Shown here: positions 1 through 64,000 of the stretch, in pieces
Position numbering within the stretch: the stretch's first letter is position 1
Layout of the letters: each line of letters begins with the position of its first letter
Source: Cenococcum geophilum
Taxonomy: Eukaryota
DNA length: 64,000 bases
Assembly (NCBI GenBank): GCA_050273025.1
Contig: CP158635.1
Location: forward strand, 16,120,001 to 16,184,000
Direction of reading: 5' to 3'
Position numbers and translations under genes: made by a program
The notes under the pieces: model-generated
Database searches by the model: none
Told to the model about the DNA's origin: nothing
Seen by the model: only the letters and a program-made list of their open reading frames with translations

Positions 1-807
1 CCGCAGTATGCAGGAGCTCCTAGTCCAGAGATAGACAGCTCATGGGATAAGCTGTTAGGAGGTAAGAACAAGTCAGAATATTTATATATTTAGTCCTGGC
101 TGTTCTGTTACGTGGCTTACCCAATTACCCTCTGATCGAAAAATTATTAAGTTTGATAGTCTGATAATTTCTTGCATTGGTGCCTACAGCTGTTGAAATC
201 GTACTCGAGGGCGAAGAGGCGGCTACAATAGCTGGAATGACCAAGCCAGGACCTGATGGAAAAGGCTGGCAGCTAAGGTAAGCCATGGGTGGGACACAAA
301 AATCACCCTACACTTTAAACGTCTGACAAACAGTGGGAACACAATTGCAGCATCGACGTCTACCATTCCCTCCACTGCGTCGTAAGTAGACCATGCAATT
401 TCAACTTACTACCACACCACCACATAAAGCCGCTCTACGGGCGTGGCTAACTTCCTCTCCACCGATAAATAGGATGTTGTGCGCAGAGGCCTAGACAACC
501 AGTACTACCATCCTGATGGGAAATTCCCTTATTTCTTCCGTGACCACCTGGGTAAGGGAGTACATTCCCCTCCCGTGGCCTTACTAGCACGCAGAACTCT
601 AATATAAACTATCTGGGTGAAGACCACTGCGTGGACTACCTCCGCCAGGTGGTCCAGTGCAACTCGGATCTCACCCCCCTGAGATATGTCTGGAACGACG
701 AGCTTTCTGTTACACTGCCGGTTTTTGGGCAGGTGCACACCTGTCGGAATTTCCAAAAGGTTCAGGAGTGGGCAACGGCAAGATCGAGAGTGCTATCTTA
801 TTATTAG
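1..807 (+). CDS. DUF3328/UstYa-family oxidase, 5'-truncated by the window edge; exons <1-61, 190-277, 351-381, 473-551, 623-807
   Basis: Splicing four GT-AG introns (62-189, 278-350, 382-472, 552-622) gives one stop-free frame: PQYAGAPSPEIDSSWDKLLG...SIDVYHSLHCVDVVRRGLD...[24 protein letters not shown]...HTCRNFQKVQEWA...*. It has both HxxHC motifs plus the YxGxPSPExDxxW and HTCRNF motifs typical of DUF3328. The ORF track misses it. Confidence 0.93.
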
Positions 808-1016
808 AGCTGGCTTTTAAACCTAGTAGGGGTTTGGCGGTTAGGCTTGAGGTGACCCGACACCAGAGATCACGGCTCTCTTAATTTAGAGGACTGCAGA
901 TTAGCTATTAGTTTTAGGTTAAGTAGATAAAGATTAAAGTAATTAAAAAGATTATTATTTATATACCTTTAATATATAACTAGCCTATTTATTAGTCTAA
1001 AAGGAAAGACTTTACG

Positions 1017-1320
1017 AAGGGAGCATTCAAAAGTTTCGATAGCCTCTACGCCACAAAAACGCCCCCAAAAACGCCACGTCACTATGCCTTGGCGTCCTAA
1101 TTAGAAAGGAAGCTAGAGTAACAGATAGATTTTGGCTCTCTGCGACGAGAAAGTGTAGATATATAGGATATATACAGCTACTTCTTCCGCCTACCACCTC
1201 GTCGCTATGGCTTCTTTAATGGCTTAACCGCCGTGCGCGCCAAGCCTCGCTTGCGCTATATTAAGCCACTAAGGGCTAGCGTGACAAGGGTGGCGATCGA
1301 AGCTTTTAAACGCTGCCTCT
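1017..1320. mobile_element. Possible ~300-bp MITE with degenerate terminal inverted repeats (TIRs)
   Basis: Left AGCATTCAAAAGTTTCGATAGCC versus reverse complement of right end AGCGTTTAAAAGCTTCGATCGCC; GC-richer island in AT-rich flanks; no clear TSD. Confidence 0.4.
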
Positions 1321-1702
1321 ATATATTTATAGAATATTATTAAATCCTTAGATATAGGGTTTATTCTAATTTAATAGAAAGCTTGGCGGATATTAAAAAA
1401 TCAAGACTTAAATATTCTAATATTAGAACTTAGAAGATTCCTTACAGAAAAAACCTAAAGAGATAAGAATAGTAGGAATATCTATAAAAAAAACCCTATT
1501 TATAGTATATTAAGGAAAATAAATAAATTAAGTATTAGTTAAAAAAGAACTAGATATAAAGAGAAGACTAATTAGGAAAAGAGGAGGCCTATGGAACTAG
1601 AGTAAACTACATTGGGAAAATATCCGCAGGCTGAGATTTAAACTACCCGTTAAGTGAAATCAAATACTGCTAAATAGGTCAATTGGGCGCTAAATGGCTG
1701 CA

Positions 1703-1790
1703 GTTGACGCCGCTGACGTCGTTGACGTTTTTGACGTTTTTGACGCGTAGCCTGCGCGTAGCCTGCGCAGAGCCTGCCCAACCTGCGCAA
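1703..1790 (+). repeat. Short tandem motifs (TTGACG with ~9-nt period, then GCCTGCGC with ~10-11-nt period)
   Basis: gttgacgccgctgacgtcgttgacgtttttgacgtttttgacg followed by gcctgcgcgtagcctgcgcagagcctgcccaacctgcgc. Confidence 0.75.
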
Positions 1791-1877
1791 TTGGCGCATT
1801 TGACAGTTACAGTGGTGTTCACGGCTCGGCTGAGCGCCCGCTTAGTCGCTGAGCCGCACGTGATATACAGTCGTTTA

Positions 1878-2319
1878 AGAAATATCGGTAAAAATCGCCA
1901 AGCCGCAGCAGCGCGCATCACCCCCCCATCAAAACAATACACCCTCTATAGCTTTACCAATATAGCTCTATATTTTATAAATAGAGGCTTATTTTATAGC
2001 TCTATCCTAGGGCTATAAAATAAACCTTTATTTATAAATTATAAAGCGATATTAGTGGGGCTATGGGGGGTGCTTTGCAACGGCTGTGCAACTTGGATTG
2101 AGGCTCTGCGCTGACTAATCCGACCCCTCTATTCCTAGAAATAAGCACCCCCCATAACTCTACTAAAATAGCCCTAAAATATATAAATATAGGCTTATTT
2201 TGTAGCCCTACGATAGAGCTATAAAATAAGCCTCTATTTATAAAATATAGAGCTATATTGGTAAAGCTATAGAGGGTGATGCGCGCTGCTGCGGCTTGGC
2301 GATTTTTACCGATATTTCT
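1878..2319. repeat. Foldback/MITE-like element with ~140-155-bp inverted arms (1878-~2035 and ~2181-2319)
   Basis: AGAAATATCGGTAAAAATCGCCAAGCCGCAGCAGCGCGCATCACCC... recurs as its reverse complement ending at 2319; the left arm has an extra ~20 nt. Confidence 0.85.
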
Positions 2320-2562
2320 CCCTCGTCGACATTCGCGAATGTTCACGGCCGAGCCTGCAGCCACGGGCAGTCTCAGGGCAGGACCATCCCACAGAACCAG
2401 ATTACTTAGCAATTAGTAAGCTCGCACGGACCACTATCGTCAGCGCGTAAATAACTTTTAAATAACAAAGCACTATCTACATGTGTAATACTCCAATATT
2501 CGACCGTCTATTTCAATAGGGTCCTTTCCCTTTTTATTACTACGCGTGCGCTTGGCCTTAGG

Positions 2563-5500
2563 TGTTACGGCACTGGTGGAAACCGGTGGATTATGGCGGA
2601 CAGTTGCAGACAGTCGCATACAGTTCCAGACAGTTGCCGTCACGTGACCAGAGGATCGTATATAACGTCGAGCAGCGCCGCCCTCCGTCTCCTTTCCTTT
2701 CTCTAGCTTTAGATCCTCGTTTATAGACAATCCAATCGTACAGGCTTGCGCGACCCTTTTGCCGTGCTCGTGCCTCGATTAACTGAGTCGCTAACATTAT
2801 CTGAAGCTCGTCTACTCTTTTTCCTAAGAAGGAACTTAAAAAATATCTACGGACTACAAATAAGAACAGAATACAGAAGCAGACCCAAAGACTATTACCA
2901 GAACTTAAAGAATAAAACAGAACCAGAAGAACAGAAAAAAATAACAAGATTTATAGAACACGCACAGACCAGAACCCCTGTAAGAACCCTACTAGAAGTT
3001 ACCCTAATAACCGTATTACCATGCCAAGAACCATAGCGGCCGGTAAAGCAGCCGTAGGACCCTCAAATACCTCCGATGGTAAAATAGTAACTAACTTAAA
3101 TTCCTAGGTGGAGCTTGTAGCAGCTAATGCCGAAATTAAATAACTTTAAGAGCTGCTTAAAGCTAGAGAACCCCTTATACCTAGCGAAGAGTTATTAGAC
3201 ACCTAGAGACTCGCTACGGTCCTTAAGGCCCTAGCCTAACGTATAGCATTAGCATTGTTACGGTCCGCGAAGGTCGCGGACCCCCTATTGCTTACAGACG
3301 GAACCGACCCTATATTTGATAATTGGAAGCTTTAATTACAGGATAAGCTTAAAGTTAATGCGGACTACTTCCCTACTACTTAGGCTAAAATGGCCTACGT
3401 CTTCGGCCGTACCGGCGGGGACGTATAGACGCACCTACGTCCTTAATATATATAGGACTTGGCAGATCCCTTCCTCTCTAGAGAAGAGATAATTGTGTAC
3501 CTGTTTTCTATCTATAAGGACCCCTTTAAAGTATAGAACGCCTGACTTAATTATAAAAGCCTAAATATAAAAACGACGGAGACCTTCTTGGCCTTTTAGA
3601 CCCGCTTTCTACACCTAGCCGGCTAGGCTCGAATTCCCTAGGAAGATTTAATGCCAGACCTATTTGACAAGCTTACCCTAGACTTGCAGCGAGCTGTACT
3701 GCTAGTTTTTACTACTGTATAGACGCTAAAGGAACTTACGGACTAGTGCTTGGCTATCGACTAAGGCCTCCGCCGAATTAAGGTACGCGCCGAATGGTAT
3801 AAAGCCAGAAACCCTTTAAATTAGACCACAAGCAATATAAGAACGGCCCGCAATGCCCCGGCACGATTGGTAACCCCCGCAGCACTACCTATATAGCCCG
3901 CCGCCAATTTAGTAGCTAGCCGTGCGGCTAGCCCTGCTACGGGTCTGGCGAATGCTTAGCCTATATACAGTAACCCCCGTATATAGGCCCTTAGTGATTA
4001 AGGAGCTTGCTTCTCTTGTGGTTAGAAAGGCTACTATATAAAGGATTATTTAACAAACATAAAAGCGGATAAGGTTCTATTAATCTAGGAGGATAGCGTA
4101 GAGTTAGAAAAAGAGGAACCCTAGAGGAAGACTCCTCTTTAGGGTTAAAAGGGATTAATATGTTAGATGTTGATCTGGGTTGGCTAGTTAGTAGAAGAAG
4201 CTACACTATCCCTTATACTTTATTCCGTAATAGATACCAAGTTTTAACCTCTGCTTTAGCTAACTCTGGAGTAAATACCTTTGCCTTAATAGACACCTAG
4301 TGTACTATAAAGCTAGCTAACTTTCTAAATGCACCTATTAAAGAACTGCCTAAACTAATTCCTATTCGTGGGTATAACGGGCGGATAGGGCCACCTATTA
4401 CGACTATCTTGCGGATTTACCTCCGTGTTAACGGACGAAGGCAGTATAATATCCCCTTCCTTATTACGGACCTAGGTAGCTACGATATAATTTTAGGGCG
4501 AAAATAGCTAGCCTATTTAGGCTTACAGCTCGATATACGGAGTAGACGGCTTATCTAGCCCGAAACCCTACCCCTAACCCCTTCCTTTATAAAAAAAATC
4601 AGCATTATAATGGAAAACCTTATACGGCCCTAGATTAATATTATTTACTAGGCCGATGCTATGCGTAGGGACTAGGCCTTTGAAAAAGATATATAGCTTA
4701 ATTTATAACGGATCCGTATACTACGTTGCCCCTAGACTACCTATATCACGCCACCCGTATTAAAGACCTAGGAAGTTAGTAGTGACCTAGAAAAGCCCCC
4801 TATGGAGAGCTTAGGCCCTATATAGCTATAAAGAATAGTAAGGGACGTCGGACGTTATACTAAACTGATAGATCGGAGGGATAATCTGCGGAAAATGGAA
4901 TAGGAGCTAAGAAAGATTATAAACCCTAGACCGCAAAATACGGTCTAGAAAACGGCTGTAAGAAAACCAGCGGACCTCCTACTAGTTGATGTCTGCTGTA
5001 TTAGTGCCGTAGGATTCTACTAGAATTTAGTTTAGCCTAATACCGTCACCTTTACGACGAGCTTATATAAAATTGATTAAATAATTAAGGAAAAGGAAAG
5101 CGAGCTTAGCGGATAAGAAAGCGAGCTTATGGATGAGGAACTAGTAGAACAAAAGCTGCCCTATTGATACTAGAAATTTAAGGACGTATTCTCTAAAGCA
5201 GCGTCTAATATACTTCCACCTTACCGACTATATAACTATAAGATTAAGATTAAGCAGGGCAAGGAAAACACCCTTAGCTTTAGCCCCCTCTACGAGTAGT
5301 TTGTTACCGAATTGCAGGCCATAAAGCAGTATCTTATTAATAACCTAAATAAGGGCTTTATTAAGCCTAGCTAAGCCCCTTTTGCCTCGCCTATTTTCTT
5401 TATTAAAAAGCCAAATAGAGGACTCCGCTTCTGTATTAACTACCGTAAGCTAAACAATATAACCCGCAAGGACCGCTATCCGCTGCCCCTACTTAATAAG

Positions 5501-8500
5501 ACTCTGGCCCGAATAAGTAGAGCTAAAGTCTTTATAAAGCTTGATATCCGCTAGGCCTTCTACCGAATTAGGATGGACCCCGGGTCTAAAGATCTTACTA
5601 TATTTCGGACCTGTTACGGAACATATAAATATAAGGTACTCCCTTTTAAACTGACTAACGGGCTAGCTACGTACTAGCGGTATATAAACGATGTACTTTT
5701 TAACTACCTTGACGACTTCTGTACGGCCTATTTAGATAATATTATAATCTACTCTAAGAATAAGCTAGAATATAAGGAGCACGTCTATAAAGTCCTATAA
5801 CGGCTCCGCGAGGCTGGCCTCTAGGTTAATATTAAGAAGTTAGAGTTTAGTGTTAAGCGTATAAAGTACCTAGGTTTTATTATTAGTACGGACGGAATTA
5901 AAACCGACCTAGAGAAGACGGCTGCAATTAACTAGTAGGCACCCCCACGGACCGTAAAGGGGGTATAATTATTTTTAGGTTTTTGTAACTTCTACCGACG
6001 CTTTATTAAGAACTACAGTAGGATTGCCCGGCCTCTTAACCGTCTTACTAGAAAAGACTAGCCCTTCTACTTTAACGCTATATATAGGCAGGCCTTTAAT
6101 AAGCTTAAGAAACGGCTAGTATTGGCTCCCTTACTTGCCCATTTTGACCCGGAACGGCCCTTAATGCTAGAAACTAATGCCTTAGACGGCGCGATAGCTG
6201 GCGTTTTTTCCCAGAAGTAACCGGACGGAGAGTGGCACCCTATTGTATACTATTCGAAGACTATAATAGATGCTAAGCTAAACTACCACATCTATAATAA
6301 AGAAATGCTGGCTATTATCTCTAGCTTTTAGCACTAGCGTGTATAGCTAGAGGGGACCCCTAAGCCGATTAAGGTAGTTTTAGATTATAAGGCCCTAGAA
6401 TACTTTATAATAACCAAGGCCCTTACGGCCTGGTAGGCACGCTAGGCGGATACCCTATCTTAGTTTAACTTCTTAATTATATATAGACCAGGCGCTATAA
6501 ACTGTGCGGACGCTCTTATAAGGCGCGAGTAAGACCTAGATAACTAGACGGCTGCGAAGATCTTATTACGGACCTAGATGCTACTATAACTAGAACACCT
6601 TGACCCCTAAATACGGGCAGAACTAAGCACGGACTCCTTAGGCGCCGAGATATGTCCTATTAACTCCTCCGAACTCGACCTTATTGATAAACTACTATAG
6701 GCTAACCGAACGACCCCCTCTCTACAGGAGTACCGTAAAAAGGCAAAGAATGTTACTAGCCTATGGTCCTTTGAAAACGGACTACTTAAGCACTAGGAAC
6801 GGCTAGTAGTAGCTAAGGAACAGAACTTACGGACCCGGCTTATTGCCGAAGCTTATGCCTAGGTCTCTACGGCCCACCCTGGAAAAAATAAGACCCGTAA
6901 GATTATTGGCAACCGCTACTACTAGCCTGGAATAGTTGTGGATATTGACTGCTATATACGGAACTGTAACGACTGCTGTAGATCTACAATTCCACGAGAC
7001 AAGACCCTAGGACTATTAAAACCACTCCCGATACTAGAACGCCCCTAGTAGTATATCTCTATAGACTTCCATGAACTACCTACGGACTATAATGGATACG
7101 ATATGGTTATAATCCTAGTTAACCGCTTTAGCAAGCGCCCGTTCTTAATCCCCTGTTATAAGAATATCGATGCTAAAGAGGCGGCCCAACTATATATTTA
7201 CTACGTCTACCGAATTTACGGACTACTAGATACTATTATATCCGATTACGGGCCGTAATTTATTTCGGCTTTCTAGAATAAGTTTACCTAGATCTTAGGC
7301 ATTAAGCTAAAGCTTTCTATAGTATACTACCCCTAGACAGATGGTTAGATGGAAATTATAAATTAATACTTAGACTAGAGACTTCGGCCTTTTATTAACT
7401 ACTTTTAAGATAACTGGGCCGAACTGTTACCCCTAATAGACTACGCCCAAGCGACCCTACCTTATGATTCCACAGGATTTGCCCCTATCCAGCTAGAAAT
7501 GGGCTACTTACCCCACATAAGCTTTGACTGGGAAAGACTAGAAGGACCCCAGACCGTACGCGAAAAACTATCTTATAAGGAAGCCTAGTAGTACGCTAAG
7601 CGCTTAGAAGAAGCCTGGATAGTAGCCCGTATAAATCTAGAAAAGGCTTAGAAATTGATATAATAGTAGGCGAATAAGCATAGGCGAGAGCCTGACTTTG
7701 CCGTAGGAGATATGGTCTAGGTTATAACAAAGAACTAGAAGACAAAACGACCTAGCCGTAAGCTAGACTATTAGATGGTAGGACCGTATAAGGTTCTTAA
7801 GAAGATAGGCAACGCGTATAAAGTAAAGCTCCCAGATTTAATTAAAGTTCACCCTATTTTCTCTTTGGATAAACTACGGAAAGCTGTAAACAACCTATTA
7901 CCCGGACAAAAGAATAAACCTCCCCTGCCGATTTAAGTTAATGGCGACGATAAATGGGAAATTGAAGAAATACTAGCCTGTAAGCTTGTAAGGGGAACGT
8001 TAAAATATTGTGTTAGTTGGAAAGGGTACGACCTGGACCCCACTTGGTACCCTACATGGAACTTTATAGGTAGTCCCTATAAGCTTTAGGAATTCCATAG
8101 TCGTTACTCTAACGAACCCGGACCCCCAAAGTACCTTAACAAGTGGATGGAGTGCTAAAATAGCGAAGATAATAAGCTGCCCATTAAGTATAAAGATAAG
8201 AATACCCTATGGACATAATACGGACGTACAAAGCCTGAGGGCAGGCTTTTTCGGAGGGGGGGGTAATATTACGGCACTGGTGGAAACCGGTGGATTATGG
8301 CGGACAGTTATAGACAGTCGTATACAGTTCTAGACAGTTGCCGTCACGTGACCAGAGGATCGTATATAACGTCGAGCAGCGCCGCCCTCCGTCTCCTTTC
8401 CTTTCTCTAGCTTTAGATCCTCGTTTATAGACAATCCAATCGTATAGGCTTGCGCGACCCTTTTGCCGTGCTTGTGCCTTGATTGACTGAGTCGCTAATA
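2563..8500 (+). mobile_element. Full-length Ty3/Gypsy chromovirus, family A copy A1 (RIP-inactivated)
   Basis: 234-bp LTRs 2563-2796 and 8267-8500; TSD TTAGG; polypurine tract GGAGGGGGGGG ~8253-8263; gag 3021-4124 with CFSCG knuckle; pol in -1 frame with ALA(D)SG protease, YLD(D) RT ~5729, RNase H, integrase, and chromodomain WEIEEIL...VSWKGYD..PTWYP ~7950-8060. Confidence 0.96.
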
Positions 8501-10738
8501 TTAGGGGACCTAATAGCAAGTACGCTAGCTTTATGAGCCTTATGCGCGTCTATAGAAGCCCCCTATTGCAGTTACTTTAATTTTAATAGAATACTAACCT
8601 CTTTTAGCTTAGGATTACTAGGACCCTTGTTAGTATTACCTAAGATTAATATATAATTACTACGAGCTAATTAAGTATAGGTCCTTTAAGCTCTAGTGCG
8701 CGCCGCTCTACTAGATTAATAGAGCAGGAGAGGTAGCGGCTTTTAATAATTGTTAGGTACCAAATGGGTCGCGATAGGCTCCTTCTTACTAATATTTTGG
8801 TGAGGATCGTCTAATATGGTACCTTGGAGTACTTCCGCATTATTAAGCCATAAGTTATTGTCCTCCCCCGTTTCCAAAATAACTACCTCGTCCTTTAACC
8901 CCCCTAAAACTTCGTTATATAACACCGACGGCTTATTAAACAATTACTGCTTATCCTCCTTATCCTCCTTAATATCCTTATCTACTTTATCGGCCGGTTC
9001 TTTGTTTTAGATTAGAAAGTGGCTAAGATTTATACTACCGCTTAGTTAAGCAGGTATATACTTCTAGGCCTCCTCCTATCTTTCCTTTTAGAACTCTTAT
9101 ACAGCGACGTTAGTAGCGCATTTAGTAATCTCAGCGCTTATTTTGCCGCGCTAGTTGGCCTTACTATACTTTTTTTTAGGTGGTAGCTGCCAGCGAGCCT
9201 TTAGAGGAACCTTAAATAGAGCGCCCTTAGGTAGTAATTGAAGCTCTGCCTATCTACTTAAAATAGCCATTTATTACGGCACTGGCAGAACTTAGCAGAA
9301 CACAGGCAGAACTTGGCAGAACTTCGCGATTACGTGACTAGAGGACCGCATAAAAGAACCCTACGTTAACTAGCGCTGCTCTTCTTCTCCTTTCCTTTCT
9401 CTAGCTTTAGATTCTCGTTTATAGACAATCCAATCGTATAGGCTTACGCGTCCCTTATACTGTGCTCGTGCCTTAATTAACTGAGTCGCTAATATTATCT
9501 AAAGCTTATTCTACTCTTTCTTCCTAAGAAGGAACTTAAATATATCTACAAGACTATAAATAGGATAAGAGCATAGAATAAGACCCTAAGGATATTACTA
9601 GGACCACAAGGATAGGACCTAAAAGAAAAGAATAGAACCTTAAGGAAAGGACCTATAAGATACGCACAGACTAGAACCCCTAAAGAAATTACCTAGAATT
9701 ACCTAATACCCCTATTACTATACCACGAAATATAGCAGCAGGCAAAGCAGCTGTAGGACCCTTAAATACTTTAGATAAAGAAATAATTAACGTTTTAACC
9801 CCCTAGGCGGAGCTTGCGGTAGCTAATACTAAAATTAAATAACTATAAGAGCTGCTTAAAGCTAGAGATACCCCTATATCTAATAATAAGTTATTATTAG
9901 ATAACTAAAGACTTGCTATAGTCCTTTAGGCCCTATCCTAGCGCTTTAGTGGATCTATTAAGACCTATACAGCACTAAAGTGGTTAGTAAAGGTCGCGGA
10001 TCCCCTGCTACTTATGGATGGAATAAACCTAATATTTAATAACTGGAAGCTTTAATTACGGGATAAGCTTAAAGTTAATGCTGACCACTTTCCTACCCCC
10101 TAAGCTAAGATGGCCTATGTCTTTGGCCGTACTGGCGGAGACGCCTAGACGTATTTACGCTCGTAATATACTAAAGACTTAACAGACCCCTTTATCTCTA
10201 AAGAAGAAATAATTAAATACTTATCTTCTATTTATAAAGACCCTTTTAAAGTATAAAACGCCTGCTTTAGCTATAAAAGCCTAAATATGAAAATAATGGA
10301 GAGCTTTTTGGCCTTTTAGACCCGCTTTCTATACCTGGCTAGGCAGGCCTAGATTTCCTAGAAAGACCTACTACTAGACCTCTTTAATAAGCTTACCCTG
10401 GACTTATAGCGGGCTATATTGCTAGCTTATACTATAGTATAGACGTTAAAGGAACTTATAGACTATTGCCTAGCTATTAACTAAGGCCTCCGTCGCATTA
10501 AGGTACGCGCTAATTAGCTAAAAACTAGAAACCTTATAAACTAGGCCGCAAGTACTGTAAGAACAGCCTATAGTGCCCTGGTATAATCGGCAACCCCTAT
10601 AGCACCGGCCGCTTAGCCTATAGTTAACCTAGCAGCTAGCTGCGTAGCTACCCCTACTATAGGTCCGGTGTACACCCGGCCTATATATAGTAACCCCTAA
10701 ATATAGGCCCTTAGTAATTAAGGAGCTTGCTTCTTATA

Positions 10739-13700
10739 TATTACGGACGCTTTAAGTACAATGTTACGACTACTAGAAGAGGAGTCGGAAGAAGCTAGTT
10801 AGTTAATATAGGCACGGTCCAGAATGGAACCGGTAGAACTATGTAACGAGGAATGGTAACTGAGGTCACATAACGTGCTACGTATTAAACGAGAGGAACG
10901 AGAGGAACTTACGTACCTTATGTATAACACATACATCACGTATAAGAAGGATTTCATAGGAGTATAATTGTGTATTTAAGGACCCTTAGTCCCTACCTAG
11001 ATAGTTCCTTCCTTATAGTGATTCTTAGAATATAATTAGAGTTAATCTATTAGGCAACCACTCCACTAGTTATTATTACGTTGTTGACTTCCTGTAATAC
11101 CTACACACCTAGCCTATTAATAGGACCTACCGTAGTTCTTACTACAAGATTCCGTTACACAATCACTACCACAGTTACGGTTTTAAGAAGTTAAATAACA
11201 TGCTACTAAAAGCAGCCACCACAACGCCATTAACGGCGGTAACTACTTCGAGATCAGGTAACGACACCAGTATGGTAGATACTAACTTATAATAACCTAT
11301 AACAGTAGGACAGTTATAAGAGATAGTTAACCAACTAATAGAAAATAATGCGATACTTAAAAATAGGATTAATAGGATAAGAGCAGCAAAGGTTAAGTTA
11401 CCATTAATTAAAAGATTCTTAGAAGAGAGATTAAAGCTTAAAGGATTCCTTACGTAAATACACTTTAAGGTTACGTAAGAGGGAGTAAAGCTGGCAATAA
11501 CTATGGATTAAGTAGCATACGCAGGATTGTTCTTATTAGGAAGAGCACTTAAATGGTTTAAGCCTTACCTTACAGAGATACAAGCAAATGGAATAATAAT
11601 AACTAACTAAGAGGTACGGTTTATGTTCTTAAGTTAGGGAGGGTTTGTAGAGCGACTTATACAAATATTTAGAGATCTAGAGGCAACGACTATAGCGGAA
11701 AGAAAACTCCAAGACATTACGCAACGAACCTTAGTAATTAAGTATATAACGCAGTTCTAAACGCTAGCTATATAAGTTAAGTGAAATAATAAGGCGCTTA
11801 TGGCACAGTATAAATAGGGACTTAAGGCTAAAGTCTAGGATATAATTATTCTAATAGAAGATGCGGACACCCTAAGGGAATTAATAGATTAAGCGATTAA
11901 GATTAACAATAGGATCTTCTAAAGGGAATAGACTAAGAGAGGTTAGGATAGAGTTCTATAGTTATATAAGGCGCAGAGTACGTAATAACTAAAGCTAAGT
12001 TAGAAACTATGGTATGGCGCAGAGCTAATAGACCTAAGTGGTACTAAAGAAACCTATAAGAGATAGAGTAAGAAACTATAGAAACCTAGAGGTTAAGGAT
12101 TAAGTAATTATAGGACTAAAGAGCAAAGGCTAAATCAGGGATCTTAGCAGTAGAAGACGTTTAGGCGGACTCTATAATAAAGTTAATGGTTTAGAGACGG
12201 AGCTTACATAAATTGCAGGAAATAAGGTTATTTCACTAGGGATTATAAAGATAGTTAGAGTTACTATATAATAAAGGGAACCAGACTAGCAGACGATATA
12301 CATATATAGAGGGACAACAGTGTACTACGAGGAACAAAAGAGTGTTTAATTAAAAGTTTCGCGTTTTATTATAATAACGTATACCAAATTTATAAAGACG
12401 CTAAGTATGGCGCAAGCTATTAGCTATAAGAGCTAGAATTAATAAAGTATAAAGGCACTAACGAACTATCTCGCAGATCGGATATTAAGGACGATGAATT
12501 TAATATAGGCGAAATATTTAGTAACAATAAGGTAATAAAGGTAGTTTACTAGGAATATATAAACCTTAGAGAAGTTATATTAGAAGTAGAGACTAGGACT
12601 ACTATAGAGCAAGGTTTAATAACGGGTATTATAACACCGTTGGATACGGTATCCATCGCTTTACGAGACGGAAGGAAGAGTATCTTATAGAGACTAAGTA
12701 AGCAGATAAGTGCTAGTGCTAATTTACCACTTAATAAAGGTAAAAGGCTAAAGGCTTAAGATTCTTAAGATAAGATAAGGTATGCTTAGAGACCTATAAC
12801 GGACGATAACCGATAGAGTAGAGCAGTAGCTTAGTTTAGTAATATACGAATAAGCTTAAGACAAGAGTTCCTAACGGCATAAGACTCTTAAGACAAGATA
12901 AGTGAGATTTAAGACTCTTAAAACGAGATGAGAATACCTAAGCCTAGTTGGACTAAGGTAGGAGCTAAGCTTAAGTTAGAAGCAAGCTTAGGATTAAGGA
13001 TTCTATAGGACTAAGACTTTAATATACGGATAAGGACCATTAATGAGGGAATTAAGAAGTAAGAAGACTTTAAGGATCCACTTATAAGACGCGAAAAGAA
13101 AGAAACTATAGAGAAATTTAGAGCAAGAATTACCTTATAGTAAGAACAGAAACTAAATAAGAGATCTAGAATATTAGGACGTATAAGGGATAGAGTATCT
13201 ATATAAAGAATTACTAATAGACCTAAGATAGGCATACTAAGAGCTAAGTGGCTTACCAAACTAGAACAAGAAGAGGATTTAGGGATTCTAACTAGGTTCA
13301 AAAAATAATATATAAAAGGCTATTACGATACAGTAATAAGAAGATACTTTCTTACGGACAGACTATATACACTTAAGGAGTTGTACTAAAAGTAGTATAG
13401 ACAACAACACAGTAATGAGTAGGAAGATTTCTATATATAGTTAGATGAATAAGTTATTTAAAACCACCTAATTACGGAAAAGGCTATAACTTACATCAAA
13501 GGAGCCTTAATTATAATATTAAAGGATCTAGAGAAGTAATTAGAGGATTAAAAAAGCGAGAGACGAATCTTAGTACCTGCGAATAAAGTCGCAACGCTTA
13601 GATTAACATAAGAAAGGTTTAAACTTAAGAATAAAGATAAGCTAAGAGTTAACCTAAGATACCAGGCGTATTATACGTTGGCATGGATTATATATATAGA

Positions 13701-16700
13701 TAACGCGTATAATATATATAGAGTACTAAAAGATAAGAACTAGAAGTACCTAGTAAGAATATATTAGGCACTAAATAAGATAAAATACAGAAACGCCAAG
13801 TATATATATAATTAGCACCCTATAGAAGTTTAAGAACAAGGGGACTTAATACTTTAACTAAGAAGATTCCTTACGGAAGAATACCTAGATAAACAATAAT
13901 AGTAGGAATATCCAGAGAACACCTGTTTATAGTATATTAAAGAAAAGAAACAAACTAAGTATTAGCCTAAGTTAAACTAAGTACAAATAGGATCTAGCAG
14001 CTATTAGTTGGGAAAAGTAGAGGCCTACAGGACCAAAGGGAGCTAGTGGTAGAGCCTTAGACCCTTAAAGAAATTTAAGGATAACACCTAAATCTAAGAA
14101 TTAAATAGTAAGATTAGCAGTTTAAAGCATTAGTAGACAGTAAAGTAATAAGGAACCATATATTACCAACAATAGTTAAAAGGATAGGACTACTATATAG
14201 AGAGAAGGAGCACCTATATTTATTAGTTACAATTTTAGGAGATCCAATAGCCTATGGAGGAGGCATTATTAATCTTAAAATAGGACCTATTTAGTTAACC
14301 ATTAAAGGGAGATAAATTAAGATGTCTTTTAATATATTACTATTAGGGAATAATAAGGCGATACTAGGAATACCTTAGTTACAGGAATATAATCTAAAGA
14401 TTAATTAGGTTATAGGTTAGGTTAATATTAAAAATACTTAATAATATAAGATGTAATAATAAACTAAGTTAGTATAATACTAAGTTAGAGCGATATATAA
14501 GGAGACTAATTAAGGATTAAGTTATATACTAAAGAGATACTATAAATATAGCAAAAAGTTATAGTTACTAGAAAGTGAAAAGCTGTTAGAGTATATAGTA
14601 TAGGACTATAAAATAGAGTTAAAACTAAAAATAAGTCTATGGTTTTTTTTAACCTATAAGCTTACCAAAGAAGAAAGTAAAGCATTAAAAGAGTTTATCT
14701 AGGAAAACTTATAAAAGGGATATATTAGACTATCGCAATTATTAGCGGGTTATCCAGTACTATTCGTACTAAAGAAAAACGGAAAACTTAGGTTATACAT
14801 TAACTATAGACAATTAAACAATATTATGAGAAAGGATAGGTATCCTTTACCCTTAATTAGCGAAATCTAAAATAGGATAGGTAATGCGCAAATCTTTACA
14901 AAGATAGATCTAAGATAGGCGTACCATCAGATTAGAATTAAGGAAGGTAATAAATAGAAGGCAGCCTTTAGGTTAAAGGAAGGACTATATAAGCTATTAG
15001 TTATATAATTTGGGCTTATAAACGCACTAGTAATATTCTAAAAGCAAATTAATAATATATTAGGAGAACACCTTAATAAGTTTGTTATAGTATACCTTAA
15101 TAATATTATTATCTACTTAATAAGTAAGGAAGAGTATAGGGAACACATTAAATAGGTTTTAAAGAGACTATAAGAAGAACAGATGCTAGTAGCAATTAAG
15201 AAATACGAGTTCTTTATAAGGAAGACCAATTTTATTAGATTTATTATTAAGCTAGGCAAACTAAGCATGGACCTAAAGAAAGTCAAAGCTATAGTAAATT
15301 AGCAAGAACTAGAGAATGTTACACAGTTAAGATTATTTCTAGGGTTTTGCAATTACTATAGGAGGTTTATAGCGCAGTAGTTAAAGAATATTAAGCTATT
15401 TACTTAATTAATAAAGAAAGAGGAACTATAGGTATAGAAAAAGGAATAGAAAGAATTGTTTAAAGAACTTAAGGAGTTATTTACCTAGAAACTAATCCTT
15501 AAAATCTACTAACTAAAGTTAGAGACAGTAGTTAAGATAAATGTATTAGACTTTGCATTAGGAGCGTACTTTCTATAGAAATATAAAGATAAATAGCACC
15601 TAGTGGTATACTATAGTTAAAAGATAATACTACCAGAACTAAACTATAACATCTATAACAAGGAGTTATTAGGTATAGTTATAGCACTAAAAGAATAAAG
15701 GGTATTCTTATAAGGAATAGAAAAACTATTTATAGTTAAGATGGATTATAAGAACCTAATAGGATTCCTAATAATAAAGGAACTTAACTAAAAATAGGTT
15801 AAATGGGCAGAAATACTTATAGACTACTATTTTAAGATTTAGCATACTAAGGGTATAGATAATGTATAAGCAGACGCTTTAAGTAGAAAGGCTAAACTAC
15901 AAAATAATAAGAAGCCATTAGGGGCTTTATTATAAAAAGATATAGATAGGTTAATTAGATACAATCATCCAAAAATTATAATAACTTAAGAGAAAAAGTT
16001 AGAAAGAGTCTATAAGATACCAGAAAGCTTTTAGGTATAAAGAATTCTAAAGGTATAGCTAGAAGATCTATAGATAAATATATATAAGAATTAAGAAGCT
16101 AAGTATATCCTAAAAAGCATAACAGAGTATTTTATAAAAGACTTTTATAAGGAAATAACTTAAGAACATAACAGAGCCATGGGCTTAGTATTAAGACTCT
16201 AAGAGGAGTATATTATTAATAGAATCTAGGGTTTAGTATGGAAAATTATTAAGAAATATTTAGATTGCTAAAGAAATAAACTAATAAGGTATAAGCCGTA
16301 TAGAGGGCTATAACCTATTAAAATACCAGAAAGACTATAGGAGGTTATATTATAGGACTTTATTATTAAGTTACTAAAGTTAAAAGATCCTATTACCGGA
16401 TAAGATTATAATGTAATTTTAGTAATAGTAAATAAGCTTATAAAGTGGGGATACTTTATAGCATATATAGAAGAAATCTTAGTAGAAGATATCGCTAAAA
16501 TCTATATTAAGGAAGTATTTATAAGGTATAGAGCACTAAGCAAAATTATATTAGATAGAGATCTAAGATTTATAGTAGCATTCTAGAAAGTATTTTTAGC
16601 GGAGTAAGGAGTTTAAGTAGTAACTTCTACTATATATTATCTACAGACAGACGGTTAAATAGAAAGATTAAATTAGACACTAGAGCAGTATTTAAGGCAT

Positions 16701-19700
16701 TATATTAATTATATATAGAATAATTAGGTATTATTATTACTAGTTATATAGTTTATATATAATGCCACACTATAGGAAGAAATAGGTATATTACTATTTA
16801 AGGCGAATTACGGATACAAACTAAGAATATTATTATTATTACGCTAAGTAAAGAAGATAAGTAGCACAGCCAAAAAAAGAATGGAGACTTTAATAATTCT
16901 TTATAAAAACCTTATAGAAACAGCTAAGGTAGTATAGTAAAGAATAAAGAAGTACTATAATACTAAAAGATCTAAAGGACTAGATCTTAAGGAGGGAGAT
17001 AAAGTATAGCTACTATACAAAAATTTTAAGAGTTAACAACTAAGTAAAAAGTTGGACTATATTAGATTAGGACCTTTTAAAATTATTTAGAGGATTTTAC
17101 TAGTTACGTTTAAGTTAAACCTACTAGCTAGAATAAAAATCTACCCTATATAGCATATTATAATGCTAGAGCTAGTATATAGAAATATTAAGCCACTAGT
17201 TTATAAAGTAGACACGTATAGAGGATAAGAGGAAGATAAATAGCAAGTTTTAAAGATCGTTAATTATAAGGATATAGATAATAAAATATAGTATAAAGTA
17301 AAGTAGATAGGCTATAATGAAACTACCTAGGAGCTACTAGAAAATTTAAAGAATACTATAGGAAAGGTATAGAAGTATTAGAAGAAAATAGGTCAGGTAA
17401 TATAGATAGGGAAAAATTATTAAAAAATAAGTTACTTAAGGGGGACCTAGGAAGAGCGACTGCGGAACTACTTAAAGTTATTTCCTTTACTAGTAGAGGA
17501 GAGTTAGTTCTTTTATTACTAAGTTTCTATAGACCTTATTCTATAAGTTTCTACTCCTTAAAATAGACCTTCTTATAAACTTTCTTAAGACAAAGTAGAT
17601 AGGTAAACGCTATAATATAAGTATTTAAGGCCTTCTATTCTATATCTGTTTGTATTAACTTAATAATACAAGTAAGTCATATCCCGGGGCACGAAATACG
17701 TATAGTATCGTATGCTCTTTAGGATAGTGGTGACTGTCGATTCTATTGAGGTAGACTACGTGGTCTATATACTGACGCGCCTCCCCCTGATTAGTCAGCA
17801 CCTAAGTGGTTGGTGCACCAAACGCGTAACCACGCGTTTGGTGTACCACGTGCTGTAATCATACACTGGCGGTACTTGGAAATGACTCAATTATATCTAA
17901 CCTCCGTAATCGCTTCAATGGAGCCGTAAAACACAAAAGAAATACATAGGAAATCCCTCCCGAGGTGCCTTCTGGGCTGCCTTCCAAACGGTGCTCTAAG
18001 CTGGTCGTAAGTCCTACTTGCGGTCCGTAAAGTAGACCGTACGGCCTTCCAACGGGCCGTAAATGAACCGTAAGTGCTCCGTTAGTCTCGTTCCACCCAT
18101 TCTTAGTTATAGCATCTGCTGGGTTGTCTTCGGTGCTGATCCATTTGACCTCCGTAATCTCATGTCGTTCGTAGGCCTAACGTAAGCACATTAGGTCGAC
18201 CATAAGCCTCTTCTCCTATGTCGTACCTAGTTTAACTAGGCAGTCGTAGAGGGACTTTAAATCGGTGCATAAAACCAGGGGTAGCTGCTCCAATTATAGG
18301 ATCTTCTGGATTATTGATTTGATTGCGGCTGCTATATTAAAGCCATAGGCTAGTGCATATAGTTTAGAAGCTAGTACGCTGCGGGTTACTCGTTTACATT
18401 TAATTGAAGACCAATATAGTATATTTGCGTCCTAATTACGGTCCATAAGTACAATTACGAAGCCGATTTGCGATGATAGGTCCCTATTATTGGCAAAGGA
18501 GGCGTCCATAAATACTATTACGCTAAGGGAATTTAGGTCCAGTGGTACAAAAGTAAGTCCTCTTATTGCATTGTTAATTTGCCACTAAATACGCTTATTT
18601 AGCTGCTTAATATCTTCCTCTTGCGGATCTATTACCTGGGCCGCAAAGGATAAGTCGTAGGCAGATTTGGGTTGACAGACTATAGCAATATAGGCGCCTC
18701 TTACACATTATGCGACGTATTAGTCCTTCATATTTACGGTCTTGCGGGTCTCTCCGCGGGAACTGGTAAGGTCCGTAGGCTTTGCTATAACGAGCCTTAA
18801 GTTTTAAGTTTGGCGTTCCTAAGTTAACTAGATTAGGTTGCCCTTTTATATAATTAAGCCTCTATTAAACTTAACTAGGGTTTACTTAGTTAACTACTCT
18901 CGCGGCTTTGCTAGGAACTTAGCCTTTTATAATTTATTCTCTTTAGCGTCTGTAAAAGTCCGGTCCGCTATAAAGAGGGTATTATCTATTTAGAGTCCAA
19001 TAATACTAAGGCCGTTTAATAGTGTATATAGAAGGCAGGGGTTATAGGTTAACTGTTCCGTTTTAAGTTTACGGACGTAATGCTAGTGGTACGTTTTAAA
19101 CCAGTGGTTTCTAGCTTCTGGCACTCTATAAAGGGGTTTTATAACCCGTAAAATTGTTCCTAGTTATAAGTTAAGCTCGAGGGGTAGTTATATAAAGATG
19201 TCCCTACTTAGGTAGGTATTAGATTGTACGTAGGCTTATAAGATATCCCGTAAGTAGAGGGCTATAGGCTTAGTTTACTATAGTCCAGGCATAAGTGCAA
19301 GTATAATCTGTTAACTGACTCATTAAATTATAGGCGATTATATAAGGACTAAGCCCTTTCCCTAGTCGTTATAGGCTTATATAACGAGCCTTAACTTCTT
19401 AAAGGCTTTGTTAGTACTAGGGTGCTTAATCTCGTTAACGAAGCGTAAGTTAAATATACGGACGCCTTGCGGAACGTCTTTCTCCGTTATAACCGCAAAG
19501 ACGCCCTTCTTAAGTAGTCCGTTAATCTCTTTACGTTATAAGTCCGTAAAAGGGGTTTCCTATACTAGAACTAATATATCCGTAGGCAGAGATTGCTTTA
19601 TAAATGTGCCTGCGGAGGTTAGGTGGTTCTCTGTTACAGGGTTCTCCGTTATAGGGTGCTTTTAGGGGCGTCCTCGGCTACGCTTTACGGCAGGTTTAGT

Positions 19701-22700
19701 AGGTTTGCGGGGGACTTCTAGAGTAGATAGGGGTGTTTCTAGTTTATCTAGTTCGGCGGATGCTTCCAGTTTATCTAATTTAACGGCACAGGTATTTTTA
19801 GACCGAAAATAGGGTTTTACGGACGTGCTTCTGAAGTTAGTCGGTCCGCTAGGGAGTTATATACAACACGTTTCATCTTCTGTGGCCAGTAAACGGTAAG
19901 GTCCAGTCCAATTGCCGCTCTCACGCCATATGAGGACTTTAGAATTAAGCGGGAGGTCATAAACTGAAGTTGTGTTAGGTCCGTTGCGGTAATATAGAGC
20001 GCTGTTAACGGCTTATTTAGCCCGTAATTTAACTATTTCGGCCATTGCCTTCTATATTATAGCTACTTGTTCCGTAATAGACGGGGCAGCAGGGCCTAGG
20101 TTACTTATCTTTAGGTAGGCTCCGTAAACTAAGAGGGTAGGTACTAGTCCGTTAGGGCCAGCGGTGTTATTAACGGCTTTTACGGCCATCTATAAAGCCA
20201 GTTCCTTTTAGATATCCTTATACTCGTCCGTAATAATCTAGTAAGCTCTCTATAGGGCTAGGTGAGCTCGCTCAACAAGCCCAACAGACCAGTACGCCTT
20301 AACTAGAACGGCTTTTATTAAAATAGCCATGGCCGTAGCATACTATTAGAATTCCTTGCTGATAAAGTTCCTACTAGCGTTGTGGGTAATATACTTAGGA
20401 GGTCCAAGGTATGTATCAATCTAGTAGGTCCGTAAAATGTCCCAAGTATGTTTTATAGATATATTTTGCAACCAACAGGCGGCTTAATAGTGGGTTGCCT
20501 CGTCAATTATATATAATACTGGACTGCCGTTAATATACATAATGTCCACGTATACTAAGTGGTTGAAGTCAAGGTCCTTATAAAGGGTAAACTTAAATCT
20601 GCTTAGGGAACGTCCGTATTTCTAGCAAAAAGAGCAGTATTTGGTCAGGTGGTTGATTGCCTTCCTATTAACGTCGTCGTGTCTAAAGCGTTCAAGGACT
20701 CTATATAGCTTTTCGGCTAACGGGTGGCCAAAGCGGCGGTATAGTTGGTGGATTTTAGTACTGGTAAGGTAGCACGGGTTATAGTCAAAAGATTCCTAAA
20801 TGTAGGTCTATAAAGTCTCTCCCTATATAAGGAACGGGTGTCCAAATCGTCGTATAATTAGTAGGGTAACATGCTTACTTCCTGGGGCAGTTGCGGGGCC
20901 AATTACGGTGTCCGTAACATTATTATAGTAAACTTATAACCTATCTATATCCGTAAAACAGAGTAGAAAAGGGGTGTCCGCTTTTACTACGTGGAAGTTA
21001 ACTAGGCCAATTAGGGTCTTAACTGCCACTAATCCAATTAATATGGTTAAGCCGATGCCGAATTAGACATTTACGGCCCCAGTTTATATAGTATTAATGT
21101 CCGTATTATCATTTATAGTGGTCTTATATACAAGGTATTATCCGTAACCTATAGTAGATTTCTTAGAGGCACCTATATCAATTATAACGCCGTAGAATTC
21201 TTTAGGGGTATAGCGTTTAGTGGTAATATATGCAAATGGGTCCTATTCGCGGTCCGTGACGTCTATAATAGGTCTAACGGGTATGTTTATAGGCTAGTTT
21301 TCGGGTGCAATTAAGTATACGAAGGAGCGGTCAGCTAATACGGTCGTAATATTAAAGGCTTAGCTGTCCGTAAAAGGTCCAAAAGTAGTTAGAAACGTCT
21401 CTAAGGTCTCCTGTTCCTAAGTATCTGAGTTAAAGTTAATTATAAGGGCTTCTATTGACTCATTAGGAGGCTCTTCTACTTCCTCTCCTTTGTATTCCAA
21501 AATAAACTGGTTAATACGGTTATCAAATCTCTTCTTGGACTTAGCACGTTCTTCCTAGGTATACCTTGTAGACCAACATCCTTCCTTACTGCATATAAAG
21601 CACTTTTAGCTAGTTTGTCTGCAGGGGTATGCTTTTGTATAGAAGTTGCTATAGGGGTTACGGGTAGGACCTGGTCGATGCGGGTGCTGCTAGCGGTAGC
21701 GGCGGTCCGTAAAGTAGGCGTCTAAGTTAGTTTGCGGGTTTTGCAGGTCCGTGATAAAGGCTTAGATACTATCTAGCGGGTTTAAGACTTCGTACGTTAC
21801 AATGGAGGACCGTAAATCGTTAATAAGACTAGCTACGGTGTCTACAGGCTTATAGTAGGCGTATTTGTAGGGTTCTACTTCCTGGTAAGCTGTAATAAGC
21901 TTGTTGTATAGGAAGTCGTCCGTTTAAAGCTTAATATTAAGGCCGTACTATAGGTGCCGGAGGTCTTTGATAAGAATTTGCAGGCACTCTATAGTCGACT
22001 TTTCGGTATTCTTATTGATTACGGTCCGTAACTTGATCGCATTCCATTAGGTAAGGATATTACGCCTATATTCTGGCCCTTTAAAGAAGTTATATATAGC
22101 TTTGTATAGCTTATTAAAGGAGACACTAAGGGGGTTACTCTTAAGGTTGGTATAGTAGTGGTTAAGGGCTAGGCCGCGCAGCATAGTAGAATAGGCTTGG
22201 CTAAATTCCTATTTAGGAATATCAGCCTTCCAACAGAGGTCCGTAAAGATAGTAAGTTTAAAGTTAAAGTTATCGTTTTTACCGCTATACTTGGATTCGT
22301 TGGTATAGAGCTTAGCTAAGTTGGCTAGTTCCTTACCGTAGGTCTTTACTTAAGTAGGTTGCGGATCTGTGACTTAGGCGGTCTGTGGATCTGTGGCTTA
22401 GGCAACAGGAGGGTTTTAGTCTATATTTTAGTTTACAGGGGTATTATAGTCCGTAATTTAGGTTACGGGGGTATTACGGTCCGTAACTTAAGTACTAGAT
22501 ATACTTTAGCCCGTAAGATTAATTCCGAAATCGCTTGGGTTTATAGGACAAATTTGGTTAAGTAGGTTAGGTATAAGGCCAGCAATGCCATTAAGTTTAG
22601 GAGAAGCAAAGAGTTTATTAGTGACTTTAACCTAGTCTAGGATTTCCTCTTTAGTCTATTCCGTTTGGTCCTCCTCCTATATTATGTTATATAAGGACCG

Positions 22701-24526
22701 TGTAATAGTAACTCGTTTATCCTTTTTAACCTATACACCTTGGTGATATAAAAGGGTTCGTAGGTTATGGATAGCAGTAGGGTTATAAGTCTTAAGAATA
22801 TCTTCCATAAAGTCCGCAAAGTCTTCTTTATATTACTCCCACAGGTCGTTATTTATAAGCTTAAAATATCCGTATTTAAGGATTTTATACTTAATGTAGT
22901 TGTTAACGTTAGCTATAGACGTAAGATTGACTCCTTATCTCTATTTCTCTCGACCTTTATTAATCTGCTTGCTTGTGTCTACTATACTATATAGTATAGT
23001 ATATAGCGGGTGGTAGTAGCTTATAACGGGTGGGGGAGGTCTTATAACGGTCCGTAAAATTAATTAAAGGGTCCGTAATAGTTTAAAAGGTCTTATAATA
23101 GTCCATAACGGCGATTAATAGGTCCGTAATAGTTTATAGGGGGGCAGGGGGTTTCCGTAAAAGGTCCGGAGGGGTTTAAGGTTTAAGGGGTTAAGGATAG
23201 GGGGTTCCGTAAGGGTCTATATTCATGTTTATAAACTTCTAGTAAACCGTACTAAGACTTAAATAAGTATATAGAGTTAGTAATAGTTCCGTAATCCCCG
23301 GCTTCCGACCTTCTAGTAGGTCGTACTAGGAGTCTAAACGGGTGGTCGCTGTCGTGTATCGCTTAGGGGGAGGTGTCGAGTGATTGCTAATCTGTGCGCG
23401 CATACTAATTAGTGTTTATATCAACTTAATGATATAAGTGAGTTATATCCCAGGGCACGAAATACGTATAGTATCGTATGCTCTTTGGGATAGTGGTAAC
23501 TGTCAATTCTATTAAGGTAGACTACGTGGTCTATATACTAACGCGCCTCCCCCTAATTAGTTAGCACCTAAGTGGTTAGTGCACCAAACGCGTAACTACG
23601 CGTTTGGTGTACCACGTGCTGTAATTATACAATATCCTAAGAACGCTTAAGCTCTATAAGGGCCTATACTAGGTTACTATTAAGCTTTATAGCAGTAAAT
23701 TAAATATAAAACCCTATAATAAATTACTTAGGGAACTTAGAGACTATTAAGAGTTATAGGACGCGTATACTTAGCGTTAGAAATAGAATAAACATTATAG
23801 AATAACCGGATGTTCACTTTAGTACACTCTAAATAAGAAGAGGGTTACTAAGATAAGGGACTTGCTAACGTAATATAAACTAACCCCTTTTTCGCATAAT
23901 AAGAATATAGAGACGGTATAATTTCACTAAGCGATAATATAGCAGTAATAGTGCGGGCACAACATTGCGCGTATAAAGAAAAGGATGCTTTAGGCATAAT
24001 AAGTAACAATATTAACTAAATTAACTAGACGGATATTATACCTCTAGTAAACAACTTAAAGATATTAGGTATCTTTAAGAATAAAGATAAAAAGGAGGGA
24101 GATAGTATTACGGACGCTTTAAGTATAATATTATAACTACTAGGAGAGGAGTTAGAAGAAGCTAGTTAGTTAATATAGGTATAGTCTAGGATAGAACTAG
24201 TAGAACTATATAATAAGGAATAGTAACTAAGGTTATATAATATACTACGTATTAAATAAGAGGAATAAGAGGAACTTATATACCTTATATATAATACGTA
24301 TATTACGTATAAAAAGGATTTTATAAGAGTATAATTGTATATTTAAGGACCCTTAGTCCCTACCTAAATAGTTCCTTCCTTATAGTAATTCTTAGAATAT
24401 AATTAGAGTTAATCTATTAGGCAACCACTCTACCAGTTATCATTACGTTGTTAACTTCCTGTAATACCTACACACCTAGCCCATTGACAGGACCCACCGT
24501 AGTTCTTACTACAAGGTTCCGTTACA
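10739..24526 (+). mobile_element. Gypsy chromovirus family B copy B1, interrupted by Copia C1
   Basis: 421-bp LTRs 10739-11159 and 24106-24526; TSD TTATA inside the A2 gag zinc knuckle; ORF1 from ATG 11200 to ~14050; pol ~14010-17430 with LVDS protease, RT, RNase H, integrase and chromodomain. Confidence 0.95.
17647..23631 (-). mobile_element. Full-length Ty1/Copia element C1 (RIP-inactivated)
   Basis: 219-bp LTRs 17647-17865 and 23413-23631; TSD ATATC; minus-strand order CFICSKEGCWS (~21600), GVIID(T)GAS protease (~21180), L(H)RRFGHP integrase (~20730), RT motifs RDI(S)QAYVQS, KPLY(G)VPEA(G)NHW and GL(Q)(T)D(D)TL (~19250-18980), RNase H. This PR-IN-RT-RH order is Copia. Confidence 0.95.
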
Positions 24527-25308
24527 TTATACGGTTAACTAGGCTACCCTATAAGGAACTGCCTAATAAAGGTAAAGACAAATAAGGTCCTATTAATTTA
24601 GGAGGATAGTATAGAGTTAGAAAAAGAGGAACCCTAGAGGAAGACTCCTCTTTAGGGTTAAAAGGGATTAATATGTTATATATTAATCTAGGTTAGCTAG
24701 TTAATAAAAGAAGCTGCACTATCCCTTATACTTTATTCCGTAATAGATATTAAGTTTTAACCTCTGCTTTAGCTGACTTAGGAGTAAATACCTTTACCTT
24801 AATTAATACAAAGTGCGCTGCAAAACTGGCTGACTTTTTAAATGTACCCCTTAAAGAACTACCTAAACTAATTCTTATTTATGGGTATAATGGACGGATA
24901 GGGCTACCTATTATAACTATCTTATAGATCTACCTCCGCGTTAATAAATAAAGGTAGTATAATATCCCCTTCCTTATTATAGACCTTAGAAGCTATAATA
25001 TAATCTTAGGGAGAAAATAGCTAGCCTATTTAGGCTTATAGCTTAATATACAGAATAGGCAGCTTATCTAGCCTAAAACTATGCCCCTAACGCCTTCCTT
25101 TATAAAAGAGATTAGTATTATAATAGAAAACCTTATATAGCCGTAGATAAATACCATTTACTAGGCTAACGCGATGCGTAGGGACTAGGCCTTTAAAAAG
25201 GATATATAGCTTAATCCGCAACAAATCTATATACTACGCCACCCCTAAACTGCCTATATTACGCCACCCGCACTAAAGACTTAGGAAGTTAGTAGTGGCC
25301 TAGCTAAG

Positions 25309-28300
25309 TATAACGGAACCTTGTAGTAAGAACTACGGTAGGTCCTATTAATAGGCTAGGTATATAGGTATTATAAGTAAGTCAACAATGTAATAATAAC
25401 TAGTAGAGTGGTTGCCTAATAGATTAACTCTAATTGATTCTAAGAATTACTACAAGGAAGGAACTATCTAGGTAGGGACTAAGGGTCCTTAAATACATAA
25501 CTGTACTCTTATAAAATCCTTCTTATATGTAATATACGTAAGGTATATAAACTACATAAGTTCCTCTTATATCTCGCGTTTCTTGCGTAGCACGTTATAT
25601 AACCTTAGTTACTATTTCTTATTATATAGTTCTACTAGTTCTATCCTAAACCATACCTATATTAACTAACTAGCTTCTTCTAACTCCTCTCTAAGTAGTT
25701 ATAATATTATACTTAAAGCGTCCGTAATACTATCTCCCTCCTCTTTATCTTTATCCTTAAAGATACCTAATATCTCTAGGTCGTTTACTAGAGGTATAAT
25801 GTCCATCTAATTAATTTAGTTAATATTATTACTTATTATACCTAAAGCAATTTCTTCTTTACACGCACAGTATCGTGCTCGCACTATTACTATAATACTA
25901 TTACTAGGTAAGATTATACCATTTCCGTATTCTTATTGTTCAAAAAAGGGGTTAGTTTATATTATACTGGCGAGTCCTTTATCTTAGCAACCCTCTTTAT
26001 ATTTAAAGTATACTAAAGCAAACGTTTAATTATCCTATAATATTCGCTCTATATCTAACGCTAAGTATACACATCCTATAACTCTTAATAGTCTTTACAT
26101 TCCCTAAGTAATTTGTCTTAGGGTCTTATGTTTAATCTACTACTGTGAAACTTAATAGTAACCTAGCGTAGGCCCTAGCTAAACTTAAGCGTTCTTATAA
26201 TATAGAACAGAAGGCCTTAGATACTTATATTATAGCGTCTGCTTAGCTACTTTGTCTTAAGAAAGTTTATAAGAAGGTTTATTTTAAGGAGTAGAAACTA
26301 GTAAAATAAGGTCTATAGGAACTTAATAATAAGAAAACTAACTCTCTTTTAATAGTAAAGAAAACAGCTTTAAGTAGTTCAGCAGTTACTCCTCCTAAGT
26401 CCCCCTTAGGTAACTTATTCTTTAGTAATCCTTCCTTATTAATATTACCTAACCTATTCTCTTCTAATACTCCTATACCCTTTCTATAGCGTTCTTTAAA
26501 TTTTCTAGTAGCTCTTAGGTAGTCTTATTATAGCCTATCCACTATACCTTATACTATATTTTATTGTCTATGTCCTTATAACTAACAATCTTTAAAACTT
26601 GCCATTTATCTTCTTCTTACCCTTTATATATATCTACTTTATAAACCAATGGCTTAATATTCCTATATACTAGCTCTAGCATTGCGATATGCTATACTAG
26701 GTAGATTTTTATCTTAGCTAGTAAGTTTAACTTAAATATAACCGGTGAAATTCTCTATAGAATTTCAAAAGGTCTTAGTCTAACGTGGTCTAACTTCTTA
26801 CTTAGCTGTTAACTTTTGAAATTTTTGTATAGTAGCTACACTTTATCCCCCTCCTTAAGATCTAGTCCCTTAGATCTCTTAGTATTATAGTACCTTTTTA
26901 TTCTTTATTATACCACCTTAGCTATTTCTATAAGGTCTATATAAAGATTTATTAAATCCTTTATCCTTTACTTAGCTATACTACTTATCTTCTTTACTTA
27001 ACATAGTAATAATAATATTCTTAGTTCGTATCCGTAATTTGCCTTAAATAGTAATATACCTATTCCCTCTTATAGTGTTATATTGTATATAAACTATATA
27101 ATTAGTAATAATAATACCTAATTATTCTATACATAATTAACATAATACCTTAGATACTGCTTTAGTATCTAATTTAGTCTTTCCGTTTAACCGTCTGTCT
27201 ATAGATAATATGCGGTAAAAGTTACTACTCTAACTTCTTACTCCACTAAGAATACTTCCTAGAATATTACTATAAATCTTAAATCTCTATCTAATATAAT
27301 CTTGCTTAGTGCTCTATATTTTATAAATACTTCCTTAATATAGATTCTAGCGATATCTTCTGCTAAGATTTCTTCTATATATGCTATAAAGTATCCCTAC
27401 TTCATTAGCTTATCTACTATTACTAAGATTACGTTATAATCTTATCTGGTAATAGGGTTTTTTAACTTTAGTAACTTTATAATAAAGTCCTATAATATAA
27501 CCTCCTATAGTCTCTCTGGTATTTTAATAGGTTATAGCCCTCCGTATAGCTTATGCCTTATTAGTTTATTTCTTTAGTAATCTAAATATTCCTTAGTAAT
27601 TTTCCGTGCTAAACCCTAGATTCTATTAATAATGTACTCCTCTTGGAGTCTTAATACTAAGCCTATAGCTCTATTATGTCCTTAAGTTATTCCCTTATAA
27701 AAGTCTTCTATAAAATGCTCTGCTATGCTTCTTAGGATATACTTCGCTTCTTAGTTTTTATATATATCCATCTATAGATCTTCTAGCTATGTTTTTAGAA
27801 TTTATTATGCCTAAAAGCTTTTTAGTATCTCGTAGACTCTCTCTATTATATCTTTTTAAGTTACTATAATTTTTGGATAATTATATCTAATTAATTTATT
27901 TATATCTTTTCGTAATAGAGCCCCTAATGGCTTCTTATTATTTTATAGTTTAGTTTTTCTGCTTAGAGTATCCGCTCGTATATTGTCTGTACCCTTAGTA
28001 TACTAAATCTTAAAATAGTAGTCTGCAAGCGTCTCTGCCTATCTAACCTATCTTTAGCTAAGTTCTTTTATTGTTAGAAACCCTATTAGGTTTTTATAAT
28101 CCGTTTTAACTATAAATAGCTTCTTTATGTCTTATAAGAATGCTTTCTATTTCTTTAGTACTATAACTATATCTAACAACTCCTTATTATAGATGTTATA
28201 GTTTAACTCTAGTAGTGTTATTTTTCTACTATAGTATACTACTAGGTGCTAACTATCTTTATATCTTTATATAAAGTATGTCCCTAGTATAAAGTCTAAT

Positions 28301-31300
28301 ACATCCATTTTAACCACTATCTTTAACTTTAGTTAGTAGATTTTAAGAATTGGTTCCTAGGTGAATAACTCCTTAAGTTCTCTAAATAACTTCTTTTACT
28401 TATCCTCCCATACCTATAGTTCCTCTTTCTTTATTAGTTAAGTAAATGGCTTAATATTCTTTAACTATTGTGCTATAAACCTCCTATAGTAATTGCAAAA
28501 CCCTAGAAATAATCTTAACTGTGTAACGTTCTCTAGTTCTTACCAATTTACTATAGCTTTAATTTTCTTTAGGTCTATGCTTAATTTGCCTAGTTTAATA
28601 ATAAATCTAATAAAATCGGTCTTCCTTATAAAGAACTTGTATTTCTTAATTGCTACTAGTATCTGTTCTTTTTATAGTCTCTTTAAGACCTATTTAACGT
28701 GTTCCCTATATTCTTCCTTAGTCATTAAGTAGATAATAATATTATTAAGGTATACTATAATAAACTTATTAAGGTGTTCTCCTAATATACTATTAATTTA
28801 CTTCTAGAACGTTACTAGTACATTTATAAGCCCGAATTGTATAACTAATAGCTTATATAGTCCTTCCTTTAACCTAAAGGCTGCTTTCCATTTGTTGCCT
28901 TCCTTAATTCTAATCTAATAGTACGCCTATCTTAGATCTATCTTCGTAAAGATTTGCGTATTACCTATCCTATCTTAAATTTCACTAATTAAGGGTAAAA
29001 GATACCTATCCTTTCTTATAATGCTGTTTAACTATCTATAGTTAATGTATAACCTAAGTTTTCCGTTTTTCTTTGGTACGAACAGTACTGGATAACCTAC
29101 TAATAACTGTAATGGTCTAATATATCCCTTTTATAAGTTCTCCTAGATAAACTCTTTTAGTGCTCTACCTTCTTCTTTAGTAAGCTTATAGGTTAGAAAG
29201 AACCTTAGACTTATTTCTGGTTTTAACTCTATCTTATAGTCCTATACTATATACTCTAACAGCTTTTCACTTTCTAGTGACTATAACTTTTTGCTATATT
29301 TATGGTATCTCTTTAGTATATAACCTACCCCTTTCTTGGTTTCCTTATATATTGCTCCGACTTAGTACTATACTAACTTAGTTTATTATTGCATCTTACA
29401 GCGTTAAGTATTTCTAATATTAACCTAACCTGTAACCTAATTAATCTTTAGATTATATTCCTATAACTAAGGTATTTCTAGTATTGCCTTATTATTCCCT
29501 AATGGTAATATATTAAAAGACATCTTAATTTATTTTCCTTTAATGGTTAACTAAATAGGTCCTATTTTGAGATTAATAATACCTCCTCTATAGGCTATTA
29601 GATCTCCTGAAATTATAACTAATAGATAAGGGTACTCCTTTTCTCTATGTGGTAGTCCTATTTTTTTTAACTGCTGCTGGTGATATATGGTTCCTTATTG
29701 CTTTACTATCTACTAATGCTTTAAACTGCTAATCTTGCCACTTAATTTATAAATTTAGGTATCGTCTTTAAATTCCTTTAAGGGTCTAAGGCTCTACTAC
29801 TGGCTCCCTCTGGTCTCATAGGCCTCTACTTTTCCTAATTATTAGCTACTAGATCCCATTTATACTTAGTCTACTTTTAGCCAATACTTAGTTCGCTTTT
29901 TATCTTTAATATACTATAGATATATATTCTCTAGGTATTCCCACCACTATTATCCATCTAGGTATTCTTCTATAAGGAATCTTCCTAGCTAAAGTATTAA
30001 GTCCCCTTATTCTTAAACTTCTATAGGGTGCCATCTATATATATACTTAGCGTTTCTGTACTTTACCTTATCCGGTGCCTAATATATCCTCATTAGGTAC
30101 TTCCGGTTCTTATCTTTAGGTGCTCTATATATATTATATATATTATCCACACATGCAATCCACGCCAACGTGTAATATACTTAGTGTTTTAGGTTAACTC
30201 TTAGCTCGTCTTTACCCTTAAGTTTAAACCTCTGTTATTCTAATCTAAGTATTACAACTTCGCTTACAGGTACTAAGATTTGTCTTTTACTTCTCCAGTC
30301 CTCTAATTACTTCTTTAGATCTTTTAATATTATAATTAAGGCTCCTTTAATATAAGTTATAGCCTTTTCCGTAATTGGGTGGTCCTAAATAACTCGTTCG
30401 TCTAACTATATATAGAAATCTTCCCACTTATCATTATATCGTTGCCTATACCACTTTTGGTATAGCTCCTTAAGTATATACAGTTTATCCGTAAGAAAGT
30501 ATCTTCTTATTACTACGTCATAACAGCCTTTTATATGTCGTTCCTCGAACCTAGTTAGAATCCCTAGATCCTCTTCTTATTCTAGTTTAATAAGCCACTT
30601 AGCTCTTAGTATGCCTATTTTAGGTCTATTAGTAACCCTTTATACGGGTACTCTGTCCCTTATACGGCCTAGTGTACTAGATCTCTTATCTAGTTTCTAT
30701 TCTTACCATGCAGTAATCCTTACTCTAAATTCTACCATGGTTTCTTTTTATTCACGTCTTACAAGTGGATCCCTAAAGTTTTTATACTTCTTAATTCCCT
30801 TATTAATAGTTCTCATTTATATATTAAAGTCTTAATCCCATAGAATCCTTAATCCTAAGCTTGCTTCTAACTTAAGCTTGGCTCCCGCCTTAGTTTAACT
30901 AGGCGTCCGTAGTGTTCTCATCTTATCTTAAGAATTTTAAATCTTACTTATCTCGTCTTAAGAGTCTTGTGCCTTTAGGAATTCTTATCCCAAGCTTATT
31001 TATATATCTTTAAACTAAGCTGCTGCTCTGCCCTATTAGTTGTCGTCCGTAGTAGGTCCTTAAGCTATCCTTATCCTTTCTTTAGAATCTTAGATCTCTC
31101 TTATCTTATCTTAAGAATCTTAAGCCTTTAGCCTTTTACCTTTATTAAGTAGTAAGCTAGCACTAGCAGTTATCTGCTTGCTTAATCGTCTTTAGATATT
31201 GCTCCTTCCGTCTTATAAAGCAATAGATGCCGTATCCAACGGTATTATAATACCCGTTACTAAACCTTACTCTATGGCGGTCCCAGTCTCTACTTCTATT

Positions 31301-33188
31301 ACATTATTAAGGTTTAGATACCCCTAGTTAGTTCCTTTTTCTTCCTCGTCGCTATTAATTAATAAGCACTCTAACTCTATTATTATTATTGCTAATCTTT
31401 ATCCATATATTGCTATAACATCTTAATCTAGCTTGTAGAGTTAATCCTTTTCTTTATCTAACTCTTTGGTTTCTCTAAGTCCTTTTAACTCTAGCTCTTA
31501 TAGCTAATAGCTTGCGCCATACTTAGCGTCTTTATAAACTTAGTATGCGTTATTATAATAAAACGTAAAACTTTAGATTAAATATTCTTTTGTTCCTCGC
31601 AGTATACTATTATCCCTCTATACGTATATGTCGTCTACTAGTCTAGTTCCCTTTATTATATAGTAACTCTAACCATCTTTAAAATCCCTGGCAAAATGAC
31701 CCTATTTTCCGTAATTTATATAAGCTCCGTCTCTAAACCATTGCTTTTATTATAGAGTCCGCTTAAACGTCTTCTGCTGTTAAGATTCTTAGTTTAGCCT
31801 ACGCTCCTTAGTCCTATAATTACTTAATCCTTAACCTCTAGGTTTCCATAGTTTCTTACTCCATCTCTTATAGGTTTCTTTAGTACCGCTTAGGTCTATT
31901 AGCTCTACGCCATACCATAGTTTCTAACTTAGCTTTGGTCATTGCGTACTCTGCGCCTTATATAACTATAGAACTCTATCCTAACCTTTTTTGGTCTATT
32001 CCCTTTGGAAGATCCTATTATTAATCTTAATTACTTAATTAATTAATTCCCTTAGGGTGTCCGCATCTTCTATTAGAATAATTATATTCTAAACTTTAGC
32101 CTTAAGTGCTTATTTATACTGTGCTATAAGCGCCCTATTATTCTACTTAACCTACGTTACTAGCGTTTAAAACTGCGTTGTATACTTAATCGCTAAGGTT
32201 TACTGCGTAATATCTTAGAGTTTTCTTTCTACCGTAGTTATTACCTCTAGATCTCTAAATATTTATATAAGTTGCTCTATAAACCCATTCTAGCTTAAAA
32301 ACATAAACCGTACCTCTTGGTTTATTGTTATTATCCCGTTTGCTTATATCTCTATAAGGTAAGGCTTAAACCATTTAAGTGCTCTTTCTAATAAGAATAA
32401 TCCTGCATACGCTATTTAATCCATAGGTATTGCTAGCTTTGCTCCTTCTTGTAAAACCTTAAAATGCATTTACGTAAGAAATCCTTTAAGCTTTAATTTC
32501 TCTCCTAAGAACCTTTTAATTGATAGTAACGTAACCTTTACTACGCCTATCCCGTTAATCCTATTTTTAAGTGCCGTATTATTTTCCGTTAATTAGTTAA
32601 CTATTGCTTATAACTGTCTAACCGTCACTAGTTGCTATAAGTTAGTGTCTGCTATACTAGTGTCGTTTCCTAATCTTAAGGTGGTTGCTGCCGTTAATGG
32701 CGTTGTGGTGGCTGCTTTTAGTGGCATATTGTTTAACTTATTAAAACCGTAACTAGGTAGTAATTATATAACGGAACCTTGTAGTAAGAACTACGGTGGG
32801 TCCTGTTAATAGGCTAGGTGTATAGGTATTGCAAGTAAGTTAATAACGTAATAATAACTGGTGGAGTGGTTGCCTAATAGATTAACTCCAATTATATTCT
32901 AAGAATTACTATAAGGAAGAAACTATCTAGGTAGGGACTAAAGGTCCTTAAATACACAACTATACTCCTATAAAATCCTTCTTATACGTGATGTACGTGA
33001 GGTACATAAGCTACGTAAGTTCCTCTCGTATCTCGCGTTCCTTGCGTAGCACGTTATATGACCTTAATTACCATTCCTCGTCACATGGTTCTACTGGTTC
33101 CATCCTAGACCGTGCCTATATTAACCAACTAGCTTCTTCCAACTCCTCTCCAAGTAGTTATAACATTGTACTTAAAGCGTCCGTAACA
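25309..33188 (-). mobile_element. Gypsy chromovirus family B copy B2, full length, uninterrupted
   Basis: LTRs 25309-25729 and 32767-33188; TSD CTAAG; gag ATG at 32727; reverse-complement homologue of B1. Confidence 0.95.
25838..26500 (+). pseudogene. Antisense accessory ORF of family B (Cys6-cluster-like domain plus coiled coil); putative intron 26067-26121
   Basis: Same indel-free frame in B1 (intact ATG at 23997, minus strand), B2, and B3 (from 59883, minus strand); stop codons are RIP-type; 3' end approximate. Confidence 0.7.
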
Positions 33189-36100
33189 CTAAGTCCTAAA
33201 TAGAGAACTTAGGCCCTACGTAGCTATAAAGGAAGGCTAGGGACATTAAATAATATACTAAACTAATAGATTAGAAGGACAACTTACGGAAAATGGAATA
33301 TGAGCTAAGGAAGACTATAAACCCTATACCGTAAAATACGGCCTGATAAATATCCGTAAAGAAACCTATAGACCTCCTACTAGTTAATATCTGCTATATT
33401 AGCGCTATAGGATTCTACTAAAACCTAGTTTAGCCTAATACTGTTACCTTTATAACTAGCTTATACGAAATTAATTAAATAATTAAAAAGAAAGAAGCCC
33501 TAGCCTAAGAGAAAAATGAGTTTATAGATAAGGAGCTAGTAGAACAGAAACTACCCTGTTAATACTAGAAATTTAAAAACACCTTCTCTAAAGCAGCGTC
33601 TAATGTACTTCCGCCTTACTGACCGTATAACTATAAGATTAAAATTAAGCCAGATAAGGTGGCTACCCTTAGCTATAGCCCCCTCTAATATCAATCTACT
33701 GCCGAATTATAGGCTATAAAGCAGTACCTTATTAATAACCTAGATAAGGGCTTTATTAAGCCTAGTTAAGCCCCTTTTAACTTACCTATTCTCTTTACTA
33801 AAAAGCTAAATAGAGGACTTTGTTTCTGTATTAACTACTATAAGCTTAATAATTTAACCCTTAAAGACCGTTACCTACTGCCTTTACTTAATAAGACTCT
33901 GGCCTAAATAAGTAGAGCTAAGATCTTTACAAAGCTTAATATCCGCTAGGCTTTTTACTAAATTAAGATGGACCCTAAATTAGAAAACCTTACTACGTTT
34001 TAGACCCGTTACGGAACGTATAAATATAAAGTACTGCCTTTTAGACTAACTAACGGACCGGCCATATATTAACAATATATAAATAATGTACTATTTAACC
34101 ACCTTAATAACTTCTGTATAGTATACCTAGATAATATTATAATTTACTCTAAAAATAAACTGGAATATAAAGAGCATATCTATAAAGTCCTATAACGGCT
34201 TTAGAAAGCTAGCCTCTAAGCTAATATTAAGAAGTTAAAATTTAGTGTTAAGCGTATAAGGTACCTAAGGTTTATTATTAGTATAAACGGAATTAAGGTA
34301 GACTTAGAAAAGACGGCTGTAATTAATTAATAGGTACCCCCAAAGACTGTAAAGGGGGTGTAGTTATTCTTAGGGTTCTGTAACTTCTACCGACGCTTTA
34401 TTAAGAACTATAGTAGGATTGCCCGGCCACTAAGCCTACTTACCTATAAGGACTAGCCCTTTTACTTTAACACCCTATATAAGCAGGCCTTTAATGAGCT
34501 TAAGAAACGATTGGTTTTTGCTCCCTTATTTATCTACTTTAACCTAGAACGGCCCTTAATACTAGAAACCAATGCCTTAGATGGTATTATAGCTGGCGTT
34601 TACTCCCAAAAGCAGATAGATGGAGAATAGCACCCTATTGCTTACTATTTAAAGACTATAGTAGATGCTAAGCTAAACCACCCAATTTATAATAAAGAAA
34701 TGCTAGCTATTATCTCTAGCTTTTAGCACTGGCGAGCCTAACTAGAAGGCACCCCTAAGTCTATCTAGGTAGTTTCCGATTATAAGGCCTTAGAATATTT
34801 TATAATAATAAAGGCCCTTATAGCCCGATAGGCGCGCTAGGCGGACACCCTATTTTAGTTTAACTTCCTAATTATATATAGGTTAGGCGCTACTAACTGT
34901 GCGGACGCTCTTATAAGGCGTAAATAGAATATAAATAACTAGATAGCTGTAAGGATCTTATTATAGACCTAGGCGCTACTATAACTAGAGCACCTTAACC
35001 CTTAAATACGGGCAGAACTAAATATAGACTTTTTAGGTGCAGAGATATACCCTATTAACTCTATAGAACTAGACCTTATTAATAAACTGCTATAGGTAAA
35101 CTATACGGCCCCTTCTCTACAGGAGTACCGTAAAAAGGTAAAGAATGTTTCTAGCCTATAGTCCCTTAAAAGTAGACTACTTAAGCACCGTAAATGGCTA
35201 GTGGTAGTAGAGGAATAGAACTTACAGACTTGGCTTACTATTAAAGCACATACCTAGGTCTTTATGGCCTACCCTAAAAAAAAATAAGACCCGTAGGATT
35301 ATTAGCGACCGCTACTACTGGCCTAGAATAATTATAGATATTAACCGCTATATACGGAACTGCAATAACTACCATAGGTTTATAATTCCACGAGATAAGA
35401 CCTTAGGACTATTAAAACCCCTCCTAATACCCGACCGCCCCTAGTAATATATCTCTATAGACTTTTATAAGCTACCTTTAAACTGTAACGGATATAATAT
35501 AGTTATAATCCTAGTTAACCGCTTTAGCAAGCGCCCGTTTTTAATTCCCTATTATAAGAATATTAATACTAAAGAGGCGGCCCGACTGTATATCCACTAC
35601 GTCTACCAAATTTACGGACTACTAAATACTATTATATCTAACTGCGGGCCGTAGTTTATATTAGCCTTTTAGAATAAGTTTACCCAGATCCTAGGTATTA
35701 AGCTAAAGCTTTTTATAGTATATTACCCCTAGATAGACGGTTAAACGGAGATTATAAATTAATACTTAGACCAGAGACTCCAGCCTTTTATTAACTACTT
35801 TTAGGATAACTGGGCCGAACTATTGCCCTTAATAAACTACGCCTAAGCGACCCTACCCCACGACTCTACTGGATTTGCCCCTATTTAACTAAAAATAGGT
35901 TACCTACCCCGCATAAGCTTTAACTGGGAAAGACCAAAAGGGCCCTAGACTATACGCGAAAAACTATCTTATAAGGAAGCCTAGCAGTACGCTAAGCGCT
36001 TAGAAGAAGCCTAGAAAGTAGTCTGTATAAACCTAAAAAAGGCCTAGAAATTAATAGAATAGCAGGTAAATAAGCATAGGCGCGAGCCTAACTTTACTAT

Positions 36101-36878
36101 AGGCGATATGGTCTAGATTATAATAAAGAACTAAAAGATAGAACGGCCTAGCCGTAAGCTGGACTATAAGATAGCAGGACCGTATAAGATTTTTAATAAA
36201 GTAGGCAACTCGTATAAGGTTAAGCTCCTAGACTTAATTAAAGTTTACCCTATCTTCTTACCAGATAAGCTACGGAAAGCCGTAAACAACTTATTACCTA
36301 AATAAAAGAATAAACCTCCCCTGCCGATCTAAGTCAATGGCGACGATAAATAGGAAATTAAAGAAGTACTGGCCTATAAGCTAGTAAGGAAAACGCTAAA
36401 GTACCGCGTTAGTTGGAAAGGCTATAACCCAGATCCTACCTAGTACCCTATATGGAACTTTATTAGTAGCCCCCATAAGCTTTAAGAATTTTATAGCCAT
36501 TACCCTAATAAACTAGGACCCCTAAAGTACCTTAATAAGTAGATGGAATGCTAGAATAGCGAAGATAATAAGCTATTTATTAACCATAAAGACAAGAATA
36601 CCCCACGGATATACAAAGCCTAAGGGCAGGCTTTTTCGGAGGGGGGGTAATGTTACGGCACTAGCAGAACTTGGCAGAATATGGGTAGAACTTGGCAGAA
36701 CTTTGTGATCACGTGACTAGAGGACCGTATAAAAGAACCCTACGTCGACCGGCGCTGCTCTTCTTCTCCTTTCCTTTCTCTAGCTTTAGATTCTCGTTTA
36801 TAGACAATCCAATCGTACAGGCTTGCGCGTCCCTCGTACCGTGCTCGTGCCTCGATTGACCGAGTCGCTAACACCATT

Positions 36879-39550
36879 TAAGCTACCTTAAAGTCTTTAA
36901 ATTTATTAGTAAACTCGCCCATTTCTTTAGTAGGAAGGTCCTTAATAATATTAAGGAGGCGGAGAACTAATAGCTGGATCCTAGTAAGAGCTTCCGGGTG
37001 CTCTAATAGAGGGTTACCTTAGAACGCCATATTCTTAATATATCGCGGTTGCCAATCTAGAGCAGTAATTAGCTTTATCGCGATATACTAGCAAGGATGG
37101 ATTAAAGCCGGCGATATAGGAAGCCTTTATATTAAGTACTAAATAAGTATATAGCGGTAGGGGAGGCCATATTAGTAGGGGTCCTCGCAGTTACAGTTAC
37201 CCTAATTTTACTCCTAATTAGCCCACTCCTGCTTTTCCTTATTTATTAAAGCTTTCGCGCTACGCATGGAGTTAAAGATTCGCTTAAGCGCGTAGTGTGT
37301 TACTATACTATTAATCTAGGTAAAGTGGTGCTAAAAGAGATCTAGGGTAATAATTCGGGGGAGGGACGTTTCGGACGTATATTTGGATTTGATTAATTCC
37401 TTATATAATATTGAAATCCATCTCTTTAGCTTAATTATAGTATCCTTAAGGCTTAATTGATAATTAGTAAAGCATTTTAATCCTCCGTTAATACCCTCGC
37501 CTTATTAGCTTGCTACTATACCTAAATTTAGAAGGTATCTGGTAAGGGAGTAAGTGGTTAAGGAAAAGTTGACGTTAAAATAAGGTTTTTAAGCTGGGAG
37601 TAGGATGCTTAAAGGTATCCTACTCCCTAGCTTAAAATAAAACTTACCTAATATAGTAGGTAATCATCTGGCTCTCCTTTTTAACGTATATAGTCTAAAA
37701 CTATACCTTATTGTATGGGTGTAGCTTATTTAGGACTGCCTTTTAATTAGCTTTAAGCTCTACTACTGTTTTGGATTTTAGGTAGGGCTAAAATAGTTCC
37801 TTTATTACCTTCCTCTCTTCCGCTAAGTAGCTATACGGCCTCTTAGCCTTTGTTTAAATTCCCTTATTAATCCGCTTCTTCATTGCCTTTACAGTATGCT
37901 ACTGGCAGTACTGGAGAATAACTGTAATTAACTACCCTACTAATAAGGCGGCTGTAAGGCCCTTACTAAAATCGGCGATAATAACTTTAGGTGGCTGTTT
38001 CTAAAGCTTCTGCTAAGCAGACTCTAGTAAGAAGGTCTAATCTAGCTAAAACTCGCTCTTAATAAACGACTATATTACCGGAAAAGAGGACCCCATATTA
38101 GTAACGCCAGTAATAATAGCTAATAAGAGCTTGGATCGATTGGTATTAAATATAGCGTCTATTTAGCAGCTAAAGTTAGTAATAAACCTTTATGCTAAAT
38201 CTACCTAGATAGGAAGCTAGAATATAAGCTGCTAGAGACTTTAGGTAATTGGATAACCTAATTCTAGATTAATTATATAGGTATATTAAGACCGGTACTT
38301 AAATCTATGCTAGTAGAGAAGCAGCTCAAGCGCGCCGAGCGCTCGCGGCTGACCCTTAGCTCTACTAGGAAGGCCGCTTAATAATCGCGTTAAGGTATAG
38401 TATTTCTTCTTGCTTATATATAGCTCCCGGGCAGAAAGCTGACGCTGCGTAGTAAGGTAGGTCTTTTATATTGCCCTAAGAGCGTAGGCTTCTGTAGCTG
38501 CCTCCTTAGCCTCTAGTAGTTGATCCTGGTGGCTAATATAAGCAAGAAAATTAGTAATAAAGTTGTGCGTAGGGGCCTCTGGATTGTCTGGATTGGCATA
38601 CTTAGTGTAGGTAAGAGTTGCTACCTACTTATATACTAAGCCTATATGCTTAACGAGCTGTTTTTAGGCCACCCGAATACTCCAGCCGCACCTTATCTGG
38701 TGCACCTTAGTGGCCTCTCGCTGACGGTTACTATTTTTACCGTAAAAGTTGTCTAGTTTGCGGTAGTTTCGGGTATGCTCGCTATAGTGCTTATAGATAA
38801 AAATAGTGCGCGGCCGTAAAGTGTCTGGGCTAGATACTAATAATTTAATAATAAAGAAACCTTTAGAGAATGTATAGTCCTAATATTAATCAAACGCGGC
38901 GTTAGGATCCTCGAAGATCTCACCATTTTATAGCTCTAGAAGGTAGTAGGCAGGCATAAAGTTAACTACCTTTTTTACTATTGGAGCTAGGTCCGGGTGT
39001 AAACGGTGGTTTAGCTGCTACTCTAGACGCTTAATTTTAACTTCTAGTGACGGCGATCAAAGCTATAGTAGAAGAGGACTTGCAGTATAGTGTTCTGAGG
39101 TAGCGGAAGTAGCCTAACGTTTACGGCGGGTAGGGGGTGGTGTTTTAGGTAGTAATAGAGTAGGGAAAGGCTCCTCCGCAGAAGCCTATATATCTACTTA
39201 AGACGCTGCCAGACGGTTCTATATTATAAACTAGGGCCTGCGGAGCCACAAAGGACCTTAAGTAACCTTATATAAGGGAGTAGGGACGGCTTAACAAGGT
39301 AGTGGTGTATTAAAGAGCTTAATTGGATTACTCTGTTAGTTGCCAAGTTTTTAAAAAAGGGCAGTAGAAGGAGCACCTGAGGGAGCGTCCGTAGTAGCGA
39401 TAGCTGGACGGGCCTACCTGGTCTGTAGGAGCTCGTTAAGGTTAAGAAGGGACGAATTAATATTAAATAAAGAGCTGTCGGCTATATTATATAGTAGGAA
39501 GTTAATATAGGCTTAGAAGGGGTATATTTAGTGTATAATAATCCTTAGAA
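36879..39550 (-). pseudogene. RIP-inactivated MULE transposase (continues at 9271-8506 and 2562-~2480)
   Basis: IDA(T)FNTNRSKLLLAIITGVTN(T)GSSFP...FIKSE at ~38050-38165; FAR1-like segment (C)KH(H)xEHTRNYRKL...RQREATKV...CGW at ~38680-38820. Confidence 0.85.
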
Positions 39551-40199
39551 ATTAACTATTCTTGTCGATTGAGTGTCCGTGCGCAGGTTAAGAATAAGAA
39601 GTCTGTCTATTGAAATGTGGCTCTAGGGCCTCTATATATATACATGAGAAGGGTAATTGAGTCGGTAACCGAGTCAAGGGGTCGGTGACCGAGTCAAGGT
39701 GGCAAGGATGTCCGTTTCAGATTGACAATCCCACACTCCGACTTCGGCCTTTAATTTTTTACCCTATCCCAAGATATTCTTTGTAAGCTATTTAAGGGTT
39801 ATTATAAGCATACTAGACTGTTGATCTATTACCTTAAATAAGCATATATACTCTATAGTTGGTGGAATATTAAGTTATTTAGATTATGGTAAACGCTAGC
39901 TTTTTTGAAGTTGTTTATGCGCTGGCGATAGTGGTCCGTGCGAGCTTACTAATTGCTAAGTAATCTGGTTCTGTGGGATGGTCCTGCCCTAAGACTGCCC
40001 GCTGCAGCCAAGCCGTGGACATCTTTAAATGTCTTTACCCCTACTGATCGAGTCGCTGATGCGCGCGTACTATTGGCCTATTGGCCCAGCCGTGCGCCCG
40101 TATATTTACCCTATGCGGTAAGGTCACTTATCCACTCTCGCTGAGCGGCTGGTAGGTATACTTTTTCTACCTCTCCTCCCTGGTCTATGTCTGCGTATA

Positions 40200-41850
40200 T
40201 AGGAAAATAGGAACTCTCCCTTAGGGCGTAGATTCTCTAGCAGCGTCCTATATATCTTAAAAATGCCATTAATTAGTCGCGTAAAGATTAGCGTTATAAA
40301 TAATACTAAACTACGCGCTAACGCGTAGAGTATTCTTACCCTTATATATTCTAAGAGGCCTAAAAACATATCTCTAAATTATAAGCTAAAGTAGAAAAAA
40401 TTTAAGGTAAGTAGGTAGGTGCTTTATAGAGTAGTATACTTATAACTAATGCGTGTCTTTTTAGGCCTTTTATAAGTAGAAGTAGTACTATAATAGTAAT
40501 ACTGTTATAGAAGAGAAGCTACTTTTTTTCCTTATTAAGGAGGTTATAGGCTAGCTACTAAAAGCAAAAAGCTATAAGGCTAGTAATAATATACCTTAGG
40601 ATAAAACGCGGCTCTTCTAGCGCTTAGTTTGCGGCTATATTACTACCCTAATAGACCTTTACCGGATATAAAAGGGTATAGAGATAAACAGCCACTAGCC
40701 CCTATAGGAGGATAATATTAGGGATTACCTAAAGGTTTTATAATAGAGGGACGCGTAATAGGAAAAGGAGTAGTTTATAGATAAGGGTAGGGATATATTA
40801 TTTAACGGATATATAGAGGATAAGTTTAAGAGCGTTTACTGCGAGCTATAGGCCTGGGGAGACTTTTTACTAAAATACTACCTTTGTACGCTTGTAGATA
40901 TCCTACTAGGCCACTATATACTTACCTACAGCGGCAATAGGCGCTCCGCTAAGATCTTAGACTTATTTACCTTTAAGTTTAAGGGGGAAAGTCCTATACG
41001 CTATATACCCCTAATATTTACTATACGCGCTAGTAAATGGAACTAGTATAGCCGCTTTAAGACTATTAGAGCTCTACGTAATAAGAAGCCGCTTATTTAT
41101 ATACTTAGCGGGCTAGCTTTCTACCTCCTATACCACTAAGACCTTAGCAATAAGCTATTCCTAAACTTTAGTAAGTGGTTAGCATAATATAATATCTACC
41201 TAATTAAGAGCAGCGCTAGGGACTGTAAGACAGCCTTTTTATATAATTTATAGCAGGAGTAGATTACTAAGGCGTTTTAGACCGTTAGCGTTTTTTTTAT
41301 AGAAGAAGACCTATATTAGGCGAAGCGCTAATACTAAGACGGCGAAGCTAAAAGGGGTTAGTAAGGACTAGATTAAATATACTAGTAGGTAAAACTAAGA
41401 GTAGATAGCCGGCTGCTATTTAAACTTACTGCTATAAAAGTTTATATAGATAATAGCTGGCTATTTACCGTAGATAGGCTGCTTTAAGATTTATAGGGTA
41501 AGCGTTATCCCCCCTAATATACTACTATTAACAATCTAGCCAGAGCTAGATATTTAAAAGGGTTAGTTTAGCTCTTAGGTTGGCTAGGTTAATAACCTTA
41601 TAGCTATAGGCGCTATAAACCTTCTATTTTACCTTTAGGAGGTTATTCTATAGGACTTAGTAGTCCTCTATAAGATATTCCTAAGTAGCCCTATATAGAA
41701 CCACCCAGTCTTTTAATATAAGGCCTATCTACCCTTTACGCAGAAGGTTAAAGCCTATCTATAGCAGGAGGAAGAAGGCCCTAGCTAGCTATTAATACTC
41801 TACTAGGCTATACTAGCTATTACGGACCGCCTAAAGACTATAAACGCCTA
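40200..41850 (+). pseudogene. Crypton-type (Ndc10-II-like) tyrosine recombinase relic, 3'-truncated
   Basis: De-RIPed reading: RPKNTSLNYEPKQKEFK, intron 40407-40464, AFCERKQYHDGDTVTEEKLLFFLVEEV; RTLVDILLGHYMLTRGGDRR; EGPTRCMPLIFTTRAGKQNQHGRFETIGALRNKKPLIC..GLAFYLLYRWD...FPDFSKRSAWY; KKTHIGR...AELKGVSEDQI..AGRWN. These match motifs I recall from fungal CryptonF/Ndc10. Confidence 0.85.
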
Positions 41851-42497
41851 AGTACGCAAGCTTGAATATGAGGGTGTCGTTCGGTAAATCTGGCGACTTT
41901 TGAATATGGAGCTCCTCAATATTGGTAAGCGCGGCAAATTTGCAAGCTATACTGTATACAGTAGTTGAAATGAGGTTCTTGGCACCATTTCAATATGTAG
42001 CTTAGAGCTCCTGTTCCATATTCCATTTCGATATAGAGCTCTCACATACGCGCTAAAGTGACGATATGGCGACTCCACACACCCCAATCGCGATACTGCC
42101 GTCGCATTTGCAAGCCTTATATAATAATATTATTATCTTAACCTTCGTAATCGCAATAAGCTTATTCTCGGAGCGTCGCGGGCGTCACTGTAACTCTACC
42201 ACGGCTCCTACAGGAGGTGGGCAAAGGTATAGAAAGCGTCGATCGCAGAGAGGGCGTTAGCTGAGGAGGCTCCATTGCTGCACCAAAGTAGGGAGTCGCG
42301 ATAGAGGCCTGGTGGCAGAGAGGGGCTCATTCGAATCGCTTACCGACGTCAATTACGCGTTATTGTCGTTTTCTTATCTACTGCAACTCGCTTCCAGATA
42401 AGCCCCCCCCACATTGAAATATCGCCTTTGTATACAAATTCTCATACAAATCAAATATAATCGCATGCGCATACTTTCTTGACTCTATTTTCTCACT

Positions 42498-43565
42498 ATG
42501 GGCCCAAGGCTTCCTCCCCACCGCGTTTAGCAGATCTGCGTCGCCTTATACTACGGCTAGGCAGTTGAATGGATTGTTGCAGCCACTTAAATACATAAGA
42601 CGACGATATACTGTATTAAAACATCCTTAGATATATAGGGAACTCCTTACCCACCAAGCCTTGCTAGAATAGGGAGGCCTTAAGTTCTTACTACTTTGCA
42701 TAAAAATGTACGTAACGATTAACATTATAGTGTTTAGTTAATTTCTAACCAATTTTAATATAGGCTCTCCTTGCATTTCTTACTAATCGGCCTACTGCCT
42801 TCCTTAATAAAATGGCCTGGTTTCTATATAACGAGTTTGGTGTAGTTGCAGGCCTCTTAACTATCTGGAAGATACTTTTACGCCTTTAGTAGAGTAGGAA
42901 GGTAGTATAAAGGAAAGCGCTTAAGCGGGCAGAGGATCTACGTTCCCTATAGAAGGGACGCCAGATTGTATAGAACATTTACTAATTAGTATTTATTGAC
43001 GAATTAGGAGCCAATGAGAGAACTAGGTATAGGAAGTTTAGGTAGAGTCCTATTAATCTACCTGTAATTAAGGTCTCTTTAATTTAACGCTCTAAGCGGT
43101 GGAGTATACTACCAGCCTATACCTGCAATGGCTTTCTTAAGGGGACGTTAATATATTAAGGCTCTATTACTGCCGAAATATTTAACGCCTGGATTAAGGC
43201 TATAGTTCTACCATAGTGTGCACCTGGTACAATCTTAATTATAGATAACGCATTAATTCACAGGAATAAGGTAGGGGAGTTAAATTAGGTGAGTATATAT
43301 ATATAAAAGCTGACAGGAAGCAGGAGCTCTGAACTCTCTATAAGAGAGCTAGCGTCTATATAGAGTATCTACCACCATATTCTCCAGAGTTTAACCTAAT
43401 TAAACTTGCTTTTCACGACCTTAAGACATGGATTTAACGCAATATTTATAGCCTTGGTAACTATATAGACTTTAGAAGCTTTTTAAGATTTGGTATACAA
43501 AATATAGGTAATTATATGGCTGCGCAATCGCATTTCTAGTATATAGGTTATTTGGTAGTTGACTA
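42498..43565 (+). pseudogene. DDE_3 (Tc1/IS630) transposase with two introns, RIP-inactivated
   Basis: LVFIDE(S)GANERT.YRKF.(W)SP, ILI(M)DNA(S)IH and YLPPYSPEFN(P)I(E)LAF; GT-AG introns at ~42708-42763 and ~43271-43323. Confidence 0.9.
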
Positions 43566-43589
43566 GTTAGTTTTTTATATATATAATTA

Positions 43590-45454
43590 GTGTAAAATAT
43601 ACTAGAAGAATATAAAGCCTACCCAGATTTAAACTTCCTATAAGCCCTTAAGTCTCGTTAAAGCTTTATTAAGGCACCTCCCTTAAAGCTAAGGTCTTCC
43701 TATATACTATTACTAATTTCCATTTTATTTTATAGGGCCTCTAAGTTATAATTATTTTTAAGTAGGGTGTCGGCGATGTAATTAAGCTCAGTAATCAGCT
43801 CTACTGAGCTCCAATGTGGCTGCGTTTAAAGCCAGTTAAAGTAGTCGCGAAGCTCTGCGGTAGGATTAGGCCCGGGCGCAATTGGGCTTATTAGAGGCTT
43901 TGCTGCTTAATTTAAATCGTCTAGCTTTACTAGGGGAGGTTACTAAGGAGGTTACTAGGGTATAGCAGGCTGTTAATATAGGTAAGGAGCGTACTGTATA
44001 TGCTGCTGGTGTTAATATTAAGTAGGGTGTGGTTGGTAAGGGGTGTAGGGGGGGAAGTTCGTTGGATAATTAAGCACGGTCTTTGTCTGTTGCGCCCTTA
44101 TTACACCATCCTTTTGGCTTAATAGGATCGCAATTTGAGCAGGTGGCTTATTAGCAGTAGCCTTCCCCTTAAGGATCTTGTTCCCCTATAATGTTATTAT
44201 ACTTCTATTAATTGGGTGGTGGTCTGCTAGGTGATCTAGGTTGCTATTAACCTAGTAAGTACGCCTACTGTTCTAGCATGCGTCGGTTCTGCATTCCCAT
44301 CGAAATACAATTAGTGGGCCTCCGTTCTTGGCCATAACTTTATTTAGCATAGTACTGGGCAGATTTAGGCGTTAAATAGCAGTAGCACTGCCAGCGGAGG
44401 CCTTCCCTTTCTTACTTTGGCTAGTTATAGCCTTTATAAGTGTTTTTAATTAAGTGCTAAGAGCCTAGCCTTCTAGCGAATTTAACGGATTTAACGGGAG
44501 CTCTAAAAGTGTGGCAGTAACCTCTACTTTTAGGCCCTTCCTTTTGTTACTATACTAAGCGTCCAAGACAGAATCCATAGCTTAGATATCTTTATGGCTA
44601 TATAGATCTATAATAACTTCTTTTTTGGTACCCCAATCGTAGGAAGCTGCGGCTTAAATTAAGGCAATAGGCTCAAATCGCCCTAGGTGTTTTGCTCAAA
44701 CTTCGTTAATTTAGGCGATTAATTGAAAGTATATAAAGCCTCCATATATATGCACTCTTTTAGCAGTATTCGTAAGAGGTGTTGCTCCTACTACTACACG
44801 CCAAGTAAGAGTATATTAAATAATCTCTAAATCTACCTCTAGCTCTAGCTTCTGTATCGTATCTAGTTCGGATGCAGCCTCAGATAATACCGAGGGAGAC
44901 TCCTCTCTTACAGCAGCTTCGGCAGTTCGACGTTCTGCTAGTATTATATACAGCGATTTATATACTAATTGAGGAGGTAGCTTCTTATAAGGCTTCGGCT
45001 TCGGCTTCTTTAACGTCTTTATTCTAGCCCGTTTGGAAGATCGCTAAGAGGATACTTCCTTATTCTCTACTACCTTTCTTAACCGACGCCGCGGCCGTAG
45101 TAAGGTGTATGTTGCCAATTAAGCTACCTTGTAATTAACAAGAGGATAGTCTAAAGGTAGTATACCAGCTAGAATAAAGCCCTCCTTACTAGGGGGGATA
45201 GTAGTAGGGGAGCTATAGTCCTTATCCTTATTAATCCCAATATCGTCCTCGCTTAAGAAGTTAACCTTATTATCGCTTATTTTAACAGCAATAGGAGAAG
45301 CTTCCGTGCTATTGGCTTGGCCTTTTTTAGGTATAACCTTAGTGCGTGGAGTATTCCTAGTAAGAGAACTAGAGCTAGGGGGACCTAGTAGAGCGCGTTA
45401 GGGTACTAAGACCTGCGACGCGGCTCGTTTATAACGGCTTAATAGGGGTGCCAT
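43590..45454 (-). pseudogene. Second (cargo) gene of element E, unknown function
   Basis: ATG at 45454 just inside the right TIR; long coding-like frame including WECRTDAC.NSRRT(C)(W)V.....HHP and ELRDYFNWL..QPHWS. Confidence 0.6.
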
Positions 45455-45822
45455 GTTAACTGAAACACCTGGCGAGACTTGGTGATAGAAAAGCCAGTAA
45501 GAAATAGAGCCTCACGTATTTTTAAGGGAAAAAAAGTACTGCGCATACGATTATATTTGATTTGTATGAGAATTTGTATACAAAGGCGATATTTCAATGT
45601 GGGGGGGGGCTTATCTGGAAGCGAGTTGCAGTAGATAAGAAAACGACAATATTCGAAGTCAAATATGGAGCCTCATATGGAGCCTCACCGAACAATCGGC
45701 TTAATTACATATTCAAATAAGCCACGGTAGTAGCCGCCACTAATTACAAAACAGGTGGCACTAAAAGGCGCACGGATTAACAGATTATAAATATGGAGGC
45801 GATTTGCAACCGAACGGTCCCT

Positions 45823-47190
45823 AAGTTATTTAGAGGCTTCTTAGTAGGCTTTCTAGAGGTTATAGGTAAGATTAGTAACTAATATTTCCGCTTCTTAGTA
45901 TCTGCTTACGGTAAGTTTTATAGCAAGCACTGTAACCTCTTAGGCGCAGCTAATAGAGGCGGTATATTTAATAACTCTATACTCTTAAATATTTTAAGCT
46001 CCTTGTATATACCTACTACTAGCTACTATCTCTTCTTCTATTACTTCTTATATTATTTTACCTACTTTTTATTCTTTACTACTCTCTTAGCTTGCTTAAG
46101 GCTAATAAGGCTACGCTTTTTAGCCTTGCCCTTCTATTTAAACTCTACCTTTAAAGTTTAAACAGTATTAGGTAGCTCTACTACTATAAAATTTATCCTT
46201 ATTATATAGCTCTCTAAATTTAAAAAGAAGCTATTAAGTTTATTACTAGAATAAGTCTATAAGAACTTATGCTTACTTAGGTGGATATATTTTTATTATT
46301 ATATTATACACTATATTTACTATACCTAACGTTATATCTGATCTACCATTATTAAAACAATCGCTATTAGTAGTAACTTTATTATTAGCGCTAAGTTAAG
46401 TGGTGTAGCTTAGCTACTAATTAAACGTAATAGCAGGCGGCCTATTAAGTAGCCACTATAGATAAAGAAGACTTAGTAGTAGTAACGCCGAGTCTTATAT
46501 AGCCTTCTCCATTTAATAATAATATAGGAGGCTATATTAAATAGCAAGGTTATAGTGGTTTTATGCTAAATAGCAACCGTATTTACTGCGGCTATCCTTA
46601 ATATTAAATTTATAAGTATAGAACTTAAGGAGTCGCTAACTTATATAAGTAATAACTTAACTCTCCTTAAGCAGCCCATACCTTTAGTAGTCCTTATTAG
46701 GTTGGCTAAATTGCCTATAGTTAGATTTAATAATTTCCTATTTGTCTCGTATAAGCTTAATAGCCTTATTAGTTACCTAACCCTATAGTGACCGAAATAT
46801 ATATATATCTTAAAGCCGGGAAGACTCTTTATAATCCTTATACTCTAATACCTTATACTCTCTAAACTTCTTATTAATTATTAACTTAATTTAGGTAGCG
46901 ACTTCTAATAATCTAAGCTCTTTATATAGCCTTACTTTTATCCTTAGGTAAATTAACTCCCCTTACTATAAGGTATTGGCACTAAGATTATAGTAGCGGC
47001 GCGTATATGCCTTACTAAAGTAGGCTTCTTTTAGGCGCTAGTATTCTTTAACTTTAAGAGCCCTAGCTAGTTAAGTTAATATATAAATATAGTATAATTG
47101 GCTTTAAGTTTAATAGGATTCTCTAACTTAATACACTTCTATATTATATAAGGGATATTATTGCGGTTACCTTAGGTTGCCCTTAGGACA
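45823..47190 (-). pseudogene. C-terminal fragment of a second MULE transposase
   Basis: KEY(W)R(P)KEAYFSKAYTRRY(H)NL(G)ANT(S)(Q)(R)GE(S)I(H)(P)RIK and a SWIM-like CxC...LA..H...LL(H)(P)(R)WLL segment. Confidence 0.7.
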
Positions 47191-48608
47191 ACCCCTAGAC
47201 GTCCCTTAAATAGTTACCGATTACGTACCAAAGGCACGTGCCTATAGTATATAGTCTCTATAATCCTAGAGGCCTTACCTCCTTAAGGATTTATCTCCTC
47301 TATAATCTATCTGTTCCTATAATTGTGCCTTATAGCCCCCTATCTATAAAATCCCTTTATATATTAACTCTTCTAAAGGCTTTTACTTCTCCTTAGTATA
47401 AGCGCCACTATTAACTAATATAGTCTTAATATTTTTAACAACGTACTACTTATAGAGCTGTATTTAGATATCCTCTTTTATAAGCTTCTCTATAGCTAAT
47501 ATAAAGCTAGCTCTCTAATCACTAATATAAACTTTTAGGCTAGGTATATTATAAAACATAAACTTGTTTATAAAGGTATACATTTCTTTAAATATCTACT
47601 CGGCCTTAGATAAGACAAGTAAATATATAATTAGAACTATCTTACTAGTGTTTATTATAGTTATTATAGTTAATAGCGGCATATAGAGCTGATTTGTTAA
47701 GAATATTATATTAGTATAGATATAGAAGCTAGAAGTAAATTAATATATAAAAGCAATCTACTGTAGAGTTAAAAAGGTAATTTAGATAAGGACTTAAGAG
47801 GTATAGTTACCTAGGGGAAATAGTAAGTTAGTATTTAGTTAGTGGTAAGAAAGCAAATTAATATCCCAAACGCTTTAATATCTAGGCACTCTAAGATATA
47901 TAGCTATATATTATATCCGGTAGGCCTATAGTACTAATTAGTAGCTTAGCTATATTAGAAAATGCCACACTATCTATACTACTAAAAGAGGAGCCAACGG
48001 AAGCTCTTTAGGTAATAAGCTTATCTAGATACGCGAGCGCATATAGAAGCCGGCTTATTAGAGAGCTAAACGCAGCTCCTTAAATCGCTCCTACTTTATT
48101 ATACCTACCTTTTATATACCTTAATTAACTTACCCTCTTATATTTTAGTAGTTACAACTACTAATTAGTGGCAACTTATTAGAGAATAGAGGTCGCCGTA
48201 CCTCTCCTATAGATGTATTAGCAGCTTAGTATTTAAAGGCCTCTACTATACTTACTATATAATCCGGCTAATGGTTTTTATACTTTAGAAAAGCAAGAGG
48301 ATTTAGTATAGCCGCGCAGGTATATATACTGCTATTAATCTTTATAGGCTAGGTAATAGCTCTATTAATTATATTCTTATAAGCGAAAACTTAATAGGGA
48401 TAGCTCTTCTTTAAAATCTTCCTATTTAGCCGCCCGAGATATCGACCTCCCTCGTCTTTTTACTAGCGGTCCTCCTCTATAAGTTTTTAGTAGTTGCGAG
48501 TCCCTTTGCTATAAACTCTATATTTTATATAGACTTACTATATAACCTGGCCACTACTTATATAGAGCTCGCGGCCTTAAGAGAACGCGTAGTTATTAAA
48601 GCGCTATA

Positions 48609-48836
48609 ACGTGTTTCACCACTCAACGCCGCACCCCAGTCAACGCCGCACCCCACCTTTTACGGCCTTTTATTAACTTAAAAATTAAATTTTTTTAAAG
48701 GCCTGCTCTATAAGAAGTATTTTGGCCTCTTTTTAAAGTAATTAAGCGTTTGGTGTTGATATTATAATTACTTTTATTTTTGGTTTTGGTGGGGTGCGGC
48801 ATTGACTAGGGTGCGGCGTTAAGTGGTGAAACACGT
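48609..48836. mobile_element. pogo/Fot1-type MITE, 228 bp
   Basis: ~49-bp TIRs starting ACGTGTTTCACCACT with internal direct repeat CAACGCCGCACCCCA; TA on both sides. Confidence 0.9.
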
Positions 48837-49184
48837 TATTACTAAGTCGTGAGTATTATAGTACTTACCAGCTTCTAGCTTAAGTAAGTATTTAGGAAAG
48901 ATTAATTAAATAACTGCCTATATTACCGCGATTATATCTTTATTTCTTAGCTTCTTATAAGTCTTCTATTTAACTAGTTAGTTTGCTTATGGTATAGCGG
49001 CAGGAGTAACTAAGGTAGGAGCATCTATTTTGGATAAGAATCTTAATATCCCTTAATACGGCAATTCGGGTCCTTAGGTTATCGATAAGAGCCAACCAAT
49101 TCGATTAGCTAAATTTAATACCCGTACTTAGAAATATAAGGCTGGTAATGTTTATTAAATCTTATATAAAATTGATATCTAAGC

Positions 49185-51161
49185 TTAATTTTTAGAGTTA
49201 AGTCGCTTAATATAAGGTAGCTAGCATTTGTCCTTTCTGCAGAATGGTATTTTATATATACTGCAACCAAAACAAGTCCTTAGTGCACGCCCACGCCTTT
49301 CCCATTCCTTGCTATCGCGAGGTTTCCTTATAGTATTTAGTAATAGGCCCAATAGAGTTTTCTAACAACCTATTTTCTGCACTTAAGTATATCTACCAGC
49401 CTCTATATAAGCTAAGCATTAAGCCTCCTTATCTATTAACTTAGTTAGCTTATACTACACCATAGAGACCTATATAATATCGTCTATAAAGCGTTAAGGA
49501 GGATCTTTGTATATAGGTTCTTTTCGCTTCTAAATTAAGCGTTTAAATCAGGTATTGCAGAGGTTAATTAGAAACTACTTATAGCCGTCTATACAGCTTT
49601 CTTGGCAATTAGTAGGAGTATAGAAAGATAGCAGGAAGTAATTACTAGTTACTATATTAAATGGAAGTGCCATATAGGCTTCCGGGTCTTTTTATAGATC
49701 CTCTATATTATAAAATATAAGCGTCGTTAGTCCGCGATATCTACACCATATATATAGTAATTATAGTAGAAAATAAATGTAGGAATAGGTAATTCTTTCT
49801 TAACTTTATCGCTAAAAACCTTCTAAGTCTATCTAATACTACTAGCGGTAAGTAGAGGACGTTTTTATATAGTAACTTTAGTATAACGACCTAGCGATAT
49901 ATAACATTATTAGATTTTAATCCATATAATTAAGGTGTTTAACTTACCATTATTATAGTACTTATAAAAAGCACTATATTAGCGTATTTTTAAGCGAACT
50001 CTATTACCTAGCTGTCCTTAGAAAGCTTACTATAGAGTTCGTCCTATAGAATTTAACTAGCGTGGGTTAATTTAAGCTCTGCAAGCCTTTAGCTAATTTA
50101 CTTAATAGGTACCTTCTTCTTCTTCTTTTCTCCTTATATAGTTATAGCTGCCTTACCATTATCTTTAGGGTCCCCCTATTCCTCACACTTTGTTTTAGTT
50201 ATTCTAACGGTTCCTACGCCTCTAATACTAACCTCTTAAAGTTGTGTAAGAAGTTTAACGCTTGTAAATAGATTATTAAGCCAAATAATATGCTTTTCTG
50301 GAGGATAAAGGCGCTCCTTAGTCTTATTTATTTAAAGAAGCAGATCTAATACAACTACCTGCGTCTTTAAAACTCTTTCCCCTTCTATAAAGCTTATATC
50401 TAAATTAACTAGGCTTTTTTTTCGCCTTTAGCGTGCCATATAAAGTCTAATATATAGCCTATATTGGCTAAAATATATATTTTAAAGCCTTTTAGAGTTG
50501 GTTTAGATAGAATATTAACGATTTTAGGAGCATGGCCTATAAAGCGCTGGATTATTTTATGGATTCTAGGAGTATAGAGCTTCCTATAAGTAAGCCGGAG
50601 GTGCTTAATAAGCTCGCCAACTTTATTAAATATAGTTTAAGGTATTTTATTGGATTTTAGCTATAGTAGTAAGGCTTAGAAGTGGCGATTAAGCTGCTAA
50701 AATCTCTTAAGCCCAATATATTTTTTAACAATATACTCGCAGCTATATATATCTAAACTCTTCCAGTAGTCCTTAATGCATAATTCTATAGCAATACCTA
50801 TATAAACTAGCACTATAAAGTACGCCTAGAGTTCTTGCTTATATATTGGCTACTATATACGTAGGGGTTCCTTTTCCTTATCTAGCGGGTAAAACTCTAC
50901 ATACTTATTTGTCCACTCTATAAGCATATCTATAATTCTATTTATAAAGAACAGACTAAATAACTTAAAAGAATTATATATATCGACGTTAGGGGGTAGG
51001 TTTAGTAAGCTATAGTCGTCCCAATTATCAATATAAAGAGGTTTGAATTTAGGCAATAGCTAGGGCTTAGGGCAGGGTTTTTTCGCGATTTAATTTAGAG
51101 GAACGTTATGTTAAGTCTTTTAAATAAGGTCTGCATTAATTCTAGCACAATTAGAAGGCAT
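49185..51161 (-). pseudogene. piggyBac-family transposase relic
   Basis: LFSLFF...WTNK; IQRF.G.A..IVNI(P)SKPT..GFKI; HIIWL(D)NLFTSVKLL; GTVR; YN.Y..GVDIAD.RRLY; C-terminal FGCS.(C)KIPFCRKDKC; element ends not identified. Confidence 0.87.
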
Positions 51162-52450
51162 AGTCGTGATATAATTAATTATTAAATTCTATATAGATAT
51201 ACGCGTTGTTTTAATCCTAGTATTTATATATAGACCACTTTCTTTAAAACCTCTACCTATTATGGAATAAGTATAAGTAACAATAATATATAACAAGGTA
51301 GATATTATTAAGCTATATATATAAACTATATAATAAGGTCAAGACATTATATAAGGAAAGAAGGTAAGAAAATAGGAAGAAAAGGTATATATTGTTAACT
51401 TAGTTGCTTAGTTAATATATATATAGAGTAAAATAGGATTTAGGTAGTGGTCTTAGCAGAACTTAGTAGGATTTAGTAAAACTTAGCGGAATATAGCAGA
51501 ATACGGCATATTGCTGTTAGATTACTATAGATTGCGGCAAATTATAGTCTTATAGTTGGTCTTTAATTGCTAAGTTAGTGAGAATAAGTAAATATATATA
51601 AGGTGTTACAGGAGTGTCCTATAATAGTACCCCCACTTTAAACTTAAGCTTTTATAAGATAGGGTTATAATAGTTTTAAGTAGTGTTTCTAAAAGTTTTC
51701 TACGGCTTATATAAGTCCTATAGAGTTAATAGGTTCCTATAAGGGCTTAGTAAAGCTTCTCCATTTTTTAAGGTATATATATTAGTATTTCCGTTTATTA
51801 TACTTATTATTATTAATTTTTTTTAATAAAGTACTCGTTTTCACTATCTATTTTAACTAGTTAGGGAGGGTCCTATATTTGTTTAAGTAGGGCGTCTAAT
51901 ATAGGAGTAGTAGGGCGAAGGACTGATATATAGAATATAGGGTGGATTTTAACAGTATTAAGGAGCTTTAATTAGTAGGTATAAGGAATAATAACCTTTT
52001 CAACCTTATAAGGGCCAGCGTTCTTTTAATTAAGTTTCTTAGTAGGTTGTTTTAGGTTTAGGTTTCTTATATCTAGCTAGATAAAATTACTAATCTAATA
52101 AGCTAGTACTGGGGTTTAGTTTTTATTCGCTATAGCCTTATAAATAAATTAAGCCTATATTATCTTATTAGTAAAGAACTATTATAGTTCCTCTATCTTC
52201 TTTATAAATTTATTTATTTCTATAATTTATAAGGTGTAATAAGTAGGGCAAGGAATATTGCTAAAGGGTTTAAACCCTATTTATAGATATTAGCTATAGT
52301 TAGCTAGGAATAGGGAGACCTTTATAGTTTCTAAAACGGAGTTATTTATAGTAAACATAGTAAATATAAGCCAGTTAATCTAGTTATCCTATAAGTATAA
52401 CGTATATATCTAAATATACTATTCTATTATAGTATTTATATATTCTATTT

Positions 52451-55400
52451 TGTTACGGACGCTTTAAGTACGATGTTATGACTACTAGGAGAGGAGTTAG
52501 AAGCATCTAGTTGGTTAATCGAGGCACGGTCCAGAATGGAGCCGATAGAACTATGTGACGAGGAATGGTAACCAAGGTTACATAACGTGCTATGTATTAA
52601 ACGAGAGGAACGAGAGGAACTTACGTACCTTATATATAAGACGTACTTTACGTATAAGGAGGATTTCTTAGGAGTACGGTTGTGTATTTAAAGGACTATA
52701 GTCCCTACCCAGATAGTTCTTCTCTCTTTATAGTGAATCTTAGAATACAATTAGAGTTAATCTGTTAGGTAACTACTCTACTAGTTATGTTTACGTTGTT
52801 GACTATTCTATACCTACATACCTAGCCTATTGATAAGCCTACCGTAGTATTTCCTATAAGGCTTTATTATATATTTACTACTAAGGTTATAGTAAAAGAA
52901 GTCAAACAACATGCCACTAAAAGTAGCAGCTACGATGGCGTCCACAGTGGCGACTACCTTAGGATCAGGTAATAACACTAGTATAGCAGATACTAACTCG
53001 CAACTAGTTACTGTTAGACAGCTATAGGAAATGGTTAATTAATTAATAGACAATAATAGGATACTTAAAGAAAGGATTAATGGTATCGGAGTAGTTAAGG
53101 TTAAGTTATCCTTAATTAAGCGATTCTTAGGGGAGAAGTTAAAGCTTAAGGGATTCCTTATGTAAATGCACTTTAAGGTTATATAAGAAGGAGTTAAACT
53201 AGGAACGCCTATGGATTAAGTCGCTTACGCAAGATTATTCTTAACGGGAAGGGCACTTAAGTGGTTTAAGCCTTACCTTACGGAGGTATAGGAATACGGC
53301 ATAACGACTACTAACTAAGAGGTATAGTATATATTCTTAAGTTGGAACGGGTTTGTAGAATAATTAACGTAAATATTTAGAGACCTGGAGGTAACTACTA
53401 CGGTAGAAAGAAAGCTTTAAAACCTAGTATAGAGAACTTTAGCAATTAAGTATATAATATAGTTTCAAACGTTGGTAATATAAGTTAAATGGAACAATAA
53501 AGCGCTTATGGCATAGTATAAATAGGGACTTAAAGCAAAAGTCTAGGACGTAATTATCCTAATAGAAGATGCGGATACTCTTAGGGATTTAATTAATTAA
53601 GCAATTAAGATTAATAATAGGATCTACCAACGAGAGTAGACTAAGAAGGGTTAGGATAGAGTTCTATAGTCGTATAAGGTATAGGGCACGTAATAATAAA
53701 GTTAAAGTTAGAAATTATGGTATGGCGCAGAGCTAATAGACCTAAGTGGTACTAAAGATAAAATAAACGACTATAGAAACCTAGAGGATAAGGATTAAGT
53801 AATTAAAGGTCTAAGGAGTAGAGGCTAAACCAGGGATCTTAGTAGTAGAAGACATTTAGGCGGACTCCATAATAAGAAAAATGGTTTAAAGAAGGAGCTT
53901 ATATAAATTGCGGAAAATAGGATTACTATGTTAAAGACTGTAAAAGTAGTTAGAGTTACTATGTAGTAAAAGGAATAAGATTAGCAGAAGACACACACGT
54001 ATAGAGGAATAATAGTGTACTACGAGGAATAAAAGAGTATTTAATTAACAGTTTCGCGTTTTATTATAATAACATATGCCGAATTTATAAGGACGCTAAG
54101 TACGGCGTAAGCTATTAGCCATAAGAGCCAAAATTAGTAGAGTTTAGAGGAACTAATAAACTAGTTCGCAGATTGGATATTAAGGACAATAAATTTAACG
54201 TAGGCGAAATATTCTATGACAATAAGGTAATAAAGGCAGCTTACTAGGAGCATGTAAACCTTAGAGATGTTATATAAGAGGTAGAGGATGATTCTACTAC
54301 AGAATAGGGAATATTAGTAGGGATTATGTAACCGACTACCGGACCTTGCATATTACCCTGTTTCACCTGCGTCAGCACTACCCTCGTATGTCTCAGATAC
54401 GTTGGAAATGAGTCATGGGCTTCGGAGTTAGGGGTCTACTTTCATGTATTTATACCACTTGATTTCCATAGATTTACAATCAAGTCGCTCGTTCAATTCC
54501 CACACACTGCAAAGCTTACAGATTAAGACCCCACTAGATACGATGTCTATCGCTTCGCGAGACGCAAGAGAAGTAGGACAGCGAGCCACTTCGGCACTTA
54601 ATAAAGGTAAAAGGCCAAAAGCTTAAGACTTTTAAGACGAGATGCGAGACGTTTAAGATTCCTAAGACAGGATAAAATAAGCTTAAGGACCTATAACGGA
54701 CGATAACTGATGGAGCAGAGCAATAGCTTAGTTTAGTGACATACGAATAAGCTTAGGACGAAGTTTCCTAAAGACACAAGACTCTTAAGACGAGATAAGA
54801 ACACTAAAGAAGCCTAATTAAACTAAGGCTGGAGCGAAGCTTAAGATAGAAGCGAGCTTAGGATTAAGAATCCTATAGGACCAAGATTTCTAAACATAAA
54901 TAAGGACTATTAAATAAACTAAGATTAAGAAGCAAGAAGACTTTAAGGATCTATTAGTAAGACGCAAACTAAAAGAAACTATGGAAGAGTTTAGGTAAAG
55001 AATTATTGTATAGCAAGAACAAAAACTAGATAAGCGATCTAGCATATTAGGCCGTATAAGGGATAGAGTACCCATATAAAGAATCACCTATAAGCCTAGA
55101 GTAGGCATACTAAGAGTTAAGTGGCTTACTAAACTAGAAAACGAAGAGGATCTAGGGATCCCTACTAGGTTTAAAGAACGACACATAAAGGGCTGTTACA
55201 ACGCAGTAATAAGAAGATACTTCCTTACGGATAAGCCGTATACACTCTAATAGCTATACTAAAAGTGGTATAGATAGCGACACAATAACAAGTAGGAAGA
55301 TTTCTACATATAGTTGGATAAAAGAGTTATCCAGAACTACCCGATTATAGAAAAGGCCATAACTTATATTAAGGGAGCCTTAATTATAACGTTAAAGGAT

Positions 55401-58400
55401 CTAGAGGAATAATTAGAGGACTAGAGAAGCGAAAGACGTATCTTAGTACCCGCGAATAAAATCATAATATTTAAATTAGCATGATAAAGGTTTAAACTTA
55501 AAGATAAAGATAAGTTAAGAGTTAACCTAAAGCACCTAGCATACTATACGCTATTATAGATTATATGCGTGGACGATATATATAAGATATACAAGAATCC
55601 GAAAGAAAAGAATCGGAAATACCCTATAAGGATATATTGGGCGCTAGATAAGCAACAGTATAGGAATACTAAGTATATATATAGCTGGCATCTAATGGAA
55701 ATTTAAGAGTTAGGAGACTTAATACTTTAACTAAAAAGATTTCTTACGGAAGAATGCTTAGACGGACAATAGTGGTGGGAATGCCCAGAGAATATATATC
55801 TATAGTATATTGAAGATAAAAAGCAAACTAGGTATTAGCTAAAAAGCGAGCCAAGTGTATAAGGATCTAGTAGCTAATAGTTAGGAAAAGTGGAGGCCTA
55901 CGGGACCAGAGGGAGCCAGTAGTAGAGCCTTAGACCCTTAAAGGAATTTAAGGATAACACCTAAATTTACGAGTAAAATGGTAAGATTAGCAGTTTGAAG
56001 CACTAATAGATAGTAGAGTAACGCGAAACCACATCTTACTAGCAGTAGTTAAGAAAATGGGACTACCTTATAAACAGAAGGAGTAACCTTACCTATTAGT
56101 TATGATTTTAGGAGATCCAATAGCCTACAGAGGAGGGATCATTAATCTTAAAATAGGACCTATTTAGATAACCATTAAAGGGAGACAAATTAAGATGTCT
56201 TTTAATATCCTACCATTAGGACGGGATAAGGCAGTATTTAAAATGCCTTAGTTATAGGAATATAATCTAAGGATCGATTAGATTATAGGATAGGTCGATA
56301 TTAAAGATACTTAACGCCGTAAGATGTAATAATAAACCAAGTTAGTATAGTACTAAGTTAGAGTAATATATAAAGAGACTAAGCAAGGCTTAAGTTATAT
56401 ACTAAAGAGATACTATAAGTATGGTAAGAAACTATAGAGCCCAGAAAGTAAAAAGCTAGTAAATTATGCAGCATAGAACTATAAGATAAAGTTGGAACTA
56501 GGAATAAGTCTAAGGTTCTTTCTAACCTATAAGCTTACCGAAGAAGAGTTAAGAGCACTTAAGGAGTTTGTCTAAGAAAACTTACAAAAGGGATATATTA
56601 GACTATTGCAGTTATTAGCGGGATATCTAGTACTGTTTATACTAAAGAAGAATAGAAAACTTAGGCTATGCATTAACTATAGATAGTTAAATAGCATCAC
56701 TCGGAAGGATAGATATCCTTTACCCTTAATTAGCGAAATCTAGGATAGGATAGGTAACGCGCAAATCTTCACGAAGATAGATCTAAGATGGGCGTACCAT
56801 TAAATTAGGATTAAGGAAGGCGATAAATAGAAAGCAGCCTTTAGGTTAAGAGAAGGACTATACAAACTATTAGTTATATAATTCGGGTTAATAAATGCAC
56901 CAGTAACGTTTTAAAAAAGAATTAACAGTGTGTTAGGAGAATATCTTAATAAGTTTGTTATGGTATACCTTAATGATATTATTATCTACTTAATGACTAA
57001 GGAAGAACACGGGGAATACGTTAAATGGGTCTTAAAGAGACTATAAGAAGAATAGATGCTAGTAGCAGTTAAGAAATGCGAGTTCTTTACAAGGAAGACC
57101 GATTTTGTTAGATTTATTATTAAACTAGGTCATATTAGTATGGACCTAAAGAAAATTAAAGCTATAGTGAGTTGGCAAGAACTAGAGAATGTGACACAGT
57201 TAAGGTTATTTTTGGGGTTTTGTAACTACTATAGAAGGTTTATAGTATAATGGTTAAAGAATATTAAACTATTTACTAGGCTTATAAAGAAAGAGGAACT
57301 ATGGGTATGGGGAGATAAATAGAAGAAGTTGTTTAAGGAACTTAAGGAGTTATTTACCCAGGAACTAATCCTTAAAATCTACTAACTAGGACTAGACACG
57401 GTTGTGGAAATAGACGCATTAGACTACGCACTAGGAGCCTGCTTGCTATAGAAGTATAAGGACGTATAGCACCTAGTAGCATACTATAGTAGAAAGATGA
57501 TACCACCAGAATTAAACTATAACGTCTATAATAAGGAATTGTTAGGTATAGTTATAGTACTAAAGGAATAGAGAGCATTCTTATAAGGCGTAGAGAAACT
57601 ATTTATGGTTAAGACAGATTATAAGAACCTAATAGGGTTCCTGACGACAAAAGAACTTAATTAGAGATAGGTTAGATGGGCGGAGATGCTTGCAGAATAC
57701 TATTTTAAGATTTAGTATACTAAGGGTACCGAGAATGCAAGAGTAGACGTACTTAGCAGAAAGGCTAAACTATAAAATAATGAGAAGCTATTAGGAGTAA
57801 TGCTACGCAGAGATAAGGATGGATTTATTAGATATAATTACCCTAAACTGGTAGTAACTTAAGAGGATAACGAACTAGAAAGAGTCTACGAGATACTAAA
57901 GAGCTTTTAGGTATAAAGAATTTTAGAAGTACAGCTAGAAGATCTATAGATGGATATATACGCAAATTAAGAAGTAAAGTATATCCTAAAAAGTATAGCA
58001 GAGTATTTTGTGGAAGACTTCTATAAGGGAATAACTTAAGGACATAACGGAGCAATAAGCTTAGTGTTAAGACTTTAGGAAGAATACATTATTAACGGAA
58101 TCTAGAGCATCGCTAGAAAAGTAATAAAAGAGTATTTAGATTGCTAAAGGAATAAACTAATAAGGTATAAGCTATATGGAGGGCTATAACCTATTAAGAT
58201 ACTAAAGAGACTATAGGAGGTTATATTATAGGACTTTATTGTTAAGTTACTAAAGTTAAGAGATCCTATTACTAGATAAGAGCATAATATAATCTTAGTA
58301 ATAGTAGACAAGTTAACTAAATGGGGCTACTTTATAGCATGCACAGAAGAAATCTTAGCGGAAGATGTCGCTAGAATCTATGTTAAAGAAGTGTTTATAA

Positions 58401-60412
58401 AACATGGAGCACTAAGTAAGATTATATTAGATAGAGATCTAAGATTTATAGCAGTATTTTAGGAGGTATTCTTGGCGGAATAAGGAGTTAGAGCAGTAAC
58501 TTCCACCGCGTATTATCCGCAGACGGATGGTTAAATAGAAAGATTAAATTAGACGCTAGAACAGTATCTAAGACATTATATTAATTACGCATAGAATAAT
58601 TGGGTATTATTATTACTAGTTACATAGTTTATATACAATATAATACTATAAGAAGGAATAGGCACATTACTATTTAAGGTAAATTATGGATATAAGCTAA
58701 GAATATCGTTATTACTATAACAAGTGAAGAAAACGAGTAGCATAGCTAAAGAAAGAATAAAGACGTTAATGAATCTTTATATAGACCTTATGGAATTAGT
58801 AAAGAAAGTATAAGAAAGAATAAAAAGGTACTATAACGCTAAGAGATCTAAGGGACCAGATCTTAAGGAGGGAGATAAAGTGTGGCTACTATATAAAAAT
58901 TTTAAGAGTTAACGACTAAGTAAGAAGTTAGACCACGTTAGACTAGGACCCTTTAAAATTATTTAAAGGATTTTACCGGTTATGTTTAAGTTAAACTTAC
59001 TAGCTAGGATAAAGATCTACCCTATATAGTATATTGCAATACTAGAGCCAGTATACGGGAATGTTAAGTTACTAGTCTATAAAGCAGACACATATAGAGG
59101 ATAAAAGGAAGACAAATGGTAAGTTTCCAAGATTGTTAGTTATAAGGACATTAACGATAAAATATAGTATAAAGTTAAGTGGATAGGCTACGATAAGACT
59201 ACCTGGGAACTACTATAAAATTTAAAGAATGTTATAGGAAAGGTATAGGAGTATTAGAAGAGATTAGGTTAGGTAGTATTAATAAAGAAGGATTATCAAA
59301 AAATAAACTACCTAAGGGGGACCTAAGAAGAGTAGTTGCCGAACTACTTAGATCTGTTTCCTTCTTAGATAGAAGAGAATCTATTCTTTTATTGCTAAGT
59401 TCCTATAAACCTTATTTTATAAGTTTCCACTTCTTAGAACGGACCTTCTTACGAACCTTCTTAAGACGGCGTAACTAAGCGGACGCCACGATGCGGGCCT
59501 TAAGAGCCCTCTACTCTATATTACGAGAACATTCCAAATTAGTAAGGGCTTAAGACAGTTTACTATTTAGCCGCGTAGCAGCAGATTAAATATAAGACCC
59601 TAAGATAAATTAATTAAGGGACTAGACGACTATTAAGGATAATAAAACGCGCATATTTAATATTAGACGTAGAGCGAACGTTATAGGACAAACGAATATT
59701 TGCTTTAGTGCACTCTGAGTAAAAAGATGGTTGTTAGGAGGATGGACTCGCCAACATAATATAAACTAACCCCTCTTTTATATAACGAGAATATAGAGAC
59801 GGTATAATTTTACTAAGCGATAATATTGCAGTAATAGTGCGGGCACGATGTTGGGCGTGTGAAGAAGGAGAGGCTTTAGGTATAATAAGTAACAATATTA
59901 ACTAAATTAATTAGACAGATATTATACCTCTAGTAAATAACCTAGAGATGCTAGGAATCTTTAAGGACGAAGATAAAGAGGAGGGAGATGGTGTTACGGA
60001 CGCTTTAAGTACGATGTTATAACTACTAGGAGAGGAGTTAGAAGCATCTAGTTAGTTAATTAAGGCACGGTCTAGAATGGAGCCGATAGAACTATATGAT
60101 AAGGAATGGTAACTGAGGTTATATAACGTGTTACGTATTAAATGAGAGGAATAAGAGGAACTTACGTACCTTATATATAAGACGTACTTTACGTATAAGG
60201 AGGATTTCTTAGGAGTACGGTTGTGTATTTAAAGGACCACAGTTCCTACCTAGATAGTTCTTCTCTCCTTATAGTGAATCTTAGAATACAATTGGAGTTA
60301 ATCTATTGGGCAACTACTCCACCAGTTGTGTTTATGTTGTTGACTATTCTATACCTATATACCTAGCCTATTGACAAGCCTACCGTAGTATTTCCTACAA
60401 GGCTTTGTTATA
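52451..60412 (+). mobile_element. Gypsy chromovirus family B copy B3 (diverged subfamily), full length
   Basis: 421-bp LTRs 52451-52871 and 59992-60412; TSD TATTT; gag ATG 52911; track ORF 57056-57250 (KKCEFF...LRLFLGFCNYYRRF) is an RT fragment. Confidence 0.95.
54327..54520. mobile_element. Solo LTR of a further family, 194 bp, little or no RIP
   Basis: TGTAA...TTACA termini; TSD GATTA on both sides; absent at the homologous site in B1 and B2. Confidence 0.9.
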
Positions 60413-60970
60413 TATTTAACTATCCGTTTCTAAATAGTAAATAGTAAATAATAGTGCCTTAATATAGAGCTGGGTAGTTAGTTCTTTTTAAAATATAGAG
60501 ATAAACTAGCTGCCTTTATCGGAGATAATTGTTTTAGGGAGTCTATAGAGTTTCTATATATAGTCTAGGAATAGTTAGGCGATAGTAAGTGTTAATATAT
60601 TAGGGTAGGCGATTAAGTATTTTATCTTAAATAGTTGGTCTATAACTACTATAATATTTATATAGCCTTCACGTATAGAGAGATTAATAATAAAGTTAAT
60701 TAAGATATCCTTCTATCTTTGGTTTAGAACTAGTAATAGCTTTAAAAGGCTATTATCTGTCTTATATAAAGCTTTAGCTCGTTAGTAAATATAGCAGCTA
60801 GAGATGTACCCTTATATTATATTATATATATTTAGCTAATAGTACTCCCATTAAAGTAGCTTTAGGGTTTTTTCTTAACCTAGGTAGCTAGCTACTAGTA
60901 GCTTATATACGTATTTAAAGAACTTAAGCTTAAGTTTGTTATAGTTAGGTATAACTAGGCGGTTTTAGTA

Positions 60971-61482
60971 CAGTGATGTGCACGACCAGCTTCACCCCCC
61001 TCCTTTAGCGAGCGCTGCGAAATTTTAAATTCGGTACGCGCATCCAGTCTCGCTTGTAATTGAAGCGAACGGTTGTGGCTACGCGCAAGGACCTTTTTGG
61101 TTGCCCTGGAGAATCGCCCTGGTTGCCCTGGAGATTCGCTTTGGTTGGCCAGGAGAACCAAATTGAAGACGTACGCTTCCTCTACTCCCCTTCTCCCCTG
61201 TAACTATGCCTCCCTTGTGGCCGCCAAAACGCGAATACAATGCTGTCTTTGCAGAGGGGTTGATGAAATTTGGCAGTATCATACGGGTGGTAACCTCACG
61301 ATATTTGATGAAGATCACGACACTGCGGGATCGCGAAGGTTCTTGTAGCCAAGCATACGGCTTCGCTACAATTACTATGTACAGTTGGTAGCAACCAAGC
61401 GAGATTGGATGCGCGTAGCGAATTTAAAAATTTGGAGCCCTCGCCAAAGGGGGGGGGGTGAAGCTGGTCGTGCACATCACTG
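60971..61482. mobile_element. Tc1/mariner-type MITE G, 512 bp, little or no RIP
   Basis: TIRs CAGTGATGTGCACGACCAGCTTCACCCCCC... of ~85 bp; TA TSD; inserted in the pol of family F. Confidence 0.92.
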
Positions 61483-62588
61483 TAGCATAAGCAGCATCCG
61501 CGAGCTTTATATTCGCTTAAAGAGATCCTTTTAAAGCGTCTAACGCTATCTTAAATTAGCTTAAACGTCTCTTAGATAAACTCGTTATTTAAGTATTTAT
61601 TAATAATAATCTATTTAATTAATTAGTTAGTTGTTTTAAGGATATATACTCTAAGATCTTTAATAGGAGGATTAAAGAGTTTAGGGTAAAGTAGGGTCTA
61701 GTTTTAGTAAGAACGCGCTTTTTTTAGTCCTAGCGCGTTTTATAAGCGTTAGGTTAGGGTATTAGGCTTTTAACCTTAAATACCTAGGCGGTATATAATT
61801 AAGAATTAGAAATAAAATAGATATTTTAACTAGTAGGCCTAATAATAACTTGGCTTTTTTATAGTTATAAAGTACTATAAGTTCTTATAGTCGCTAAGGA
61901 CCTTAATTAGAAATCTAGCGCCTTTTAGTTTAGGTTGCTATTATTTAAAATATCTAATAATAGCCAATAATTCCTTATTATAGATCTTATAGTTATATTT
62001 AGCTAAGCTTAGTTATTTAAAGAAGTATACTATAGGGTATAATACTCTATCTTTATTATATTAAGATAGGATGCCTCTAGTAATATAGCTAGATAAATTA
62101 GCTTCTATAACACTTATTTAGTTTAGGTTAAAGTATTAGAGTATAGGTATAGTAGTAAATATAACTTTTAAATAAGTAAAGGCCTTATATTCCTTATTAA
62201 AGATAAAGGCTTTATTCTTTTAGGTTTAAGCTATAAGGGGTAAAACTAAGGCGGGAAAGTTATTAATAAGCTATTAGTAGAAATTAGCAAATCCTATAAA
62301 AGCTCTTACATCCTTAATATTTTTAGGCTATTAAGAATTTATAATTACTTTAACCTTCTTTAGGTCTATTTATATACTATTTATAGAAATAAGGAGTCTA
62401 AGGTATTGAACTTCCGTTTTATAAATTTTATATTTATCTATATCTAATTATAGACTAGCTCCGTATAGTGCTTATAAAATAAGATTAATATATTTCCGGT
62501 ATTTAGTTAGGTTATTACTATATATTAAGATATTGTTAATATAAGTAGTATAGAAGATGTCTAGGTAGGGATATAGGGTATTACTTAT

Positions 62589-64000
62589 TGACCCGAGGTA
62601 CGAGTGGTCTATATTTTCGGGTCCTAGATTTTAAACTTTGCTAAGCCAGCTTTTGATTGGTTTAAAAAATGTTGCGCGCGGTAAGTTATGGCAGAATCCA
62701 CGTGACGAATATCAAAATATTATGAACATTAAAATATCCTAGTATTACGCCTTCCTTTTTGTTGACACCTCTATTTATACCAATATATATATTGTAAATA
62801 TGGCAGATCCTACTGTGATTGAGTGCAGCAAGTGCCATATCTATAAGCCTCGCCTTAACTTTGTTAAAGACGGCCCTTCAAAGAAGCTTTTAAAGCTATA
62901 CCAGTTATATCGGTCAAAGGCACGTCTTCCCTATATACTACTTCTACCTCTGCTTACTTTTCTAGGCCTCTAAATATGTTTTAAATAAGCGGAGAGCTCT
63001 TGCAGAGCCAGGTTCTGCTACTAAGAGTCGTCCTACAAGGCGCCAGTAAATTGCTTTACCTGAAAACGATACCGAGAACGCCTTCTTGCCTCGCGGCCAG
63101 AATAGCCAAGATACCCCTAAAATAGCTCAACGGCGGAAGACAATTAGGGCAATACAAAGGGAGCACCGCATTCTTAATCGGCGGGGTAAGGCTTACTCGC
63201 CTACTCCTCCGCTATACACTATAGACGAAGCTCCGTGCAGCAGAAGAGGCACTCCAGATGGCCCAAATACGTCCTTGCCGGGGCTAGCTCCTATGCCTAC
63301 TCTACCGCCAATACCTACTCCGGCTACGGCCACACCACTACCCGTTTCGGCTGTTGATTGGGAGCGAATCAAGAAGTTTAGGAGTATACTACAGGCTAAA
63401 TATATGGAGACGTGCAGTTGTTACAAGGAGCGGTGGTTCTAAATGGGCCTAGCTACGGAGGGTGATAATATAGGTGTATATAAAGCCTGCATTAAGGACG
63501 CCGATAGCCTTAAAGATCTAACCCTTCCTCCCCTATTTAGTAAAAGCAACGGGCTCGATCCGGGGCCTATTCCTGGCTTCCTACCTATACTTACCGCGGT
63601 GGAGGAGCTTCTAATTGCGCGCGTATATATTTATCTGCAAGTCATGCGTATACGCGGCTAGTAATATCGCTATACTGGCCACGTCTGCTGCTTTGGCTAA
63701 AATATACTAAAGACTTAGAGGCAGCTACCACGGCTACCTACTAAACTCGATATACTGGTCGTGAGGCCTACGGCAGTAGAGGGTAGCGAATACCTAAGTC
63801 GGCGGTTTACCAAGCGGTATACTATAAGGCGCTCTACTATAGCACAGTGGCTTTACTTTCTAAAGGTCAATTATCCTAATTATTGTGACGTTAAAATATA
63901 CAGCACCCGGCTTACCAGCTTACCCGAAAATAGCTCTATATTAGATTAGCTACCTTATATTAACGAGTTAAAGTCTAATTCTAGTAGCCCAACGGCTTAC
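62589..64000 (+). mobile_element. 5' part of a Helitron-like element; RepHel N-terminus from ATG 62800, RIP-damaged, runs off the window
   Basis: CxxC..WF...CxxC followed by LFSKSNGLDPGPIPGFLPILTAVEELLIARV....QV.RIRG(QQ)YRYTGHVCCF.....LPRLP..LDILVVRP...(V)RRS.IAQWL.FLK.N, resembling the DUF6570 region found upstream of the Rep domain in fungal Helitron proteins; abrupt junction with the family-F RT. Confidence 0.8.

Follow-up and report, generated by a model that had tools for sequence, protein, structure and literature searches.

LTR retrotransposons are usually thought to need gag and pol only, and a third gene would imply that an element supplies an extra factor of its own. Three copies of a Ty3/Gypsy family (family B) in a 64,000-nucleotide stretch of the Cenococcum geophilum genome (the window; contig CP158635.1, positions 16,120,001 to 16,184,000) raise this question, because a sequence-only reading had proposed that they carry, antisense to gag-pol, a spliced gene for a Zn2Cys6-like cluster followed by a coiled coil. 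Is this frame a gene, and what would it encode? Our analysis indicates that what remains here is probably, though by no means assuredly, a genuine third chromovirus gene that RIP has inactivated, and whose product would have been an element-encoded regulator. Most of what had been claimed about the gene itself withstood scrutiny, including its antisense orientation, its splicing and its six cysteines; a long helix follows these, and the frame bears the mark of purifying selection. Its membership in the GAL4 Zn2Cys6 family found no support (13.6 bits in Pfam, where 21 are required).

Anatomy of the elements and of the antisense frame

The three copies are flanked by 5-bp target duplications. 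B1 (10739-24526, forward strand) is interrupted by another insertion, C1 (17647-23631, 5-bp duplication ATATC), B2 occupies 25309-33188 on the reverse strand (duplication CTAAG), and B3 lies at 52451-60412 on the forward strand. Alignment of the two LTRs of B2 places the 3' LTR at 25309-25729 and the 5' LTR at 32767-33188, both on the reverse strand. A purine run directly inside the 3' LTR (25733-25757, reverse strand) is the polypurine tract, and such a run adjoins the LTR start in B1, B2 and B3 alike. The gag-pol of B2 (26257-32598, reverse strand) forms one frame, 2114 codons long, that is free of frameshifts but carries 165 RIP stops; its first near-universal stop is at 26259-26257. Pfam recognizes in it RVT_1, RNase H and SH3_Tf2-1, and a chromodomain-like segment lies within the same frame at about 26466-26600 (reverse strand); in a less mutated copy the Chromo profile scores 23.4 bits, just below the cut-off of 25.1.

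The antisense frame lies between pol and the 3' LTR in all three family-B copies, on the strand opposite to gag-pol. The order LTR, antisense gene, pol is colinear in these copies and in 56 metagenome locus alignments, kept from 79 loci, which together make up the 59-copy alignment used throughout. The loci were collected with a single protein (P0199) as query, and the contigs encoding P0199 and its relative P0272 are absent among the 79.

The gene starts 109 nt inside the edge of the 3' LTR, where about 110 had been estimated, and stops within the tail of pol. In B2, exon 1 (25838-26066, forward strand) spans 76 codons plus one nucleotide; its start codon, at 25838, reads ATA, it has two premature stops (25985 and 26027), and TAT stands at five of the six Cys codons. 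A 55-nt intron follows (26067-26121, forward strand; phase 1, donor AT attributable to RIP, acceptor AG), and then exon 2 (26122-26489, forward strand), with six premature stops. Exon 2 reads, as had been described, into a long-helix segment that extends to about 26330; it continues in a Ser/Pro-rich tail and closes with TAG at 26487-26489, rather than at 26500 as first proposed. This terminal codon is well kept across the 59 copies (T in 59, A in 59, G in 57). The full product would have about 198 residues: a short N-terminal helix, the six-Cys module, a helix of about 75 residues and the Ser/Pro-rich tail.

The other two copies have the same organization on the reverse strand. In B3 (59232-59883), exon 1 covers 59883-59655, the intron 59654-59600 and exon 2 59599-59232; the start reads ATA, with one premature stop in exon 1 and six in exon 2. 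B1 alone retains the ATG (23997-23995) noted in the sequence-only reading, and C1 indeed splits its exon 2, at the equivalent of about 26199-26203 in B2. The first part (23632-23997) comprises exon 1 down to 23769, the intron (23768-23714) and the start of exon 2 up to C1, and the remainder of exon 2 (17356-17646) lies on the far side of that insertion. Across the 59 copies the start codon is ATG in eight and ATA in 51. In sum, B2 has eight premature stops, B3 seven and B1 at least two in exon 1 alone, and each window copy has lost five of the six cysteines. All three are dead through RIP, B1 being additionally split, and for that reason the antisense gene has no present-day function in this window.

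Stops, selection and the intron

The de-RIPed consensus was discarded as an open-reading-frame test, as aggressive de-RIPing yields long open frames in either orientation. Only the spliced path lacks stops common to at least 85% of the 59 copies, apart from codon 26133, a RIP-prone Gln codon that is a stop in 92% of copies; no true stop interrupts this path. Universal stops are in themselves no proof, because the stop at 25808, found in all 59 copies, reads Trp in other copies.

For transversions, which vary independently of RIP, the synonymous fraction was compared with expectation. In exon 1, 30 of 63 are synonymous when 24% (0.243) would be expected (p=5e-5), and the Cys domain taken separately gives 17/31 (p=9e-5). 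The first part of exon 2 (26124-26330) shows the same excess (39/95, 26% expected, p=0.0013). The enrichment is confined to the claimed antisense frame, and the synonymous fraction is as high as in pol, which served as the control (100/201, p=4e-27). The transversion-polymorphic sites of exon 1 fall 24, 9 and 30 times in the three codon positions (out of 76 each), and this profile, depressed at the second position and raised at the third, is seen in the claimed frame only. Exon 2 evolves fast: transversion polymorphism affects 46% of the sites in 26124-26330, a higher share than in the LTR. The last 150 nt or so (26331-26486), where the pol frame may overlap, show significant constraint in no frame by the transversion test. 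The frame-specific synonymous excess shows that the antisense frame was held under purifying selection while the family was active.

The 55-nt gap had been interpreted as an intron with a RIP-mutated donor, and the additional copies bear this out. Its length is 55 nt in 58 of the 59 copies; the first base of the donor is G in 15 and A in 44, AT being the RIP product of GT, and the second is T in 58. The acceptor AG is found in 58 copies (the gap ends in TTAG in the window), and a branch-like motif, TAAC, lies at 26109-26112 in B2. Scanning the loci for the motif gave 65 such sites, of 54-61 nt, 20 with GT and 45 with AT. The gap shifts the reading frame by one base, and both flanking frames run into a stop within it in at least 95% of copies. 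P0272 runs uninterrupted across the predicted junction, with Trp at T|GG, and its alignment to genomic copies that have the intron falls into two segments, which meet exactly at the GT-AG boundary. By these features (GT donor, AG acceptor, fungal length and a junction reproduced in an unbroken ORF) the gap qualifies as a spliceosomal intron. An intron can persist in such an element because the genomic RNA of the element is antisense to it. P0272 itself may derive from DNA or RNA; an intron-less DNA copy would yield an identical ORF. One raw RNA run with the same species label contained 11 partly fitting reads and no splice joint; the window copies being RIP-dead, RNA silence here says little.

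The region preceding the gene is also conserved. About 220 nt upstream of the ATG vary unusually little, and the inner 110 nt or so of the B2 3' LTR (25620-25729) are far more conserved than the middle of the LTR: there are 2-6 transversion-polymorphic sites per 60 nt at 25620-25800 versus 31-36 at 25500-25620. The TATAAT that precedes the ATG in B2 was dismissed as a TATA box, since it becomes GTGTGA after de-RIP and no TATA-like element survives.

The six-Cys motif and the predicted fold

The six-Cys motif, C-x2-C-x6-C-x13-C-x2-C-x8-C, lies at 25928-26038 (forward strand), with codons at 25928, 25937, 25958, 26000, 26009 and 26036. The few cysteines left in the window are those originally reported: the second codon (25937) is TGT in B2 only, the fifth (26009) is TGT in B1 and TGC in B3, and the other four read TAT or TAC in all three copies. 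The reconstruction of these Tyr codons as former Cys codons agrees with the less mutated relatives, which carry Cys rather than Tyr. P0272, an unmutated ORF of 152 residues, has all six, as do P0253 and P0204. The six columns are C or Y in 189 family segments matched by a pattern that admitted only these two residues, with frequencies of C of.41,.41,.14,.22,.65 and.34. Unmutated ORFs of 152, 110, 94 and 86 codons occur in the antisense frame, and the frame is kept across two different intron-less forms. The family had 216 ORF matches in a set of 5.8 billion proteins and 177 representatives (E<=1e-3) in a library clustered at 50% identity; on the latter count it seems large. The matches in these protein sets are all unnamed metagenome ORFs. 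A search for longer proteins, which covered 208-2000 residues, found one read-through ORF.

Whether the module is a Zn2Cys6 cluster is less clear. Canonical Zn(2)-Cys(6) domains are spaced C-x2-C-x6-C-x5..12-C-x2-C-x6..8-C, and in GAL4 and similar clusters basic residues between the second and third Cys read the DNA. Both triads of our motif fit this spacing, with a Pro before each as in the PF00172 proteins GAL4 and PPR1, and the long helix after the Cys module recalls the dimers of GAL4 type. Yet the linker, which has 13 residues both in P0272 and in the copies of the window, falls outside the canonical range, and the first triad is poorly basic: P0272 has only one Lys between Cys2 and Cys3, and the consensus of the family resembles it. 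The Pfam profile Zn_clus (PF00172) scores 13.6 bits for P0272 and 13.5 for P0126, both under the cut-off of 21, and only its second half (positions 18-36) aligns, placed on the first Cys triad. It has no match in P0253 and P0204, despite their six cysteines, and Pfam likewise returned none for the translations of the window copies with stops read as X. No bZIP family was among the Pfam matches at E<=10.

In the PDB, the family profile and Foldseek retrieved nothing, and there was a weak sequence match to PPR1 (E=0.56). AlphaFold leaves the Cys domain unfolded, with pLDDT of 50-65 in one model, where short helices appear at both C-x2-C sites, and below 50 in the other. The nearest ESM Atlas cluster (score 0.90, 204 residues, Ascomycota) is auto-named Zn(2)-C6 domain protein; the Atlas neighbors are Ascomycota 'hypothetical proteins' of 142-204 residues, and a search with the Cys domain alone found nothing carrying a Pfam family. 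The DNA searched contained no genuine Zn2Cys6 domains from which to build a comparison profile. 'Zn2Cys6-like' is thus valid only as a resemblance in the spacing of cysteines. The helix is better defined, spanning residues 77-151 of P0272 with pLDDT above 95. Its heptad register, the other half of the structural proposal, stands out in P0272, where 17 of 2000 shuffles score as high, but not in the other two natural sequences (434/2000 and 1169/2000).

Discussion

Our results indicate that family B once encoded a third protein. Its gene lies between the end of pol and the polypurine tract, antisense to gag-pol, in two exons separated by a 55-nt GT-AG intron, and its mRNA may start in or just inside the 3' LTR. 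The Cys module would bind zinc, the long helix may pair as a coiled coil, and the protein could act as an element-encoded regulator targeting LTR transcription or host silencing. Dimeric DNA binding, transcription from the 3' LTR and a regulatory or anti-silencing role had all been put forward in the sequence-only reading, and we retain them as inferences. The layout would be analogous to that of HBZ of HTLV-1, an antisense spliced gene that is transcribed from the 3' LTR and encodes a bZIP factor. Both are antisense spliced genes at the 3' end of a retroelement, coding for a small protein with a long helix that pairs, or here presumably pairs. The family-B protein differs in having a Cys module instead of a basic region and in lacking a bZIP match, and the analogy is one of design, not of kinship.

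There are precedents for this layout among retrotransposons. The brtn gene of Boty-like elements (2011, Virology 417:248) is an extra antisense gene of a fungal chromodomain-bearing Gypsy element, according to the papers that cite it (PMC7264820, PMC8365987, PMC4227169, PMC5987419). As far as these passages describe it, brtn shares with our gene the location between pol and the 3' LTR, the orientation antisense to gag-pol and the type of element, and the two are likened by layout alone; the same passages mention no intron, Cys motif or helical tail in brtn. The BRTN name is on none of the database matches of the family, and the supplements of PMC8365987 contain no brtn sequence. The layout is therefore already precedented, and less new than the sequence-only reading had assumed. 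Our literature search, which covered brtn through citing papers, found no description of a fungal retrotransposon whose antisense strand encodes a protein with a Cys cluster or a coiled coil. Additional antisense ORFs are also described in the plant Gypsy elements Grande, RIRE2, Retand and PvRetro13 (PMC7264820). From that description, they resemble the present gene in location between pol and the 3' LTR, in orientation and in conservation across the copies of a family, but they belong to another kingdom and mostly to non-chromovirus lineages; the likeness drawn here is one of layout.

Several of our results could be read otherwise. The gene may encode a real protein that is not a GAL4-type DNA-binding factor and that carries another zinc or disulphide module; its contacts would then be with RNA or with other proteins, Gag, integrase, chromatin or silencing factors being examples. 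The half-profile, sub-threshold alignment to Zn_clus, the 13-residue linker, the single Lys between Cys2 and Cys3, the failure of either AlphaFold run to give a confident fold for the Cys domain, and the empty PDB searches by profile and by Foldseek all favor such a protein. The spacing of the cysteines otherwise matches that of a binuclear cluster, however, the weak sequence matches are all to Zn2Cys6 proteins, and the nearest Atlas cluster was auto-named as one; we regard a non-GAL4 module as possible, if rather unlikely. The protein could even be secondary, if what matters most is the antisense transcription unit, whose transcript would anneal to the genomic RNA at its 3' end and feed small-RNA production or interfere with transcription. 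The gene does lie within the region transcribed into genomic RNA, its tail may overlap the open pol frame, conservation is no lower in the intron and the upstream region than in the exons, and small RNAs are known to arise from retrotransposons in Botrytis, as far as described in PMC8365987. This would leave unexplained the frame-specific excess of synonymous changes, the six conserved Cys columns and the maintenance of the frame in two intron-less forms, and we find it improbable.

Still less probable is that the element captured part of a host gene and carries it along as a useless passenger. The additional ORFs of LTR elements are often captured, in the account of PMC7264820, and the Atlas neighbors of the family look like ordinary Ascomycota proteins. 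But decay would be expected of a passenger that does nothing for a replicating element, whereas the synonymous fraction of the gene is as high as in pol, and its place and intron are the same in 177 clusters, which are more than 50% different from one another. Finally, there might be no gene at all, the frame being an artefact of the freedom of de-RIPing in AT-rich DNA and its 'homologues' mere gene-caller noise on copies of the element. The ease with which aggressive de-RIPing opens frames on both strands, the lack of any match other than unnamed metagenome ORFs, and the stop at 25808, universal in our alignment and Trp elsewhere, could be cited in its favor. We consider it very improbable: the unmutated ORFs of up to 152 codons in the antisense frame, the exact joining of two frames at the GT-AG junction in P0272, and the synonymous enrichment and codon-position pattern limited to this frame have already refuted it in large part.

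If the preferred reading of a third, regulator-encoding gene is taken beyond family B, many Ascomycota chromoviruses would possess a spliced antisense gene for a zinc-binding regulator with a coiled coil, expressed from a promoter within or beside the 3' LTR and tuning LTR transcription or blunting host silencing; brtn would be one member of a large family, overlooked as RIP erases its cysteines. We advance this generalization as speculation that is much more apt to prove wrong than right. Were it true, such a regulator would be the fungal retrotransposon counterpart of HBZ. Within family B, selection maintained a conserved antisense third gene as strongly as it did pol, and annotation pipelines miss this gene because RIP converts its Cys codons to Tyr and sprinkles stops over the frame. 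With its frame, intron and Cys motif established as real, it offers a concrete target for work in fungi with active copies.

The antisense gene in the window

Our results confirm that the spliced antisense gene read earlier from the sequence alone is real, but dead in the window. The window is made of nested RIP-mutated fungal retrotransposons, and the Ty3/Gypsy chromovirus family B is present in three full copies, whose LTRs measure 421-427 nt and which are each flanked by a target duplication of 5 bp: B1 (10739-24526, + strand, duplication TTATA, split by the inserted element C1), B2 (25309-33188, - strand, CTAAG) and B3 (52451-60412, + strand, TATTT). The gag-pol of B2 (26257-32598, - strand) is a single frame of 2114 codons, and we read it as hit by RIP because it has 165 stop codons without any frameshift; its damage is point mutation alone, which is the RIP signature. 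It matches RVT_1, the Tf2-type integrase SH3 and two models of RNase H. Damage to the chromodomain leaves it without a score in B2, and in a less mutated relative it gives 23.4 bits, just below the cut-off of 25.1. The ~0.8 kb from the end of B1 to the end of B2 (24527-25308) probably belong to another repeat family, since they partially match positions 4020-4319 (repeat D6).

The antisense frame starts at 25838 on the + strand of B2, opposite to gag-pol, and our reading of it is identical to the previous one. Codon by codon, B1 alone retains the ATG (23997), with ATA at this position in B2 and B3. The distance from the LTR edge (25729) inward to the start codon is 109 nt, in line with the ~110 bp proposed, and in B2 a polypurine tract (25733-25757) lies between the two. 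Of the cysteine codons, Cys2 is TGT in B2 only, Cys5 is preserved in B1 (TGT) and B3 (TGC), and all three copies have TAT or TAC at the remaining four. A 55-nt stretch ending in TTAG (26067-26121) parts the frame of exon 1 from a second one, which encodes a long charged helix-like segment. C1 (17647-23631, TG..CA ends) was said to have inserted into this frame in B1, and it does lie within the second exon, where a clean 5-bp duplication, ATATC (17642-17646 and 23632-23636), flanks it within the B1 antisense gene.

Evidence for a coding gene

Aggressive reversal of RIP mutations yields a consensus with frames open on both strands, and is therefore a poor test for a gene. Our tests used instead a B2-anchored alignment of 59 copies, made up of B1, B2, B3 and 56 locus alignments; numbered along the B2 stretch taken from 25437, the latter begin no later than position 400 and extend to position 2000 or further (shorter ones were excluded). 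Stops were called near-universal when common to at least 85% of these copies. The two frames proposed for the gene have none of them, from 25811 to 26104 for exon 1 and from 26136 to 26486 for exon 2, which then ends in TAG (T in 59/59 copies, A in 59/59, G in 57/59). The sole exception is position 26133, where 8% of the copies still have an intact Gln codon. The third + frame and the - frames have near-universal stops within the region. A stop at 25808 is universal in the 59 copies, yet it reads Trp in other ORFs of the family, so the universality of a stop is strong, not absolute, evidence.

Constraint was assessed with transversions, which RIP does not make. In exon 1, transversion-polymorphic sites at codon positions 1, 2 and 3 number 24, 9 and 30 (of 76 each), and in exon 2 up to 26330 they number 28, 24 and 43 (of 69 each). 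The LTR is flat (31, 29 and 23), and in pol the order is mirrored, as expected for the opposite strand. Synonymous transversions were compared with their expectation in all six frames. They are in excess in the claimed frame of exon 1 (30/63, expected fraction 0.243, p=5e-5; p>=0.09 in the five other frames), in the cysteine domain (17/31, expected 0.224, p=9e-5) and in exon 2 between 26124 and 26330 (39/95, expected 0.263, p=0.0013). One complementary shadow frame has p=0.013 in the latter, and a similar shadow frame is found in the pol control, whose own frame has 100/201 synonymous transversions (expected 0.167, p=4e-27). Stops, codon-position pattern and synonymous transversions thus agree that the frame is a gene. 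Its tail may overlap pol by ~230 nt (26257-26489) or be poorly constrained, because the pol frame lacks a near-universal stop down to 26259 (TAA in 55/58 copies) and over the 156 nt that precede the stop (26331-26486) no frame is significantly enriched in synonymous transversions.

The intron

The proposed intron is well preserved among the 59 copies: its length is 55 nt in 58 of them, the acceptor AG is present in 58, and TAAC lies 10-13 nt ahead of it. The first position of the donor is G in 15 copies and A in 44, followed by T in 58, and the A is the TpG-to-TpA product of RIP. A motif scan of all loci gave 65 intron-like sites (59 of 55 nt, five of 61 nt, one of 54 nt), with 20 GT and 45 AT donors. 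Both coding frames run into a stop within the stretch, each in at least 95% of the 59 copies, and can therefore be joined only by its removal. This is how P0272, a related database ORF, reads: it is unbroken across the site, aligns in two pieces to intron-bearing metagenome loci (L008, L040, L036, L068 and others), and has Trp at residue 80, precisely where GT-AG splicing creates a T|GG codon.

P0272 and P0199 may stem from RNA or from DNA assemblies, and a DNA copy that lacks the intron would yield the same ORF as P0272. The second intron-less ORF, P0199, comes from a sub-lineage with a long intron; its exons meet at a short direct repeat instead of GT-AG sites, with the frame kept, and the junction resembles the outcome of a deletion or template switch more than that of splicing. 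In this sub-lineage (L002, L004, L046, L067), the 55-nt intron is replaced by a gap of 118-124 nt between the exon matches. When metagenomes were scanned with P0199, 79 loci were found to carry RIP-mutated copies of the family B element, and the long loci that we examined were colinear with B2 at 70-91% identity. Protein matches to both exons were found in 33 of the 79 loci, with gaps mostly of 43-67 nt (one of 28, one of 148), and of 118-124 nt in five of the sub-lineage.

The exon that follows is less conserved than the intron: 95/207 sites are transversion-polymorphic in 26124-26330, against 12/55 in the intron. The presence of splice signals in so short an intron may account for this, or conceivably a function on the sense strand.

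Relatives and predicted protein

A profile built on the X-read exon-1 translations of the three copies matched 216 ORFs of 41-133 aa, and 177 representatives at E<=1e-3 in a 50%-identity library of 1.84 billion proteins. All are unnamed, from JGI or ENA assemblies, and the majority are themselves RIP-mutated. Among 189 family segments picked by a pattern in which the six positions had to be C or Y, cysteine frequencies were 0.41, 0.41, 0.14, 0.22, 0.65 and 0.34 (columns 1-6). Mixed C and Y, together with Cys in unmutated relatives, is what one would expect from an ancestral TGY codon under RIP; an ancestral Arg codon would leave R and H too. All six cysteines are present in two ORFs of this set and in P0272, found by the later search with P0199. 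P0272 is an unmutated ORF of 152 aa with a complete N-terminus and the helical segment, and its spacing, C-x2-C-x6-C-x13-C-x2-C-x8-C, is the one proposed from the damaged copies.

The part of the sequence-only reading concerning a six-Cys module followed by a long helix holds, but a GAL4-type zinc cluster dimerising on DNA goes beyond the Pfam, AlphaFold and heptad results. Pfam Zn_clus gives 13.6 bits, below its cut-off of 21, with only the second half of the profile aligned, to the first cysteine triad; PPR1 shows the same half-match in a PDB sequence search (E=0.56), and the family profile has no match in PDB. AlphaFold, given P0272 and 82 family sequences, models the N-terminal helix and a helix at residues 77-151 (pLDDT >95) with confidence, and leaves the cysteine module ill-defined (pLDDT 50-65), with short helices at both C-x2-C sites. 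In a second run, on an 86-aa member, the module has pLDDT <50. A Foldseek structure search gave zero matches. The segment between Cys2 and Cys3 is not basic, and the 13-residue linker is one residue longer than the Zn2Cys6 range. A single heptad register in P0272 beats shuffled sequences (17/2000 reach the observed value), and those of the related ORFs P0286 and P0199 do not. The joined exons of B2 would encode about 198 aa. In the ESM Atlas the closest clusters are from Ascomycota, with proteins of 204, 192 and 142 aa; that of 204 aa is auto-named Zn(2)-C6 domain protein (score 0.90), which we take as a lead only. The Zn2Cys6 domain is a candidate assignment, and any regulatory function is putative.

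The layout is already known from brtn, a gene of Boty-like elements in Botrytis and Sclerotinia (Zhao et al. 2011, as reported in passages of PMC7264820, PMC8365987 and PMC4227169), and the gene described here is a further case. By description, brtn too is an extra gene of a fungal chromovirus, antisense and placed between pol and the 3' LTR; PMC5987419 reports that Monilinia has a transcript resembling BRTN. The literature that we searched held no account of a protein with a Cys cluster and a helix encoded antisense in this manner.

Upstream region and expression

The ~220 nt before the ATG (25620-25837) cover the inner LTR end, the polypurine tract and a leader of 80 nt. Per 60 nt, they contain 2-8 transversion-polymorphic sites, against 31-36 in mid-LTR. 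Such conservation fits a candidate antisense promoter or leader, and also the known cis functions of the region. A TATAAT upstream of the ATG in B2 was rejected as a TATA box because it is a RIP product. An RNA run labelled as the same species yielded only 11 partial reads, without joints, which says little about expression, since the copies in the window are dead. Some ORFs of the family start further upstream (MSVW...), at an ATG that is in frame and lies at 25799 in the window.
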